Shown here: positions 1 to 64,000 of the stretch, piece after piece
Position numbering within the stretch: the first letter of the stretch is position 1
How the letters are laid out: each line of letters begins with the position of its first letter
NCBI GenBank assembly: GCA_944350265.1
Contig: CALVOG010000006.1
Coordinates: 6,709 to 70,708 of the forward strand
Direction: 5' to 3'
Length of the DNA: 64,000 bases
From: an uncultured Clostridia bacterium
GTDB taxonomy: Bacteria; Bacillota; Clostridia; Christensenellales; UBA1242
Position numbers and translations under genes: made by a program
The notes under the pieces: model-generated
Database searches by the model: none
Told to the model about the DNA's origin: nothing
The model's input: the letters and a program-made list of their open reading frames with translations, nothing else

Positions 1-2
1 TT

Positions 3-665
3 ATGGCGACGTTTTTGTTCGATAAAAAGGAAGAGTTCGTGCTGGACGACGTCCTAGACTTCCCCGTTTTTCTTGCCATAGGCGAGGTTTTAGAGAGCGA
101 CAAAACGAAAATATTTAAAGCCTTCAACCAAAAAGATATGTGTTACACTTTGCTTGGCGAAAAGTTTCCAATCGACGCCAAATCTTTTTTACAGGTGAAT
201 AAAAATGTTGCCGAAAAACTTTACGAACACGTCATAACGAACGTGAATGGCGAGAAGGTTGTGAATGCCTATTCTGGGCAAGGCGTTTTAACGAAACTGT
301 TGGCGAAAAATGCGAAAAGCGTGGTGGGAATTGAGATTCAGCGCTCTTCTTGTGAGATTGCTGAGAAGATAAAAGCGCCGAATATGAAAAATATAAACGC
401 ACGAGTCGAGGATGTTTTAGGTGATTATTTAGATGCCGATGTTGTGGTTTTAGACCCAGCGCGCGAGGGCTGTGACGAAAAGGTTTTGTGTGAAATTTTA
501 GGTTCAAACATCAAAAAAGTTATCTATATTTCCTGCAATTTTGCCACATTGACGCGAGATTTGAAGGTGCTTTCAAAAAATTACAAAATAGAAAATGTGA
601 AATTATTTGATATGTTTCCGCGCACAGCAAGCATAGAAACCTGTGTCATTTTAGAAAAAATTTGA
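3..665 (+). CDS. RumA/RlmD/TrmA-family (uracil-5-)-RNA methyltransferase, C-terminal part (5' end cut by window edge)
   Basis: SAM-methyltransferase motifs VVGIEI and VVLDPAREGC. Catalytic-Cys context YISCNFATLTRDL. C-terminal DMFPRTASIETCVILEK is typical of the RumA family. The ATG at position 3 is probably incidental. Confidence 0.8.
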   Translation: MATFLFDKKEEFVLDDVLDFPVFLAIGEVLESDKTKIFKAFNQKDMCYTLLGEKFPIDAKSFLQVNKNVAEKLYEHVITNVNGEKVVNAYSGQGVLTKLLAKNAKSVVGIEIQRSSCEIAEKIKAPNMKNINARVEDVLGDYLDADVVVLDPAREGCDEKVLCEILGSNIKKVIYISCNFATLTRDLKVLSKNYKIENVKLFDMFPRTASIETCVILEKI

Positions 666-748
666 AAAATAATGAAATAAATAAAAGTATTTTCCATAAA
701 CAAAATTCGAAAATAGGCGAATTAATTAAAAAAATTTAAATATTTTAT

Positions 749-777
749 TTGACAAATTTCATAATCTATGTTATACT
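749..777 (+). promoter_or_regulatory. sigma-A type promoter (TTGACA-17-TATACT) upstream of the 922-6357 gene pair
   Basis: TTGACA at 749-754, a 17-nt spacer, TATACT at 772-777. This would give a 5' UTR of about 140 nt. Confidence 0.5.
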
Positions 778-921
778 ACTCATAGATTAAGTTTTTTAGT
801 CTTTTCGCGCTTTTTGGCGCTTTAACATATGAAACGCATCAAGGCATTTTTTAGTGCTAGGGTAAGGCAAAATATTAAAAAAGCAAATTTTGCGCTAAAG
901 TTGCGTTATTAGGAGTTTAAT

Positions 922-1938
922 TTGACAAAAACAAAAAGTTTGATTTTTTATACCATTCTTGCGCTGGTTGCCATCGTCACAGGTGTGGCGATTGGTAGCA
1001 TTTATCTCAACACTCTTCCAAAGGGAACGAGTGGCTTCGGTTTAACTGAGGCAATGTTTAGAGATGACGACAAAACGGTTGAAACGCTCTATAACGAAGC
1101 GATAAACGGCAAAAAAAACTCCTTTTCGGCCGTGGAACTTTATCAAATCGGCGAATATAAACTTAAAAACGGCGGTGTGTCATATGTAAAGGTGCTAAGT
1201 GGTGATGTGTCGGCGGGCGTTGGCTTTATCAAAGTCCCTCAGCAGATGAAATCAATTAAAATTTCCACGAGTGACGGCGTTTACTATCTCAAAATGAGCA
1301 AGGCGGAGTCTTCAATGGCGCCGTCGATGGCGGTTAAGCAAAAATATGAATACAACAATCCAAATATGGTTTACCTCAACGAAACGCGCGATAGCAATGA
1401 TATTGACGGCGACACGAGCGAGGATTTCAAATTGGTCATTGGCGAGGACACGGCGCGCAACATAACGGTGGATGAATATAAACTTATCTTCAACACAAGC
1501 CCTGCAACACCGCTGACCTACATCATCTCCTCCAAAACAACAGCAGAGGGGAATTTTGACCAAAATGTCACATTAAATTCCAGCGGACAGTATGTTTTTA
1601 AGATAAAGATGACGGGCGAATACGCAACCAACGCTGCAACCTATTATAGTTATGAGATTGCGCACTTCAGCAACAAGGAAATTGTGTTGCCACCAAGCGA
1701 TGTCGCAAATGAAGCGGAAATGCAAAAATATTACAACAAGGTTTCAAGCGCACTTCCAAAATGGCAAAGCGTGGAGATTGAGGGCGTTATGGATGAAAAC
1801 TTCAACCTTGTTTCGCTTAAATATAAGGAAGTTTACACCGTGAAACAAATGGGGCTTAACGCAACTGTCACCGATAATTTTACCGATGTTTTTTACTACG
1901 ACCAAAAGACGATTGACGAGTCTTTGGCTTTACTTTAA
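922..1938 (+). CDS. hypothetical membrane-anchored protein (one N-terminal TM helix, large extracytoplasmic domain)
   Basis: TTG start 7 nt after AGGAG. N-terminal hydrophobic helix LIFYTILALVAIVTGVAIGSIYL. No family recognised. Ends 12 nt before the next gene. Confidence 0.6.
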   Translation: MTKTKSLIFYTILALVAIVTGVAIGSIYLNTLPKGTSGFGLTEAMFRDDDKTVETLYNEAINGKKNSFSAVELYQIGEYKLKNGGVSYVKVLSGDVSAGVGFIKVPQQMKSIKISTSDGVYYLKMSKAESSMAPSMAVKQKYEYNNPNMVYLNETRDSNDIDGDTSEDFKLVIGEDTARNITVDEYKLIFNTSPATPLTYIISSKTTAEGNFDQNVTLNSSGQYVFKIKMTGEYATNAATYYSYEIAHFSNKEIVLPPSDVANEAEMQKYYNKVSSALPKWQSVEIEGVMDENFNLVSLKYKEVYTVKQMGLNATVTDNFTDVFYYDQKTIDESLALL

Positions 1939-1950
1939 AGGTGGTGGGCT

Positions 1951-4900
1951 ATGCGAAATTTAGAGCGAAAAGAACGGAATTTCCTATCAAAATTGTTTAG
2001 AGCAATATCATTATATATGATAATTGTTCTTTGTGCTTTTTTCACGTATATCACCTTCTTTGGTGTGAGTGATTCGAGTTCGAACGAGCAAGCGCAAGGT
2101 TCGGCACCGCAACAGGCAACGCCAACCGAAATGCTTTTGAACGCCTTTATGAACTCTTCAAACGTTTCCGCGAACGCCTCTCTTTCAGTCAGCGGGGAGG
2201 ACTTAAGTTTAGGCGCCACAATTGACGCGATTGTGGATATGAAAACCTTTGATTTTGATGTTTCAGTTCTTCTCACAGTTGGCGAAGAAGTGTTTGAAAT
2301 CTCCGCACTTAAAAACAGCAAAGAGGATGATTTTCTTCATTTTTCCGTCAACGATTTAAAGGTGAAACTTGATTTGGCGGACGCAAATTTCAGTGACCTT
2401 ATTGAAAATTTTGACTTTTCCGCGGTTTTTGGCGACCTTGTTAGTGCGGAGGATATTTCCAAAATTTTAGAGGACATCGGCAGAGTGCTTGGGCTGAACC
2501 TCAACGCTTCGTCGCTTGACGACCTTTTAAGCGAGATAACAGACAAGGTTAGCATCAAAGAAAACACCCTTGAAAACGGCTACCGCTTTGTTATCTATCT
2601 TGGCAATTTAAGAGTCACACTTGACGCATCCACCGACTTTAAAACGCTTTCGGCGTCAGTTGATATGCCGAAAATTGCCGGCTACACCACCAAACTTGAG
2701 ATTGGCTCAATTAAATTAGATTTGCCGGAATCAGACGTGTCAACTCCAACGGGCGACGAAATTGATATCTCTTCGCTTATGAAAATTTTGGAGAACGCGA
2801 AGATTGCCGAAAACGTCTATGCGCTTTCCTCGCGTATTAACGTGACGGTTGACGAAACCGAATTTGAGGGCGAGGTGAGCGCGAAGATTGTTGACAATCT
2901 TCCAATATTAAGAGCAAAGGTGACGGCGTTTGGCACGGAGGCGTATGTTTACTATATCAATAATCGCCTATATTTAAGCGTTGAGAACCTCAATCTTTTC
3001 CTTGATATTAACAACTTTGATTATGACGCGATAACCGAAATTTTAAATAGGTTCGATGTCGAACTTGACAAAGAGAATTTCGAGGCAATTTCCGTCACCC
3101 TTCCAGCGCTTAGTGCGATTTCAGTGGAGATTTTGGAAAACGAGTTTAACGTTGACATTAGCGACGTAATAAGGGTTGGCGACGTTGAGATTTCTGGCGT
3201 TTCGGCAAGTTTCGAAACGGTAACTGAGGGCGATAACATTTTGCCAAATTCTCTCAATCTTACCTTTAATATGGCAACAAGTGACTGGCAAAATAATGTG
3301 CAGTTAACTTTAAACAACATTAAAATCGGCAAGAGTGCTGAGGGTCTTAACGACACAGTTTTTGGCGAAGAACCGCTTTCACTTATGACGAAGAACGGCT
3401 TGGTGTCAGTTGAAGATTTTGTCGACTTAAACAACCTTTTAAAAGTGACAAAAACTGCTGTGCAAGCCGAGAATATCACGTTCAACATAGATGCAAAAAT
3501 GGGGCAGATTGCTCTTTCTGGCACAGGTAAGTTTGATATCCCGTCAATGAGTTTTAATTTAGATTTAGAGTTAAATATTAAAGGAAATAATGACAAATTA
3601 AGCCTTAAATTCTTCCTTTATGGTGAAGATATCGTCAACACGAAAACCATATATATGACCATCGGCGAAAGGAGTTTCAAAGTTGACATCACCCAAATGA
3701 ACCTTGAGAGTTTGCTTGCCGAGTTCGGCGTCAGCGTGGATACGACTGGGCTTATCGAAAAAATTGAAAGCGAACTTAAAATTGATTTTGAAAATATAGA
3801 TTTGCTGGATATTTTGAAAAACCTCGAACTCACGGAAACCAAAACGGACATTCTCTCCTACGCCATTTCTTTAAACGGCAACAGCGTTATTGTTAAGTTT
3901 AACGAAGAGACGGGCGCGTTTGCGGTTGATTTTTCAAAAATGATTGACGGCGACGAGGTGAAAATAAGCCTTTCAAATATTCTCACAAACGCGCCAGACT
4001 TCACGCTTTTCACCCCAACAGGCGACGAGACGGACATTTCGAAGATTTTTGACATTGTTGAGGACGCAAAGATTGCCAAGGATACTTATGCGCTTTCTGC
4101 TGACCTATACGTTCGTTACAGCGCCAGCACTTTTGAGGGCGACATTCTTGCGATGCTTTTAAAAGACGGCAACAATCTCGTGCCGTATGTCAGGGTGAAA
4201 ACGAGCGCAATGAGCCTTGAAACTTACATCTATCTCATTGACGAAACCGTGTATGTCGATTTGCAAGGGCTGAGAATTTCGGCTGACTTAAATGAAGGTT
4301 CAGTTGACACCATTATGAATTTTATCACCGACCTAGGGCTTGATGTGGGCGGGCTTGACGGCTTAACCACGGCGTTTAACGTGACTTTGCCAGCGCTCAG
4401 CACCATAAGCGCGAACTGGATAGACGGCGGAGTGAGAATATACGCTGGTGACATTGCTTACACCGAAACCGAGCGTTTTGAGGATATTGTTATCGACGCT
4501 TTTGGCGCACTATCTAACGGCAAGGTTCTCCTAGATAAGTTAGTTGTTGGCGCCAATATTATGAACCTAACTGACGGTGACGCTAATGCTACAAATGTGG
4601 CTAGTTTATCTAAGCCTTTCAGCACAAGTGGCGAACGAAACGGAGAATTTAAAGAGGACGCAATCACAAGCGATAAAAATTTTGCGGTCTACCTCACCGG
4701 ACTTAGAATCGGGCAAAGCGTGTTGTTTAAAGAGGATATTGTTTTCGACGAAAATGGGAATGTTGTCAGCCTTTGTGGAAACGGCGGTGTTTACGAAGTT
4801 GGCGATTTCACAAACTATCAAACCTTACTTCCGCTTGTTGAAAAGGTTTACAACTATGTGACAAAATCAAATAACTTCCAAGTGGGCTTAACGGCGAATA

Positions 4901-6357
4901 TTGGTGGCAATGCGCTTTCGGGCGACGTGGTTATGAGCCTAACTGACGACGTGAATTCGCCACTGTTTGGTGGCAGGGGGCTTAAAGTGCAAGGCGATTT
5001 AACCCTCGAAAGTGGTGCCGAAAGCAAACACGCCTTTTCAATCTACTATAACAGCGACCGCGACGCATACGACAATAGCGGAAATGCACTCAGCGGTCTG
5101 TTCTTCACCTATGCGCACAACGAATTTATTGAAGGCGACACGAAGTTTAGAGGGCGAATTGAAGACGGAAATATGAGCGACCTCATCTCAATGATTTTGG
5201 GCATTGCGAATGTGGATATTGACGAGGATAACGCGTGGAATTTGAAAAACTCGACCACCGACTTCTCCTTCTTGCATCAACTTCTTGGCATAGGCGAAAA
5301 TGATATCGGCGAGGACATCGGCAAGGTTGACGGCATTCTTAAAGACGTGTCAGGCGTTTTGAAAATGCTTAAAAAGATATCGTTTGAAGCAACTGATTCA
5401 AATTACAGTTTAATTGTAGATTTTGACTTGGGCGCCGCAAACGCTGACGCAAGGAATAGCACAACAGCCAGCGAAAATATTGGAAAGATTGTAATATTGT
5501 TTGATAATTCAGGCAATCTCACAAACATTTCCTTCTCGCTTGGTGACGACCTATCGGCAAATGTAGAAATTCTTGCATATGACGAAGAGAGTTTCAATTA
5601 TTTTGACAATAACTCTTTCGATAGCCACCACAACCTAAGCAGTTTGCCGGAGTTTATGGATATCGCGGTGAACACTATGAACAAGTTAGAAAACGGCGAG
5701 ATAAGATTTAGCGGAAATGCTTTGGTAAATTTAGTTATTGAAATCAATGTTGGTGTTGATGTTGCGATTTCGTTAGATGAAAATAAGAATATGAAAGTTG
5801 TTGTTGAACTTCGCCCAGATGCAAAATGGTTTTTGTTAGGTGGTTTTGGCACCTATGTAGTAACAAAAGCGGAAGGTCATCAATATACAACTGTAGGGAA
5901 ATTTTCAAATCGAGTGTCAACTTTGACATTTGCGAAAAATGAAACTGGCGAATATAGATTAAGCATAGTTCAAAACACAGACGGCACTATTAAGAGTGCT
6001 GAATATGGTATAAATGAAATAGGACAAAATATCATACCTATCATTGCGCTTTCTTTAGGACTGACTGATAGCACTGTTGACATGATAGATTTTGCTATGG
6101 GAATGATAAATCCAAAAATCTCATTAGAAGAAACGCTAACAAACTTTAAACGAAATGTGGATAATAGTGAAAATCTTACTGGCTACACGCTTGGCATAAA
6201 AGGTGAAACTCTTACAGGCTCCAACCTTATAGGTGATTTTGACCTCAATGTCGAGGTTGTTGAAAATGAAAAAAAATACGCTATTAGGAAGGTTAAAACA
6301 GAATTAGACATTTTAAGTTTTATAGGTCATATTCAACTAGAACTTGACGTAGCCTAA
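1951..6357 (+). CDS. giant (1468 aa) N-terminally membrane-anchored hypothetical protein with an internal module duplication
   Basis: RBS AAGGTGGTGG before the ATG. TM helix LYMIIVLCAFFTYITFFGV. A module of about 170 aa occurs twice (TPTGDEIDISSLMKILENAKIAENVYALS... and TPTGDETDISKIFDIVEDAKIAKDTYALS..., both ending in TLPALS(A/T)IS). No catalytic motif recognised. Confidence 0.7.
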   Translation: MRNLERKERNFLSKLFRAISLYMIIVLCAFFTYITFFGVSDSSSNEQAQGSAPQQATPTEMLLNAFMNSSNVSANASLSVSGEDLSLGATIDAIVDMKTFDFDVSVLLTVGEEVFEISALKNSKEDDFLHFSVNDLKVKLDLADANFSDLIENFDFSAVFGDLVSAEDISKILEDIGRVLGLNLNASSLDDLLSEITDKVSIKENTLENGYRFVIYLGNLRVTLDASTDFKTLSASVDMPKIAGYTTKLEIGSIKLDLPESDVSTPTGDEIDISSLMKILENAKIAENVYALSSRINVTVDETEFEGEVSAKIVDNLPILRAKVTAFGTEAYVYYINNRLYLSVENLNLFLDINNFDYDAITEILNRFDVELDKENFEAISVTLPALSAISVEILENEFNVDISDVIRVGDVEISGVSASFETVTEGDNILPNSLNLTFNMATSDWQNNVQLTLNNIKIGKSAEGLNDTVFGEEPLSLMTKNGLVSVEDFVDLNNLLKVTKTAVQAENITFNIDAKMGQIALSGTGKFDIPSMSFNLDLELNIKGNNDKLSLKFFLYGEDIVNTKTIYMTIGERSFKVDITQMNLESLLAEFGVSVDTTGLIEKIESELKIDFENIDLLDILKNLELTETKTDILSYAISLNGNSVIVKFNEETGAFAVDFSKMIDGDEVKISLSNILTNAPDFTLFTPTGDETDISKIFDIVEDAKIAKDTYALSADLYVRYSASTFEGDILAMLLKDGNNLVPYVRVKTSAMSLETYIYLIDETVYVDLQGLRISADLNEGSVDTIMNFITDLGLDVGGLDGLTTAFNVTLPALSTISANWIDGGVRIYAGDIAYTETERFEDIVIDAFGALSNGKVLLDKLVVGANIMNLTDGDANATNVASLSKPFSTSGERNGEFKEDAITSDKNFAVYLTGLRIGQSVLFKEDIVFDENGNVVSLCGNGGVYEVGDFTNYQTLLPLVEKVYNYVTKSNNFQVGLTANIGGNALSGDVVMSLTDDVNSPLFGGRGLKVQGDLTLESGAESKHAFSIYYNSDRDAYDNSGNALSGLFFTYAHNEFIEGDTKFRGRIEDGNMSDLISMILGIANVDIDEDNAWNLKNSTTDFSFLHQLLGIGENDIGEDIGKVDGILKDVSGVLKMLKKISFEATDSNYSLIVDFDLGAANADARNSTTASENIGKIVILFDNSGNLTNISFSLGDDLSANVEILAYDEESFNYFDNNSFDSHHNLSSLPEFMDIAVNTMNKLENGEIRFSGNALVNLVIEINVGVDVAISLDENKNMKVVVELRPDAKWFLLGGFGTYVVTKAEGHQYTTVGKFSNRVSTLTFAKNETGEYRLSIVQNTDGTIKSAEYGINEIGQNIIPIIALSLGLTDSTVDMIDFAMGMINPKISLEETLTNFKRNVDNSENLTGYTLGIKGETLTGSNLIGDFDLNVEVVENEKKYAIRKVKTELDILSFIGHIQLELDVA

Positions 6358-6360
6358 AAA

Positions 6361-6401
6361 ATAAAAACTTTATCTTTGTTAAGATAAAGTTTTTATTTTT
6401 T
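6361..6401. terminator. bidirectional rho-independent terminator between convergent genes
   Basis: 14-bp perfect stem AAAAACTTTATCTT / AAGATAAAGTTTTT with loop TGTT, flanked by an A-run and a T-run. Confidence 0.8.
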
Positions 6402-6406
6402 TAACC

Positions 6407-8101
6407 TTATTTCCCTTCCAATTCTTTTTTATATCTCTCGATTGTTTCGTCGTCTAGGCGCATAAAGAGTGGTTTTGGCAAGCCTGTTTTATGGCTTTTT
6501 GCAATGTTAATTTTGCTTGCTTCACTCCAAAGCCCATTTGCGTCAGGTTTGCCAATAAACCCAAGTTGTTCCCAAATTTCCGCCGTCTTTGTTGGCATAA
6601 TCGGGCTTGCCACAATCGCCAAAGATTTTGCCATATTAAGGCAAAGGTAAAGCACTTTTTTCGCGCCTTCAATGTCGCCATTTTTAATAAGTGACCACGG
6701 CGCCGTTTTTTCAAGGTAGGTGTTGCCAATCGACGCAAAGCGCATAATCTCCTTGTAACTTGCCCTAAATTCGGTGTCGGCGAATAGTTTTGCAATTGTG
6801 CTTGGCAGGGTGGTTATAGCGTCCACCATTTCCTTGTCGAAATCGCTCAAATTGTCCTTAATATCGTCATAACCAACCCCAAGTTCGCCCGCAAAATTTT
6901 TGTTAATCATATTGAGCGTTCGGTTAAAGAAGTTGCCGTATTTGCCCACAAGTTCGGCGTTGGTGTTAAGTTTGAAACCCTCATACGAAAAATCGCTGTC
7001 CTTATTTTCTGGGAAGATAGAGAGCATATAAGCCCGAAGTGCATCGATATCGACGTCGCTATTTAACAAACTTTCGCAAAAAATTCCCACTTTCTTCGAC
7101 TTTGAAAATTTTTGCCCTTCAAAATTAAGGAAGTTAAAACCAACAACGTTGTGCGCGAGGTTGTATTTCTTACTGCCAAGTTCCACGCAAGGGAAGAAAA
7201 CGGCGTGAAAATCGATGTTGTCCTTGCCGATAAAGTTATAGATTTCAGCGTCTTTTTTCTGCCAAAAATCTTTCACCATTTGTTCGCCACCGAGTTCTTT
7301 TGTGATGGAGATATAGCCAATCGGCGCGTCGAACCAAACATAGAACACCTTGTCCTCAAAGCCACTTAGTGGCACCTTAATTCCCCACTGAATGTCGCGG
7401 GTGATACAGCGAGGATTTAAGCCCTCATTAATCCACTTCATCGCCATATTGTGAACGTAAGGACGGAAAATTTCCTTCTTTGAATCCAGCCACTTTTTGA
7501 GTTCGCCTTGAAGTTTGTCTAGGCGGATATAGAGGTGCTTGGTGTTTTTGAAAACGGCGTCCTCACCGCAAAAGGCGCATTTTGGGTTTTTTAATTCTTC
7601 TATGTCATAGGTTGCACCACAGTTGTCGCACTGGTCGCCATACGCTTTTTCATATCCACACTGTGGGCAAGTGCCATAAACAAAGCGGTCAGCGAGCGCA
7701 ATCTTGTCCTTTTCGCAAAAGCACATCTTGCTTTCCTTTTCCGAGATGTAGCCATTTTTATATAGTTCGTTGAAAATCTCGCAGGTGATTTCGGTGTGCG
7801 TGTCGGTGTTCGTTCCGCTGAAAATATCAAAACTTATGTTGAGTTTTTCGGCAATCGCTTTCATCTTTGCGTTCATCATTTTGATGTAATCTTCTGGTTT
7901 CATCCCGCGTTCTTTCGCGCTCATATAACTTGTTGTGCCGTAGTCGTCAGTTCCGCTGACATAGACCGTTTCGTTGCCAAAAGTGCGGTTAAAGCGCGCA
8001 AAAATATCGCCAGGAAGCCAACAGCCAGCAACGTGGCCAAGGTGCGGAAGCCCGTTGATATAAAGAAGCGCCGAAGTTACCAAAATTTTTTTCTTTTCCA
8101 T
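6407..8101 (-). CDS. metG: methionyl-tRNA synthetase (short form, no C-terminal tRNA-binding domain)
   Basis: HIGH motif (NGLPHLGHV), KMSKS motif (KFSKSK), zinc knuckles CPQCG...CDNCG. RBS GAGGAG before the ATG. Confidence 0.95.
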   Translation of the reverse strand: MEKKKILVTSALLYINGLPHLGHVAGCWLPGDIFARFNRTFGNETVYVSGTDDYGTTSYMSAKERGMKPEDYIKMMNAKMKAIAEKLNISFDIFSGTNTDTHTEITCEIFNELYKNGYISEKESKMCFCEKDKIALADRFVYGTCPQCGYEKAYGDQCDNCGATYDIEELKNPKCAFCGEDAVFKNTKHLYIRLDKLQGELKKWLDSKKEIFRPYVHNMAMKWINEGLNPRCITRDIQWGIKVPLSGFEDKVFYVWFDAPIGYISITKELGGEQMVKDFWQKKDAEIYNFIGKDNIDFHAVFFPCVELGSKKYNLAHNVVGFNFLNFEGQKFSKSKKVGIFCESLLNSDVDIDALRAYMLSIFPENKDSDFSYEGFKLNTNAELVGKYGNFFNRTLNMINKNFAGELGVGYDDIKDNLSDFDKEMVDAITTLPSTIAKLFADTEFRASYKEIMRFASIGNTYLEKTAPWSLIKNGDIEGAKKVLYLCLNMAKSLAIVASPIMPTKTAEIWEQLGFIGKPDANGLWSEASKINIAKSHKTGLPKPLFMRLDDETIERYKKELEGK

Positions 8102-8150
8102 TTTTTCTCCTCTTAATTTGCTTTCTATTTTGTTATATTTTAAAAATTTA

Positions 8151-8309
8151 GTTATGTTTGAGTATATTTCTTTTTAAAGAATTGACGTTATGTTTGGGTA
8201 TATATTACTTTCTTTTAAAATTTGATGATAAGTATATGATTTTTTTCTTCTATCGTAATATTTTATAAACCTGTGTTAGGATATATATTACTTTCTTTTT
8301 TAAGAATTT
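8151..8309. repeat. three degenerate copies of a 33-37 bp AT-rich repeat in the metG-hisS spacer
   Basis: GTTATGTTTGAGTATATTTCTTTTTAAAGAATT (8151), GTTATGTTTGGGTATATATTACTTTCTTTTAAAATTT (8187), GTGTTAGGATATATATTACTTTCTTTTTTAAGAATTT (8273). Confidence 0.6.
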
Positions 8310-8352
8310 GGTTGTGCTAAAAATCTGATGCTATGCTTAGAAATAGACTCTT

Positions 8353-9642
8353 CTAACTTAATTTTTCAACAATACCCTCTAAATTCAGTTTTTCTTGTTC
8401 GCCTGTTGTCATATTTTTAAGGGTGAAGAGTTGTTCTCTCATCTCATCCTCGCCTAATATCAGCACAAACTCAATTTGCCTTTTGTTGGCTTCTTTCATC
8501 TTTGCCTTAAAAGATTTTGTTTCGTTCAAAACTTCTGCTCGTATTCCCTTTTCGCGTAGCGACGCCATAATTTTAAGCCCATAGTTAAGCGTTTCCTCAA
8601 AGGTTATAATGCCGATTGTCACAAAAGATTGCCCTTCGTTTTTAAGCAAATTTTCGCTTTTTAAAATGTCAAAAAGGCGAGTTATTCCAATGCTCATCCC
8701 AACGCCTTGCAATTTTTTATCTAAAAAGTTTTTGCAAAGGTTGTCGTATCGTCCGCCACCACCAATCGCGCCAAGGTTGCGTTTTCCAAGAAGATAGCAT
8801 TCAAACACGGTGCCGGTGTAATAATTATGTCCGCGCACAATCGAAAGATTGAAGATGCGATTTTCAACGCCCAGCGCTTTCAAAAGTTCGTCGAGGCAGG
8901 CTAGGTCGTCAATTCCCTTTAAATATGTGGCGTTTTCGCATTCGGTTTTAAGGCTCAAAACCTTTTCAATGTCGCCAGAGGTGCCAGCGATTTTCAAAGT
9001 TTTTTCAATTTGCTCGCTGTTTAAACCTTTTTCGGTCAGCAAGTTGACAATCTCGTCTCTATCCAATTTGTCGAGTTTGTCGATTATCACCATCAGCGGT
9101 TCAATATCTTTTCCAAAACTCTCGAAAAGCCCCGCAAGAATGTTTCGATTCGAAATTTCCACCACAACTTCAAGGTTAAGCGCTTTAGAGGCAGGCTTAT
9201 ATAGGTAGATGCACTCGGCGTCGTAAGAGAGAGGAAGCTCCTCGCCAATTACGTCCGCATCGCACTGATAGAACTCTCTAAATCGCCCCTTTTGCGGACG
9301 CTCGCCACGATAAACCTTTCCAATTTGATAGCGTTTGAATGGAAAGTCAAGTTCGTTAAAGTTTCCAGCCACAAAGCGCGCAAGAGGCACTGTGAGGTCG
9401 TATCTTAGGCAAATATCAGCGTGCCCTTTTGTGAAGCGATAGATTTCCTTGTCAACATCGCCACCGCTTTTTGCAAGCAACACCTCAGCAAATTCGGCGA
9501 CAGGCGTGTCAAGCGGGAGGAAGCAGTTTGTTTCAAAAACCTTTTTAAGGCGACCAAGCATATCCTCAAACAAAACCTCATCTTTTGGCATAAGTTCCCA
9601 AAATCCCTGTATTTTTTTTGGCGAAACAAGTTTGTTATTCAA
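8353..9642 (-). CDS. hisS: histidyl-tRNA synthetase
   Basis: Class II HisRS motifs: RYDLTVPLARFVA, FREFYQCDADVIG, GGGRYDNL, plus a C-terminal anticodon-binding domain. TTG start preceded by AAGGAG. Confidence 0.9.
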   Translation of the reverse strand: MNNKLVSPKKIQGFWELMPKDEVLFEDMLGRLKKVFETNCFLPLDTPVAEFAEVLLAKSGGDVDKEIYRFTKGHADICLRYDLTVPLARFVAGNFNELDFPFKRYQIGKVYRGERPQKGRFREFYQCDADVIGEELPLSYDAECIYLYKPASKALNLEVVVEISNRNILAGLFESFGKDIEPLMVIIDKLDKLDRDEIVNLLTEKGLNSEQIEKTLKIAGTSGDIEKVLSLKTECENATYLKGIDDLACLDELLKALGVENRIFNLSIVRGHNYYTGTVFECYLLGKRNLGAIGGGGRYDNLCKNFLDKKLQGVGMSIGITRLFDILKSENLLKNEGQSFVTIGIITFEETLNYGLKIMASLREKGIRAEVLNETKSFKAKMKEANKRQIEFVLILGEDEMREQLFTLKNMTTGEQEKLNLEGIVEKLS

Positions 9643-9763
9643 ATTCCACTCCTTAAACTGCCCAAGCGGGCAAATTTGACTTTATAAGTATAGCGCGAAA
9701 GGGGGAAAAAGTCAATTAGTATCGCACATAAATAACTTTTAATATTGTAAAATTTGCAAAAAT

Positions 9764-9857
9764 TTATCCACATTTTATTTTTATACACAACCGCTTATCT
9801 TTATGCAATGTATAAAAAATGCGGATAAGTGGGAGTAATCCACAAAAGTTATCCACA
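9764..9857. promoter_or_regulatory. DnaA-box cluster (2 perfect and 3 one-mismatch boxes in about 95 bp)
   Basis: Perfect TTATCCACA at 9764-9772 and 9849-9857. One-mismatch boxes: TTATACACA 9781-9789, TGCGGATAA 9820-9828 (opposite strand), TAATCCACA 9836-9844. Lies in a 520-bp AT-rich non-coding gap. Confidence 0.6.
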
Positions 9858-10163
9858 TTTCCACATTAAAAATATACTTTTATGACAGTTTTCGCGCTTT
9901 TTGCCACTTTTTGTTCCAAAAATTTGCAGGCGATTTGTGCATAAAGATTAAAAATCTTGCATAAAATTTTGTCGCCACAAATTTTTACCTATTAAATTGG
10001 TGAAAAGTTTGCATAAAAATTAACTCTTTGCAACGTCGAATTAATGACGAAATCATTTTAGCACTCGCCTTGTCAGTCGAATTAGGATTTATAGCCAAGC
10101 AAGTTTGCTTTATATAGACGAACGCCTACCATATGTTAGAAGGTTTTGTTACATTTTACAATG

Positions 10164-12194
10164 TCAAATTTTTTGTTTTACCAAAAAGCGACTTGGTTTT
10201 TTGTCGGCGATGAAATATAGGTTGTGTAGTGCGCGCGTGGAGGCAACATAAAGGAGGTTGCGGTCAAGTTCGGTTTTATAGTTTTTGTCGTTGGCAAAAG
10301 GAACGATAACAACATCAAACTCCACGCCTTTCGAGTTGATTATTGTGCTTAAAAGGGTTTTGCTGTCAGTCATTGATTTTTCATCGTCAAGCACTTCAAA
10401 GGTCTTTAAAAATTTATTATTTTTTCGAAGCGCTCGAATTTCGCGCATATCTTTGCAAACGACGCAAACGGTTTTGTCGCTATGCTTCTTCACAATTTCT
10501 TCAATTTTTTGTGCAGTGTCGGTGGTGTTATAAAACTTAACACTTTCGCCCGAGCGATTGACATTGTTTGCCACCTTTTTGCCCAAAATTTTTTGCGAGA
10601 ATTTGGAAATTTGAATGGTGCTTCGATAACTCTTATTCAAGTGGTAGATTTTTGCCTTGTTCTCTTTTGCAAGAAGCGTGAGGTATTCTTTCGTCAAGTT
10701 TTTGTCTATGCTTTGGTTGACATCGCCTAAATACATCTTCGGGCAGTGCCAAATCTTTTCAAAGAGGTAGAAATGGCACGGCGAATAGTCTTGCATCTCG
10801 TCCACCACCACATATTTTGCGTCGTAATTGCGGTCGAAGCCGAAGAGGTTTTCTTTGATTAAAAGAATTTGCGCAATATCGTAGGCAGTGACTTCGCTAA
10901 TCTCGTCAAGCTCCATTTGCCTCAAAAAGATGTTGTAAATTCGAACGCAGTCGGTGGTTATCATCTTGTTATACAAAATCTTTTTGGCGCGCTCAAAGAA
11001 GTCAGGGTTTTTCCTTCGAGGCACGTTGAAAAGGTCAACAATATGCTCGGCAATCGCTTCAATTCGCTTGTGAATAGGCAAATTTTTCAGTTTGTTATAG
11101 TAAATATCTCTTATCTCGCCCTCTTCAATGGTAAGCGTGCCGAAGGTGAGCGTTTTAGGCATAAAGAGGTTGCAAATATCGTAGTTCAAAAAATTCTTAA
11201 ACGCTTCCAAAAACTCAAAACTGTGCTTAATTGCGATGTTTTCAAAGTCCTTTTGTTTGCCTTGGGTGATGAGTTTGTCAAGCATCTTCTCACGCGAAAT
11301 GAAGTCTTTTCCGTAAAGTTTGCGCGCCATCGTTGCGAATGTGGTTGTGAATGGCTTATCGTCACCAAGCGACGGCAACACCTCATCGATATAATCGGCA
11401 AAAAGTTGGCTCGGCGAGAGGATAAGAACATCCTCATTTTTCAGCGTTTTTCGGTATTTATATAGTAGGTAACTGACGCGGTGCATAGCAACCGAGGTTT
11501 TTCCACTTCCCGCCACGCCTTGCACGATAACATTCTTCATTTCGTTGCTTCTTATCAGCGAGTTTTGCTCTTTTTGGATGGTTGAAACGATGTCGTGCAT
11601 CTTCGCGGAGGAGTTTTTGGAGAGTTCCTCCATTAAAATATTGTCGTCAATCACAAGGTTGCTGTCGATATAATAACGAAGCACGCCTTGCTCGATTTTA
11701 AATTGGCGTTTAAGTGACAAGTTGCCTTCAATTTCGCCGTCGTTGCAAGCATAAGAGGTTTTGCCCACCACATCGGCATAGTAAAGAGAGGAGATGTCGG
11801 CGCGCCAGTCATAGACCAAATTGTCGAAGTTTTCGTTTTGAAGATGCCCTATGCCGATATAATAACTTTTCGCATTTTTCTCGCCATTTGCTTTAAAATC
11901 AAATCTTCCAAAATAAGGCGATTTCTTTTGTTTTTCTAGGCGCCTTAGGTGCTTCTCAAGGGTGAGGTTATTTTGCTCCAAACTTTCAATTTGAATGTTG
12001 ATGTTGGCAATCTCATCGTTTGAATCTTCAGGCGAATAAATTTCATTAAAGGTGTCGGCAAAATACTCTTTAAACTCTTTTATGCGTTTTTTATTCTCTT
12101 CAATTTGCCCACTATTTTTAAAGATAATGTTGCTGATTGTCTTTTCAACATTGCCCAAATATTTCTTTTCTTTTTCAAATGTTTTATCGTCCAT
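10164..12194 (-). CDS. UvrD/Rep superfamily 1 helicase, HelD (helicase IV)-like
   Basis: Walker A GVAGSGKTSVAMHR, Walker B VVVDEMQDYSP, YRST, and C-terminal KGVEFDVVIV...YVASTRA. Start moved to the ATG at 12194 (MDDKTF...), which is preceded by GGAGAGGG. The track's longer ORF adds an implausible hydrophobic leader. Confidence 0.8.
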   Translation of the reverse strand: MDDKTFEKEKKYLGNVEKTISNIIFKNSGQIEENKKRIKEFKEYFADTFNEIYSPEDSNDEIANINIQIESLEQNNLTLEKHLRRLEKQKKSPYFGRFDFKANGEKNAKSYYIGIGHLQNENFDNLVYDWRADISSLYYADVVGKTSYACNDGEIEGNLSLKRQFKIEQGVLRYYIDSNLVIDDNILMEELSKNSSAKMHDIVSTIQKEQNSLIRSNEMKNVIVQGVAGSGKTSVAMHRVSYLLYKYRKTLKNEDVLILSPSQLFADYIDEVLPSLGDDKPFTTTFATMARKLYGKDFISREKMLDKLITQGKQKDFENIAIKHSFEFLEAFKNFLNYDICNLFMPKTLTFGTLTIEEGEIRDIYYNKLKNLPIHKRIEAIAEHIVDLFNVPRRKNPDFFERAKKILYNKMITTDCVRIYNIFLRQMELDEISEVTAYDIAQILLIKENLFGFDRNYDAKYVVVDEMQDYSPCHFYLFEKIWHCPKMYLGDVNQSIDKNLTKEYLTLLAKENKAKIYHLNKSYRSTIQISKFSQKILGKKVANNVNRSGESVKFYNTTDTAQKIEEIVKKHSDKTVCVVCKDMREIRALRKNNKFLKTFEVLDDEKSMTDSKTLLSTIINSKGVEFDVVIVPFANDKNYKTELDRNLLYVASTRALHNLYFIADKKPSRFLVKQKI

Positions 12195-12463
12195 ACCCTC
12201 TCCAAAATTTTCGTAAAATATTATAGCATACTTGTTAGGAAAAATTATAGCGATTTGAGCAAATTTTTTAAAAAAATTAATTATCAACGCAATTTTTTGC
12301 ATTTTTTATGGATTTTTTATGGATTTTTTAGTATTTTTGCTAATTCTTCACTTTTTTTATTATGTTTTGATATTTTATTTATTTTTATTATGTAAAAAAA
12401 GCCTAGCGAAAAATAAGTGCTAAGCTTTTTATGAGGAGTGATTAATGCGTTTGTAAATATGAA

Positions 12464-12614
12464 AAGAGGATAGTTTAGACATACGCGGGCAGTGGTAGGT
12501 GATTATATTTTGTGTAAATAATACAGTCTAACACGCGAAACAACAAAAAGTGACAGCGTCACCTACGACGAGATTCTTCGCTGGCTTCACTACCGCTCTT
12601 TGTTCAGAATGACA
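12464..12614 (-). repeat. copy of the dispersed composite repeat (modules R2 + R1, R1 interrupted)
   Basis: AAGAGGATAGTTTAGACATACGCGGGCAGTGGTAGG (R2), then CTACGACGAGATTCTTCG...CAGAATGACA (R1, reverse orientation). Matches copies at 45025, 58967 and elsewhere. Confidence 0.7.
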
Positions 12615-12687
12615 AACGAACCAACAGTCCTTGCGGATTAAGCCACCTCGTGCTAATGTTGCATCTTTTGCCAAAAAACATTTTCGT

Positions 12688-15327
12688 TTATTTAAAGTTT
12701 TCGTCATTCTCGTCTAGGGCGAGGTTGCCATTCTCTTCATTTAAAGAATTTTCATTGTTTTCTTCGTTTTCGTCATTTTCATTTAAAGCGATATTTTCTT
12801 TGACTGAAGAGGAATCCGCGTTGTTTTCAATTTCGTCGGTCTGTGCGCTCTCTTCGTCCAAAGCGTCCTCTTCCTCTCTTGCTGTGACTGCCACGCTGAC
12901 GATATGCGAGCCATTTCTAAGTTTCATAACCTTCACACCTTGGCTTACGCGCGAGATGGTGCTAATATCTGCAACGTGCGTGCGGATGATAACGCCATTA
13001 TCAGCAATCACCACGATGTCGTCGTTATCGTCCACCTCTTTAAGCGCCACAAGTTTGCCGGTTTTCTCATTAAACGCACCCGCTTTGATACCCATACCGC
13101 CACGTTGTTGCAAGCGGAATTCGTCGGCGTAGGTTTGCTTCCCGTAGCCGTTTTCGGTGATGGTGAGAACCTTTTTATCGTCGCGCACGATTGCCATATC
13201 AATCACGCTGTCGTCGTCAGCAAGGCGCATACTCTTCACGCCGATACTATCTCTTCCAACGGTGCGCACATCGGTTTCGTTAAAGCGGATACATTTTCCC
13301 TCGTGGGTGGCAAGAAGGATATCATCTCTACCCGAGGTTATATCCACACCAATAAGTTCGTCGCCCTCCAAAAGTTTTATGGCGATTTTTCCGCCCTTTC
13401 GAATGTTTTCATATTCTTTAAGCGCGGTTTTCTTAATAAGTCCGTTTTTGGTTGCCATAATGAGGTTGCCTTTTGAGTCTTTTTTAACAGGTATTATGGT
13501 TGTCACTTTTTCGCCTAAGGAAAGTTCCAAAAGGTTAATCATTGCCCTACCTTTAGCCTGGCGCTGTGCCTCTGGAATTTCGTAGGCTTTAAGCGAGTAA
13601 ACCCGTCCTAAATTTGTGAAGAAGAAGAGGTTGTCGTGGGTGGAGGTGACAAAAATCTTTTCCACAAAATCCTCATCCTTCGTTTTGTGGGCGGTCACAC
13701 CCACGCCTCCGCGGTGCTGAGCCTTGTATTCGTCCATTGCCATACGCTTAATGTAGCCCATATGCGTCATTGAAACAATGACGTCCTCTTCGGCAATCAG
13801 GTCCTCAATGTCGATTCCGCCCATCTCCATACTGATTTCCGTTCGGCGTTCATCACCAAAGGTGTTTTTGATTTGTTCCAGGTTGTCGCGGATGATATGA
13901 AGAACGCGCGACGGCGTGTCGAGGATATTTTGAAGGTCGGCGATAAGTCTTTCAAGTTCTGCAAGTTCTTCCTTAAGTTTTTCAACTTCCAAACTTGTGA
14001 GTTTGCTTAGGCGCATATCCAAAATGGCATTTGCCTGAATTTCGTCGAGTTCAAAGTTAGTGGTGAGGTTGACAAGCGCTTCGTTGCGGTCTTTGGAAGA
14101 TTTAATAACCTTAATAACCTCGTCAATCGAAGCAAGTGCAATCACAAGTCCTTTAACGATATGTTCGCGCTCCTTTGCCTTTTTAAGGTCGAAACGCGTC
14201 TTTCTAATCAAAACCTCCTTTTGGTGTTCGAGGTAATAATAGAGCATCTCTTTGAGGTTTAAAACTTTTGGCGTGCCGTTGACAAGAGCGAGCATAATAA
14301 TTCCGCTTGATTGTTGGAGCATTGTGTGCTTATAAAGTGAATTTAGAACAACCTGCGCGTTGGCATCCTTTTTAACGTCCACAACAACTCTAAGTCCGTC
14401 GCGGTCACTTTCTTCCTTGATGTCGCTTATGCCGTCGAGCTTCTTGTTTTTAACGAAATCGGCAATTTGCGTGATAAAGCGCGCTTTGTTCACCTGGTAA
14501 GGTAATTCCGTGATAACAATGCGTTGCCTGCCTGAGTTTGTTTCTTCAATTTCAGCACGTCCACGCACTAAAATTCCGCCACGACCGGTCTTGTATGCGT
14601 GTTTCACAGCGGTTCTGCCCATAATTATGCCACCAGTTGGGTAGTCAGGGGCAGGGATGATTTTGATAAGTTCGTCAATGTCGATATCTGGGTTGTCAAT
14701 AAGCGCTTGCACGCCACTAATGACCTCTCTTAGGTTGTGAGGAGGAATGTTGGTTGCCATACCAACGGCAATGCCGTCCGCGCCGTTGACAAGTAGGTTT
14801 GGGAATTTACACGGCAAAACGGTTGGTTGCATAAGGGTGTCGTCGAAGTTAGGGTAAAAATCCACCGTTTCCTTGTCGATATCCTCAAGCATAAGCGAGG
14901 CGATTTTGCTCAGCCTTGCCTCGGTGTAACGTTGGGCGGCTGGAGGGTCGCCATCGACTGAACCGAAGTTTCCGTGCCCGTCCACAAGCGGGTAACGAAT
15001 GGAAAAGTCTTGCGCAAGGCGAACGAGGGCGTCATAGATGGAACTGTCGCCGTGAGGGTGATATTTACCCATAACCTCGCCGACAATACGCGCACTTTTC
15101 TTGTGTGGCTTGTCATAAAAGTTGTTGAGTTCTCCCATACTGAAAAGTATTCTTCTATGCACAGGCTTTAAACCGTCTCTAACATCAGGTATGGCACGCG
15201 AAACATTCACCGCCATAGCGTAGGAAATGAAGGATTTTTTAAGTTCTCCAATCACTTCCACCTTTTCGACTTTTTCGTTTTCCATTAATTCTTTTAAACT
15301 TTTCTTGTCTTCGTCTTTCCTATTCAT
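12688..15327 (-). CDS. gyrA: DNA gyrase subunit A with a long acidic C-terminal tail
   Basis: [17 protein letters not shown]; active-site Tyr context [10 protein letters not shown]; C-terminal beta-pinwheel repeats. The last 65 aa or so are D/E/N-rich ([19 protein letters not shown]...). Confidence 0.97.
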
Positions 15328-15361
15328 CTTATCCTCATTTTTAAATATAGTTTTAGTTTTT

Positions 15362-15537
15362 CAATTAAAATATCTTTTCAATTAAATTATCTTTTTTAAA
15401 CAAGATATCTTTTCAATTAAAATATCTTTTTTAAACAAGATATCTTTTCAATTAAATTATCTTTTTTAAAATTAAAATATCTTTTTTAAACAAGATATCT
15501 TTTCAATTAAAATATCTTTCCAATTAAAACATTTTTT
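15362..15537. repeat. tandem array, about 10 units of 16-19 bp (core ATATCTTTT) with a 35-bp higher-order period, in the gyrA upstream region
   Basis: CAATTAAAATATCTTTT / CAATTAAATTATCTTTTTT / AAACAAGATATCTTTT units alternate from 15362 to about 15537. There are no unique spacers. Confidence 0.85.
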
Positions 15538-15606
15538 TAGTTACATCTTTATTTTTTGATTAATATATCATAGAATTAAACTTCTGCGTTCATTGATAAT
15601 CACTTT

Positions 15607-15993
15607 TTAAAGCGACCTTTCGCTTCTTTGGCAACTCGCGCGCCTTGGAGATGGTGCGCCAGATTCACTCACTTCAATTTCAACGGCGAACTTTTCTGCG
15701 CCATTGCGCAAATTCTCCAAAATATGCTTTTTATTAGGGTATCTTAAAAGTAATTCGTAATACTCTTTAAAATTCTCTTTCATATCTTGCAAAAATTCGC
15801 GTTGCCTAACAAGCGTGTTTGCGATGAGGTATTTTTCCATAGTGTGGAGGTTTTGTATATCTCCCAGCGTCAAGTGCGAAAAAAATTTCTTTTTATCGGG
15901 GAAGTAGAGGGCGTATACCTTTCGGATTTCACACCTTCCGTTGTTTTCCACCATAGTTCTTTTGCTATATTTTAAATATTCTTCGAAACTCAT
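15607..15993 (-). CDS. hypothetical protein (128 aa), paralogue of the adjacent 16094-16504 gene
   Basis: RBS GGAGGAAAAATG. Shares (I)SFEEYL, ..YAL.F..K...F...T.ED/GD(I/M)Q.L..ME(K/R)YL.., KKYYDLLARYP / KEYYELLLRYP and GAE(K/R)FA with its neighbour. Confidence 0.65.
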   Translation of the reverse strand: MSFEEYLKYSKRTMVENNGRCEIRKVYALYFPDKKKFFSHLTLGDIQNLHTMEKYLIANTLVRQREFLQDMKENFKEYYELLLRYPNKKHILENLRNGAEKFAVEIEVSESGAPSPRRASCQRSERSL

Positions 15994-16093
15994 TTTTCCT
16001 CCGTATCTTTTTCTTTACATTTTTTAAGAATTTAACCATATAGTTTTGATTTTTCAGTAAACGTTTTACTTCTTCAAGTTGCCTATTTTTACC

Positions 16094-16504
16094 TTACTTA
16101 ACCTTCCACCTATCCATCCCCTTCGCTCTCAATCTTTTAGGTTCTTTTGGCAAGGTGTAGTTTTCATCAATCACTTTTGCGAAGCGTTCGGCGCCACCAG
16201 AGAGGTCGGTGATAATGAAATTTTTATGCGGATATCGCGCCAAAAGGTCGTAATATTTTTTCAACTTTTTGTTTTTTAATTCATTTAAAAAGTCGCTTTG
16301 TTCAATTTGAGGATACCTCAAAAGATATCTTTCCATCACCCTCAGCCGTTGCATATCTTCGTTTGTGATGTTGTTATAGAAGGTTTGAGGCTTGCTTGCA
16401 AACGACAGTGCGTAAGGTTCCGCCTTCTTGCACTTTCCCTTGTCGGGCTTAATTTTAGTTTTTGTTTTTTCAAGGTATTCTTCAAAGGAGATGGGTCTAG
16501 TCAT
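16094..16504 (-). CDS. hypothetical protein (136 aa), paralogue of 15607-15993; starts 17 nt after the gyrB stop
   Basis: RBS GGAGG before the ATG. Same motifs as the paralogue. No known family recognised. Confidence 0.65.
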   Translation of the reverse strand: MTRPISFEEYLEKTKTKIKPDKGKCKKAEPYALSFASKPQTFYNNITNEDMQRLRVMERYLLRYPQIEQSDFLNELKNKKLKKYYDLLARYPHKNFIITDLSGGAERFAKVIDENYTLPKEPKRLRAKGMDRWKVK

Positions 16505-16521
16505 ATCGTCAAACGTCCTCC

Positions 16522-18546
<2,025 letters not shown>

Positions 18547-18622
18547 TTATTATAACATAATATTTATCTCAATGTAAAGAAAAAAGAGGAAAATAATTTT
18601 GTTTTTTATCGATTTCATTAAA

Positions 18623-18659
18623 TGTCATTCTGAGACAACGCCGAAGAATCTCGTCGTAG
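18623..18659 (+). repeat. dispersed hairpin repeat, module R1 (forward orientation)
   Basis: TGTCATTCTGAGACAACGCCGAAGAATCTCGTCGTAG, in the gyrB upstream region. Confidence 0.75.
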
Positions 18660-18744
18660 AACGGCTTACAAAATTCTAAATAATAACCACTTGAAATGGT
18701 TGTTTAAGCCAAGTGCGCGCGAATATAAAAAAATCGCTTTTCTT

Positions 18745-18850
18745 CAAAGCGAAATTTTTCCATAGGCGCCAAAGCGAAATTATTTTTAAGAGCAAAGCGA
18801 AATTATTTTTAAGAGCAAAGCGAAATTATTTTTAAGAGCAAAGCGAAATC
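18745..18850. repeat. tandem 23-bp repeat (5 copies of the core CAAAGCGAAAT; 3 full units AAGAGCAAAGCGAAATTATTTTT)
   Basis: Cores at about 18745, 18769, 18792, 18815 and 18838. The last copy overlaps the lysS stop codon. Confidence 0.85.
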
Positions 18851-20306
18851 ATTTCATAAGTGGGAAGAGGACGACGTCGCGTATGTTTGGTCTATCAAAC
18901 GCGAATTGCAAAAACCTGTCAATTCCAAAGCCCAGCCCAGAAATTGGAGGCATTCCGTGCTCCATTGCCAGCAAAAAGTCCTCGTCAACATCCATTGTTT
19001 CCTCGTCGCCAGCCTCTTTTTCTTTAAGTTGCGCTTCCAAATTTTTGCGCTGAATGATTGGGTCCACAAGTTCGCTGTAAGCCTTAACAAGTTCCGCGCC
19101 ACCCGCAACCACTTGGAAAACATCGATTATGCGCTCATCCTTATCGTTTCGGCGGGCGAGTGGGATGAGTGAGGCAGGATAGTTATAAAGTATGGTTGGG
19201 TTGACGATTTCGGCGCGGATTTTTCGCTTGTAAACATAGTCAATGAGCGTGCGCACCGACTTACACTCGTCAAGTTCACCATAGGTGAAAAGTTTTCGTT
19301 CGACAATTATCTTTTTCAGCGCATCCACATCGTCGATGTCCAAAAAATCACAGCCCAAAAGTTCGCGCATTCTTTCCACGTAATTAATTCTTGGCCACTG
19401 CCCGTCAAATTCGATTTCTTGCCCTTGATAGGTTATTTTTGTGGTGCCAAAACACTCCTTCATCAGGCGGACAAGCATAGTTTGGAAGAATTTTATGTTG
19501 TCCTCGAAATTCCAGTAGGAAGCATACCACTCAACTTGCGTAAACTCTTGCAGGTGTGACGGGTCCATACCCTCATTACGAAAATCTTTGCCAAGTTCAA
19601 AAACGCGGTCAATTCCCGCACCTATGCACTCTTTAAGATAGCACTCCGTGGCAATTCGAAGGTTACATTCAATATCCAGCGCATTGTGGTGTGTGAAGAA
19701 AGGTTTTGCGCTGGCACCAGAAACGCTGGTTTGCAAGATTGGCGTTTCCACTTCGATAAAGCCGTTGTCCTCCAAATATCTTCGAATAAAGGAAACCACC
19801 TTACTTCTTGTTAAAAAGATTTTTCGCGCGTCCTCATTTGTGATAAGGTCAAGGTAGCGCTGGCGGTATTTAATTTCCGTGTCCACAACGCCGTGGAATT
19901 TTTCTGGAAGCGGACGAAGGGTCTTTGAAAGGAGGGTGATTTTCTCTGCCTTAACAGTGATTTCGCCGGTTTGGGTGGCATAAACTTCGCCTTCAACGCC
20001 AATAAAATCGCCGATATCAATCATCTTTTTATAAAAATTATATTCCTCTTCGCTAAATTCATTTCTGCCCACCGAGATTTGAATTTTATCGTAAATATCT
20101 CTTATTTGGCAAAAGCCGAATTTGCCCATTATGCGACGAAAAACAATACGCCCAGCAATCTTCACGCGCTCACCAAGTTTCTCTCGTGCTTCGGCGATTG
20201 TGCAACTTCTTTCGAACTTCTCTTTGAAAGGAATTTCGCCCATTTTTTTAAGGTCGTCAATTTTTTGCCTACGAATTTCAATTTCGCTACTAAGATTTTC
20301 TTCCAT
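18849..20306 (-). CDS. lysS: lysyl-tRNA synthetase (class II)
   Basis: N-terminal OB-fold region. Motif 2 FRNEGMDPSHLQEFTQVEWY, motif 3 GFGIDRFLQF. RBS GGAGGAAAAATG. Confidence 0.95.
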   Translation of the reverse strand: MEENLSSEIEIRRQKIDDLKKMGEIPFKEKFERSCTIAEAREKLGERVKIAGRIVFRRIMGKFGFCQIRDIYDKIQISVGRNEFSEEEYNFYKKMIDIGDFIGVEGEVYATQTGEITVKAEKITLLSKTLRPLPEKFHGVVDTEIKYRQRYLDLITNEDARKIFLTRSKVVSFIRRYLEDNGFIEVETPILQTSVSGASAKPFFTHHNALDIECNLRIATECYLKECIGAGIDRVFELGKDFRNEGMDPSHLQEFTQVEWYASYWNFEDNIKFFQTMLVRLMKECFGTTKITYQGQEIEFDGQWPRINYVERMRELLGCDFLDIDDVDALKKIIVERKLFTYGELDECKSVRTLIDYVYKRKIRAEIVNPTILYNYPASLIPLARRNDKDERIIDVFQVVAGGAELVKAYSELVDPIIQRKNLEAQLKEKEAGDEETMDVDEDFLLAMEHGMPPISGLGFGIDRFLQFAFDRPNIRDVVLFPLMK

Positions 20307-20441
20307 TTTTCCTCCGCTATTAATTAACGCTTATTTATATCATAATTTTCAAATTAAGTCAAGCAAAATTGGCAGGCGCGCTTACTTTCAGTGGCGTTTG
20401 GAAATTAATTAACAAATAAATCAAATATTTTTTGATTTTAT

Positions 20442-20471
20442 TTGTGTTTTTTGTCGAATTTGTGGTAAACT
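20442..20471 (+). promoter_or_regulatory. extended -10 promoter (TGgTAAACT) placed 6 nt from the ATG of 20478: leaderless geometry
   Basis: TTGTGT 20442-20447, an 18-nt spacer, TG at 20463-20464, TAAACT 20466-20471, then 6 nt to ATG 20478. No SD sequence. Confidence 0.45.
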
Positions 20472-20477
20472 TTTTCT

Positions 20478-21236
20478 ATGGTTGAGTGGACGAAAAGTGA
20501 GGGCGTGGTTTTACCGATAGCGCTTGCCGTATGCTTGGTGCTTGCGGTGGTTATTTCCGTTCTTACCGCCAAGAAAAGCGAAAAAATACGTCGCATTCCT
20601 CTTATGATTTTGGCGATTGTTGTGTGGGGGCTGGAAATTGCCAAACAAACTCTTTCGGCAAGGGGAGGATATAACCTTTGGTCGATTCCGCTTCATTTTT
20701 GCAGTTTGTTTTTGTATTTTTTCCCGCTCGCCGGTTTCTTTGGAGGAAAGGTTGGGCAGTTTGGGCGGACGATGACCTTTACGTGCGGAAGTTTTTTCCT
20801 CCTATTATTTTACTTCAACCCAAGCACGGTGATAGGCTCGTCGTGCGACAACATTTTTGGAAGTTTTTCCGTTTTTCACACCTTCATCTACCACCACATC
20901 ATCATCTTGTTTTACCTAATTATGGTTATGTCACGGCTTTACCACCCGTCGAAAAAAGACTTTCTTTACGTCTTTGTTGGCATTTCAGTTTATGCTGTTG
21001 TGGCAATCTCAATGGCACACATTTTAAATGTCAACTTCTGCAACATTCTAAGAAGCAACATTTCCTTTATGGAAGCGTTGCGCCAAAGCCGAGGGCAGGT
21101 TGTTTATACCCTTGTGATGATTTTAATCGGGCTTGCGGGTGGCGAAGTTATCGTGCTTGTTCCAAACCTATGCCGAAAAAAGAAGAAAGAAGATTCCTTT
21201 TCGAAGATTATGAAAATATTAAAAAGTGAGGTTTAA
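20478..21236 (+). CDS. YwaF/TMEM164-like polytopic integral membrane protein
   Basis: About 7 predicted TM helices. Family-like motifs WSIPLHFCSLFLYF and FHTFIYHHIIILFYL (compare B. subtilis YwaF LPLQLCS / FLGHGLII, recalled from memory). Confidence 0.55.
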   Translation: MVEWTKSEGVVLPIALAVCLVLAVVISVLTAKKSEKIRRIPLMILAIVVWGLEIAKQTLSARGGYNLWSIPLHFCSLFLYFFPLAGFFGGKVGQFGRTMTFTCGSFFLLLFYFNPSTVIGSSCDNIFGSFSVFHTFIYHHIIILFYLIMVMSRLYHPSKKDFLYVFVGISVYAVVAISMAHILNVNFCNILRSNISFMEALRQSRGQVVYTLVMILIGLAGGEVIVLVPNLCRKKKKEDSFSKIMKILKSEV

Positions 21237-21238
21237 TT

Positions 21239-22117
21239 ATGAACGCGTTTGAAAAATTTGTTGCCTTTTTTAAGGGAGAAATGCCAACGCCGTCGCTCTA
21301 TGGCTGGTATCACCTTATGTGGTGGGGGATTGTTTTCCTTTTAACCGCATTTTTGGTCACTTTGGCGCTCAAAAACAAGAAAGAGGGAAAAAGTAACGCT
21401 GGTCTTATCCGCGGTGTTGTTTTAACCTATGCCATTCTCAGTATAATTTTGGAAATATTCAAACAACTCACCTATTCCTACGATGTTAACACCGACACGT
21501 GGCGCTATCAGTGGTATATTTTCCCATTTCAATTTTGCTCCACGCCAATGTATGTTGCGCTGATTGCGGGATGCCTTAAAAAGTGCGAGTTTCAAAATTA
21601 TCTTCTTTCCTACCTCGGCACCTTTGCACTCTTTGGCGGGCTTGTTGTGATGTGCTATCCGGGCGATGTGTTCAATGGATATATTTTAATCAACATTCAA
21701 ACAATGGTTTGCCACGCGGGGATGCTTATTATGGGCGTCTTTCTCCTCTCGTGCGCGGTGGAGTTAAAGTGGAAGAGTTTACTTAAAGCAATGGCGGTTT
21801 TCGGAGGACTTGTTTTAATCGCGCTCATGATGAATCTCATCTTCCACGCAACGGGCAACGACGCAACTTTCAATATGTTCTTCATAAGCCCATACCTCCC
21901 TTGCACACTCGCGCTCCTTGACACTATTTACGCAAATACGCCATATTTTGTCTTTCTCATCATCTATCTCATAGGTTTTTCACTGGCGGGCGGAATTATG
22001 CTTTCGTTTGCGATTGCGATAAATAATATCATAAAGAGTAACAACGAAAAGAAAAATAGTTTTGGCGATAAGCACGTTATGGATATCATCTTCAAAAACC
22101 TTAAAGACCTCGCTTAA
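21239..22117 (+). CDS. second YwaF/TMEM164-like integral membrane protein (tandem paralogue)
   Basis: YIFPFQFCSTPMYVALIA and MVCHAGMLIMGVFLL. SD GTGAGG. Starts 3 nt after the previous stop. Confidence 0.55.
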   Translation: MNAFEKFVAFFKGEMPTPSLYGWYHLMWWGIVFLLTAFLVTLALKNKKEGKSNAGLIRGVVLTYAILSIILEIFKQLTYSYDVNTDTWRYQWYIFPFQFCSTPMYVALIAGCLKKCEFQNYLLSYLGTFALFGGLVVMCYPGDVFNGYILINIQTMVCHAGMLIMGVFLLSCAVELKWKSLLKAMAVFGGLVLIALMMNLIFHATGNDATFNMFFISPYLPCTLALLDTIYANTPYFVFLIIYLIGFSLAGGIMLSFAIAINNIIKSNNEKKNSFGDKHVMDIIFKNLKDLA

Positions 22118-22199
22118 CTTCGTTCGGCGCTATTGAAATATTGCTTTAATTACTCAATAAGCGCTTAGATTATAAACAATAAAAACTTTTAAGATATTA

Positions 22200-22250
22200 A
22201 AAACCCTTCTAAGTTCACGAAATTTGTCGAATTTAGAAGGGCTTTTTTAT
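22200..22250. terminator. rho-independent terminator between convergent genes
   Basis: Stem CCCTTCTAA / TTAGAAGGG with a 20-nt loop, followed by CTTTTTT. Confidence 0.6.
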
Positions 22251-22288
22251 CAAATATATAAGATTTGTGTTTATTTAGAACTTGTTTG

Positions 22289-22393
22289 TTTAGAGTTATC
22301 TCATTTTGTTGTGGCAAGGTTAAACCTCATTAACTTTAACGCCGTTTACTGTCTAAATTTTATTTAGAGTTTTGTTGTGGCAAGGTTAAACCT
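22289..22393. repeat. direct repeat of about 31 bp (TTTAGAGTT..TTTTGTTGTGGCAAGGTTAAACCT), two copies; the second spans the stop of 22386-22841
   Basis: Copy 1 is 22289-22327 with a 6-bp insertion. Copy 2 is 22363-22393. Confidence 0.7.
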
Positions 22394-22841
22394 TTAAATT
22401 TTTTGTTTTCTTTTGGAACTTTCCGTCCTTTTTATGCACAATCACCTTGGCGTTTTGGTTTTTACAAAGGTCACTAACTCTCAAAAGCGCCTGCTCTTTG
22501 GTTTTATAGGAGGCAATGGTGCGTTTTGCGCCATCACGCTTAATAAGCCAAAGTTTTTCTTCCTTGCTGTATAAGACGCGATAGGCGCCTAGTTTGGTCT
22601 CCTCTTCCTCTTTCGTCTTATCTTCCTTTTCATTTTTAGGCGTGTTTTTAGCGTCGCTCTTTTGCGACTTGTCGTTCTTTTTAGGCGTGTTTTTCAAATT
22701 ATTTTGCGCCTTGTTTTTCTCACTCTTTTTCGTTTCCACTGCGCTTTTATCTTCAACCACTGCGCTTTCTTTTTCTTCCACCTTTTCCTCTTTCATATCC
22801 TCTTTCATCTCTTCTTTTTTCTTTTTCTTAAAGAACCACAT
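22386..22841 (-). CDS. K/E-rich low-complexity protein with a C-terminal DUF2188-like domain
   Basis: C-terminal YRVLYSKEEKLWLIKRDGAKRTIASYKTKEQALLRVSDLCKNQNAKVIVHKKDGKFQ fits the DUF2188 pattern (recalled). N-terminal 90 aa are a Lys/Glu-rich repeat. Confidence 0.5.
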   Translation of the reverse strand: MWFFKKKKKEEMKEDMKEEKVEEKESAVVEDKSAVETKKSEKNKAQNNLKNTPKKNDKSQKSDAKNTPKNEKEDKTKEEEETKLGAYRVLYSKEEKLWLIKRDGAKRTIASYKTKEQALLRVSDLCKNQNAKVIVHKKDGKFQKKTKNLKV

Positions 22842-23172
22842 AAAAAACCTCCTTTGTTTCTTTAATTATAGCGCAAAAGGAAAGAATTTTCAAGTGGAAT
22901 TTTGCTAATTTTTGCTCTTATTATAAAGTTTTGCCATAAAATATTTCCACTTAGGACCTATTCCTTTTGTAGCGCTTTTTTTGAGACTTCTCATTAAGTT
23001 ATAATAAAAGATAAAATTCTTCTATTTAATAAATGGTAAAGGCAACAATCAAAAAAAACGTCATTGAATTATATTTGTTTAAACAACCATAAAAGTTAAA
23101 GATAAATTTCTTCTTAAATTATTGACTTATTTTAATAAAAGGAGTAAACTTTCACTATACATAGGAGGGAAT

Positions 23173-24288
23173 ATGGATTGGGCGAAATTATGGAATGATA
23201 TTGTCACATATTTTGAAACTAATGTGTGGAATATTGTTTTCTTCTTTGTCATTTTGCTTTTGGGTGTGATTGTCATCAAAATCATTATGACAGTTTTAAG
23301 AAAAGTGCTTTCAAAAACAAAAATGGAGCGCATTGCACAGCAATTTATTTGCACGGCGATAAAGTTTTGCTTGTGGTTGGTTTTGATTTTACTTTTGTTG
23401 TCGCAAATCGGCATTCAAATTTCGGGCATACTCACGGCAATCAGCGCGCTTATTCTTGCTGTTGGTATGGCGCTCGAATCGAATATGGCGAACCTTGCAA
23501 ACGGCATTGTCATCGTGTCGAACCATATGTTCAAAAAGGGTGATTACATAATGGTGGACGGCGTGGAGGGCAACATCACCGACATCAACTTTCTCTTCAC
23601 CACCCTTATGACCAACGACAACAAAAAGATAACCTTGCCGAACTCGACGATTGTCAATTCCAGCGTCACAAACCTCGGCGCCAACGCCAAGAGGCGGGTG
23701 GACTTCACTTTTTCGGTGGCGTATGAGAGCGATGTGGAACTTGTGAAAAAGATTGTGGCGGAGGTTATGCAAAGCGACGGCAGGGTTTACCTTGACCCAG
23801 CACCTTTTTGTCGCCTTAAAACAATGAATGCGTCAAGTTTGGATTTCGTTGCCAACTGCTGGTGCGATAATGAGGATTATTGGGATGTTTACTACTATGT
23901 CACCGAGTGGGTGTATAACGAATTCAAGCGCCACAAGATTTCCGTGCCATATAATCAACTTGAAGTGAGAGAGCGAAAGGACAAAGTCAGCGTTCCTGTC
24001 ATCGGCAAAAAATTGCCAGAGCGCGTTGAAAAAGTGCGCGTTGATAAAAAGGAAAAGGATGTTTTCAACTTAATCAAAAAAGGCCTGTCGCATAAGGACA
24101 AAAAGAAAGATAAAAAGGAAAAGAAAAATAAGAAAGAAAAGAACTTAAATGCGCAAAACGTGGCGGAAGTCGCGCAAGAAAAAGCGACTGAAGATAATAA
24201 AGATAAGAATGCGCAAACAAAAGTCCAAAATGCTGAAAAAAGTGACGCGCAAGAAAACGAAAAAAAGAGTAAAAGAAAGAAAAAGTGA
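23173..24288 (+). CDS. small-conductance mechanosensitive channel (MscS family) with a Lys-rich C-terminal extension
   Basis: Start moved to the ATG at 23173 (AGGAGGGAAT before the ATG). TM helices followed by LANGIVIVSNHMFKKGDYIMVDGVEGNITDINFLFTTLMTNDNKKITLPNSTIVNS (MscS beta-domain signature). Confidence 0.85.
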   Translation: MDWAKLWNDIVTYFETNVWNIVFFFVILLLGVIVIKIIMTVLRKVLSKTKMERIAQQFICTAIKFCLWLVLILLLLSQIGIQISGILTAISALILAVGMALESNMANLANGIVIVSNHMFKKGDYIMVDGVEGNITDINFLFTTLMTNDNKKITLPNSTIVNSSVTNLGANAKRRVDFTFSVAYESDVELVKKIVAEVMQSDGRVYLDPAPFCRLKTMNASSLDFVANCWCDNEDYWDVYYYVTEWVYNEFKRHKISVPYNQLEVRERKDKVSVPVIGKKLPERVEKVRVDKKEKDVFNLIKKGLSHKDKKKDKKEKKNKKEKNLNAQNVAEVAQEKATEDNKDKNAQTKVQNAEKSDAQENEKKSKRKKK

Positions 24289-25484
24289 GAGCAATACTGC
24301 ACTGCGATTTAAACAATTTTTACGCCAGTTGTGAGGTGCTTCAAAATCCCTCTTTGCGCGGGAAACCCGTCGCTGTTGGCGGAAAGGAAGAGGATAGGCA
24401 CGGCGTTGTTGTTGCGGCGAACTATGAAGCGAAAAAATTTGGCGTTAAATGTGGGGTGACCACGCACGAGGCAAAAAAACTTTGCAAGGACCTTGTGATA
24501 TGCTCACCTCACTTTTCTCTATACAACAAGTGTTCGCGTATGGTGCGAAAGATATATGAAAGTTACACCGACAAGGTGGAGGTTTTTTCGATTGACGAAT
24601 GCTTTTTGGACGTAACGCACAGCAAAATCTTTGGCTCGCCCGTTGAGATTGCCAACGAAATAAGAGAGCGCGTGAAGAAAGAGGTGGGGCTGACAATCTC
24701 GGTGGGCGTAAGCTATAACAAGACCTTTGCGAAAATCGGCAGTGACTACAAAAAACCCGACGCCACCACCGTTATCACAGAAGAAAATTTTAAGAGCATT
24801 GTTTGGCCATTGCCTGTTGGCGACCTCTTCGGTGTGGGCAGAAAACTCAAAGAAAAACTAATGCGATTTGGCGTTTTGACGATTGGCGACCTTGCGCATA
24901 TGGACAGAAATTTTTTAACTAGCGAATTTGGAAAGGTGGGCGACGATTTATATAAAAAGGCAAACGGGCTTGACGACGAGGAGGTTAGCGCGGAGGAAGA
25001 ATCTCCCAAAAGCATAGGCAACAGTGCCACGTTCTATAAGGACCTGACCGACTTAAAGGACATCTCCTTGGCGTTCACAACGATTGCCGAAAGCGTGGCA
25101 GAGAGGATGATTAAGAAAAACATCAAAGTTGCGCACACACTTTCAATAACCATTCGAGACGCCGACCTAAAATTCTATCAAAAACAGTGCCAAATTCCGC
25201 CGTGCCGAAGTAGTGAACTGTTTTCCAAAACCGCCTTCAAACTCTTCACCGAAAATTTCACCTTTTTGAAAAGAGTGCGCCTTTTGGGGATAAGCGTCAG
25301 TGGATTCGACGAGCGCGCGCAAATTTCACTCTTCGACGAGAAAACTGATAAGTTTGACGATATTATGAGTAAGATTAGGCAAAAGTATGGGCATAACAAA
25401 ATTGTGCGCGCAAACGCACTCTTAGACAGCAAAATTTCCTCCGCCCTCGCGCGCGAACAACTCGACAAAAAAAGCGACGACTAA
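24285..25484 (+). CDS. dinB: DNA polymerase IV (Y-family)
   Basis: ILHCDLNNFYASCE, SIDECFLDVT, SVGVSYNKTFAKIGSDYKKPD. GTG start overlaps the mscS stop by 4 nt. Confidence 0.93.
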   Translation: MRAILHCDLNNFYASCEVLQNPSLRGKPVAVGGKEEDRHGVVVAANYEAKKFGVKCGVTTHEAKKLCKDLVICSPHFSLYNKCSRMVRKIYESYTDKVEVFSIDECFLDVTHSKIFGSPVEIANEIRERVKKEVGLTISVGVSYNKTFAKIGSDYKKPDATTVITEENFKSIVWPLPVGDLFGVGRKLKEKLMRFGVLTIGDLAHMDRNFLTSEFGKVGDDLYKKANGLDDEEVSAEEESPKSIGNSATFYKDLTDLKDISLAFTTIAESVAERMIKKNIKVAHTLSITIRDADLKFYQKQCQIPPCRSSELFSKTAFKLFTENFTFLKRVRLLGISVSGFDERAQISLFDEKTDKFDDIMSKIRQKYGHNKIVRANALLDSKISSALAREQLDKKSDD

Positions 25485-25639
25485 TTTTTAAACTAAAAAA
25501 AGCGACGACTAATTTTTGAACCAAGGTGTTAGGATAAAGTCAATGCAGTTGCAACGACGGTTAAAGACGGTTATATTAAGCCTTATAAGAGAAAAAAATT
25601 TGAATTTCAAAAAAATCAAAAAAAATTTTTGAAAAACTA

Positions 25640-25668
25640 TTGACACCCCCTCCCGCTTATGTTATGCT
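25640..25668 (+). promoter_or_regulatory. sigma-A promoter TTGACA-17-(TGt)TATGCT
   Basis: TTGACA 25640-25645, TG 25660-25661, TATGCT 25663-25668. It lies inside the track's extended ORF, which supports the downstream ATG at 25688. Confidence 0.6.
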
Positions 25669-25687
25669 AACAGCGTTAGGAGGGAAT

Positions 25688-26335
25688 ATGAAAAAATTAG
25701 AGACAAAAGAGGAACTTTTGACATATATCGCCACATGTTATATGTATGCCGGCGATAAAGTAATGAGGGTCAATGTAGACTCCAATCCTTACAAAGATTT
25801 TGATGGGGCTATACAAGGAACATTTAAGAAGTTTGCTCGCGTTAGCGCAAAACAAGCAGGTGCGGAAAGAGTTGGTCAACCTCTATCCACAATAATGAGT
25901 GACGGGCATATCGAGGTCAAAGACGCAATAATTCAAAATGCGGAAGACTGGATAGTTATAAATCCTAATGGTGAGGCTTATATTATTAAGGATGAAAAAT
26001 TTAGAAAAAGATACGAAACTTCGGTTGGCGCTGATGGGAAGCACGCACCTATTGCTGACCCGCAAGATTTTTTGCTAGTCCCAGAAGATATTGAATTTAT
26101 GGTTCCTTGGGGAAAAAATGGGGCGCCAATCCCATTCACTTTAAAGGCGGGAGGATATTTAAACGTGACCGACCTTCAAAACCTAGATAAAAAACCTATA
26201 TCCGAAATTGAAATCTATGGCGTTCAAAAAGAGGAATTTGAACAAACATATGCGCCATGTAGCAGAGAAGGCATTTTCGAAGATGAAGAATTAAGAGAAC
26301 TTTCCAATCAGGCTGATAGAGGCGAAAAGCAATAA
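25688..26335 (+). CDS. hypothetical protein (215 aa), no family recognised
   Basis: AGGAGGGAAT before the ATG. Has its own promoter and terminator. Soluble, mixed alpha/beta composition. Confidence 0.6.
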   Translation: MKKLETKEELLTYIATCYMYAGDKVMRVNVDSNPYKDFDGAIQGTFKKFARVSAKQAGAERVGQPLSTIMSDGHIEVKDAIIQNAEDWIVINPNGEAYIIKDEKFRKRYETSVGADGKHAPIADPQDFLLVPEDIEFMVPWGKNGAPIPFTLKAGGYLNVTDLQNLDKKPISEIEIYGVQKEEFEQTYAPCSREGIFEDEELRELSNQADRGEKQ

Positions 26336-26393
26336 GATTAAAAATCAAACTTTGCGAATGAACAAAAACGCAGTGTTGGCAAGAAAGAGGATG

Positions 26394-26440
26394 GAATAAT
26401 CTGTAGGGTCGAAGCATCCTCTTTTTTTTGTATAAAAATT
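26394..26440 (+). terminator. rho-independent terminator
   Basis: Stem AAAGAGGATG / CATCCTCTTT followed by a T8 run. Confidence 0.75.
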
Positions 26441-26577
26441 TATTTGCATATATTTGTTTGTATATATTTCGTATATATTTCGTGTATATTTGCCTACATA
26501 TATTTATTCGTATATATTTATTCGTATTTGTATAAAAATTGTTTACATTACAAAAATTGTTTACATAAAGACTCATT
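26441..26577. repeat. AT-rich block of short tandem duplications
   Basis: GTATATATTTC x2-3 (26470-26502), TATATTTATTCG x2, AAAAATTGTTTACA x2 (about 26535 and 26553). Confidence 0.6.
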
Positions 26578-26719
26578 ATATAAAGAATATCTGGCATAAT
26601 TTATGTTCGCTTTATAATTTCGCCTTTTATTTTGTTTATCAATTATTTTTCTTTTTTATTTCTCTTTTCTTTTTGGAGGAATTATGATATAATCTTGTTA
26701 GACGATTGTTGGAGGGAGT

Positions 26720-27652
26720 TTGAAAACTTTAGAGGGGCGACTTGCAAAAAAAATAGCGCAGTGTTATGTGGTTTCTGGCGAGGATATTCTTTTGTATGAC
26801 CGCGCGCTTTCGCTCATTAAAACTGCGTGCAAGTTGGAATTAGAGGAGTTTAATTTTTTAAAGTTTGACGACGATAATTTTAAGGCGGACGCGGTTATTG
26901 ACGCGCTTGAAACCTTGCCTATCGGCAGTGAAAAAAAACTTATTCTTCTCAAAAACCTAACAAAGGTGAGCGAGGATTTTAAGAAGAAATTGACCGCCTA
27001 TTTAAAATCGCCCGAGCCGTCATCGGTGCTTGTGATTTTCGATTTTCACAACATTTTCAACTTCGTTATCGGCGAAAAGGTGAGTGCGAAACGGCTGGAT
27101 GAAACCACCCTTTATGGACTCATAAAAAGTGAAGTGGAAGAGGCGGGCAAAGTGATAGACAACGATGCGCTCAAACTTTTAATGGAGTATTGTTGCGATT
27201 ACTACTCACTCATCGAAAACGAACTTGAAAAACTAAAAAACGCGGGCGGGGTGGCAATAACCAAAAAGGACGTGGAAAATTTAGCGATTAAAGAAACGGA
27301 GTTTTCGGTTTTTGAACTCACCGAGGCGCTTTCCAAAAGAGATGTCAATCGCGCGGTGGAACTTTTAAGTTTAATGGAGAAAGACACCAAAACATTCACG
27401 CTTATCTTAAACCATTTTCGACGGATGTTCTTCATTGCAATTTCAAAGGAGAGCGATGCTGAACTTTCCAAACTTTTATCAGTGAAAGAATTCGCGGTGA
27501 CAAAAGCGCGGGCGCTAGCGAGAAACTTCTCAAAAATACAACTCAAAAACATATATGAACTTCTCGCCGATGTGGATTTTTACATTAAAAACGGACAGAT
27601 GCAAATTGAAAACGCGCTTTATTATCTTGTTTTTGGAATAATTTTTTGCTAG
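26720..27652 (+). CDS. holA: DNA polymerase III delta subunit
   Basis: TTG start after GGAGGGAG. N-terminal YVVSGEDILLYDRALSLIK, and a C-terminal helical domain with the HolA-like layout (..FELTEAL..RDVNRAVELL.., LNHFRRMFF). Confidence 0.7.
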   Translation: MKTLEGRLAKKIAQCYVVSGEDILLYDRALSLIKTACKLELEEFNFLKFDDDNFKADAVIDALETLPIGSEKKLILLKNLTKVSEDFKKKLTAYLKSPEPSSVLVIFDFHNIFNFVIGEKVSAKRLDETTLYGLIKSEVEEAGKVIDNDALKLLMEYCCDYYSLIENELEKLKNAGGVAITKKDVENLAIKETEFSVFELTEALSKRDVNRAVELLSLMEKDTKTFTLILNHFRRMFFIAISKESDAELSKLLSVKEFAVTKARALARNFSKIQLKNIYELLADVDFYIKNGQMQIENALYYLVFGIIFC

Positions 27653-27956
27653 GTTTATTATTATACAACAAAAAAAAGAAACAAAAAAATATAAAACAAA
27701 AGAATAATTAAAAAATACAACAAGAACGTGGAAAAATAGCAAAAAATCATATAAAAAATTCAATTACATAAGAATGAAAAAATAGTAAAAAACACTAAAA
27801 ATCATATAAAAAATCCAATTATAAAAAATGTAGAATATAGCGAAAAACACAAAAAATTAGAAAAAAAACGCAAAAAACAAATTTTTTATTAAAAAATCAA
27901 AAATTATGTGAATTTGTGGATAAAAATAGTGCGAAAGAAATTATCAAGGAGGAAAA
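27653..27956 (+). other. 300-bp extremely A-rich (sense-strand) low-complexity spacer with a single perfect DnaA box
   Basis: Nearly G/C-free A-rich words. A duplication with a period of about 54 bp (AAAAATCATATAAAAAAT(T/C)CAATTA x2). TGTGGATAA at 27915-27923. Confidence 0.7.
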
Positions 27957-28553
27957 ATGGAAGAACGAGATTTAGAGGAAATTAAAGAGGAATTTAAGGA
28001 GATATATTTTGACAATATCGAGCGTGACGGCGCCGAGGAGTTGCTGGAATTTTTAGAGCGCTCTGATTTCTTTCGCGCGCCAGCAAGCACCAAAAACCAC
28101 TCCGCATTTGAGGGTGGACTATGTCAGCACAGCATAAATGTTTACAAGCGCTTTGTGAAACTTTTGGAGGGCGAATATGGCGATTATGAGGAAAAAATCT
28201 CAAAAGAGAGCGTGGCGATAATTGCCCTTCTGCACGACATTTGCAAAGTGAATTTTTATGTGAAGGACCTCAAAAATGTCAAGCGTGACGGGCAGTGGGT
28301 GCAAGAGCCTTACTATCGAATTGAGGACAGTTTGCCATACGGTCACGGCGAAAAGTCGGTGTATATGATTTCCGGCTTTATGCGCTTGACGCGAGAAGAG
28401 GCGATGGCAATTAACTGGCATATGGGTGGATTTGACGCGCGGGTAAGAGAGGGCAGTGTGCGCCTCACCGATGTTTATTATCGCTATCCAATCGCCTTCC
28501 TCTTCCACATTGCGGACAATATGGCAACCTACCTAGACGAACTTCCGCAGTGA
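27957..28553 (+). CDS. HD-domain metal-dependent phosphohydrolase
   Basis: H...ALLHDICK (HD motif), HGEKS, FHIADNMA. SD AAGGAGG. Confidence 0.75.
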   Translation: MEERDLEEIKEEFKEIYFDNIERDGAEELLEFLERSDFFRAPASTKNHSAFEGGLCQHSINVYKRFVKLLEGEYGDYEEKISKESVAIIALLHDICKVNFYVKDLKNVKRDGQWVQEPYYRIEDSLPYGHGEKSVYMISGFMRLTREEAMAINWHMGGFDARVREGSVRLTDVYYRYPIAFLFHIADNMATYLDELPQ

Positions 28554-28574
28554 ACATAGGACTATTAGTTTGTT

Positions 28575-28605
28575 TGTCATTCTTCGGCGTTGCCTCAGAA
28601 TGACA
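28575..28605 (-). repeat. dispersed hairpin repeat R1, minimal copy (hairpin only)
   Basis: TGTCATTCTTCGGCGTTGCCTCAGAATGACA, with outer arms extended to an 11-bp perfect palindrome TTTGTCATTCT/AGAATGACAAA. Confidence 0.75.
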
Positions 28606-28734
28606 AATAACCGAAAGTCCTAACGGTATAATCTTAGGTTGCAAGCGATAATAGGAAAAATATCACAAAAATATTCTCAAAAATGGGAAATTTTCTTGCG
28701 TTCGCTTTTAATTTTATGATATTTTAAAAATGCA

Positions 28735-30783
28735 ATGAAAATGTCGAAAATTGTCAATCCTCGACCGTTTTTCTACTGCTTTCTCGCGCTACTTTTCTCC
28801 ATCGCAGTGACGCGGTATATTTTTGTGCTTACCGTGGAATATGTTTGCCTTTTTGTGGCGCTACTCGTGGGCATTATTGCAACACTTCTTGCTTACAAAA
28901 AGTTTTTCTTTCTCTTTTTAATTTTATCCACAATGCTTCTTGGCGGATGTTTGTATTTTGCTGGAATTAACACCTTTAGCCCGCCAGAGTTTTCAGGTGA
29001 AGTTTTGGTTACCGGCAGGCTTAGCGACGACGTCTCCTATGAAGAAGAGGAAACCTCCTACTTACTGAAAGATGTCACCATAAACGGCGAAAACGCCAAA
29101 AATATCGAACTGACAATCACCGGCACCAAGCAAAATTTGGATGTGGGCGACGTGGTGATGTTTAAGGGCGAGGTGAAGAAAATTCCGCTTTTCAGCCTCA
29201 ATCGCTTTAACCTCTCATACTATCGAAATAATGTTGGCTACACGTCAAGCGTTGAAATCGCAAACTTGTCGGTTGTTGGCAATGACATAAAACTTGTGGA
29301 GAGATTTCGCCTCCGCGTGAAGGAGGTTTTATATGAAAATATGACCGCGGATGATGGCGCCACCGCTTACGCCGTGCTGTTCGGCTACACGAACGATATC
29401 GAGGACGAAACCTACTCTGCTTACCAAAACGCTGGCATACTTCACCTTCTTGCCGTTTCGGGGCTTAATGTCACCTTTCTCATTCAACTTATCGGCTTTC
29501 TTTTAAAATTATTCAAGGTGAACCGCCACGCCAACTTCGTGACCTGTTTTGTTGTGCTTGTGATTTATTCCTATCTTTGCTCGTTTGCGCCGTCGATTGT
29601 GAGGGCGGGGATAATGGGCATAATTTTCTTGGCGTGCTCTCTTTCAGGGCGCGCCTACGACAGTTTAAACACGCTGGGTTTTGCTGGCATTCTTATGCTT
29701 TTAACAAGTCCGCTTCTTGCCTTTGATGTTGGCTTTTTGATGAGTTACTTCTGCGTTATCGGCATCGTTATTTTCTGCCCAATCCTCACAAACTTATTAA
29801 GCCACGTGTTCCCAAAAGTTATCGCAAGTTCCTTCGCTGTTTCAATAAGCGCCACCATTGCAATTTTGCCGTTTATGGCGATTATGTATTCCAAACTTAA
29901 CCTTCTATCCTTCTTCACCAACATCATCGCCGTTCCGCTCTTTGGGATTGCTTATCCATATTTGTGCGTGGCAACAATGCTCACGGTTATCTTTCCATTT
30001 TTAGGCTTTTCGCTCACCTTGTGCGGATATATTTTCACTCTTGTTAATCTTATCGCAAAATTTTTCGCAAACACGCCACTTTTCATTCAACTTACGCCAA
30101 TGAACATCATCATTTCGGCACTTTTATATCTAATTTTGTTTGTGATAAGTTATTTCTTTATGGCAAAGTTAAAAACCAAAATTCTCACATTTTCCGCACT
30201 CGCGCTTCTTATAACGATAAACGCCACCGTCTTTGCGCTGGTGCCGATGTGCGAGGTGGGCATATATTACACCTACACCGACGAAAATTCCTTCGTGCTT
30301 TTAACAAATGAAAAGAACGAAACGTTAATTGTGGACGCCACGTGGAAGTTTTCCACCATTCACAGCGCGCTTCTTGTTGTGGACGCTTTCAATGTGCTTG
30401 CCAACGTGCAGGTGAATAATGTTTTCACAAGCGAGTCACAAGATTTTTTGAAGATAAACAATCTTTCGCACAGCGATATCACAAACATTGAAGGCACGGA
30501 AATCTTGCCGTATAACACCAACTTTCATATCGGCGATTTTCGGCTGAAATATGTGCTTGTGGACGATGTGTTTGTGGGGCTGGAAATTGAGTTTGATAAT
30601 GTTTTAACTCTTCGCGCAAACGCCGATTTGCCAGAAGAAATTCTCTCTTCACTTTCAAATCATTACGACCTCATTCTTGCTGTAAACACGTCTAGTGAGG
30701 GCAATATTGTTTCGCCAAACAGGAGCGCCTTTTTCGCGGTGGAGGACAATCGCCTTGTCTATAAGGAGAAGTTTTTTGTTTAA
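28735..30783 (+). CDS. comEC: ComEC/Rec2 DNA internalisation channel protein (C-terminal metallo-beta-lactamase-like domain apparently degenerate)
   Basis: N-terminal TM helices plus an OB-like domain. Competence-domain signature NAGILHLLAVSGLNVTFL. Many TM helices. No HxHxDH motif seen in the C-terminal 200 aa or so. Confidence 0.8.
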   Translation: MKMSKIVNPRPFFYCFLALLFSIAVTRYIFVLTVEYVCLFVALLVGIIATLLAYKKFFFLFLILSTMLLGGCLYFAGINTFSPPEFSGEVLVTGRLSDDVSYEEEETSYLLKDVTINGENAKNIELTITGTKQNLDVGDVVMFKGEVKKIPLFSLNRFNLSYYRNNVGYTSSVEIANLSVVGNDIKLVERFRLRVKEVLYENMTADDGATAYAVLFGYTNDIEDETYSAYQNAGILHLLAVSGLNVTFLIQLIGFLLKLFKVNRHANFVTCFVVLVIYSYLCSFAPSIVRAGIMGIIFLACSLSGRAYDSLNTLGFAGILMLLTSPLLAFDVGFLMSYFCVIGIVIFCPILTNLLSHVFPKVIASSFAVSISATIAILPFMAIMYSKLNLLSFFTNIIAVPLFGIAYPYLCVATMLTVIFPFLGFSLTLCGYIFTLVNLIAKFFANTPLFIQLTPMNIIISALLYLILFVISYFFMAKLKTKILTFSALALLITINATVFALVPMCEVGIYYTYTDENSFVLLTNEKNETLIVDATWKFSTIHSALLVVDAFNVLANVQVNNVFTSESQDFLKINNLSHSDITNIEGTEILPYNTNFHIGDFRLKYVLVDDVFVGLEIEFDNVLTLRANADLPEEILSSLSNHYDLILAVNTSSEGNIVSPNRSAFFAVEDNRLVYKEKFFV

Positions 30784-30975
30784 CATTAAATTTTTGACTT
30801 TTTTAATCTTCTCAACAAGTTTTTTACTACTTCTATTATTTTTTCGTTTTTTGCCGTTTATGTGAGAGGGAGGTTACACAAGGATTTGCTGGAGAATTAA
30901 AAAAATTATAATATTTTCAAACAATATCATTGATTAATAAAAAATCTTTCTTTTTAATGCGGTTATAAATTTTAG

Positions 30976-31004
30976 TTGACCCGCTGGATATCTTTTGGTA
31001 AAAT
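30976..31004 (+). promoter_or_regulatory. promoter TTGACC-17-(TGg)TAAAAT ending 6 nt before the ATG of 31011 (leaderless geometry)
   Basis: TTGACC 30976-30981, TG 30996-30997, TAAAAT 30999-31004, ATG at 31011. No SD. Confidence 0.55.
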
Positions 31005-31010
31005 ATATCT

Positions 31011-31544
31011 ATGGAAACAATTTTGAAACTCAAAAAAATATTTAGGCAGGGCTATTTGCCAAACCGTGGCAAGGAGCAGTATTCCTTTGTTTCAAACACA
31101 GCGAACGTCACAAATTGCTTCGAGCACGCTTGTTTTAATTTAACCAACGAGCAACTCAAAGACTTTAATGAAAACGACCTTAAAAACTTTTTCGCACTGC
31201 CCGTGCTTGCGAATTTGGACTTATCTAGGGAGGAAATGTTTGACGCTGTGAAAAAGGAGATTTCAAAAACAGGGCTTAAAGTGAAGAAAACGGCGGAAAA
31301 TTTGAAGGAAAACGAGTGGAATGTGGCGATGTATTTTTCAAATTACGACATTGATGTGCATTTTCTTTTGCAAGAGAAAAACGGTGGCTGGTCGGGCAAG
31401 TTTGGGCAATCACAAAAAACTGACCACTACTCCTTTTTACCCTTAAAACTTGTGGGCGCGCTCACTGACTATAAACTCTATAAGGTTTTCACCATTGAAA
31501 ATCCCTATCTTTCCAAGGAAAACAAAGAGGAAAAAACAAGATAA
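31011..31544 (+). CDS. hypothetical protein (177 aa); possible papain-fold Cys/His enzyme (weak)
   Basis: Candidate Cys in VTNCFEHACFNL and candidate His in DIDVHFLLQEKNGGWSGKFG. The spacing is reminiscent of NlpC/P60-, CHAP- or C39-like folds. Motif-level guess only. Confidence 0.5.
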   Translation: METILKLKKIFRQGYLPNRGKEQYSFVSNTANVTNCFEHACFNLTNEQLKDFNENDLKNFFALPVLANLDLSREEMFDAVKKEISKTGLKVKKTAENLKENEWNVAMYFSNYDIDVHFLLQEKNGGWSGKFGQSQKTDHYSFLPLKLVGALTDYKLYKVFTIENPYLSKENKEEKTR

Positions 31545-31786
31545 ACAGACAAAATCAATTTAAGATAAAGTGATAAATCGGCATAGGTTTTAAGCATTTT
31601 TGTATCTCTTAAGCAATTAAACCGCGCTATTTTTAACATATTTATTAAAAATGAAACGCGAAGAAAACATAAGAGAAGCAAAAACGCAAGATGAAATAAA
31701 ACAAGAGATATTTAGGGAGCAAAGATTTTGGCAAGGATTATTTTTAATACCACTTGAAAAGTTTTGCCAATTTTTTTGATATTTCC

Positions 31787-31815
31787 TTGAAAAATATTTA
31801 ATTTTATGATATAAT
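31787..31815 (+). promoter_or_regulatory. promoter TTGAAA-17-TATAAT for typA
   Basis: TTGAAA 31787-31792, TATAAT 31810-31815. Confidence 0.6.
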
Positions 31816-31843
31816 CGGTTGGTTAAAAAATGTGAGGCAAAGT

Positions 31844-33676
31844 ATGGAAAACAAAAAGATAAGAAATGTGGCGATAATTGCGCACGTCGACCACGGCAAA
31901 ACTTCGCTTGTGAACGAAATGTTGAAGCAAGGCAATGTTTTTAGAGAAAATCAGGTGGTTGCTGACCGCGTTATGGACAGCAATGCGCTTGAAAGAGAAA
32001 GAGGAATCACAATTTTGTCGAAAAACACCTCTTGCTTTTATGACGGCGTGAAAATTAACGTTGTGGACACGCCAGGACACGCCGATTTTGGCGGAGAAGT
32101 GGAGCGCGTCCTTAAAATGGTTGATGGCGTGCTTTTGGTTGTGGACGCCTATGAGGGACCTATGCCACAAACGCGCTTTGTGCTTGAAAAGGCGCTCGCA
32201 CTGGGGCTTAAAGTTATTGTGGTCATAAACAAAATCGACAGACCTGACGCGCGCGTTGGAGAGGTCATTGATGAGGTTTTGGAACTCTTTTTGGAACTAG
32301 ATGCAAACGAAGAGCAACTCAATTCGCCGTTCGTGTTTGCTTCGGCGCGCCAAGGAATTGCCTCCACCGACAAAAACACCTTAGGCACCGACCTCAAACC
32401 ACTTTTTGAAACGATTATTGACTACATTCCAGCGCCAACGGGCGACGAAAACGGCTCGCTTAGAATGCTTGTTTCCTCTTGCGAACAAAACGACTATGTG
32501 GGGAAACTTGCAGTTGGCAAAGTGGAAAATGGCGAGATAAAGGTGGGGCAGAATGTTGTTGTTTGCAACTACCACGACGAAGCAAAGCGCTTAAAAGGTA
32601 AGATTGTCAGCTTGTTTGTGTATGAGGGCTTAAAAAGGGTGAATGTTGAGAAGGCGTCCTATGGCGAAATTGTTTGCGTGGCGGGGCTTGCCGATGTCAC
32701 CATTGGCGACACGATATGTGACGAGGCGGACGTCCGTCCAATCGAGTTTGTGAAGATTGCTGAGCCGTCGGTTGAGATGACCTTTATGGTGAACGACAGT
32801 CCTTTTGCGGGCAAAGAGGGCAAGTTTGTCACCTCGCGCCATTTAAGAGATAGGCTCTATAAAGAGGCGGTGAAAGACTTGTCGCTGAAAGTGGAGGATG
32901 GCGAAACGGCAGAAAAGTTCAAAGTTTGCGGGCGTGGCGAGATGCATCTTTCCATACTTATTGAGAATATGCGCCGAGATGGCTATGAATTTCAGGTATC
33001 TCAGCCAAAGGTTTTAATCAAGGAAATTGACGGCGTGAAGTGCGAACCGATTGACAGGCTATACTTAGATGTGCCAGAGGATGCGGTTGGCACGGTTATG
33101 AATAAAATGGGCGTTCGTAAGGCGGAACTTCAAGGTATGACGCCTCACGGGTCACGTATGAGAATGGAGTTTTTGATTCCGTCACGCGGGCTTTTCGGCT
33201 TTAAGAGTGAGTTTTTAACCGACACGCGAGGAGAAGGCATAATCAACTCAATTTTCTATGACTACGAGCCGTATAAGGGCGAGATTAACCGCCGAGATTT
33301 TGGCTCACTTGTGGCGCACGAAGAGGGCGAGGCGATTGTTTACGGACTTTTCAACGCGCAGGAGAGAGGGGAACTTTTCATCGGTCCTGGCACTCCGGTG
33401 TATGCTGGAATGGTGGTTGGCTCCAACCCAAAGGGTGGCGATATTGTTGTGAACGTTTGCAAGCGCAAGCACCTTTCAAATATGCGCGCTTCGGGCAGTG
33501 ACGACGCACTTCGCTTGACGCCTCCTCGCATTATGAGCCTTGAAGATTGCATCGAATTTTTGGGCGATGACGAGTATTTGGAGGTGACACCAAAATCGAT
33601 TCGCATAAGAAAAATCATTTTGGACCACAATATGCGCCTTAGAGAGCGTGGAAAAATGCTTCGCGGTGAAATTTAG
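31844..33676 (+). CDS. typA: translational GTPase TypA/BipA
   Basis: [18 protein letters not shown] (G1), [16 protein letters not shown] (G3), NKIDR (G4), EF-G-like domains. Start set to the ATG at 31844 (MENKKIRN), preceded by GAGG. Confidence 0.95.
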
Positions 33677-33791
33677 CGAGATTTATAGATAATTTTATAA
33701 AAACAAATTGCCTAAAAATTTAAAGGTAAGAACATCAAAACAACCAAGTTTTAATTTGAACGAGTGCTTAGTTTGAGATTGGAAGAAAGAG

Positions 33792-33820
33792 AAAAAGGAG
33801 TTTTATAGACTCCTTTTTTA
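33792..33820 (+). terminator. rho-independent terminator of typA
   Basis: Stem AAAAAGGAGT / ACTCCTTTTT, loop TTTATAG, T-run. Confidence 0.8.
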
Positions 33821-33880
33821 TATATTTATAATGGATTTTTTATCACCTTATAAATTGTTTTTAATCTATCTTTTGTATTT

Positions 33881-34011
33881 TGCAATTTTTATCTTTCGTG
33901 TTTTGAAATTATGCTTGCAATTTTTATCTTTTGTGTTTAGCAATTATGCTTGCAATTTTTATTTTTTGTATTTAGCAATTATGCTTGCAATTTTTATCTT
34001 TTGTGTTTTCG
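33881..34011. repeat. 35-bp tandem repeat, about 3.7 copies
   Basis: TGCAATTTTTATCTTTTGTGTTTAGCAATTATGCT units at 33881, 33916, 33951 and 33986 (partial). The track ORF 33831-34016 is an artefact of this repeat. Confidence 0.85.
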
Positions 34012-34234
34012 TTTAATTTTAATTTTTCAACACTCTTACTTTTGTGAAATAGTATGAGTTTTTGACGTTTTTATCTAAACATTTAAGTTTATCTTTTGTG
34101 TTGTTTAGATATTATTAATATCTCACTTATTTTATTATTTGCGCTTTATAAAATGTTCTTTCTAAATTGACTTTCATTTAAACATTTTTTGCGCGCTCAA
34201 TTTTTGTCAACCTTAACAAATTTGCTTGCAAAAA

Positions 34235-34435
34235 TTACTTGCAACCACCACAGCCACAGTTACTTAAAAGCAAAAGGAACAAAATGGTGCCACAGTCAAC
34301 ATTGATGCCCTTCATTCCACATCCGCCACAGCATTGAAGAAGCAGAATGAGGAAAAGGAGCGAGCAACTGTCATTACCACAGCCACCGCAATCTCTGTTC
34401 ATAGTGTCGCCACAAGAGCCTCCAAAAAAGTTCAT
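34235..34435 (-). CDS. 66-aa Cys/Gly-rich hydrophobic mini-protein, two tandem modules; YjcZ-like 'tiny TM' sporulation-protein resemblance
   Basis: Strong SD (AGGAGGTACAT then ATG). 11 Cys. Two modules: DCGGCGNDSCSLLFLILLLQCCGGCG and DCGTILFLLLLSNCGCGGCK. Family resemblance recalled from memory. Confidence 0.55.
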   Translation of the reverse strand: MNFFGGSCGDTMNRDCGGCGNDSCSLLFLILLLQCCGGCGMKGINVDCGTILFLLLLSNCGCGGCK

Positions 34436-34789
34436 ATGTACCTCCTAATTTTTTTTCATATGTTTTGTGCTTAGCACATTATCATTCTATTAAAAGGCGC
34501 AAAAAGTGTGAAAAATTATTAAAATATGATAAAAACAAGCGCGTGTCGACAAACCTAAGAAGGAGCAATGTCATTTTACGAAAAGTGACAATGTCACCTT
34601 GAATGGCAAATAAATGCTTTGCCTTAAAGTGAAAATGTTGTGCAATAAGAAGAGTTGTAAAATAATTTTATGGCGCAAGAAGAAAGATATGAAGTGTTTG
34701 ATAAGAACTCAGCACAAAAATTTTTGTGAAAGAATGAATGAATAATTTTCCTCTTATTGCAAACAATAAAAGCGTTAAAAGGAGGAAAA

Positions 34790-35350
34790 ATGAAAAGAAG
34801 TCTTAAAAGCGTGATTTCACTTTTTGCCGTTGTTGCCATACTTTTGGTGGGCGGTTTAACTCTCACGGCGTGCGGAACGAACACCTACATAACACCATCA
34901 AGCGGAGCGTCGTTTTCTGGCAGTGATGTGAAGTTCACAAACGCCAGCGATTTTGCTCTTAGATATGTTGGCGACAACAAGTATGAGGCAACAGGAAGCG
35001 CCAATGCAATGACCAAGGACCAAGCAACCGCGTGGGGAACAGTGGAAGGCTCAAAATTCGTTGTTTTAAACGTAAAGATGGGCAAAGACGCCAATGCCAT
35101 CATCGGCTGGAGAAACAAAGAGACCGAAGATAAGGCGTTTGCGGAAAGCGAAATCGACGGCACGCTCATCAAACGTTCAACGTCAAGTAACGACACCAAA
35201 AACTACATTTTGGCACTCACCGACGGCGACACGTTAAGGCACGAAGACCTTAAAGTTTGGCGAATTGAGATAACCGAGAACGGCGCGAAAGAAAGCGTTG
35301 CTTACACAGTTGATTTCACCAAACTTTACGAAAACCTAGCGAAAAAATAA
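34790..35350 (+). CDS. lipoprotein, function unknown
   Basis: Start set to ATG 34790 after AAAGGAGG. Signal peptide plus lipobox LTLTAC|G. Confidence 0.75.
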   Translation: MKRSLKSVISLFAVVAILLVGGLTLTACGTNTYITPSSGASFSGSDVKFTNASDFALRYVGDNKYEATGSANAMTKDQATAWGTVEGSKFVVLNVKMGKDANAIIGWRNKETEDKAFAESEIDGTLIKRSTSSNDTKNYILALTDGDTLRHEDLKVWRIEITENGAKESVAYTVDFTKLYENLAKK

Positions 35351-35369
35351 CGCCAAGGCGGAATTTTAG

Positions 35370-35410
35370 GCAAGCAAAAAGAAATTTTCTCTTTTGCTTG
35401 TCTTTTTTTT
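35370..35410 (+). terminator. rho-independent terminator (isolates the downstream operon)
   Basis: Stem CAAGCAAAA / TTTTGCTTG followed by a T-run of about 9 (TCTTTTTTTT). Confidence 0.75.
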
Positions 35411-35418
35411 AAAATATT

Positions 35419-35427
35419 TGTTATAAT
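35419..35427 (+). promoter_or_regulatory. extended -10 element TGtTATAAT, candidate promoter of the 7-gene operon
   Basis: TG 35419-35420, TATAAT 35422-35427. No good -35. ATG at 35450. Confidence 0.4.
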
Positions 35428-35449
35428 AACTTTGAGACAAAGGGCTTCA

Positions 35450-36217
35450 ATGGAACTAATCAAATTCAACGGAACGAACGAAAAATTGTTTTCGCGCGTG
35501 GTGGTGGGAAACTGCACGCCGAAAACCACGCTTATTGTGCCAGAAACTCACAGCGCACTTGTCTTTTTTAATGGCGAGATGCTTCAAACCCTTTCAAAAG
35601 GACGCTACAAACTTGCCGACATTGTCAATATATCTAGCGACGCGCTTTTGGAAATCATCTTCGTTTCAAAAACGGCAAAACTAAAACTTTTGTGGGGAAC
35701 GCCAAACAAATTCACTCTCTTCGACCCGGCACCATACAAAGTTGGGCTAAGCGGTGAGTTTGAGGTGCAGGTTGCCGACCCAAGAAAATGCTTTCTCTAT
35801 CTTGTTGGTGCAGAAGAGGACCTAACGGCAGACGCACTGCAAGAAAGGTTAACCTCACGGCTCGTTTCGGAGATTTCGCTTGCTCTTTCAAAGTATGTCA
35901 AAGAAAACTCGTTAAAGCGTGATCAAATTTTCATTGAAAGGCAAAAGATTGCCGATTCCGCTCTCAAAAGTGTTTCAACGATTTTTAATAATGAGTATGG
36001 AATCAAGGTTTTTTCGCTCAGCATTTTAAATGTAATCTTTGACGAAAACATAAGCGCAAGCGAAAAGGTTTGTCCAAATTGTCACACCGCCCTTCTTGCC
36101 GACGCCAAATTTTGCTTTAATTGTGGCGAAAAATTAAGTGGCAAGGTCTGCTTGAAATGCCATTTTGAAAATGTCAATGGTGCGAAATTCTGCGCGAATT
36201 GCGGAGAAAAATTTTAG
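35450..36217 (+). CDS. SPFH (band-7)-like protein of the YdjI/COG4260 type with two C-terminal zinc ribbons
   Basis: N-terminal ..LIVPETHSALVFFNGEMLQTLSKGRYKL.. matches the YdjI-type pattern (recalled). CPNCHTALLADAKFCFNCGEKL and CLKCHFENVNGAKFCANCGEKF. Start set to ATG 35450, because the TTG at 35432 lies only 4 nt downstream of the -10 hexamer and so falls at or upstream of the predicted transcription start. Confidence 0.6.
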   Translation: MELIKFNGTNEKLFSRVVVGNCTPKTTLIVPETHSALVFFNGEMLQTLSKGRYKLADIVNISSDALLEIIFVSKTAKLKLLWGTPNKFTLFDPAPYKVGLSGEFEVQVADPRKCFLYLVGAEEDLTADALQERLTSRLVSEISLALSKYVKENSLKRDQIFIERQKIADSALKSVSTIFNNEYGIKVFSLSILNVIFDENISASEKVCPNCHTALLADAKFCFNCGEKLSGKVCLKCHFENVNGAKFCANCGEKF

Positions 36218-36226
36218 GAGGTAATT

Positions 36227-36622
36227 ATGTTGTATGTTTATATTGCGCTTGCAGTTGTCATTGTTGGGCTTGCCATATTTTTCCTTATCAAAGAGTTGAA
36301 AAGCCCGAAAAAGCAGGTGACTGAGGGCGATGTTGTGGTGGAAAGTAAGCGTCGAATAGAAAAGGCGGTTTCAAACCTCGATTCGATGATTGAGCTTGTG
36401 CAAAATAACGACAAGTTAAAAACGAAACTCTCGTCGCTGAGAGAAATCATCCGCTTTTTAAATCCAGTTAAAAGCGAAAAGGTGAAGGTGGTGGATGAGA
36501 AGATTTTATCACGCCTTGACGACCTTAAAATTGAGATAAGTAAGGACGAAAATGCTGAAACCATTTGGCGTATGATTGAAGAGGTTGAGGGATATATCGC
36601 GCAAAGGACGAAAGAAGTATGA
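36227..36622 (+). CDS. single-pass membrane protein with a cytoplasmic helical domain (131 aa)
   Basis: SD AGGAGG. TM helix LYVYIALAVVIVGLAIFFLI. The rest is predicted helical/coiled. Confidence 0.6.
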   Translation: MLYVYIALAVVIVGLAIFFLIKELKSPKKQVTEGDVVVESKRRIEKAVSNLDSMIELVQNNDKLKTKLSSLREIIRFLNPVKSEKVKVVDEKILSRLDDLKIEISKDENAETIWRMIEEVEGYIAQRTKEV

Positions 36623-36972
36623 CGCGAACACTTTCGGTGAGCGTTAGTGCGAAGGACCCTGAAAACGCACTAAGAGAGTTAAAACTGGGCTACATAAATT
36701 TAGAGGACGGGCTTTTCAAAAACGCCGAGGTCGATTTTGATATGGTGCTTTTATTAGACCCTGAGTGCGCGGACGCCTTTTGGGGGCTTATGCTTGCAAA
36801 GAAAAAAATTAGGCGCGAAGAAGCACTTAAAACCAACGCGGTGCTATATAAAGACATCGTAAAACTAAAAGAATACGACAAAGCAATGGAGTTTGCGGAC
36901 GAGACAAAAAAGGCGCTTTATAAAAACCTTTTAAGCGAAATCTACAAACTTAACGACGGCGATAATTATTAA
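36619..36972 (+). CDS. small TPR-like helical protein (117 aa)
   Basis: ATGA overlap with the previous gene. The motif ..AEVDFDMVLLLDPECADAFWGLMLAKKK.. resembles the TPR unit found after the zinc ribbon in the 1206-aa protein (..AEKEFDKIISLYPKSYEAFFGRVLSKNK..). Confidence 0.55.
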   Translation: MTRTLSVSVSAKDPENALRELKLGYINLEDGLFKNAEVDFDMVLLLDPECADAFWGLMLAKKKIRREEALKTNAVLYKDIVKLKEYDKAMEFADETKKALYKNLLSEIYKLNDGDNY

Positions 36973-36983
36973 AAGGAGGCTGT

Positions 36984-37586
36984 ATGTGGTGGCCATTTAA
37001 ACGGAATAAATTTAAAAACATTGTGCGAGAAGATTTGGTGAACTCCATTTGCGAACTCGAAAGGCAAGAACGCACGGCGGAAGCGGAAATAATGCAAAAG
37101 CAAAAGGAAATTGACGCGCTTTTAGAGAAAGGTAAGAAGGAAAAAACGGAGGATTTGAGGCTTTTCTATGCAAAAAAAATCAGCCACCTCAAAGAAGAAA
37201 AAGCGTCGATTGTGGAAAGGGGGATGTATCTTCTTTATAACATTCGCCTTATGAACAAACTTAAAGATGCGTATGACGCAAACGCCTTCTTTAAAACCAA
37301 AACAAAGGTGCCTCTTTCAGAACTACTTGCCGACCAAAGAGGACTTGCAAAATTCTTAAACAAGGCGCTTGAAACGCGCATTGCAAGCGAGGATGTTTTA
37401 ACAAGTGCTGACGATTTGTTCAGTGAAATCCAGGGCGCATACGACAAAAACGAAAGTATTTACGGGCTTAAAAAAGAGGATGAAGAGCTCTTGTCCTCGT
37501 TCGAAAAAGAGGGCGCACTAAAAGACGAAGAGATGATTGGTGAAAGTGAAAAAGTCAAGGATAAAAAAATAAAAATGGAGGAGTAA
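36984..37586 (+). CDS. ESCRT-III superfamily (Snf7/CHMP-like) protein, paralogue 1
   Basis: SD AAAGGAGG. Aromatic/basic N-terminus MWWPFKRNKFK. Predicted long helical hairpin (REDLVNSICELERQ...LLEKGKKEKTEDLRLFYAKKISHLKEEKASIVERGMYLLYNIRLMNKL). Acidic C-tail. Call based on architecture only. Confidence 0.4.
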   Translation: MWWPFKRNKFKNIVREDLVNSICELERQERTAEAEIMQKQKEIDALLEKGKKEKTEDLRLFYAKKISHLKEEKASIVERGMYLLYNIRLMNKLKDAYDANAFFKTKTKVPLSELLADQRGLAKFLNKALETRIASEDVLTSADDLFSEIQGAYDKNESIYGLKKEDEELLSSFEKEGALKDEEMIGESEKVKDKKIKMEE

Positions 37587-37588
37587 AA

Positions 37589-38182
37589 ATGGGACTTTTT
37601 AGAACAAAACAGCAAAAGGAAATTCAAAAAAAGATGCTTGTTAAGCGCACGGTGAACTCGATGAACAAGCAAATTGCAAGGCTGGAGGAGCAGAAAAAGG
37701 TGTTTATTGACGCCGCAAAGCGCGCAAAAGAGAAGAATTTGGATGCGCAATTTAATCTGGCGTTGTCGGGCTACCGAATGACCACTCAGCAACAAAAACG
37801 CGCACAAGAAATGCTTTTGAACTTTGAAATAACCGCGCAAATGCGCGATGTCACAATGATGACCACCGAATTTTTGAGAGGGATGAGCGTTATCAGCAAG
37901 GAGATGAGCAAACTTGCCGACGCCAAGGAATTTGAGAAGATTCAAGCGCAGTTTGAAGAGGCAATCACTGCTGTTGAAACTCAAACCGAGCAGATTGACA
38001 GTTTTATGGAACTAAGCCAAGAGAGTTTTGCTTCGGCTGGCAAGGCTAAGGACGGAAAGGATATCACCGCTGACGATTTTGAAAAATTCATCACCGAGGC
38101 ATCCTCAAAAGACGAGGCGTCAAATGACGATATCGACAAGGAAATTGAAGAATTAAAAAAGAAAATTGACAGCGAAGCATAG
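37589..38182 (+). CDS. ESCRT-III superfamily (Snf7/CHMP2/3-like) protein, paralogue 2, with a C-terminal MIM1-like motif
   Basis: N-terminal MGLFRTKQQKE (compare CHMP3 MGLFGKTQEK, recalled). The helical hairpin and alpha3-5 layout parallels CHMP2/3. C-terminus DDIDKEIEELKKK has hydrophobic residues at i, i+4 and i+7 followed by Lys. Confidence 0.55.
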   Translation: MGLFRTKQQKEIQKKMLVKRTVNSMNKQIARLEEQKKVFIDAAKRAKEKNLDAQFNLALSGYRMTTQQQKRAQEMLLNFEITAQMRDVTMMTTEFLRGMSVISKEMSKLADAKEFEKIQAQFEEAITAVETQTEQIDSFMELSQESFASAGKAKDGKDITADDFEKFITEASSKDEASNDDIDKEIEELKKKIDSEA

Positions 38183-38190
38183 GAGAAAAT

Positions 38191-39294
38191 GTGGAAGATA
38201 TTGAACTTCTAAACGACACTTTTAACCTCTATATGCAAAAGGGGAAAGAGGCGAAAGAAAAGGGAAATTTTGCGCTGGCGAAGCGTAATTTTATGCTCGC
38301 GGGCGAAACAATGATGAAAATGGCAAAGGCGAGTAAGGGCGCTCTTCGCGAGGCACGCCTGACGCGCGCAAGGCGGATTGTGGAGTTGTCGAGCGATTTA
38401 AAAGAGAAGAAAAAAGAAGAAAATGCCGATGACGACGTTAAAAAATGGCAGTCCGCAGAGGTTCCTAACATCGGTTTTAAGGACGTCGCTGGGCTTGATG
38501 ACGTTAAAAAAGCGATAAAAATTAGAATGATAAATCCTTATCTTCACCCTGATAAATATAAACTCTACAACAAAAAAACAGGCGGAGGCGTGCTTTTGTA
38601 TGGTCCTCCTGGCACTGGCAAAACGATGATTGCCAAGGCGATTGCAAACGAGGTTGGTGCCAAATTTTATGCTGTCAAAGGTTCTGACATCGTTTCAAAA
38701 TGGGTGGGCGAAAGTGAGAAGAACATAAATTCGCTCTTTGAGGAGGCGAATAAGCAACAGCGTGCGATAATCTTTATCGACGAAATGGACAGCCTTTTGG
38801 GGAAGCGTGGCGTTGACACTCATAACGACAAAAGAGTGAACGAATTTTTGCAACAAATGGACGGGTTCAGCGGGAAAAATCCCAACCTTCTTCTGCTTGG
38901 CGCCACAAATAGACCGTGGGATATCGACAGTGCGGTTTTGCGCTCGGGGCGTTTTTCGCAAAAGATTTACATTCCTTTGCCAGACGCTGATGCAAGGCGG
39001 TTTATGATTGAAAAAAGTATGAAAAACGTGCCAACCAGCAAGGATTTCAGCGTCGATAAAATAGTTCAAAAAACCGAACTTTTCAGTGGTGCCGACATCG
39101 ACGAACTATGCGACCGCGCGAAAGACGAGCCTCTTTTAAAAGCGATTGCCACTAACAGCGTTGTGGAGGTCACAAACAAAGATTTCGACGAGGTTTTGAA
39201 GGTTTTTCCGCCAAGCGTGACGGAAGGCGACTTAAAAATGTTCGATAAATTTAATGAGGATATCAACAGTTTGATTTCAAAAAAGAAGAAATGA
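38191..39294 (+). CDS. Vps4-like AAA ATPase (MIT-like N-terminal helical domain + one classic-clade AAA cassette)
   Basis: GTG start 5-6 nt after AGGAG. N-terminal 75 aa or so form a helical bundle (LYMQKGKEAKEKGNFALAKRNFMLAGETMMKMAK...). GPPGTGKT, IIFIDEMD, SKWVGESEKN, GATNRPWDIDSAVLRSGRF, KIYIPLPDADAR, C-terminal FPPSVTEGDLKMFDKF. Confidence 0.7.
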   Translation: MEDIELLNDTFNLYMQKGKEAKEKGNFALAKRNFMLAGETMMKMAKASKGALREARLTRARRIVELSSDLKEKKKEENADDDVKKWQSAEVPNIGFKDVAGLDDVKKAIKIRMINPYLHPDKYKLYNKKTGGGVLLYGPPGTGKTMIAKAIANEVGAKFYAVKGSDIVSKWVGESEKNINSLFEEANKQQRAIIFIDEMDSLLGKRGVDTHNDKRVNEFLQQMDGFSGKNPNLLLLGATNRPWDIDSAVLRSGRFSQKIYIPLPDADARRFMIEKSMKNVPTSKDFSVDKIVQKTELFSGADIDELCDRAKDEPLLKAIATNSVVEVTNKDFDEVLKVFPPSVTEGDLKMFDKFNEDINSLISKKKK

Positions 39295-42200
39295 GAGAAA
39301 GAGTTTGTTCAAATTGCGGAGGCAAGAGATATGTTGAAGTTGCGCAGAACACCTATAAATGCTTGTTCTGCGGAACTATCTATGTCGACGAAAAGGGCGC
39401 GACCGAAGAGGACGTCCTCTTAGTTGGCGCTAACGAAAAACTAAGGGCGCTTCAATTTGGCGAGGCGGAGAAGGAATTTGACAAAATAATTTCGCTCTAT
39501 CCAAAGTCATACGAGGCGTTTTTTGGGCGGGTGCTTTCTAAAAACAAGGCGAATGTTGTGGATGGCAGGACGCTCGCATTTTTTGGTGATGAAATTCACT
39601 CGTTCTTTGGCGATGAGGACTTTGAAAAGGCGACCTCTTTCGCGCCAAGAGAAATAAAGGAAAACTACGAAGCGCTTGCAAAATTCGCCGATGTGGTTCG
39701 AAAAAATCTTAAAAATACCACTTTTGATGTCATTTTAAATGGCAATTTTCGCTCACCTCACTTCAAAAAAATGAAAGAGGCGCTTAATGAGCATTCTCTT
39801 TTTACGCGTGAAGATGCGAAGAAAAATAACGCCAATTTAGAGGCGCAAGTTTTCGAAGCCACAAAAAGCGCCAAGTGCGAGGTGCTTCTTTTGGAGCGCG
39901 AAAGCGATTTGGATGACGCAAAAATCAAAAATCTTTTCCAGCGATTTGTCTATCGCATAACAAACAAACAGCGCTTTCCGTCCTCCTTTATTGTTGCGTA
40001 TGACGATAAGGTTGTGGATATTGAAAGCATAAAGGGTGCCTTCCCTTTCTTGCAGGTTTTGTTGTCCGTCAACGAAATTTCCTTTTTATATGATTTAAAA
40101 AATTATGTCAAAAAGGCGGTGGAGAAGGAATTTAACCAAACCGTGACGCTTGAAAAGAGGGAGGTTGAGAGGGTGAGTCCAACGCTCACAAATCCAACTG
40201 TCATAGAGCCGAAGGAACTTGGCACATACAAAATCGAAAACGCCACGCTTTCCGACCAAAATAAGACCAAGTGGATTTTCTATTCTTTAAAAAACGGCGA
40301 TTTTCAAACGGCGGAGAAATTAATCGCAGAGCAAACCACAAAAACGGGCGAGATTGCGTTTGCTTCGCTCTTACTTGCCGAAAATTTGCGGACGCCTGAG
40401 GAGTTTTTCTCCAGCCTCGACAACTTCAAAAACAAGGAACTATTGGAAGACATTTTGAAATATTCAAGCAAAGAGTTTGCCGAAAAATTCATCAATCGCT
40501 GGGAGGAACTTGTTGTCAATGAGAACGACGCCGACACTTACATCAAATACCTGCCGTTTTTGGTGCCGTATGAAAATTCTTACCGCGAAACATTCTTAAA
40601 AAATGCGGAAAACTTAGCACTCGACACGCAAAACAAGGCGCTTGTTGAGTGTGTTGAAAAGGCAATTTCAAACGGCGACGAACTTGTCAATTTTTACTTT
40701 CAACTCGCGCAAAAAACGGGCGATGAGGGATATTATCAAAAGGTGCTTTCGCTCAATTCTGGGCACGCGCCAAGTTTGTTTGCGCTTTTTATGAAAAATT
40801 TTTCATCTCCGCAAGAAAAACTCTCTTTCCGCGATGATGAAAAGGTGAAAAATGTCTTAAAATTTTGCACCTCTTCGCAAAAGGACGCCTTTTTAACCAG
40901 CCTTATAAGTCAAATTCTCGACGTTGCGTTTTTTGATTTGAAAAGTGCCGAAAAGCAGTTTGACTACTATCTTTCCTATTTTGACCACCCGCAGGAAGCG
41001 CTTAAAAAAATTGGAAGCACGCTGAAAAGTTGTGGTTTTTTCACTCTTGCGGAAAAATATATCACCTTGGCAATCGGCAACGCCAAAACGGACGCGTCGC
41101 TCTATTTTGAACTCCTAGAAATCAAAGCGCACGCCAGAAGTGAAGCGGAATTATTGACCACCAGCGTGAAACTGGCGGAGATGGACGATTTTAAAAACGT
41201 TCTTTCCTATGCCAGCGAGCGCGACGCCGAACACTACGCGCAAATTGTGGCTAATGCCAACATAAACTCGGCGCAGAAGGTGTTTCGCGCGGAGGTTTTA
41301 GACAAGATTTCTCTCAAAGAAAAACTTAAAGAATTTATCCTTCGTAACGACAAAATATTAAACGAGGTCGACGACGAGGCAACGGCAAAATATTATCGCG
41401 CCGAAATTTTTGCCTTTGAAAATTATTTCGAAAAAATCGACGACGCCACGAATTTTGAAGTGTATATGGAAATTGTCGACAGGGTGGACGCGCGATTGGA
41501 GGCACTTAATCTCACCCTCGACTCGTCAATTAGCCTTGCTGATATCGCCGTGAAAAGCGAGCGGTATGGGCGGGTATTGCGCGAGGAAAAGAATAGGGCG
41601 GAGCGGTATCTCACCGATGAGGAGCGCGCCTCTCGCAAGAAAAAACGAGACATCATTCTCTTCTTAACCCTTCTTATTTTGCCAACAGTTTTGTGCAGTT
41701 TGCTTTTTGTGTTTGTGCTTATTTTTCCAAAGAGTATGTATATGTCAATCTCGCAAGAGGCGGTGATTGCGGTTGCGCTTTTCTCGCTTGCACTTGGAAT
41801 TGGCGCATTCATTTTCAACCTTTTCAAAAAAAACACAAAAGAGTTTTATCGCGTTTCCAGGCTTTGTATTTTTGCAGTTTCGATTGTCAACTTGTTTTTG
41901 ATGCTAATCGGGCTGTATGTTGCCCCGCCAAGTCTGGAGGTGACAAGTGCGAAGGAGTTTACGAAACTTGTCCACAACGCCAAATATGCCAACATTTTGG
42001 TTATGGACGACCTCGATTTTGAGGGAGAAACTTTCAAACCGCAAAACTTTTACGGCACCGTTAAGGGTGGTGACCATAAGATTTACAACTTTTCCGCATC
42101 GGCACTCTTTTCCTCTTTAAGTGGCGAAGTTGTAAACCTCAATATTGAATTTGTCGAAACTGAGGAATTTTACGGACTAACCAAAACTCTCAGCGGAAAG

Positions 42201-42911
42201 TTGGAAAACTGCAATGTCAGAGCCACTTTTTCGGCAACTAGCGACGGTGCTTATGGCGGACTTGCGGGCACGGTCGATGGCGGAGAGATTACATCTTGCA
42301 CCACAAACTTAAGTTTAAACATTAGTGGCGAGATTGTTTTCGGTGGGCTTGTTGGCAATTTCGAGGACGGAAAAATCACAAAATCGCGGGCAAATATAAA
42401 CGGTGATATCAGTGGGAACGGAATCTACGGCGGGCTTGTGGGCTATGCTGGCAGTGGCGAGATTAGCGAAAGTTATGCTGAGGTTGACCTGTCGCTTGTC
42501 GCTGACAACGCCATTTTCGGTGGGCTCGTTGGGCGTAACCGTGGCAACATTTCAAACTCTTATTCGCAAGGGATGGTGCAGGTGGAAGGCGAAAATAACC
42601 TTCTTGGTGGAATTGCGGGCGAATTTTTTAGGCGCAATAAAGTGATTGAAAAATCCTATTCAAACCTCTCATTCAGTTTAAACGATTTTGGCGGAATTGT
42701 GGGCGCTTTTAAAGAGGGAAAGATTGAAAATTCCTTTGCTTTCACCGGCGAAAAAATCTATCTCACCAAAGGCACAGAGCGTTTGGCGCCTGAGCCAGAA
42801 AACACCACTATTCTTTCGGTTGAAGAATTTGAAAACTCCTTCAATTTAAGTGAGGATATTTGGGAAATTGAAAATGGTAAAGCGCCAAAACTCAAAGCGT
42901 TTTCAAATTAA
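39291..42911 (+). CDS. 1206-aa membrane protein: N-terminal zinc ribbon + TPR-like/helical cytoplasmic region, 3 TM helices, C-terminal extracytoplasmic GLUG-motif repeat domain
   Basis: ATGA overlap with the ATPase gene. CSNCGGKRYVEVAQNTYKCLFCG. TM helices at about 41650-41930 (ILFLTLLILPTVLCSLLFVFVLIF, AVIAVALFSLALGIGAFIFNLF, LCIFAVSIVNLFLMLIGLYV). GLUG repeats at about 42240-42740 (YGGLAGTVDGGEITSC, FGGLVGNFEDGKITKS, YGGLVGYAGSGEISESY, FGGLVGRNRGNISNSY, LGGIAGEF, FGGIVGAFKEGKIENSF). Confidence 0.7.
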   Translation: MRERVCSNCGGKRYVEVAQNTYKCLFCGTIYVDEKGATEEDVLLVGANEKLRALQFGEAEKEFDKIISLYPKSYEAFFGRVLSKNKANVVDGRTLAFFGDEIHSFFGDEDFEKATSFAPREIKENYEALAKFADVVRKNLKNTTFDVILNGNFRSPHFKKMKEALNEHSLFTREDAKKNNANLEAQVFEATKSAKCEVLLLERESDLDDAKIKNLFQRFVYRITNKQRFPSSFIVAYDDKVVDIESIKGAFPFLQVLLSVNEISFLYDLKNYVKKAVEKEFNQTVTLEKREVERVSPTLTNPTVIEPKELGTYKIENATLSDQNKTKWIFYSLKNGDFQTAEKLIAEQTTKTGEIAFASLLLAENLRTPEEFFSSLDNFKNKELLEDILKYSSKEFAEKFINRWEELVVNENDADTYIKYLPFLVPYENSYRETFLKNAENLALDTQNKALVECVEKAISNGDELVNFYFQLAQKTGDEGYYQKVLSLNSGHAPSLFALFMKNFSSPQEKLSFRDDEKVKNVLKFCTSSQKDAFLTSLISQILDVAFFDLKSAEKQFDYYLSYFDHPQEALKKIGSTLKSCGFFTLAEKYITLAIGNAKTDASLYFELLEIKAHARSEAELLTTSVKLAEMDDFKNVLSYASERDAEHYAQIVANANINSAQKVFRAEVLDKISLKEKLKEFILRNDKILNEVDDEATAKYYRAEIFAFENYFEKIDDATNFEVYMEIVDRVDARLEALNLTLDSSISLADIAVKSERYGRVLREEKNRAERYLTDEERASRKKKRDIILFLTLLILPTVLCSLLFVFVLIFPKSMYMSISQEAVIAVALFSLALGIGAFIFNLFKKNTKEFYRVSRLCIFAVSIVNLFLMLIGLYVAPPSLEVTSAKEFTKLVHNAKYANILVMDDLDFEGETFKPQNFYGTVKGGDHKIYNFSASALFSSLSGEVVNLNIEFVETEEFYGLTKTLSGKLENCNVRATFSATSDGAYGGLAGTVDGGEITSCTTNLSLNISGEIVFGGLVGNFEDGKITKSRANINGDISGNGIYGGLVGYAGSGEISESYAEVDLSLVADNAIFGGLVGRNRGNISNSYSQGMVQVEGENNLLGGIAGEFFRRNKVIEKSYSNLSFSLNDFGGIVGAFKEGKIENSFAFTGEKIYLTKGTERLAPEPENTTILSVEEFENSFNLSEDIWEIENGKAPKLKAFSN

Positions 42912-43057
42912 AAATTTAAAATTTATAAAAAATTAATGAAAAACACATAAAAAACGCATAAAAAACCATTAAAAATGTGAAAAAAATAGAAAAACTAAAT
43001 TACACCGAATAGAAAAGTAAATTAAAATATAAAAAAACGATGTTGATTTAATAAAAA

Positions 43058-43098
43058 CATATTGAAATGAGTTTTCCTCAAATCAATATGCTTTTTTA
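43058..43098 (+). terminator. probable terminator of the 7-gene operon (imperfect hairpin + T-run)
   Basis: CATATTGAAATGAG..CTCAAATCAATATG (12 of 14 positions pair) followed by CTTTTTTATT. Confidence 0.5.
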
Positions 43099-43306
43099 TT
43101 GGGAGTTTGCAATTATATCATAAATTAGCCAGCGATTGACAATATCACATTTGTATATAGCGATTTGTCGCGCAAATATCGTAGTCAACGCACCCTAATA
43201 TGCTAGCGATTTGGCGCGTCAAATATTATAACTCACACGCCTAAATTATTACTTGCCATTTGTTTGTTAATCTTGTTTTCTTAGATTAATTATGACGGCA
43301 AATTTT

Positions 43307-43801
43307 TCAAATCTCCTTTACCAAAACATTGGCGTTAAGGTAAGTGAAATCGCTTGCGGTTGTGTTTTGCAAACTTAATGTTGAGGTTGAAAGCACGGTT
43401 AAGACAACCGTTTTCGTTAGTGCCACATTATTCCCGGCGGTGCCAGAAACGGTGGTTGTGGAGTTTGGCAAGAGCGCGCCATTATCATAAAGTGCCACGC
43501 TTGCCGTGCCACCAGCAGGTATTGTGCTGTTGACGGAATAGGTGATTTCATATTCGCCCGGCGTTAAAGTTATGGCGCCCAACGTGGTGCTTTGCGTGAT
43601 TTTACTTCCGCGTGACGATGCTAACGTGAGCGGAATGATTGAGTTTGCGGTAGCAGTTCCGCCAGTGCTCACAAAATAGCCAAACGAGGTTGGTAAAACC
43701 GGGTTTATAATGCTGTTCCCCTCGTCGCAGTCGCCAAATATGAAGATTGGGCGAGGAGTGGTGGGATAACAAAAACCTCCACATCGTGTGAAACAAGTCA
43801 T
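43307..43801 (-). CDS. hypothetical protein with an N-terminal Cys cluster and a BclA-C-terminal/C1q-like beta-rich domain (possible spore-surface protein)
   Basis: SD AAGGAG. N-terminal MTCFTRCGGFCYP..GDCDEG. C-terminal pattern ..TLTPGEYEITYSVNSTIPAGGTASVALYDNGALLPNSTTTVSGTAGNNVALTKTVVLTV..TLSLQN.. resembles exosporium BclA-CTD-type jelly rolls (recalled). Confidence 0.5.
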   Translation of the reverse strand: MTCFTRCGGFCYPTTPRPIFIFGDCDEGNSIINPVLPTSFGYFVSTGGTATANSIIPLTLASSRGSKITQSTTLGAITLTPGEYEITYSVNSTIPAGGTASVALYDNGALLPNSTTTVSGTAGNNVALTKTVVLTVLSTSTLSLQNTTASDFTYLNANVLVKEI

Positions 43802-43979
43802 TTTTTTCTCCTTTTGACGAATTGCTCGTCATTACAATCTATTATCGTTTGCGAAAAAAAGTGTGTTGAACTTCGCTTTGAATAACTCCCGTCGCATTTC
43901 AACATCCCCCCTCTCGTTAGCATCACAAAATAAAAAATACGGAGAAATCCGTATTTTTTTGTATTTAGGCTTAATTTTT

Positions 43980-44368
43980 AACTAACTATTTATCAATTTA
44001 ATTAACTATAAATTAGTTTTAATATTAAGTGAACTCTTAATATTTTCATTATTTTTCTTAATATTTTTATTATTTTGTATTAATATTTGATAAAAATTCA
44101 TTATTTTTATTAACAAATTGATATTTTTAATAAAAATTATATTATTTTTGATTAATTTATCTAACAATTTTAAATTTTAATCAGTTTTTTTGTCAGTAAT
44201 TAACTAACTTTCGTTAATTTCATTGATATTTAATTAATTTTTAAGTTTTTTAATTAAATTTTGGCAAAATTAATTATTTTTTTGATTTTTAATTAATTTT
44301 AAACCATTTTTTTGTATTTTTTACTAGTTTTTTTAGATTTTTTGATTTTTTTAACAATTAATCAATTT
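43980..44368. other. 390-bp almost G/C-free spacer, T-rich on + (A-rich on the sense strand of the flanking minus-strand genes)
   Basis: Long runs of TTAATTAA / ATTTTTAAT words between hsp20 and the 43307-43801 gene. Confidence 0.7.
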
Positions 44369-44782
44369 TTATTTAATTTCAATGTGATTTCTGGTTGGCA
44401 CTTTCTTGTCCTTAGGTAAAAGAATAGAAAGCACTCCGTTTTCAAGGCGAGCGTCAATTTCGTTTTCTTTAACATCGCCAACATAAAATTTTCTTGTCAA
44501 TTCGCCATAACTTCGCTCCCTTCGAATGAAATTGCCCTTTTTATCTTTCTCATCTGCGTGGTGTTCCCTTTTTGCTGAGATTGTCAAGTAGCCATCCTCA
44601 AGGTCCAAATGAACATCCTTCTTGTCAACGCCAGGCAACTCCATTTGAAGTTCATAGCCATCCTCGGTTTCTTTCACGTCAGTTAGCATACGTGCCTTTT
44701 TGTTGTAACCTCCAAAGTCGAAAAATGGGAACAAAAAGTCCTCAAAATCATCTCTTAAACTCAAATCAAATTTGTCTTTCAT
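44369..44782 (-). CDS. small heat-shock protein, Hsp20/alpha-crystallin family
   Basis: Alpha-crystallin domain DVKETEDGYELQMELPGVDKKDVHLDLEDGYLTISAKR...ENGVLSILLPK. SD AAAGGAGG. Confidence 0.9.
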   Translation of the reverse strand: MKDKFDLSLRDDFEDFLFPFFDFGGYNKKARMLTDVKETEDGYELQMELPGVDKKDVHLDLEDGYLTISAKREHHADEKDKKGNFIRRERSYGELTRKFYVGDVKENEIDARLENGVLSILLPKDKKVPTRNHIEIK

Positions 44783-44875
44783 AACATACCTCCTTTAAAT
44801 TTGTATTATTTCGATTTGGGAAAATTTTAAACCTAACTGCGCATTTAGGTCCCTTCATCTCTTAATACATTCACA

Positions 44876-44918
44876 ATTATACAACCATAGTGCTAGCAAT
44901 GTCAACTAAATAGTGCTA
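44876..44918 (-). promoter_or_regulatory. hsp20 promoter (TTGACA-18-TATAAT) embedded between two direct 9-bp repeats that resemble a CIRCE half-site
   Basis: On the minus strand: TTAGCACTAT..TTGACA..CTAGCACTAT..TATAAT. Plus-strand coordinates: -10 at 44876-44881, -35 at 44900-44905, repeats ATAGTGCTA at 44887-44895 and 44910-44918. Confidence 0.55.
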
Positions 44919-45024
44919 ATTTTTTAAAAATTTTTTTAACAAACTAACCAAGCGCGCTTGAAGTGTGTTTTTGGTTATTATATGAAAAGCGGAAACGAGC
45001 TGACAAAGCACGCAAAGAGTTTTT

Positions 45025-45093
45025 AAGAGGATAGAATAGACATTCGCGGGCGGTGGCTACGACGAGATTCTTCGCCGTTGGCTCAGAATGACA
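45025..45093 (-). repeat. dispersed composite repeat (R2 + R1, reverse orientation); left arm of an inverted pair
   Basis: AAGAGGATAGAATAGACATTCGCGGGCGGTGG + CTACGACGAGATTCTTCGCCGTTGGCTCAGAATGACA. Confidence 0.8.
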
Positions 45094-45220
45094 AATAACT
45101 ACCCTGCCGTTGGTTTATGTAATACTGCGCGTTAAACGATAGAAGAAAACATAATACGTAACATCAAAACGTCACAGTGTGGTTATAATAAAGCGTATAC
45201 CGCAAGGCGATACCATTAAA

Positions 45221-45255
45221 TGTCATTCTGAGGCAACGCCGAAGAATGGTCGTAG
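45221..45255 (+). repeat. dispersed hairpin repeat R1 (forward); right arm of the inverted pair with 45057-45093
   Basis: TGTCATTCTGAGGCAACGCCGAAGAATGGTCGTAG. The two arms enclose about 127 bp, a MITE-like layout. Confidence 0.8.
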
Positions 45256-45368
45256 GACGGCTTTCAAAAATTAGAGATAATACCACTTATAAGATTACGC
45301 TTATCTTATAAGATTACGCTTATAAAATTGCAACAATGTTTTTCTTTGCGCCCATTTTGCGCGAAATA

Positions 45369-45397
45369 TTGACAGTGTCAGCGCTTTATGGTATAAT
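45369..45397 (+). promoter_or_regulatory. consensus promoter TTGACA-17-(TGg)TATAAT
   Basis: TTGACA 45369-45374, TG 45389-45390, TATAAT 45392-45397. It lies inside the track's extended ORF, which supports the ATG at 45420. Confidence 0.65.
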
Positions 45398-45419
45398 GAA
45401 AGGGATTTGGAGGAATTTT

Positions 45420-46925
45420 ATGAAAATTAAGGCTGGTTTTTTAGGTAAGGAAGATTTTAAAGCATTGAAAAGGGAATGCACGGTGGAGGAACTTCAAGAG
45501 TATTTCGACACGTGGCTTTCGAATAAAACCTATAAATATATGAAAACTTTTCCGCTATTAGAAGATAAAGAGGAAAACTTTGAAAACCTCTATAATTGCC
45601 TAATTTCGGGCAGGATGAGTTCGCCAACACAAATTGCTGACTACATTTTTAAAGCGTATGTCGACAGTGACAAGGACGAGGTTTTAAAGTATGTCAGCAT
45701 TGTTGACAATAAGGTTAAAAGGCCATATGAGCTTGTTGCCGATTACATTGAAAACTACCTTTTGAGAGAGGAAGAAAAGGAAGAGTTTGAGAGCGCGTGT
45801 GGCGATAAAAGAGGCACGAAGGCGACGGTGGACTATCTTGGCAGAATTGTCACTGATAGGCTCAGCGAAAGATTTTCGAATTTGGTATATTTCGACGATT
45901 CAAACTTCAACGGACCAAACAAAAAGGTCAAGGATATTTTCTATGAATGGTTTAACGCCAACGGTTTCGAGAGGCAAAAATATGGCGAAAATATGCCAGT
46001 TGTCTTTGCATATGGCGATAAAAAAGTGCCTAAAAGACAAAATTTTCTTTTAGACAGTTATCTTTCCGTGGTGAAAAGGTATGTTGATGGCTTCACCAGC
46101 AAATTTCAATTCAGCCCTTCCTATCCACTTCGTAGCCAAGCGGTGGAGCGCGACTGGATGGCTATGAGAGATATTTTGTCGAATCTATACGACGCAATGA
46201 CCGACGAAACGAAAAATGACAAGCGAATTGTGGATGCAAAATTAAAAACCGATTATCTTTTCGACGACAACTTCTATGAGCGATTTATAAAGACGAACAC
46301 CGACAAAAAGTATGGCGACGATTTCAACAGGTTATCCTCCGCGATTTCCGCTCTTGCCGACGGCAGAGCTCACAAAGGCTCAAAGGAAGAGATAAACCGA
46401 TTTTTGGCGCAAATGGACGTTGTTAAAAAGGCGCTGACCGAAACCACCACCGACAAAAATGGGAGAACTTACACGCAACCAGCCAACTTTTTCAAGGTGA
46501 CGGATATGCGACCGAAAAGTTATTTCACAAGCATCGTTAAGTTGCAAAAAATTTTCACAGAGAACGAGGAACTTAAAAACAAGTTAGAGGAAATGCGCGT
46601 TCTATTAAGGGACAATTTCGCGTGGTCTTGGAGCGTGTCAGCAACTTCGCGTCAAAAACTTGAAAACACCGACGAACTTTCGCCAGAGAGGGTGTTGTCA
46701 TACACCTCAAACATAGGTGTTTTGAATTTGTCCAGCAAAGATGGCGTTATCGACAACAAGAAAATGAAGGAGATTGCCACCGACACCGTGAAATACATCG
46801 AGGAAAATAACTTGCCAAAATATCCAGTTTGTGCACAAACAATTTTTAAGGCACTTGCGAAGGATATGGAACCTATTGCGAAAAAATACCTTATTAATGA
46901 AGAGAATAAGTCGGTTGAGAGATAA
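45420..46925 (+). CDS. orphan hypothetical protein (501 aa), no motif recognised
   Basis: GGAGGAATTTT before the ATG. Soluble, charged, helical-looking. Has its own promoter and terminator. Confidence 0.6.
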   Translation: MKIKAGFLGKEDFKALKRECTVEELQEYFDTWLSNKTYKYMKTFPLLEDKEENFENLYNCLISGRMSSPTQIADYIFKAYVDSDKDEVLKYVSIVDNKVKRPYELVADYIENYLLREEEKEEFESACGDKRGTKATVDYLGRIVTDRLSERFSNLVYFDDSNFNGPNKKVKDIFYEWFNANGFERQKYGENMPVVFAYGDKKVPKRQNFLLDSYLSVVKRYVDGFTSKFQFSPSYPLRSQAVERDWMAMRDILSNLYDAMTDETKNDKRIVDAKLKTDYLFDDNFYERFIKTNTDKKYGDDFNRLSSAISALADGRAHKGSKEEINRFLAQMDVVKKALTETTTDKNGRTYTQPANFFKVTDMRPKSYFTSIVKLQKIFTENEELKNKLEEMRVLLRDNFAWSWSVSATSRQKLENTDELSPERVLSYTSNIGVLNLSSKDGVIDNKKMKEIATDTVKYIEENNLPKYPVCAQTIFKALAKDMEPIAKKYLINEENKSVER

Positions 46926-46966
46926 TAAAAGGTCGAAAATCGCCAAATATGTTCTAAAAACAAAAC

Positions 46967-46995
46967 AAAAATGTCCAAATTTAGGACATTTTTTC
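46967..46995 (+). terminator. rho-independent terminator
   Basis: Stem AAAATGTCC / GGACATTTT, loop AAATTTA, T-run. Confidence 0.8.
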
Positions 46996-47065
46996 TAAAA
47001 TATTTAGGAAAATTTCTGTTGATGTGGTATAATAAGGTTAAATTGTTGTTTTTTAGGAGAGCACC

Positions 47066-48820
47066 TTGCAATTCTTTTCAGCCGATTGGTTACAAGAACT
47101 TAAAAGAAAGTGTGATTTGGTCAGCATTGCTTCAAACTATTTGCGCCTCGAACAAAAGGGGAGGCGGTTTTGGGCGTGCTGTCCTTTTCACAACGAAAAA
47201 ACGCCCTCTTTTTCGATATCGGAGGACGGAGTTTATTACTGCTTCGGCTGTAAGGAGAGCGGTGATGTCATAAAGTTCATTGAAAAAATGGAAAATGTTG
47301 ACTTCTATGACGCCGTCAAACTTTTGGCGGAAAAGGCGGGAATGCCATTGCCAGAAGTGGAGGCGAGCGAGGAAGTAACAAAAAAACAAAAACTTAAAGA
47401 ACGAATTTTGCAGGCGCTGGACCTAGCGCAAAAGCACTACGAAGAAAATCTATACTCAAAGGAAGCGGTGAAAGCGCAAGAATACATAAAAAAGCGCAAG
47501 TTCACAAGGCGAGAGTTAATCGACTTTAAAATCGGTTACAGCAAGGACTGGACGGACGTTGTCACTTACCTTAAAGGCAAGGGTTTTACCGATGAGGAAC
47601 TTGTCACGGCGGGGATTTGCGGAAGAAAGAATGGCAGGCTGTTTGATGTGCTTGCCGAGAGGTTGGTGTTTCCAATATTTAACGCATTCAATGAATGCAT
47701 AGGTTTCAGTGCGCGTGCGCTGGAAAAAACCGATTTTGCAAAATATAAAAACACGGCAGAAACGCCAGTTTTCCAAAAGGGAAGAGTGGTGTTTGGCATA
47801 AACCTTCTTAAAAAACTCAAACAGCAAGAGGGGATTAACAGGATTATTTTGGTTGAAGGGCAAATGGATGTCATCGCAATGCACAAGGGCGGATTTAAAA
47901 ATACGGTTGCGTGTATGGGCACGGCACTCACCAAAGACCACATTTTGGAACTAAAACGTTACAGCAAGAACTTTGTCCTTTGTTTTGATAATGACGGCGC
48001 GGGCGAGAAAGCAACCTTGCGTGCAATCGAACTCTTCCGTGGCGAAGGGGTGGATTTAAGAGTGGCAACGCTCACGGGCGGAAAGGACGCCGACGAGGTT
48101 TTGAATAATTTAGGAAGCGCGGAACTTGAAAAAATGATTGACAGTGCGGTGCCGTATATGACTTACCTAATTTCGCACCATCAAAAACAGTTCGACCTGT
48201 CAAAGCCAGAAGAAAAAGGACGCTTTGTGAAGGCGGTGCTTGGCGAGATTAAGAAGTTAGAGTTCGACGTTGAAAGAGAGCCGTATTTGGAGATTGTGCG
48301 AGATTTAACCAACATTCCGCTGGAGGTTTTACGGCGAGATTTGGGCGGAAAAATCACCGTGGACAAGCATCAAAAAATGGAAAAGGAAGAGGGAGGCGTG
48401 GAAAGCGGTAACGAAAAGGCGGTGGTATTTATTTTAGCGTCAATGTTACATCACAAGGATTTTGTCAATAATCAAATCGACTATCGGCGCCTTTTGGATG
48501 GATATGAGCGCTATCTTAGCGTGATTGAAAAAAACATTCCGCTTTCATCGCTGTTTGATATCGACGGCGTGCGGGATGATAAAACAATGCTGAATATCAT
48601 AAATTACAACTTTGCGCTATACGAAAATGTGGAAAAGAAATATTTTGACGAGTGCGTGTGGATTTTGGCGGAAGAAAAACTCAAAAAGGAACAAGCGAAA
48701 CTTAGCGCTGAGTTTAAATCGTGCGAGGACTTACAACTTCGCGCGGATATTGCAAAAAGGCTGGGCAAGATTGCCAGCGATTTGAAGAACAAGAATTTGG
48801 AGGTTTTTTATGTTAGATGA
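47066..48820 (+). CDS. dnaG: DNA primase
   Basis: Zinc finger [52 protein letters not shown] / [15 protein letters not shown] start after AGGAGA. Confidence 0.95.
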
Positions 48821-49880
48821 AAAAGCAGAAGAGAAAGCAAAAGTGGTTTATGACAAACTTATGGCGCTTGCGATGAAGAAAGGCTCGCTGAATGCCGACG
48901 ATGTTTATTTTTCTATGCTTAAAGTGGGCGAAAATGCCGAAAGTATTGAAAAATTTTTGCAGAGTTTAGAGAAAAAGGGAATTAAAATCATTAAAAGCAA
49001 CGACGAAGATTTATTGAAAGACAACTTCGCCGACATCACAATGTTTCCCAATGTCGATGACCCTGTTAAAATGTATTTAAAAGATATCGGCAAGGTGCCT
49101 CTTCTTTCAATGGAGGAGGAAAAAGATTTTGCCGAGCGCGCTATGCAGGGCGACGAGTATGCCAAAAGTAAACTTTGCGAATCCAACCTCCGCCTTGTTG
49201 TCAGCGTGGCAAAGAGGTATGTTGGCAAAACCTCGATGTCGTTTTTGGACCTCATCCAAGAGGGCAATTTGGGGCTACTAAAAGCGGTGGAAAAGTTTGA
49301 CTACACCAAGGGCTTCAAATTCTCCACTTACGCCACTTGGTGGATTAGGCAGGCAATAACCCGCGCAATGGCAGACCAGTCGCGCACGATAAGAATTCCG
49401 GTGCATATGGTGGAAACCATCAATAAATACGTCAAAGTGACAAGAATGTTGATGCAAAAATTAGGCAGAGAGCCGTCGGTTGAAGAGATTGCTGGCGAAA
49501 TGGGAATCTCCGTCAACAAAGTGCTGGAAATTAGGCGCACGTCGCAGGACCCAATCTCGCTGGAAACGCCAATGGGCGAGGAAGATGACGGCAAAATGGC
49601 GGATATTATCGAGGATGAAACCTCTAAATCGCCACTTGAGAGCGCGTCGCAAAGCCTTTTAAGAGAGCAACTTTTGGCGGTTATCGACACCCTCACTCCG
49701 CGTGAGCAAGAGGTGATTCGCCAGCGTTATGGGCTTATGGACGGCAGGCAAAAGACCCTTGAAGAAGTGGGCAGAGAGTTCTCGGTGACCCGTGAAAGAA
49801 TAAGGCAAATTGAAGCGAAGGCGCTTAGAAAATTAAAACATCCAAACAGAAGTAAAAAGTTACAAGATTTTGTGGAATAG
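48810..49880 (+). CDS. rpoD: primary RNA polymerase sigma factor (sigma-70/SigA)
   Basis: Region 2 [39 protein letters not shown]. Region 4.2 [29 protein letters not shown]. Overlaps dnaG by 11 nt. Confidence 0.95.
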
Positions 49881-49888
49881 GAGGAAAT

Positions 49889-50590
49889 ATGGACTTAACA
49901 AATTTATTGAAATACCAAGAGGTGGACGCAAAACTTTTCGATGTTGAAAGCAAATTGACGGCAAGCCCAGCAAGAAAGAAGATGAGTGAACTTTCCAAGG
50001 TGGCAAAAACGGCGCAAGTGAAATCTAACGAACTTGAGGCGGAGGCAAACAAGGTGCTTGCCGAAATCGACGATGTGAAAGTGAAGTTTGAAGAAAACAA
50101 GAAGAGTTTGCAAAGCCTTTTAAACAAGGACCTAGAAAAACTTTCGGCGGAAGATTTGGATAAAATTTCCGTCCTCAAAGGGAAGATTTTGAATAATTTA
50201 AACTACTTAGAAAAGGCTCTTCAAAAACACGCGGAGCAAATTAACCACATTTTAATGGAGTATAATAAAACCAAGAAGATGTATGACGGAGCGCGCGTGC
50301 AGTTTATTGAATGCAAGAAAAAAGTGGAAGAGGAAACCAAAATTTTGGAACCGGAAAAGGAGCGCTTAAAGAAAGAACTTGAAACGCTTTCGAAGAGTGT
50401 TGAGAAAAATCTTATGGCGGAATACCAAAAGCGCCGAAACGACCACATTTTCCCTGTTGTTGTTCCGCTTGAAGGCACAAATTTTTGCGGACGTTGCCGA
50501 ATGGAATTGCCAATGGTGGCGATTTCGCGTATAAAGGATGTTGGCGTGATAACCTGCGAACATTGCAAGCGCTTGGTTTATAAAAAATAG
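49889..50590 (+). CDS. coiled-coil protein with a C-terminal C4 zinc ribbon (COG1579 / DUF164-like)
   Basis: Long coiled coil followed by FCGRCRMELPMVAISRIKDVGVITCEHCKRLVY. SD AGGAGG. Confidence 0.6.
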   Translation: MDLTNLLKYQEVDAKLFDVESKLTASPARKKMSELSKVAKTAQVKSNELEAEANKVLAEIDDVKVKFEENKKSLQSLLNKDLEKLSAEDLDKISVLKGKILNNLNYLEKALQKHAEQINHILMEYNKTKKMYDGARVQFIECKKKVEEETKILEPEKERLKKELETLSKSVEKNLMAEYQKRRNDHIFPVVVPLEGTNFCGRCRMELPMVAISRIKDVGVITCEHCKRLVYKK

Positions 50591-50682
50591 GCTAAAATAA
50601 TATGGATAAAGCGCGCAAAAATGCAAGTCGGTATCTCGCAATAATATCATTTTAGTCAAATCAAGCGTGCTTAATCATCAAA

Positions 50683-50735
50683 AAAGGATATTTGGGCTTA
50701 AAGAGTTTTAAGCGTTTCAAATATCCTTTTATTAT
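50683..50735 (+). terminator. long compound hairpin terminator
   Basis: Outer stem AAAGGATATTTG / CAAATATCCTTT, inner stem CTTAAA / TTTAAG, then TTATTATT. Confidence 0.55.
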
Positions 50736-50882
50736 TATCTTCAATTTTTTATATATTATACCTTTAAGTTTTTTTGGTATTTATTTTATATTTTTTTAGT
50801 ATTTAACTAAATAATTTTAGATTTTTTTATATATTTCGGCTTTAATTTTTTTTGCTAATTAGTGTTTTTTTTATTATTTCTA

Positions 50883-52019
50883 TTAACAATTTGCGAGTGG
50901 TTTGGTTTTAAGAATTTGCTTAATTGCAAAGATAAGTTTTTCCACCTCTTGCAAAGTGTTGAAAAGCGAGAAGGAAACTCTCACAAGACCAGTGTCAATT
51001 GTGCCAAGGGCCTCGTGCTTTTTGGGAGCGCAGTGGTAACCGCCTCGAACGCATATTCCGTATTTTTCGCTTAAAATATTTGCTAAATCTGCCGAGTGAA
51101 TCCCGTCAATATTAAAAGCAAGCACGCCGTTTGTGTTCTCAGTTGATGTGTAGATTTTCACGGGCAGTTTGGAAAGTTCATAGTGTAGAAATGTTGTTAA
51201 ATCATCAAGTTTCTCCTTGATTGCATAAAAATTTTCCTCCACAAAACTGACGCCAGCGCCAAAAGCGAGAATGTTAGGTGTGCAAATTGTGCCACTTTCC
51301 AACCGCTCGGGAAGAGAATCGGGTTGGTGTAATTCCAGCGAGTTTGTGCCAGTTCCGCCAAAGAGGATGGGGCTGAGTTTTATATCTCCGCAAATCGCCA
51401 AACAACCGACGCCTTGGGGAGAATAGAAGCCCTTGTGCGGGGCAAGAGCAAGCATTGAAATCCCCATTTTTTTCATATCATAGCGAAAATGTCCACCACT
51501 TTGCGCTCCGTCCACGAGAAGAGGAATGTTTAACTCTTTCAGCTTTTCGCCAATCTCTTCAATGTCCGCCACATCGCCATTGACGTTTGAGATATGGTTG
51601 ATAATCACAAGTTTTGTATCCTTCGTAAGATGCGATTCAAGGTCTAAAAATGTCAAGCGCCCCTTTTGTGCTTGGGTGGCAATTTTGAAGCGCACGTTTT
51701 TTTCGTCGGCAAGATGTTGTAGCGGTCGAAGAACGGAATTATGCTCGCTTTCTGTGCAAACAACTTCGCCGTCATAGGCAGTGCCAAGGATGGCAAGATT
51801 GAGCGCGTGAGTGCATCCGCCTGTGAAAATAATGTTGTCGGCACCAAGATATTTCGCAAGTTTTTCGCGCACTTTTTCCACCTCCAGCGCGGTTTTGATG
51901 GCCTCTCTATGACCACTTCTGCCAGGGTTAGAAGAGTAAAATTCCAAGGCGTCCAGCATCGCCTTTTGCACCTGTTTTGGCTTTATTAAAGTCGAAGCGG
52001 AATTATCAAAATAAATCAT
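50883..52019 (-). CDS. cysteine desulfurase (class V aminotransferase fold)
   Basis: MIYFDNSASTL. PLP-Lys context LALAPHKGFY. Active-site Cys context VRGGYHCAP. Confidence 0.85.
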   Translation of the reverse strand: MIYFDNSASTLIKPKQVQKAMLDALEFYSSNPGRSGHREAIKTALEVEKVREKLAKYLGADNIIFTGGCTHALNLAILGTAYDGEVVCTESEHNSVLRPLQHLADEKNVRFKIATQAQKGRLTFLDLESHLTKDTKLVIINHISNVNGDVADIEEIGEKLKELNIPLLVDGAQSGGHFRYDMKKMGISMLALAPHKGFYSPQGVGCLAICGDIKLSPILFGGTGTNSLELHQPDSLPERLESGTICTPNILAFGAGVSFVEENFYAIKEKLDDLTTFLHYELSKLPVKIYTSTENTNGVLAFNIDGIHSADLANILSEKYGICVRGGYHCAPKKHEALGTIDTGLVRVSFSLFNTLQEVEKLIFAIKQILKTKPLANC

Positions 52020-52440
52020 AATCTTCCTCCAAAAGTTGAAAAAATCAATTTTTTTCGCATTTTTTTAACGTTTTTTTGATATTTTTTAACAATTTTCTGT
52101 TTTTTACTATTTTTAGTTTTAGGATTTTGTTTTCACTTTTTTAAGCACAAAGAATTTTCATTTTAAATATTTTTTTGGTTTTATTATTTCTTTAGCATAA
52201 AAGAGTTTTTAGTATTTTTAGCGTGAAGAATTTTTATTTTAAACATTTTTAGAAATTAAAGATTTTCTATTTTTATAACGATATCAAATTAATATTTAAA
52301 ATTTTTAGTCTTTTTTAATTATTTTTTAAGATTTTTTGTATATTTTTCGTCATTTTTTTGCAATTTACTTTCAATTCCTTTTGATAATTTTTAGTGCAAC
52401 AACTTATTGCAATATTAATATAATATAAGTAGGGAAATTT
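52020..52440. other. 420-bp T-rich (+ strand) low-complexity spacer between the divergent desulfurase and DUF3343-like genes
   Basis: Nearly G/C-free. Recurring words TTTTTAGC / ATTTTTAG / TTTTTTAA. Confidence 0.7.
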
Positions 52441-52457
52441 TGTGCATAGAGGGAAAT

Positions 52458-52691
52458 ATGAACTATTATGTTGCGGTTTTCAATTCTCGCTCAGCAACTC
52501 TCGCTTTTGCACGTAAACTGAAGTCGAAAAACATACCTTGCGCCATAATAAACACGCCAAGCGGAATAGCAAAAGCGTGTGGCATCTCGGTGAAATTTTT
52601 TAGTGAAGATTACCTTAAGGTTGAGCCTCTTGTAGGCAAAAATCCTTCCTTTTTCGGCTTTTACAGTTATTTCGACAATGTGAGGTTTTGA
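52458..52691 (+). CDS. DUF3343-like putative Se/S carrier protein (77 aa)
   Basis: Start set to ATG 52458 (after GAGGGAAAT). YYVAVFNSRSATLAFARKLKSKNIPCAIINTPSGIAKACGISVKF fits the DUF3343 pattern with its conserved Cys (recalled). Confidence 0.5.
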   Translation: MNYYVAVFNSRSATLAFARKLKSKNIPCAIINTPSGIAKACGISVKFFSEDYLKVEPLVGKNPSFFGFYSYFDNVRF

Positions 52692-52760
52692 TGCGAGAAA
52701 TTAGCAAGACTTTTTGTTTTGCTAATACATATAAATCAAGGTTTTTCATAAAATACCTCT

Positions 52761-53309
52761 ATGAAATATGCGATGTCGATTTTTTTAATTTGCTCATTCT
52801 TATTTTTGGCACTTTTTGGCGCAAGCGCCATCTATGGCTATATTTTTCCTCTTAGATACCAAACCGAAATCGCCGTGGCATCGGAAACATTCGAGGTTGA
52901 CCCTGTGCTTGTTGCAAGCGTTATTAAAAGTGAAAGCAATTTTCAAAAGGACGTGGTTTCAGTGAAAGGTGCCGAGGGGCTTATGCAAATTCTTCCATCG
53001 ACTGCGGAATATTTGGCAAAGAAATTGAAGTATGGCGAATATGATTTAAAAAAGCCAGAGGATAACATTATGCTTGGCACGTATTATCTATCCCTTTTGT
53101 TCGACGATTTTGCTGATGAAAAGCTCGTGCTGTGCGCATATAATGCGGGGCCTACAAATGTTAAAAAGTGGCTTAATGATGAAAAGAATTTAGATGAAAA
53201 TGGCGCCTTAAAAAACATTCCATTTTCGGAGACTGCAACTTATTACAAAAAATGTATGCAGGCAAAAAAATACTATAATCTCAAAAGAAATTATTTAAAA
53301 ACCGCATAA
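52761..53309 (+). CDS. membrane-anchored lytic transglycosylase (SLT domain)
   Basis: N-terminal TM helix. IKSESNFQKDVVSVKGAEGLMQILPSTA (catalytic Glu in ES), AYNAGPTNV. Confidence 0.8.
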   Translation: MKYAMSIFLICSFLFLALFGASAIYGYIFPLRYQTEIAVASETFEVDPVLVASVIKSESNFQKDVVSVKGAEGLMQILPSTAEYLAKKLKYGEYDLKKPEDNIMLGTYYLSLLFDDFADEKLVLCAYNAGPTNVKKWLNDEKNLDENGALKNIPFSETATYYKKCMQAKKYYNLKRNYLKTA

Positions 53310-53520
53310 AAACCTAATAAAATAATCTTCCATAGAATTGCTTGAAATTGAATAAGAATTAAAACGCCTAAGCCGGATTAGGACCTTGTGCGAAAAATCT
53401 TATTTGGGATATGTTGTGGAAAAAGGAATTAGACGCCTGCGAGTGACCGGCGAAACCTTTGATGAAGAGCTTAGTACGATTTTAATAGAAATAACGTTAT
53501 AACACTGTGCGCTAAGCTTC

Positions 53521-53560
53521 TTTTAAGTGGAAAAATTCTACATACGCGGGCAGTGATGGG
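53521..53560. repeat. isolated copy of repeat module R2
   Basis: TTTTAAGTGGAAAAATTCTACATACGCGGGCAGTGATGGG, compared with TTTTAAGAGGATAGAATAGACATTCGCGGGCGGTGGC at 45021. Confidence 0.6.
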
Positions 53561-53754
53561 CTGACTAGCCTGCAGGCGATACAACACGTAATAGAGTGTG
53601 CCGGGGCGGTGTTTAAGAATAATTCCGTAAATATTTTCTCGCCAGTGCTTGACTTTTTTATTATTTTATGATATCTTATCTATTGCAGTAAGATACTGTC
53701 CTTGTTTTTGGCGTTTTAGACCAAAAACCATTTTGTCCAAAAGGAGGTAGAGAG

Positions 53755-54036
53755 ATGAATAAGTATGAACTTATGTTTATCATCGCATCAAGTGCTAGCG
53801 ACGAGAAAAAGGAAGAACTTATCTCAAAGTTTAAGTCCTATGTTGAAGCGCACAAAGGCACTGTTGAAGGCGTTGAGAAAATTGGTATGAAAAAGTTTGC
53901 TTATCCAATCAACTTCTCAAACGAGGGTTATTATGTTATCTTTAACATTTTGATGGACCCTGCTGAAGTTGACGCTATGAACAAACTTATGACCATCACT
54001 GATGGCATCGTTCGTCAAATGTTTGTAAAGAAATAG
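53755..54036 (+). CDS. rpsF: 30S ribosomal protein S6
   Basis: MNKYELMFII...GMKKFAYPI pattern. SD AAGGAGG. Confidence 0.93.
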   Translation: MNKYELMFIIASSASDEKKEELISKFKSYVEAHKGTVEGVEKIGMKKFAYPINFSNEGYYVIFNILMDPAEVDAMNKLMTITDGIVRQMFVKK

Positions 54037-54045
54037 GAGAAAATT

Positions 54046-54468
54046 ATGAACAAGGTTATTTTAATTGGAAATTTAACAAGAGACCCAGAACTTTCCACCA
54101 CAAACGGCGGTGTTTCGGTGTGCCGTTTCTCGCTTGCAGTGACAAGACGCTTTGCAAATGCTGACGGCGAGCGCGAGGCAGACTTTTTGAATATCGTGGT
54201 TTGGAGAGCGCAAGCGGAAAACTGCGCGAAGTTTTTGAAGAAAGGCTCTAAGTGTGCGGTTGCGGGAAGAATCCAAACTTCAAGTTACGAGGCGCAGGAT
54301 GGTAGTAAGCGTTACACCACCGACATCGTTGCTGACGAAGTGGAATTCATCACTTCTGGCGCGCGTGGCGGTGACGGGGACTACGCTCCAACTGAGCCAA
54401 AAAGAGAACAAAACACAAAGCAAACCGCTGAACTTCAAGAGATTGAGGACGACAGTTTGCCATTCTAA
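54046..54468 (+). CDS. ssb: single-stranded DNA-binding protein
   Basis: MNKVILIGNLTRDPEL OB fold. Acidic tip DDSLPF. Confidence 0.95.
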   Translation: MNKVILIGNLTRDPELSTTNGGVSVCRFSLAVTRRFANADGEREADFLNIVVWRAQAENCAKFLKKGSKCAVAGRIQTSSYEAQDGSKRYTTDIVADEVEFITSGARGGDGDYAPTEPKREQNTKQTAELQEIEDDSLPF

Positions 54469-54490
54469 AATTTTTTAAAAGGAGTTTATT

Positions 54491-54763
54491 ATGAGCGAAA
54501 CTAAAACCGAGGTTAAGACCGAAGAAAAGGTTCAAGTTAAAAAATATCGCAAGCCATCGAAGAAGAAAGTGTGCGCTTTCTGTGTGGCTGGCGAAAAGAC
54601 GATTGACTATAAAGACATTGCAAAAATAAGAAAATATGTCACCGAAAAAGGTAAGATTTTGCCAAGACGCCAAACTGGTGTTTGCTCTTATCACCAACGT
54701 GAACTTGCTAACGCCATCAAGCGTGCAAGAAATATGGCACTTCTTCCATATCTTGGGGACTAA
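54491..54763 (+). CDS. rpsR: 30S ribosomal protein S18
   Basis: [54 protein letters not shown]. Confidence 0.95.
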
Positions 54764-54775
54764 AAGGAGAAGAAT

Positions 54776-54982
54776 ATGAAAGAGAAAATCCATCCAGATT
54801 ACCACGAAGTCACCGTTGTTTGTGCGTGCGGAAACACTTTCAAAACTGGTTCTTGTGTGAAGGGCGACACTCTTAAAATTGACATCTGCAACAAGTGCCA
54901 CCCATTCTTCACTGGCAAGAAAAAGGTTGTTGATGCAAGCGGTAACGTTGAAAAGTTCAACAAAAAATATAACAGAAACTAA
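54776..54982 (+). CDS. rpmE: 50S ribosomal protein L31 (zinc-binding type A)
   Basis: [17 protein letters not shown]...[12 protein letters not shown]. Confidence 0.93.
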
Positions 54983-55011
54983 GTTTTTGTGTGAAATTTG
55001 TGGATAAATTA

Positions 55012-55050
55012 AAAAACATATTGATTTTTTGTGGTCAATATGTTTTTTTT
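55012..55050 (+). terminator. rho-independent terminator of the rpsF-ssb-rpsR-rpmE operon
   Basis: Stem AACATATTGA / TCAATATGTT followed by T8. A perfect DnaA box TGTGGATAA sits just upstream at 54999-55007. Confidence 0.8.
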
Positions 55051-55187
55051 ATGTTTTAAAATGCAACAAAAAGATATGGAAAAACAAGTTTTTAGGCGTG
55101 TGGAGTTGTTGAAATGTGGACAAATTCATCCTTATATGCGCTGTTTTTGAGGATTGTTTTTGGTTTTCCGCCCATAGATTTTCTTAT

Positions 55188-55910
55188 TTATGCGCGGGTT
55201 ATTGATGAAGATTGCCCCGCTGGCCTACCTCTCTTTGCGCCTTTTAATTTTGCAAAATCGCCAAAGCAAGGGGAGTAGGACACTTTCATTGGGAACTGCT
55301 CGATAAACTTTTTAGAAAAGGTTTTGCACGCATTTGTGATTGCCCGCGTCATTGCCTTTTGATTTTCCTCGTCGGTGCGCGTATTTTTTTCTTGGAACTT
55401 CCAGCAGGTTTTGTCGCAATACGGAAGTGGCAAAAACGCATATTCACCGTTCACCTTCGCCAAAAGATGTTGTCCGTCAGTTGCGATAAGGTCGAAAGTG
55501 GCGCCCTCTGGGAATTGCTTTGCAAACTTAAAACGCTTACTGCGAAAATCACCACTCATAAAGCGTTTAAATTTTTCGGACGGCACAAATTTCGCGGAAT
55601 TCATAATTGGTTTTGCCTTCGCGCGGAAGTCGTCAACGCTGTAAAATTCCCTTAAAATTAAACTTCTCGGCAACGCCTCGCGCAGTTGGTCGTTTTGGTT
55701 GCGGAAGGCTTCAAGTTCAACAAAAAACTGCGTCCCTGTTTCTCCGCCGAGACAAAGTAAGTTGAAATCGCTGATTATCCCACTGCGTCGCACGCCATTT
55801 GGCGGATAAGCAAGCACCACATCGGCGCAATATTTTGCATCGTAAACGGGGTTTGTTCCAACCATAACCGGAAGTTGACGACGTAAAAGTAAATTATTAA
55901 ATTCAGACAT
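55188..55910 (-). CDS. hypothetical protein (240 aa) with a C-terminal AT-hook-like KRGRPAG motif
   Basis: Start moved to ATG 55910 (GGAGGTTTTT before the ATG). The track's GTG-extended N-terminus lacks an RBS. C-terminus is ..KLKGAKRGRPAGQSS. Confidence 0.55.
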   Translation of the reverse strand: MSEFNNLLLRRQLPVMVGTNPVYDAKYCADVVLAYPPNGVRRSGIISDFNLLCLGGETGTQFFVELEAFRNQNDQLREALPRSLILREFYSVDDFRAKAKPIMNSAKFVPSEKFKRFMSGDFRSKRFKFAKQFPEGATFDLIATDGQHLLAKVNGEYAFLPLPYCDKTCWKFQEKNTRTDEENQKAMTRAITNACKTFSKKFIEQFPMKVSYSPCFGDFAKLKGAKRGRPAGQSSSITRA

Positions 55911-56246
55911 AAAAACCTCCAAATATTTAATGATAATAACACACTTCACTCTCATTGTCAACATATTTATATGTGACATCACTTTCTTAGATAATTTTGT
56001 CACATTGAAGTCTCGCGTTAGGACGTATCATTCAAGCCGAAGTGCCTTAAGTAGCCTGCGAAGGTAGCTTCTTAAGTAACGCCAGCACTGTCATCATCCT
56101 TACCGTTAGGCAATTAGCCTGCTTGCCATTTTAAGCGGAGCGAGGAATTTTGTCGTGGCATCATAAGCACATATCTAATTTTCCTCTTTTTTGAAACGGT
56201 TAAAACACTATAAATATGCACTTATTAAAAAAAGTTTGAAAATCGT

Positions 56247-56275
56247 TTGGCAAATTTCTTTATTTTGTTTATAAT
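56247..56275 (+). promoter_or_regulatory. promoter TTGGCA-17-TATAAT ending 6 nt before ATG 56282 (leaderless geometry)
   Basis: TTGGCA 56247-56252, TATAAT 56270-56275, ATG 56282. No SD. Confidence 0.55.
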
Positions 56276-56281
56276 AAAGAT

Positions 56282-56992
56282 ATGTTAATGGCGTCGGTTA
56301 TCATTTTGTTTGTTGCAAGCGGAATTTTAATTGCCGTTTCTTCTTTCACAAAAAAGAGGGGGCTTTTTTATTTCATATTCTCCTCGCTCGCCATTGTTTC
56401 GCTTGCTGTCACAATGATTTTAAGCGCTAACTATAACAACAACTTTTTTGGCTTTTCGATAATTTCAATGGTGTCGCTCGCTCCACTTTTTGTGATTTTG
56501 TTCGATTTTAAGAAAAATGAAGAGGTGAACAGCGCGGACGTCACAACAGCCGAAAACACAAAAACCAAAAAGAGTTTTGCAGAAAAATTTTACGAAAGTG
56601 ATGCAAGGATTTTTGAAAGTGTGGCGCTCTTTCTTTCCGCTTTTTTCGTGGCGTTTGCAGGGCTATATCTTGGGAAAGTGACGCCGTTTGGTATGCTTGC
56701 GGGCGTGCCAGCGTGGCTCGTTGGTTTTTCGGTTAAATATCTTCAAAACAGGAAGGCAAACTTGTTCGATGCGCTTTCAACAGCGTTTAAATATGCTGGC
56801 TCGGGAATGCTTTTAGGGCAAATTTTTAGCGTGTTCGCAAGTGGTTTTTCCACCGCCTCAATTTTGTATGTTGTCGCTTCGCTTATGATTGCGTCCTATC
56901 TTATAGCCAGCGCGCACACAAAAGAAAGACGGATAAATGTCATCCTCTATTGCGCATATCTTATCCTTTCAGTTGCAATAATTTTGTATTAA
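56282..56992 (+). CDS. polytopic membrane protein, function unknown
   Basis: 6-7 hydrophobic helices. No motif recognised. Confidence 0.6.
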   Translation: MLMASVIILFVASGILIAVSSFTKKRGLFYFIFSSLAIVSLAVTMILSANYNNNFFGFSIISMVSLAPLFVILFDFKKNEEVNSADVTTAENTKTKKSFAEKFYESDARIFESVALFLSAFFVAFAGLYLGKVTPFGMLAGVPAWLVGFSVKYLQNRKANLFDALSTAFKYAGSGMLLGQIFSVFASGFSTASILYVVASLMIASYLIASAHTKERRINVILYCAYLILSVAIILY

Positions 56993-57220
56993 TCGACTGG
57001 TTTGTGTTTTATTTCTAAAATTTTGAGGTAATTGTCGATTGACCAAATCCTCTATAATTGCCAAGGGGGAATGATTTCGAATGTTGTCATTTTATCAATT
57101 TCGATAGAAAATTAATGCTAATGTTTTTGTGGCGAGCGCCCTATAAATTTTAAATCATTTTTTTGCACCAGACAATTTTTTCAGTTTTTGCCATTTTGTG
57201 GATTTTTTTTGCATTATCAC

Positions 57221-57250
57221 TTGACAACAAGCATATGATAGGTGTATAAT
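57221..57250 (+). promoter_or_regulatory. promoter TTGACA-18-TATAAT for the tRNA gene
   Basis: TTGACA 57221-57226, TATAAT 57245-57250. The tRNA starts at 57266. Confidence 0.6.
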
Positions 57251-57265
57251 GTGAGTGTTTTATGA

Positions 57266-57342
57266 CGCGAGGTAGAGCAGCTCGGAAGCTCGTCGGGCTC
57301 ATAACCCGAAGGTCGTTGGTTCAAATCCAACCCTCGCAACCA
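57266..57342 (+). tRNA. initiator tRNA-fMet (anticodon CAT), CCA encoded
   Basis: Full cloverleaf folded by hand. C1xA72 mismatch. Three G:C pairs closing the anticodon stem (GGG/CCC). Loop CTCATAA. T-arm GTTGG-TTCAAAT-CCAAC. Near-identical to E. coli tRNA-fMet as recalled. Confidence 0.93.
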
Positions 57343-57349
57343 AAGTATG

Positions 57350-57375
57350 CTAGGGCGACAGCCCTAGTTTTTTTG
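57350..57375 (+). terminator. rho-independent terminator after the tRNA
   Basis: Stem CTAGGGC / GCCCTAG, loop GACA, T7 run. Confidence 0.8.
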
Positions 57376-57477
57376 TGCGAGGACGACCTTTGGGATATAT
57401 CGAAACAGTAAACGCTTAAATCTAAATAAAATTAAACGGGCAGACACAATTAGCGTGAGATAGGATGGATGGGAGAT

Positions 57478-57505
57478 ATAACCACGTATTCGGTCGTTGG
57501 TTCAA
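57478..57505 (+). pseudogene. tRNA-fMet-derived fragment (anticodon-loop 3' half to T-loop)
   Basis: ATAACC..GGTCGTTGGTTCAA matches tRNA positions ATAACCcgaaGGTCGTTGGTTCAA, 14 of them contiguous identical nt. Lies about 150 bp downstream of the intact gene. Confidence 0.5.
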
Positions 57506-57608
57506 CGCTGAGGTTGACGAGATTGTTTTGAAAGCTGGAGAATTATATCTACTACGACTTTACAATTTTTAATTGGCTTTTTAAAGGAACTTAAAGTGGA
57601 ACAAAGGG

Positions 57609-58211
57609 CTATAGGGCGGTGACTTTGGAGAGTTCGTCTTTGCAGATTTTGTCGAGGACACGGTAGTTGTTGGTTGGGGCGTGCCTAATCACGGTCATTT
57701 TCTTTGGGAGGGCGCCATAATCGGCGTCGAAGGCGTTCGAGATGGCGTATTTCACCCCTTCGCCCCTATGATGCGCGTGCCCCGTGATGAAATCGACAAC
57801 GCCCTTTTCGGCGGAGTAAGGGTCGGTGAGGTGGGAGCGCGCCTCTTTAATCAAAGTTTTAAGGTTTTTTCCAGCCTTCACAGCGTTATACATATTTTCC
57901 GAAATTTCGTAGAAGTAACCCATACCAAAGCGCACGCCGTGTTTATCTTTCACACCGCAAACGTCGGCGAGGAAGAAACCGCACCTATTCTTAAAAAACG
58001 CGCCCTCAATGGAGAGAGCAATGTCAGAGCCATCGACCTCTTTTTTTGCCAAATTTTCGGCGATTTCGTTGAAAACCTCCTTATTAAAAAGTGCGCGTTC
58101 GTCTTTTAGTAAATGCACGAATTTAACGTAATTATCGGGGAAAAACCGAATTGTCATACGTTCTTTTGCGGAATTTTTTCTGTTTTCAACCAAATAAATT
58201 TTCATTTTCAC
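57609..58211 (-). CDS. hypothetical protein (200 aa); weak resemblance to DUF84/YjjX-type NTP phosphatases
   Basis: SD AAGGTG. ..LSIEGAFF.. and ..EKGVVDFITGHAHHRGEGVKYAISNAF.. loosely parallel YjjX AIEAGI / EGAIGVFTAGKLTR (recalled). Not decisive. Confidence 0.5.
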   Translation of the reverse strand: MKMKIYLVENRKNSAKERMTIRFFPDNYVKFVHLLKDERALFNKEVFNEIAENLAKKEVDGSDIALSIEGAFFKNRCGFFLADVCGVKDKHGVRFGMGYFYEISENMYNAVKAGKNLKTLIKEARSHLTDPYSAEKGVVDFITGHAHHRGEGVKYAISNAFDADYGALPKKMTVIRHAPTNNYRVLDKICKDELSKVTAL

Positions 58212-58265
58212 CTTCTTTATGAAATATTATCACAAAACACGGCGAAAGTCAATATGCGGTGCAAA

Positions 58266-58326
58266 TGTGGATAAAATGTGGATAACTTATGTGGAAATGT
58301 GGATAACTCAATATTTTTGTGGAAAA
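58266..58326. promoter_or_regulatory. DnaA-box cluster: five same-orientation boxes in 61 bp (3 perfect)
   Basis: Perfect TGTGGATAA at 58266-58274, 58277-58285 and 58298-58306. TGTGGAAAT at 58290-58298. TGTGGAAAA at 58318-58326. Lies in a divergent intergenic region. Confidence 0.65.
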
Positions 58327-58384
58327 ATTGCCAAAATGTTTGGAATTTTTTTTCAAAATGATTAAAATATGATTAGGAGTTTGT

Positions 58385-58930
58385 ATGGATTATAAGAAAT
58401 TTATCGAAAAAGACAAGGCGTATGACGGTTTTGTGAAGTATAGAAAGAAGATTATTTCGGCAAGCGAAAAGGGAAATTTTGAGGACGCGTTCACCGACAT
58501 CGGCACCAAGGCGCTTGAGGGCAACGCGATTGCGCAGGATGTGATGGCGTATTTTTATAACAAGGGCTTGCCGGGCTTTTTGAAGCCGAACTATGAACTT
58601 TACCTCTCGTGGCAGATTCTCGCCTCGGCGAATGGCAACTGTTTTGCAATGGAAAAGACGGAATTTTTGATTAAGTTCGCGCTGGACGCCATCTTCGACT
58701 CGGACGCCGTGCTTAAACAGGCAATTTTGCGGGGAAATATCGACAAGCATAACGCGCTTTATGTCATTTCCAACTTGATTTGCGAAAGTATGGTCGACAC
58801 GCTTAAAATCGACGCGAAGGACCTTATCAGCGTGCAGGGCGAGATGAAATACTCCACCGCGGTGAATAGGCGTTTCACCGTTGCAATGGAAATGGCAGTG
58901 CCGGTTGTGGTTAACTATTTGGTAAGTTAG
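58385..58930 (+). CDS. hypothetical protein with a possible Sel1-like repeat
   Basis: SD AGGAG. LEGNAIAQDVMAYFYNKGLPGFLKPNYELYLSWQILASANGNCFAM resembles an SLR unit. Confidence 0.5.
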   Translation: MDYKKFIEKDKAYDGFVKYRKKIISASEKGNFEDAFTDIGTKALEGNAIAQDVMAYFYNKGLPGFLKPNYELYLSWQILASANGNCFAMEKTEFLIKFALDAIFDSDAVLKQAILRGNIDKHNALYVISNLICESMVDTLKIDAKDLISVQGEMKYSTAVNRRFTVAMEMAVPVVVNYLVS

Positions 58931-58966
58931 GGTGTTAAAAAAGTTTAGGCTTGTTTTGCTAACAAT

Positions 58967-59034
58967 AAGAGGAAAGATTAGACATTCGCGGGCGGGTGCT
59001 ACGACGAGATTCTTCGGCTTCGCCTCAGAATGAC
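58967..59034 (-). repeat. dispersed composite repeat (R2 + R1 reverse)
   Basis: AAGAGGAAAGATTAGACATTCGCGGGCGGGTG + CTACGACGAGATTCTTCGGCTTCGCCTCAGAATGAC. Confidence 0.8.
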
Positions 59035-59089
59035 CAAGCGCGCTTGGATGTGTGAGGAGCTTAAAGTTTAGCTGTGTTTTTCTAGCAAC

Positions 59090-59120
59090 AAGAGGATGAT
59101 TTATACATTCGCGGGTGGCG
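59090..59120. repeat. additional copy of repeat module R2 (tandem with 58967)
   Basis: AAGAGGATGATTTATACATTCGCGGGTGGCG. Its upstream flank (AAAGTTTAGCTGTGTTTTTCTAGCAAC) also duplicates 58941-58966. Confidence 0.65.
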
Positions 59121-59184
59121 ATAGACTGCTTTACTATGCGCTAAACGTGCCACAACACATCTACCGCAAGGAGATACCGTTAAA

Positions 59185-59237
59185 TGTCATTCTAAGCAAG
59201 GAAGCGATAGCGACGCCAGCGAAGAATCTCGTCGTAG
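59185..59237 (+). repeat. dispersed hairpin repeat R1 (forward, with an internal insertion); inverted partner of 58999-59034
   Basis: TGTCATTCTAAGCAAGGAAGCGATAGCGACGCCAGCGAAGAATCTCGTCGTAG. Confidence 0.75.
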
Positions 59238-59391
59238 AACGGCTTACAAAAACAAGAGTGACACAGCGTGGTTATAATATAGCCTTAAACCGAAGGCTAC
59301 ACCATTAAATGTCACTTCCACAGATTCAAAACTAACAACTTAACGTATACATAAAATATTTTTTAATTTTTCGATAAAATTTTGTTTTTAT

Positions 59392-59421
59392 TTGACAAAA
59401 AATTATTTTTTTAGTTAAAAT
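59392..59421 (+). promoter_or_regulatory. promoter TTGACA-18-TAAAAT ending 6 nt before ATG 59428 (leaderless geometry)
   Basis: TTGACA 59392-59397, TAAAAT 59416-59421, ATG 59428. No SD. Confidence 0.45.
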
Positions 59422-59427
59422 ATAGTT

Positions 59428-62400
59428 ATGAAAAGGAATATATTTAATAAGAAAATGATTTTGAGCATAGTGTGTTTGCTTTTCGTGGCAATAATTCCAC
59501 TATGCTCTCTTAATTTAATCAACTACTCCGCCCTTTTGGCATCCACAAGCGAGGAGGTGGTTGATGACGAAACCGAAAACTTCGTGGAGGACGTCGACGC
59601 CGACACTGACACCGACGGCGAGGATGATGATGTGGAAATCAGCGGAAATTGGGCGGACTATGCAGTGACGCCACGAAGCGCGATAAGCACCGCATCGCAA
59701 CTTGCGGGGCTTAGCGGTGCTTCTGGGTCATACACTCTTTCAAATAACATTGACCTTTCGGGCAGAAGTTGGACTCCTATTTCAAACTTTTCAGGCACGC
59801 TTGACGGGAATGGTTACACAATCAGCGGGCTGAGTATTACGGGTGATTATGGCAGTAGTGTTGGTCTTTTTGGCGAGGTTGGGTCAGCAACTATAAGAAA
59901 TCTAATAGTGGCTGGCTCAATAAATGTTTATATGGTTAATTCTCGCATTGGCATTGCAGGAATAGTAGGTTCAGTTGCTGAAGGTAACAGTGTTAGTATC
60001 AGTAATTGCGTGTCAAAAGTAAATATAACGGTATCTGCAAGCAATAAAGCCAATATTTTAGGCGGTGTTAGTGATATTCTTAGTGTTGGCGGAATCTTAG
60101 GATATGGCGAACGTGTGAGCAGTGGCACTGTCGCTAGATGTATGAACCTGGGAAGGATAAATTTTAATCTTGGTAACCTTAACCTGTTTTCAAATAAGGA
60201 ATTTCACACAGGTGGCATTGTTGGGATAGCGTCAAAGATAGCAATTCAAGATTGTGTGAACTATGGCAATGTAAGCACTGACGGTAAATATAGTGGCGGA
60301 ATTTGTGGATTAATGAAGGGCGAAGGCGGTGATACAATTAGTAGGTGTATAAATTTTGGCGATGTAAGTGGGAGAGAGAACGCAAATAATTGTTTGGTTG
60401 GAGGTATTGTTGGGCAAGCGTGCCACGCGATATTTCTCGAAACTAGGTATGTAACGATACAGGATTGCGCAAATGTTGGAAATCTTAGAGGAACACAATA
60501 CTCAACAACCATTTTTGGCAATTGGTTTGCGAGTAGTGGTATGGGACAAATGGTCGGCTGGGTAGGCGCAGGCGGTAGCTCAATGTGCACGATAAAAAAT
60601 TGCTATTTTGTGTCAAATGGTTATTATGTAACAGTGGGGCATGTTACAGCCGTTTCTAGTGTGATAGAAGATGTTAATGATGTATCTTACAGCAATTTAA
60701 CTATGACAAATTTAACTAGTATGTTAGCGAGTTACTATAGTTTTTCAAATACGGACCGAACGTGGACGGCAATTACATTTTATTCCAACGATGTGACATC
60801 TTCAATCTGCACCGGCGCAACCGTGCCAACAACGTTATCTCACTATATTGACGAGATGTCCGTGACAATCAAATTGCAAGACTCAAGTGGGTTGAAAACG
60901 GTCTCGTCCGCGAAAGGATTTAATATTTCGGGGAAAACTGGTTATAATAGTGGCAACAAAACCTTCTATGCCACGAAAACAACAAGCACCATTTCCTCCG
61001 CGCTGACTTTCACTAACTCCTATGGGTATAATATGGAAATCTACCACGCAAATGGAAACAATTTGGGCTCGCTTATTGTTGATTGCGGAGAGGTGTCAAG
61101 GTATAATTATTCGATAACTGGCGGAACGTATGGTAGTATGTTCGACGACATCATTATTGTGCTGACGGAGCCGGTGAAGATTGAGCCGATTCCTGTGCCG
61201 GGCGTGGATGTTTACACAAGTCCAGCCCTATATGAGGGCGGAAACACGATAAGCAATCTCTTCTCAAGCTCCGAGGGCGGAAGTGTTTCGGTTTCGGGCG
61301 CAAGTGGCGGTTCGTTTACAAGAGACACGGTGCTCACCATCACCATCACGCCAAACGAGGGCTATGAATTTTTGGGGCTTTTTGCGGACAGCGATTTGAA
61401 CGCAAGTTATCTTCCACTTTCCGAAAGGCGAATTGAAAAGTTTAACAGTCTTTCGGTGGCGGACCTAGTGAACGACCCAGAGATACCGGTTGACGAAATT
61501 GAGGGTATGCCGGAAACCTCGGGCAGTCGCGTGAGCGTGTCGACCTCTGGAGGCTACTCTTCCTACACCTATTCCTTCAAGGTTGGCGATTTAATCACGG
61601 CTATGACGGTGGAAAAAGAGGTTGTGGAGGGCGATGATGACGACGACCACGACTCAGCGGCAACTTCGCTTCAAAATGATGACGATATGTCAGTTTCAAG
61701 TAATAGAGTTGACAATCTCATTCACGTGACCATTATTGGTGGCGGAGGTGGAGGCGGTGGCTCCAGTGGCGGTGGAAACAAGCCAGGCGGGTCGATTGTG
61801 GATAAAGACCCAGACGCAGTGACAGTGCCAGACGAAGAGCCAAAAGAACCGGAATTCAAGTATGTTGTTAAGTCCATCTCCTTTGTTAGCAGTTTTGATG
61901 TTGTGTTTGTTGCATATCAGCACGATTATGACTTGGAAGTTGAATATCTTGGCGCGGGTGGCGATTTTGCAAGTTACAAGTATGGCTACGCTTCGCGCGC
62001 AAACCTTGCTGAGCGCTCCAGCTACACCAAACGTTTCTATGACGCCACAACGGGCAGTTCGACAAACTATATGTATTTAGAGGGAACGGGAAATTACTTT
62101 GTTTCGTCGCCATTTGTGGAATATGTTGCGCTTGTTGAGGGCGATGTGAGCGGTTATTGGTCGTCCACTGGTTGGTATGATATTGGAGGGGTCGAGTCAG
62201 GGCGAATTTGGCTTACCTACCTCTTTGAGGACTATGAACCGCCATATTATTCCGCGGAAATTCCGTATGCTTACGCGAAGGTGACGTATAAATACTGTGA
62301 ATCGCCTCGGCACGAGTTTGATTACTATATCTACATAACCGATGCCTATGAAATCTACGAGGAAACGTCGCCAGGTAGCCCAACTCCAAGCGGGCGCTAC

Positions 62401-64000
62401 ACCGCAGGGCAACTCATCGGCGAAACCTTCTATTACGGCTCCACGCAAATAGCCAAAAGGACGATAACGGTGGGCGGGAAGTCACTTCCAGCAACCTATA
62501 TTCCAACAAATGCGGTGTATCGTTCCACCTTTAACCTTGTGAAATATGATAATGTGCTGGATAGCGATTTCACAAACACGCCAGACACATCAAGTATCTT
62601 GGACTATGAAAACGTCACGGTGGGCGGGCGAAGCACGAATATCTATTCCTCACTAGGGTCGGTGGCAACGCGGACGGAAAAGGTGCCATTGACTGGCTAC
62701 ACCGCCGAGAACGCCTACTACTTAAGTTCGTCTTACTCCTCGCCAAGCACGCGAAACTTGAAAAGCACATCACTTAGAGATATCGTTGACTATTACGGCA
62801 ACCTTGCAAGAGACGGAAGCGAGATTTATCTTTATAGTTACTTCTACGTTCGCAATCCTTACACCGTCAACTTTAGAACGGTTTTCGATGGAAGCGTGCA
62901 GGCGGGCAGTATGCCAGCAGGCGAAACCGACGACATTTTCTATGTGAATGGCGTTGGCGTTAGCAGTAGCACTTGGAGCATTTCTTGCGAGCCGTATGCC
63001 TTTGTTGACGTTGACGTGACCGACAGGTTGGTGTATACCACAAACGGCTCCACCACCACTTTCTACTCCTTCGATAACATCACGGTGGGCGACAGCGTGG
63101 TTTCGGAAAGCGGAACGTATACCTTCCAAGGTATGGCGGTGAATGAGATTTCGTCATACACCGTGAACATCAACTTCAAAAGGGAATTTTCAATCAACAC
63201 CTCGCTTTTAAACAGCGACAGCACGCCGATTGACTATGACGCGAGCATTTGGGAGGTGGACAGCGCAATCGACCTTTTAAACATCGCTTACCGTGTTTAC
63301 TGCCGTGGCTACTCGCTTGCAAATCGCATTGTGCAAACCGCGGACATCGACTTCTCGAACGTTAACGGCGGATATATGCTTCCAATCGGCACTGAGGCGC
63401 GTCCATTTAGCAGTGTGTATGACGGGCAGTATCACACCATCGAAAATATGACTATCGTTGGCGGAAATGCGCAGGATATCGGCTTGTTTGGCTACACCAA
63501 CGGCGCAACAATCAAAAATCTCACCCTTATGCACACTAAAATTTCGGGTGCGTATAACGTTGGCTCCATTGTCGGCAACAGCAACAACACCACCTTTGAA
63601 CGCGTCGGCGTGTATGACGGCTCGGTGAGCGTTATGGCAAATCAGAGCGCGGGAATTGATATCTTCCTCACTAACAACATAACCATTGCAAGCGCTAACA
63701 CCGCGGGTGGCGACTACACAAGCGTCGCTCTTGGAAACTCCAGCGCGGTATACACAATTTTGAGCGAAATGGTGGCAGATGGAAGCGAAATCGATAATTA
63801 CGGCGACACCTCCTCTTACGCGGGCGATTTTGTGGGCTATTCAAATAATACCACTTATGAAACCTGCTTTGTGAGAAAGTCGACAACAACGGAAAGTAAC
63901 AATGCTGGCAGAATTGGCGGTTTCGCAGGCTACCTATACGGCGGAAATGTTTCTCACGCCTACACCTCTCGTTCGACCTTTGCAACTTCTCAAAGAAATG
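59428..64000 (+). CDS. giant secreted/surface protein with GLUG-motif repeat domains (more than 1524 aa, 3' end beyond the window); not in the supplied ORF track
   Basis: Manual translation from ATG 59428 found no in-frame stop through 63999. Signal/anchor MKRNIFNKKMILSIVCLLFVAIIPLCSL. Acidic stretch. GLUG units (VGLFGEVGSATIRNLIVAG, IAGIVGSVAEGNSVSISNC, TGGIVGIASKIAIQDCVNYG, GGICGLMKGEGGDTISRCINFG, VGGIVGQ; again IGLFGYTNGATIKNLTL, VGSIVGNSNNTTFERV). Gly-rich linker GGGGGGGSSGGGNKPGG. Only short antisense ORFs are listed across it. Confidence 0.75.
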   Translation, partial: MKRNIFNKKMILSIVCLLFVAIIPLCSLNLINYSALLASTSEEVVDDETENFVEDVDADTDTDGEDDDVEISGNWADYAVTPRSAISTASQLAGLSGASGSYTLSNNIDLSGRSWTPISNFSGTLDGNGYTISGLSITGDYGSSVGLFGEVGSATIRNLIVAGSINVYMVNSRIGIAGIVGSVAEGNSVSISNCVSKVNITVSASNKANILGGVSDILSVGGILGYGERVSSGTVARCMNLGRINFNLGNLNLFSNKEFHTGGIVGIASKIAIQDCVNYGNVSTDGKYSGGICGLMKGEGGDTISRCINFGDVSGRENANNCLVGGIVGQACHAIFLETRYVTIQDCANVGNLRGTQYSTTIFGNWFASSGMGQMVGWVGAGGSSMCTIKNCYFVSNGYYVTVGHVTAVSSVIEDVNDVSYSNLTMTNLTSMLASYYSFSNTDRTWTAITFYSNDVTSSICTGATVPTTLSHYIDEMSVTIKLQDSSGLKTVSSAKGFNISGKTGYNSGNKTFYATKTTSTISSALTFTNSYGYNMEIYHANGNNLGSLIVDCGEVSRYNYSITGGTYGSMFDDIIIVLTEPVKIEPIPVPGVDVYTSPALYEGGNTISNLFSSSEGGSVSVSGASGGSFTRDTVLTITITPNEGYEFLGLFADSDLNASYLPLSERRIEKFNSLSVADLVNDPEIPVDEIEGMPETSGSRVSVSTSGGYSSYTYSFKVGDLITAMTVEKEVVEGDDDDDHDSAATSLQNDDDMSVSSNRVDNLIHVTIIGGGGGGGGSSGGGNKPGGSIVDKDPDAVTVPDEEPKEPEFKYVVKSISFVSSFDVVFVAYQHDYDLEVEYLGAGGDFASYKYGYASRANLAERSSYTKRFYDATTGSSTNYMYLEGTGNYFVSSPFVEYVALVEGDVSGYWSSTGWYDIGGVESGRIWLTYLFEDYEPPYYSAEIPYAYAKVTYKYCESPRHEFDYYIYITDAYEIYEETSPGSPTPSGRYTAGQLIGETFYYGSTQIAKRTITVGGKSLPATYIPTNAVYRSTFNLVKYDNVLDSDFTNTPDTSSILDYENVTVGGRSTNIYSSLGSVATRTEKVPLTGYTAENAYYLSSSYSSPSTRNLKSTSLRDIVDYYGNLARDGSEIYLYSYFYVRNPYTVNFRTVFDGSVQAGSMPAGETDDIFYVNGVGVSSSTWSISCEPYAFVDVDVTDRLVYTTNGSTTTFYSFDNITVGDSVVSESGTYTFQGMAVNEISSYTVNINFKREFSINTSLLNSDSTPIDYDASIWEVDSAIDLLNIAYRVYCRGYSLANRIVQTADIDFSNVNGGYMLPIGTEARPFSSVYDGQYHTIENMTIVGGNAQDIGLFGYTNGATIKNLTLMHTKISGAYNVGSIVGNSNNTTFERVGVYDGSVSVMANQSAGIDIFLTNNITIASANTAGGDYTSVALGNSSAVYTILSEMVADGSEIDNYGDTSSYAGDFVGYSNNTTYETCFVRKSTTTESNNAGRIGGFAGYLYGGNVSHAYTSRSTFATSQRN

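Follow-up and report, generated by a model that had tools for sequence, protein, structure and literature searches.

Systems combining ESCRT-III subunits with a Vps4 ATPase are represented in archaea by CdvB and CdvC of the Sulfolobales, where Cdv acts in cell division, and by ESCRT-IIIA/B and Vps4 of the Asgard archaea. The operon analysed here, found in a window of 64,000 nucleotides (the whole stretch of DNA under study), shares with them a MIM-type tail on an ESCRT-III subunit and a two-subunit arrangement, possibly a nucleator and a Vps4-recruiting subunit. It differs by its host, a bacterium (Christensenellales-like Clostridia), by the absence from the operon of CdvA, ESCRT-I/II and winged-helix partners, and by the partners present instead, which are SPFH-zinc-ribbon and zinc-ribbon/TPR/TIR proteins. 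Its ATPase (g6) forms its own clade, is not nested among the archaeal Vps4, and reaches 216 bits, far under the equivalog cutoff of the CdvC model (650 bits). Makarova et al. (2024, PMC10936438) describe archaeal "Meth_adaptin" ESCRT loci, in which one protein unites SPFH, coiled-coil and zinc-ribbon parts. From this description, the loci resemble the operon by a zinc-ribbon adaptor, comparable to g1, and by a protein composed of a cytoplasmic module, a TM linker and an external domain, comparable to g7, but they carry adaptin-appendage/GOLD adaptors where TPR, TIR and GLUG domains are found here. It would be speculation to propose an evolutionary link between the two, for example a transfer involving gut methanogens and Christensenellales.

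In Bacillus subtilis, the SPFH protein YdjI recruits PspA. The pspA-ydjGHI operon likewise associates the gene of an ESCRT-III-superfamily polymer with those of an SPFH and zinc-ribbon protein (YdjI), which brings the polymer to the membrane, and of small membrane proteins. In contrast, the polymer is here of the Snf7 type, a dedicated MIT-AAA ATPase is present, and homologues of YdjG and YdjH/TPM were not detected. The bacterial pairs of VPS4-like MIT+AAA and TPR-6TM proteins, for which Ravi et al. (2024, PMC11237479 and supplement) infer a membrane-proximal action, also display an MIT+AAA ATPase adjoining a large TPR membrane protein; the present system differs by its occurrence in Bacillota and by its Snf7-family genes, SPFH protein and TIR-family module. 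Finally, the sister operons, with their TIR W...E motif, short BrxL and serine peptidases, recall anti-phage systems with TIR domains, of the Thoeris type among others, and the BrxL of BREX, but the operon matches no known defence model, and in the window copy the TIR-like domain is predicted to be inactive and the other enzymes are absent. No published description of the operon was found in the literature, and the literature searched yielded no defence system with an ESCRT-III/Vps4 core.

Organization and conservation of the operon

Seven open reading frames (g1 to g7) are present on the + strand of the window. The features are the following:

35368..35411, + strand: intrinsic terminator of the lipoprotein gene that precedes the operon, taken as its 5' boundary; hairpin 35368-35403, GGCAAGCAAAAAGA...UCUUUUGCUUGUC then U8 (-16 kcal/mol, z -3.67)
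35398..35427, + strand: sigma-70-like promoter match, TTGTCT, 18-nt spacer, TG-extended TATAAT; 10/12 matches, the region's top match (consensus match only)
35450..36217 (TTG alternative 35432), + strand: g1, SPFH domain (Band_7_1, PF13421, 1e-11) and C-terminal double zinc ribbon (DZR, PF12773, 1e-10), YdjI-like architecture without TM helix
36227..36622, + strand: g2, single-pass membrane protein with an N-terminal TM helix within residues 1-27 (hydropathy peak 2.85) and a cytoplasmic coiled-coil tail
36619..36972, + strand: g3, small TPR-like protein (TPR_1 6.8e-4, below cutoff)
36984..37586, + strand: g4, probable second ESCRT-III-like subunit; aromatic/basic N-terminus MWWPFKRNKF followed by a long helical hairpin and shorter helices, with IYG...DDELLxxFE conserved and the tail acidic
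37589..38182, + strand: g5, Snf7-family ESCRT-III subunit; MGLF-basic N-terminal motif, acidic linker, C-terminal MIM1-like helix (DDIDKEIEELKKKI)
38191..39294, + strand: g6, Vps4-like ATPase; MIT-like three-helix N-domain (residues ~1-75), linker, single classical AAA cassette, C-terminal Vps4_C-type helix
39291..42911, + strand: g7, transmembrane protein of 1206 aa; in order, a zinc ribbon (residues 6-27), TPR repeats, a degenerate TIR-like domain, a further TPR/helical region, three TM helices and an extracytoplasmic GLUG domain
39723..40070, + strand: TIR-homologous segment of g7 (residues ~145-260) lacking the catalytic glutamate; SPWVKNEWSRF of TIR-bearing homologues corresponds to DAKIKNLFQRF
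41646..41936, + strand: three predicted TM helices of g7 (residues ~786-882; Kyte-Doolittle peaks 2.95, 2.58 and 2.48)
41937..42908, + strand: predicted extracytoplasmic domain of g7 (residues ~883-1206) with GLUG repeats (PF07581, 1.4e-7, three stretches)
43050..43100, + strand: likely operon terminator, hairpin then U-run (-13.9 kcal/mol, z -4.18; 0/200 shuffles fold equally well)

The gaps from g1 to g7 are, in order, 9, -4, 11, 2, 8 and -4 nt, both overlaps being of the form ATGA. Shine-Dalgarno sequences of the GGAGG type precede g2, g4 and g5, and a weaker AGGAG precedes g6. Because the promoter-like site lies just upstream, the ATG at 35450 (MELIKFNG...) is a likelier start of g1 than the TTG at 35432. 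An earlier note on this DNA had described seven same-strand ORFs with gaps of -4 to +11 nt, two ATGA overlaps and SD sites, bracketed by a terminator at 35370-35410 and a hairpin/T-run at 43058-43098. Coordinates and gaps were confirmed, and both hairpins are more stable than shuffled sequence (z of -3.7 and -4.2). The domains that it had assigned to g1 (SPFH/YdjI-like with zinc ribbons), g2 (single-pass membrane protein), g3 (TPR-like, here a weak match) and g7 (zinc ribbon, three TM helices, GLUG repeats) were all recovered. The zinc ribbons of g1 contain four CxxC pairs (residues 208, 222, 234 and 248), whereas profile searches gave no family match for g2. The neighbours of the window copy (comEC, holA, typA, dnaG and rpoD) are those of a core chromosome, and an Hsp20 gene is located near the operon.

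The survey comprised 80 species-level loci, the first 52 of which were used for the colinearity counts, and farther contigs including L081, L084, L086, L088, L089 and L090. All seven genes occur in order at 47 of these 52 loci; among the other five, the operon runs into a contig end in two, and in three a single accessory gene (g2, g3 or g7) was not called. The core g1-g2-g4-g5-g6 is seen again in most of the remaining loci with contigs reaching that far, and it is also retained farther away, in more remote Christensenellales and in Bacillota of other groups. The linkage of g1 to g7, for which the earlier note had proposed a neighbourhood survey, is therefore far above chance expectation. In most loci extending that far g1 heads the operon, as it also does in distant cassettes, and g2 keeps its position in most loci; g3 is absent from the distant clades. 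The best-conserved part is g4-g5-g6, with 69-95% identity across colinear loci, while g7 evolves fastest (31-59%). A cassette of SPFH, Snf7-like and AAA genes is found in L081, L086 and L088 at merely ~29-31% identity of g5, whereas L084, L089 and L090 retain the Snf7-like and AAA pair, a clear SPFH gene not being seen.

The ESCRT-III-like proteins and the ATPase

The family profile of g5 matched CHMP2A in the PDB (E 6.5e-6, residues 8-150 against 5-143) and CHMP1B (0.022), its nearest relations being CHMP2A, CHMP1B and CHMP3. The Pfam family Snf7 (PF03357) was matched by 16 of 96 family members (best 1.4e-9) and PspA_IM30 (PF04012) by none of the 96. At their C-terminus the proteins of the family retain the MIM1-like helix, and the i, i+4, i+7 hydrophobic pattern occurs in 81/96 tails vs 23/96 shuffled tails. 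By these matches, g5 is classed as a true Snf7-family ESCRT-III protein and not as PspA.

The case of g4 is different. No match was obtained with Pfam and PDB profiles, no ESCRT-III family gave a significant match, and no family member matched PspA_IM30. The AF2 model of g4 (pLDDT 64.6) has helices at 15-52 and 56-106, and that of g5 has a pLDDT of 72.5. With models of such moderate confidence, Foldseek returned no significant match for either protein (all E >= 0.28); the list of g4 is nevertheless rich in CHMP3, Vipp1, CdvB2 and Asgard ESCRT-IIIB, and Vipp1 structures appear in both lists. The alignment of the g4 and g5 families by hhalign is collinear across 164 columns (prob 28.7%, E 6e-4). 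The ESCRT-III membership of g4, suggested by its layout, is unproven, so that the proposal of two Snf7/CHMP-type proteins holds for g5 and, for g4, reduces to a layout.

The AAA cassette of g6 (PF00004, 1.7e-44) contains every motif quoted in the earlier note, and has GPPGTGKT as Walker A, IIFIDEMD as Walker B, SKWVGESEK as pore loop and NRPWDIDSAVLRSGRF as SRH. The Vps4_C family (PF09336) is matched at 22.6 bits (cutoff 21.3), and the CdvC model aligns over positions 7-357 of 370, that is full-length. The N-domain profile matched MIT domains (2mpk 0.0058; VPS4A/B 0.36-0.76) and PF04212 was matched by 5 of 20 orthologues; the evidence for its identity as an MIT domain is weak. However, the corresponding HMM detects, at 1e-17 to 1e-19, the ATPases of the L084 and L086 cassettes, and in L084 the same N-domain is carried by a different AAA module, of the SpoVK/CbbX type. 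This domain is thus a constant companion of the Snf7-like genes even where the AAA module differs. On the other hand, the AAA core scores equally well against Cdc48-D2, the arginine-finger segment LRSGRF is of the Cdc48/FtsH type, and the tree shows a separate bacterial clade that is not firmly placed between Vps4/katanin/spastin and Cdc48-D2 (bootstrap value of 16%). The designation as a Vps4-like MIT-AAA protein is thus retained for the MIT-like domain, the Vps4_C helix and the full-length CdvC alignment, but not in the sense of Vps4 orthology. The observations that the earlier note had set against its own reading (neither helical protein matching ESCRT-III, an FtsH, SpoVK or CbbX placement without MIT, unconserved linkage) were not made.

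The zinc-ribbon/TPR/TIR module and the sister operons

The N-terminal 400 residues of g7 are homologous to a zinc-ribbon/TPR/TIR/TPR module of the sister clades (hhalign prob 100%, E 8.8e-51). All proteins of the TIR clade share W260, E264, W265 and R267, whereas window g7 gives no match to Pfam TIR; its TIR-like domain is predicted to be inactive. With three TM helices after a cytoplasmic N-terminal module, the GLUG domain is expected to lie outside the cytoplasm. Some TIR-bearing-family proteins of 518-588 aa in L070, L075 and L076 have g3 as their best match in the window, and g3 appears to be related to the TPR segment of g7 and of the zinc-ribbon-TPR-TIR family. Both this kinship and the module in g7 had been missed by the earlier note.

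The sister operons encode intact TIR proteins with a conserved W...E motif, trypsin-like peptidases (directly 3' of g6), full-length short BrxL (PADLOC 646 bits) and SNF2 helicases, and in some relatives the Snf7 domain is fused to FtsK (FtsK/SpoIIIE DNA translocase) or RuvB-NERD. Accessory genes are exchanged between clades. The window copy has no protease, BrxL or other enzymatic "defence" partner, and PADLOC gave no system match for the operon beyond a generic IetA-type AAA similarity. The operon belongs, as one branch, to a larger Bacillota family that has not been described.

Proposed role and alternative readings

We consider, with a probability of about 0.55, that the operon encodes a bacterial ESCRT-III/Vps4-like membrane-remodelling machine with a role in the response to envelope damage or invaders. 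From homology and gene context, we infer the following steps. The proteins g1 and g2 would tag or organise an area of the cytoplasmic membrane, on which g4 (the probable nucleator, with its aromatic/basic N-terminus) and g5 (a CHMP2/CHMP1-type subunit) would co-polymerise. The MIT-like N-domain of g6 would bind the MIM1-like helix with which g5 ends, and the hexameric AAA ring would thread subunits via the KW(V)G pore loop, resulting in ATP-driven remodelling and recycling of the polymer and, in turn, in membrane sealing, constriction or shedding. The protein g7, most likely a sensor or recruiter, would connect the cytoplasmic machinery with the cell surface, g3 being a putative free copy of its TPR piece. 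The response to envelope damage or invaders (e.g. phage) is proposed because of the TIR, peptidase, BrxL, SNF2, FtsK and RuvB-NERD partners of other branches, and for the window copy the conflict role would be extrapolated from these relatives. This copy appears to be a domesticated version, since it has lost the TIR catalytic Glu, lacks protease and BrxL, and is located in the core chromosome.

The same genomic site, together with the conserved colinearity, the absence of relatives in IMG/VR viral contigs and the loss of the catalytic TIR residue in g7, would also suit a housekeeping scission of membranes (cell division with an abscission-like closure, extracellular vesicles or spore-related fission) in which g7 would anchor the machinery to the cell wall or surface, and the Snf7-FtsK/SpoIIIE and Snf7-RuvB-NERD fusions would fit the clearance of DNA from a closing membrane neck. 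We regard this explanation as rather unlikely. TIR, BrxL, SNF2 and trypsin-like peptidases, with which the wider family pairs its core, are characteristic of conflict systems rather than divisomes; the accessory genes change from clade to clade, the divergence of g7 far outpaces that of the core, and no fts, min or spo linkage exists in the loci examined. On balance, a role in envelope damage or conflict is favoured over plain housekeeping. It is somewhat more doubtful still that g6 is a generic defence ATPase (an IetA-like unfoldase or regulator) serving TIR, protease or BrxL, the helical proteins being coiled-coil scaffolds outside any ESCRT-like cycle. Its matches to PADLOC IetA (4e-40) and NCBIfam IteA (1.7e-33), the IetA-IetS-like succession of g6 and peptidase in sister clades, the SpoVK/CbbX-type AAA of L084 and the unproven status of g4 speak for it. 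However, the IetA match spans only the generic AAA core (116-136 bits against 216-218 for CdvC/Cdc48), the sister-operon peptidases match no IetS model, and g5 belongs to the Snf7 family and has kept its MIM1-like tail across that family's bacterial members. Moreover, the MIT-like domain stays with the Snf7-like genes when the AAA module changes, and the window clade conserves g4-g5-g6 most strongly despite having lost protease, BrxL and catalytic TIR.

It is very improbable that the operon is a variant of the PspA/YdjGHI module for envelope stress, with g4 and g5 as diverged proteins of the PspA/Vipp1 and not the Snf7 type and with a regulator, PspF-like or unrelated, as the ATPase. The YdjI architecture of g1, the Vipp1 structures in both Foldseek lists and the nearby Hsp20 gene are in its favour, but no protein of either family matches PspA_IM30 while 16 relatives of g5 match Snf7 and the g5 profile matches CHMP2A, CHMP1B and CHMP3, counterparts of YdjG and YdjH (TPM) are missing from the operon, and g6 is a classical AAA protein with an MIT-like domain and no sigma-54 activator. 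The related proposal of the earlier note, a ydjGHI-type module with PspA replaced by Snf7 subunits and a Vps4-type ATPase, is made too narrow by the missing YdjG/YdjH (TPM) and by the TIR-family and sister modules; the association of Snf7, MIT-AAA and SPFH/zinc-ribbon proteins on which it was built is present in the operon.

Layout and conservation of the operon

Translation confirmed the seven ORFs (g1 to g7) that the earlier note had placed on the same strand, with intergenic gaps of 9, -4, 11, 2, 8 and -4 nt from g1 to g7 and a hairpin at both ends. Strong ribosome-binding sites (GGAGG) are found 5' of g2, g4 and g5, and a weaker one (AGGAG) 5' of g6. The features of the region are the following:

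35368-35411, + strand: upstream hairpin and U-run (z -3.7 against shuffled sequence)
35398-35427, + strand: TTGTCT-18-TGnTATAAT, the top promoter-like site of the region
35432 or 35450-36217, + strand: g1
36227-36622, + strand: g2
36619-36972, + strand: g3
36984-37586, + strand: g4
37589-38182, + strand: g5
38191-39294, + strand: g6
39291-42911, + strand: g7
43050-43100, + strand: downstream hairpin and U-run (z -4.2 against shuffled sequence)

As the promoter-like site is localized between the upstream terminator and the operon, the start of g1 is probably the ATG at 35450 rather than the TTG at 35432. In the window, the operon is flanked by the core-chromosome genes comEC, holA, typA, hsp20, dnaG and rpoD, and the pattern scan found no relatives in the viral contigs of IMG/VR; an origin from a phage or a mobile element was therefore rejected.

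A pattern-guided scan with one genome per species detected 80 loci, all from metagenome-assembled genomes of Clostridia. The pattern used (EM[LM]LNFE[IL], reduced alignment) confines this census to Christensenellales-like genomes. The homologues belong to 'Candidatus Caccovivens' and to other Christensenellales-like Clostridia from gut metagenome assemblies, all uncultured organisms. The genes g1 to g7 are colinear in 47 of the 52 closer loci (L001-L052); in the remainder, two operons are cut by a contig end and three are without one accessory gene call (g2, g3 or g7). The sister clades (loci L055-L080) possess the core g1-g2-g4-g5-g6 where the contig allows it, with g3 mostly undetectable and a different g7 slot. 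The neighbourhood survey proposed as a test of the linkage thus shows it to be conserved.

The proteins g4 and g5 and the ATPase g6

Used as single queries, g4 and g5 gave no match in Pfam, NCBIfam, PADLOC or the PDB, and the shallow profiles of both built from close orthologues gave none either. The relatives of g5 were collected by an exhaustive profile search (359 clusters at 50% identity) and 96 representatives were aligned; the relationship with Snf7 is visible only after this search and with the 96-member profile. Against the PDB, this profile matches human CHMP2A over the whole ESCRT-III core (E 6.5e-6), followed by CHMP1B (0.022) and CHMP3. Taken singly, 16 of the 96 members match PF03357 (Snf7; best 1.4e-9), among the family P0366 scores above the gathering cutoff, and none of the 96 matches PF04012. 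The AF2 model of g5 (pLDDT 72.5, with low confidence at residues 150-177) contains helices at 7-48, 52-109, 112-149, 161-172 and 179-196, which make up a long hairpin and two more helices and, after an acidic linker that is disordered, a terminal helix. The terminal helix carries the conserved motif D-x-x-I-[DE]-K-E-[IL]-x-x-L-[KR]-K-K, the spacing of which fits the MIM1 motif (D/E)xxLxxRLxxL(K/R), and the hydrophobic pattern i, i+4, i+7 is present in 81 of the 96 tails of the family versus 23 of 96 shuffled tails. This helix fits a MIM1-like tail, predicted to recruit a MIT-ATPase. From the CHMP2A profile match, the 16 matches to PF03357, the hairpin layout of the model and the MIM1-like tail, we conclude that g5 is, by its sequence, a genuine Snf7-family ESCRT-III protein, closest to the Vps2/CHMP1/Vps24 type, which recruits Vps4 in eukaryotes. 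The assignment of g5 to this family in the earlier note is therefore borne out.

The same note had counted two ESCRT-III-like proteins of about 200 aa; g5 is established by its profile, whereas g4 shares the layout and gives no significant match. The N-terminus of g4 is aromatic and basic (MWWPFKRNKF, and MWPFKSKY in relatives), and its AF2 model, of moderate confidence like that of g5, predicts a hairpin (helices 15-52 and 56-106) followed by shorter helices; the protein also contains 'IYG...DDELLxxFE' as a conserved segment and ends in an acidic tail. With 27 orthologues, g4 matches neither Snf7, nor PspA, nor any ESCRT-III protein of the PDB. The hhalign comparison of the g4 and g5 families is weak (probability 28.7%, E 6e-4), though collinear over positions 1-180 (164 columns). 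Against fungal Snf7, g4 reaches 8.6%, a comparison of little power since the positive control, the g5 family itself, reaches just 36.7%. The g4 family is absent from the more distant cassettes described below, where g5-type genes number three in L086, including a fusion to FtsK, and two in L084. This distribution fits a diverged, lineage-specific paralogue without proving it, and g4 is a plausible but unproven candidate for a second ESCRT-III subunit.

A Foldseek search with the AlphaFold models of g4 and g5 had been named beforehand as a check. [quoted passage not shown] These lists were not counted as evidence for the fold. Structures of CT398/HP0958 are also found among the matches of both models, indicating that matches to a long hairpin are generic. 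A CT398-like protein, with a coiled-coil hairpin and a C4 zinc ribbon, is encoded in the window at 49889-50590 (+), directly 3' of rpoD.

The gene g6 had been presented as a Vps4-like MIT-AAA ATPase. Its translation contains the motifs GPPGTGKT, IIFIDEMD and SKWVGESEK in a single classical AAA cassette (PF00004, 1.7e-44), and a marginal Vps4_C domain (PF09336, 22.6 bits for a cutoff of 21.3), also weak in the relatives from L056 and L090. The match to the NCBIfam model of CdvC (NF041006) runs end to end, from 7 to 357 of 370 positions, with 216 bits for an equivalog cutoff of 650, and the score for Cdc48-D2 is equal (218 bits); p97/Cdc48 D2 is on top of the PDB sequence search. The pore loop SKWVGESEK is Vps4-like ('SKWLGESEK' in VPS4B). 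The arginine-finger segment SAVLRSGRFSQK (LRSGRF) is of the Cdc48/FtsH/PAN type ('PAILRPGRLDQ' in p97-D2), and the second region of homology of the 'RRF/RRL...KR' type, found in Vps4, katanin and spastin ('SAIRRRFEKR' in VPS4B), is not present in g6. Concerning the N-domain, a profile of 20 sequences gave as best PDB match 2mpk (E 0.0058), which we take to be the MIT domain of a chitin synthase, then four VPS4A/B MIT entries at 0.36-0.76, weak matches that cover the full three-helix bundle (residues 17-84). PF04212 (MIT) is matched by five of the 20 orthologues (best 1.5e-4), a consistent but weak signal. The N-domain may thus be MIT-like.

A neighbor-joining tree was obtained from 249 columns of 19 AAA sequences with 200 bootstraps, a sparse sampling treated by a distance method. 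Over the regions used, the reference sequences of VPS4B, spastin, katanin and PAN agree almost completely with PDB chains, at about 2.1-2.2 bits per residue; the archaeal Vps4 reference matches the AAA chain of 4d80 at 2.1 bits per residue and the full-length 4lcb at about 1.7, p97 D1 and D2 come from the PDB search matches, and FtsH is that of E. coli. In this tree g6 and its relatives form a separate bacterial clade (94-97% bootstrap), which joins Vps4, katanin and spastin rather than p97-D2 with 16% support only. The identities of g6 are 41% with VPS4B, 39.8% with p97-D2, 38.1% with archaeal Vps4, 33.9% with FtsH and 33% with PAN. The phylogeny suggested as a check therefore separates g6 clearly from FtsH, SpoVK and CbbX, but it does not place it inside the Vps4 clade, just as g6 does not pass the CdvC equivalog cutoff. 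The Vps4-like pore loop, the Cdc48/FtsH-like arginine finger and the 16% node lead us to consider g6 as Vps4-type by predicted architecture and by context, and not as an established orthologue: the motifs and Vps4_C speak for the first description of this protein, the MIT matches agree with it weakly, and the tree does not decide between Vps4/katanin/spastin and p97-D2. An IetAS ATPase-protease pair was also considered and rejected, as the match to IetA concerns only the AAA core (136 bits) and the window encodes no protease; in the sister clades, the trypsin-like peptidases are recognised by RT-protease models and not by those for IetS.

In most loci of the clade of the window, g6 is directly 3' of g5, with a small extra ORF between them in four. 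Such ORFs, unannotated and of 112-298 aa, are found for example in L017 (10629-11525), L033 (10744-11082) and L049 (8012-8485). In the sister clades g6 is adjacent to g5 or a few genes away, and in the distant cassettes the two lie within a few genes.

Accessory proteins and distant cassettes

The protein g1 contains an SPFH domain of the Band_7_1 type (PF13421, 1e-11) and a double zinc ribbon (PF12773, 1e-10) with four CxxC pairs, and no transmembrane helix is predicted in it. A single N-terminal transmembrane helix and a coiled-coil tail are predicted in g2. In Pfam, g3 has a TPR match below threshold only, and its sequence appears akin to the TPR piece of the zinc-ribbon/TPR/TIR/TPR family described below. 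By its domain content, g1 resembles YdjI in architecture, which agrees with part of the proposal of a YdjGHI-type module with PspA replaced. YdjG consists of zinc ribbons, an NTF2-like domain and a transmembrane segment, and YdjH of a TPM domain; however, searches of Pfam and NCBIfam detected no domain of the YdjG or YdjH type in g2, g3 or g7. Since these partners are missing and PspA_IM30 (PF04012) is matched by neither g4, g5 nor any of their 96 and 27 relatives, the operon was rejected as a PspA/YdjGHI module.

The sister clades contain one or two proteins of 550-1450 aa with the layout zinc ribbon/TPR/TIR/TPR. The N-terminal 400 residues of the g7 clade align with these Pfam TIR_2-bearing proteins over 391 columns (hhalign, probability 100%, E 8.8e-51), and g7 has no match to PF13676. 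The residues W260, E264, W265 and R267 are invariant in the TIR clade ('SPWVKNEWSRF'), and the aligned segment of g7 is 'DAKIKNLFQRF' ('WVKNEW' replaced by 'IKNLFQ'). The glutamate of the W-x-x-x-E motif is presumably the NADase catalytic residue, as in plant and SARM1 TIRs, and g7 accordingly has, as judged from this alignment, a TIR-like segment lacking the catalytic glutamate. C-terminal to this module, more helical repeats, three transmembrane helices (about residues 786-882) and an extracytoplasmic GLUG domain are predicted; hydropathy and Pfam confirm the helices and the GLUG domain that had been noticed in gene 7. It is the fastest-evolving gene of the operon, with 31-59% identity in loci where g4 to g6 keep 69-95%.

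In sister clades a trypsin-like peptidase (PF13365) is directly 3' of g6 (L057 8285-10523, L058 12153-13052, L060 15446-16387, L066, L069, L077 and L080). It is often followed by a short BrxL-type ATPase of about 480 aa (PADLOC BrxL, 646 bits, full length), and no BREX system is present in the loci with this short BrxL.

Far more distant relatives of g5, with about 29-31% identity, are found on contigs with cassettes akin to the operon. Those of L081, L086 and L088 share one gene order, namely SPFH (Band_7), a protein of about 300-344 aa, Snf7-like and AAA ATPase, and giant proteins of about 700-1260 aa are encoded 3' of these genes. The conserved protein of about 300-344 aa, without Pfam match, is located between the SPFH and Snf7-like genes at L081 1501-2430, L086 11270-12304, L088 13350-14384 and L089 6630-7538. 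In L089 and L090 the Snf7-like and AAA genes precede those of giant TIR-bearing proteins (1204 and 1003 aa). A BrxL and an SNF2 helicase are additionally present in L089, an SNF2 helicase at the contig end of L086, and trypsin-like peptidases in L084 and L088. The HMM of the MIT-like N-domain also matches the ATPases in the cassettes of L084 and L086 (1e-17 to 1e-19). In L084 (6860-7978), this domain (E 2.8e-19) is carried by an AAA of the SpoVK/CbbX type (AAA_lid_6) with 18.5% identity to g6. Since the MIT-like N-domain is kept on different AAA modules, it is this predicted domain, and not the ATPase type, that tracks the Snf7-like genes, and the invariant is the pairing of a Snf7-like protein with a MIT-like ATPase.

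Two kinds of fusion were also observed. A Snf7-family N-terminal domain is fused to FtsK_alpha and FtsK_SpoIIIE in L086 (8001-9863), P0296 and P0314. It sits where the usual membrane anchor would be, and the fusion adjoins a cassette composed of Band_7_1, Snf7-like, MIT-AAA and giant zinc-ribbon/TPR/LRR genes. The same kind of domain is fused to a RuvB-like AAA with a winged helix in L088 (9001-11403, P0307), L084 (8001-9668, P0316, which is MCL2630377.1 from a 'Firmicutes bacterium') and P0364, with a NERD nuclease added in P0307 and P0364; these genes adjoin a trypsin-like peptidase and SPFH/Snf7/AAA genes.

Possible role and genomic neighbourhood

The system that we infer, in all its steps, would work as follows. 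SPFH assemblies of g1, together with g2, would mark a membrane patch, by analogy with B. subtilis, where YdjI does so for PspA (cited in PMC10936438). At this patch g4 and g5 may polymerise, and the MIM1-like tail of g5 would recruit g6 through its MIT-like domain. Using ATP, g6 would thread and recycle the subunits, leading to membrane sealing, constriction or shedding, and g7 could connect the cell surface, where its GLUG domain would lie, with the machinery in the cytoplasm by its TPR/TIR-like scaffold.

The intact TIR, peptidase, BrxL, SNF2 and NERD partners of related operons, the swapping of accessory genes between clades and the fast divergence of g7 point to a role of the family in envelope attack or conflict. 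The operon of the window appears to be a domesticated derivative, given its core-chromosome location, its stable synteny and the loss of these TIR, peptidase, BrxL, SNF2 and NERD enzymes. As the main rival, we consider a housekeeping scission that would serve division or vesicle formation; it finds its best support in the Snf7-FtsK and Snf7-RuvB-NERD fusions. The full reading is that Bacillota own an ESCRT machinery, widespread among them, in which a Snf7-type polymer is combined with a MIT-AAA disassemblase and an SPFH scaffold. Connected to TIR, BrxL, protease and nuclease modules, it would form an immune system that perceives attack on the envelope and responds by ATP-driven membrane sealing, shedding or abscission, and it would be domesticated in some lineages including that of the window; we consider this reading as tentative, with a probability of roughly 0.3. 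As for the ESCRT-III/Vps4-type membrane-remodelling operon of the earlier note, its seven genes, the Snf7 nature of g5 and the linkage stand, whereas g4 is unproven and the sparse tree does not place g6 inside the Vps4 clade.

To our knowledge, the ESCRT-III relatives ascribed to bacteria are limited to the distant PspA/Vipp1 branch. According to a 2025 review (PMC7619361), bacteria appear to lack a Vps4-like ATPase that regulates ESCRT-III. Ravi et al. 2024 (PMC11237479 and its supplement) reported the transfer of 'VPS4-like' MIT+AAA genes to five phyla outside the Firmicutes, where snf7 is replaced by a TPR-6TM protein, and divergent membrane-anchored Snf7-like proteins beside double-AAA ATPases. 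The archaeal 'Meth_adaptin' loci resemble the present operon in their overall logic, as they combine a protein made of SPFH, coiled coil and zinc ribbon with a zinc-ribbon adaptor and with an external domain attached through a TM linker. In the literature searched, neither a Snf7 + MIT-AAA + SPFH operon in Bacillota nor its link to TIR, BrxL or peptidase is described. The interpretation of the earlier note is partly supported, and it is extended to an ESCRT-III/Vps4 logic in bacteria with new partners. A conserved bacterial pairing of Snf7, with its MIM1-like tail, and MIT-AAA would revise the picture limited to PspA/Vipp1, offer a compact bacterial model of few core proteins for ESCRT-III/Vps4 mechanics, and reopen the question of the origin of the polymer-ATPase couple (ancient, acquired from archaea, or formed when a Cdc48-like ATPase was recruited independently). 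The recurrent TIR, BrxL, peptidase, SNF2, NERD and FtsK partners suggest unexplored membrane-acting conflict systems in Clostridia abundant in human and animal guts. If the immune reading is true, the partnership of ESCRT-III and Vps4 would not be an archaeal invention found in archaea and eukaryotes alone, and the connection known in animals between membrane repair by ESCRT and innate immunity would have its counterpart in bacteria.

Several other genes of the window were recorded. The ORF at 1951-6357 (+), of 1468 aa, has no Pfam match at E <= 0.001. A 66-aa ORF at 34235-34435 (-), unannotated and with an extreme content of Cys and Gly (…CGGCGNDSC…CCGGCG…CGCGGCK), may be a gene. The operon is closely followed, on the other strand (43307-43801, -), by a 164-aa ORF without Pfam match, rich in Thr, Ser and Asn with a Cys-rich N-terminus. 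Finally, a 197-aa lipoprotein-like gene at 34757-35350 (+), upstream of g1 and separated from it by the terminator, accompanies the operon in about 20 of the 52 closer loci (L001-L012 and others), with 31-78% identity.
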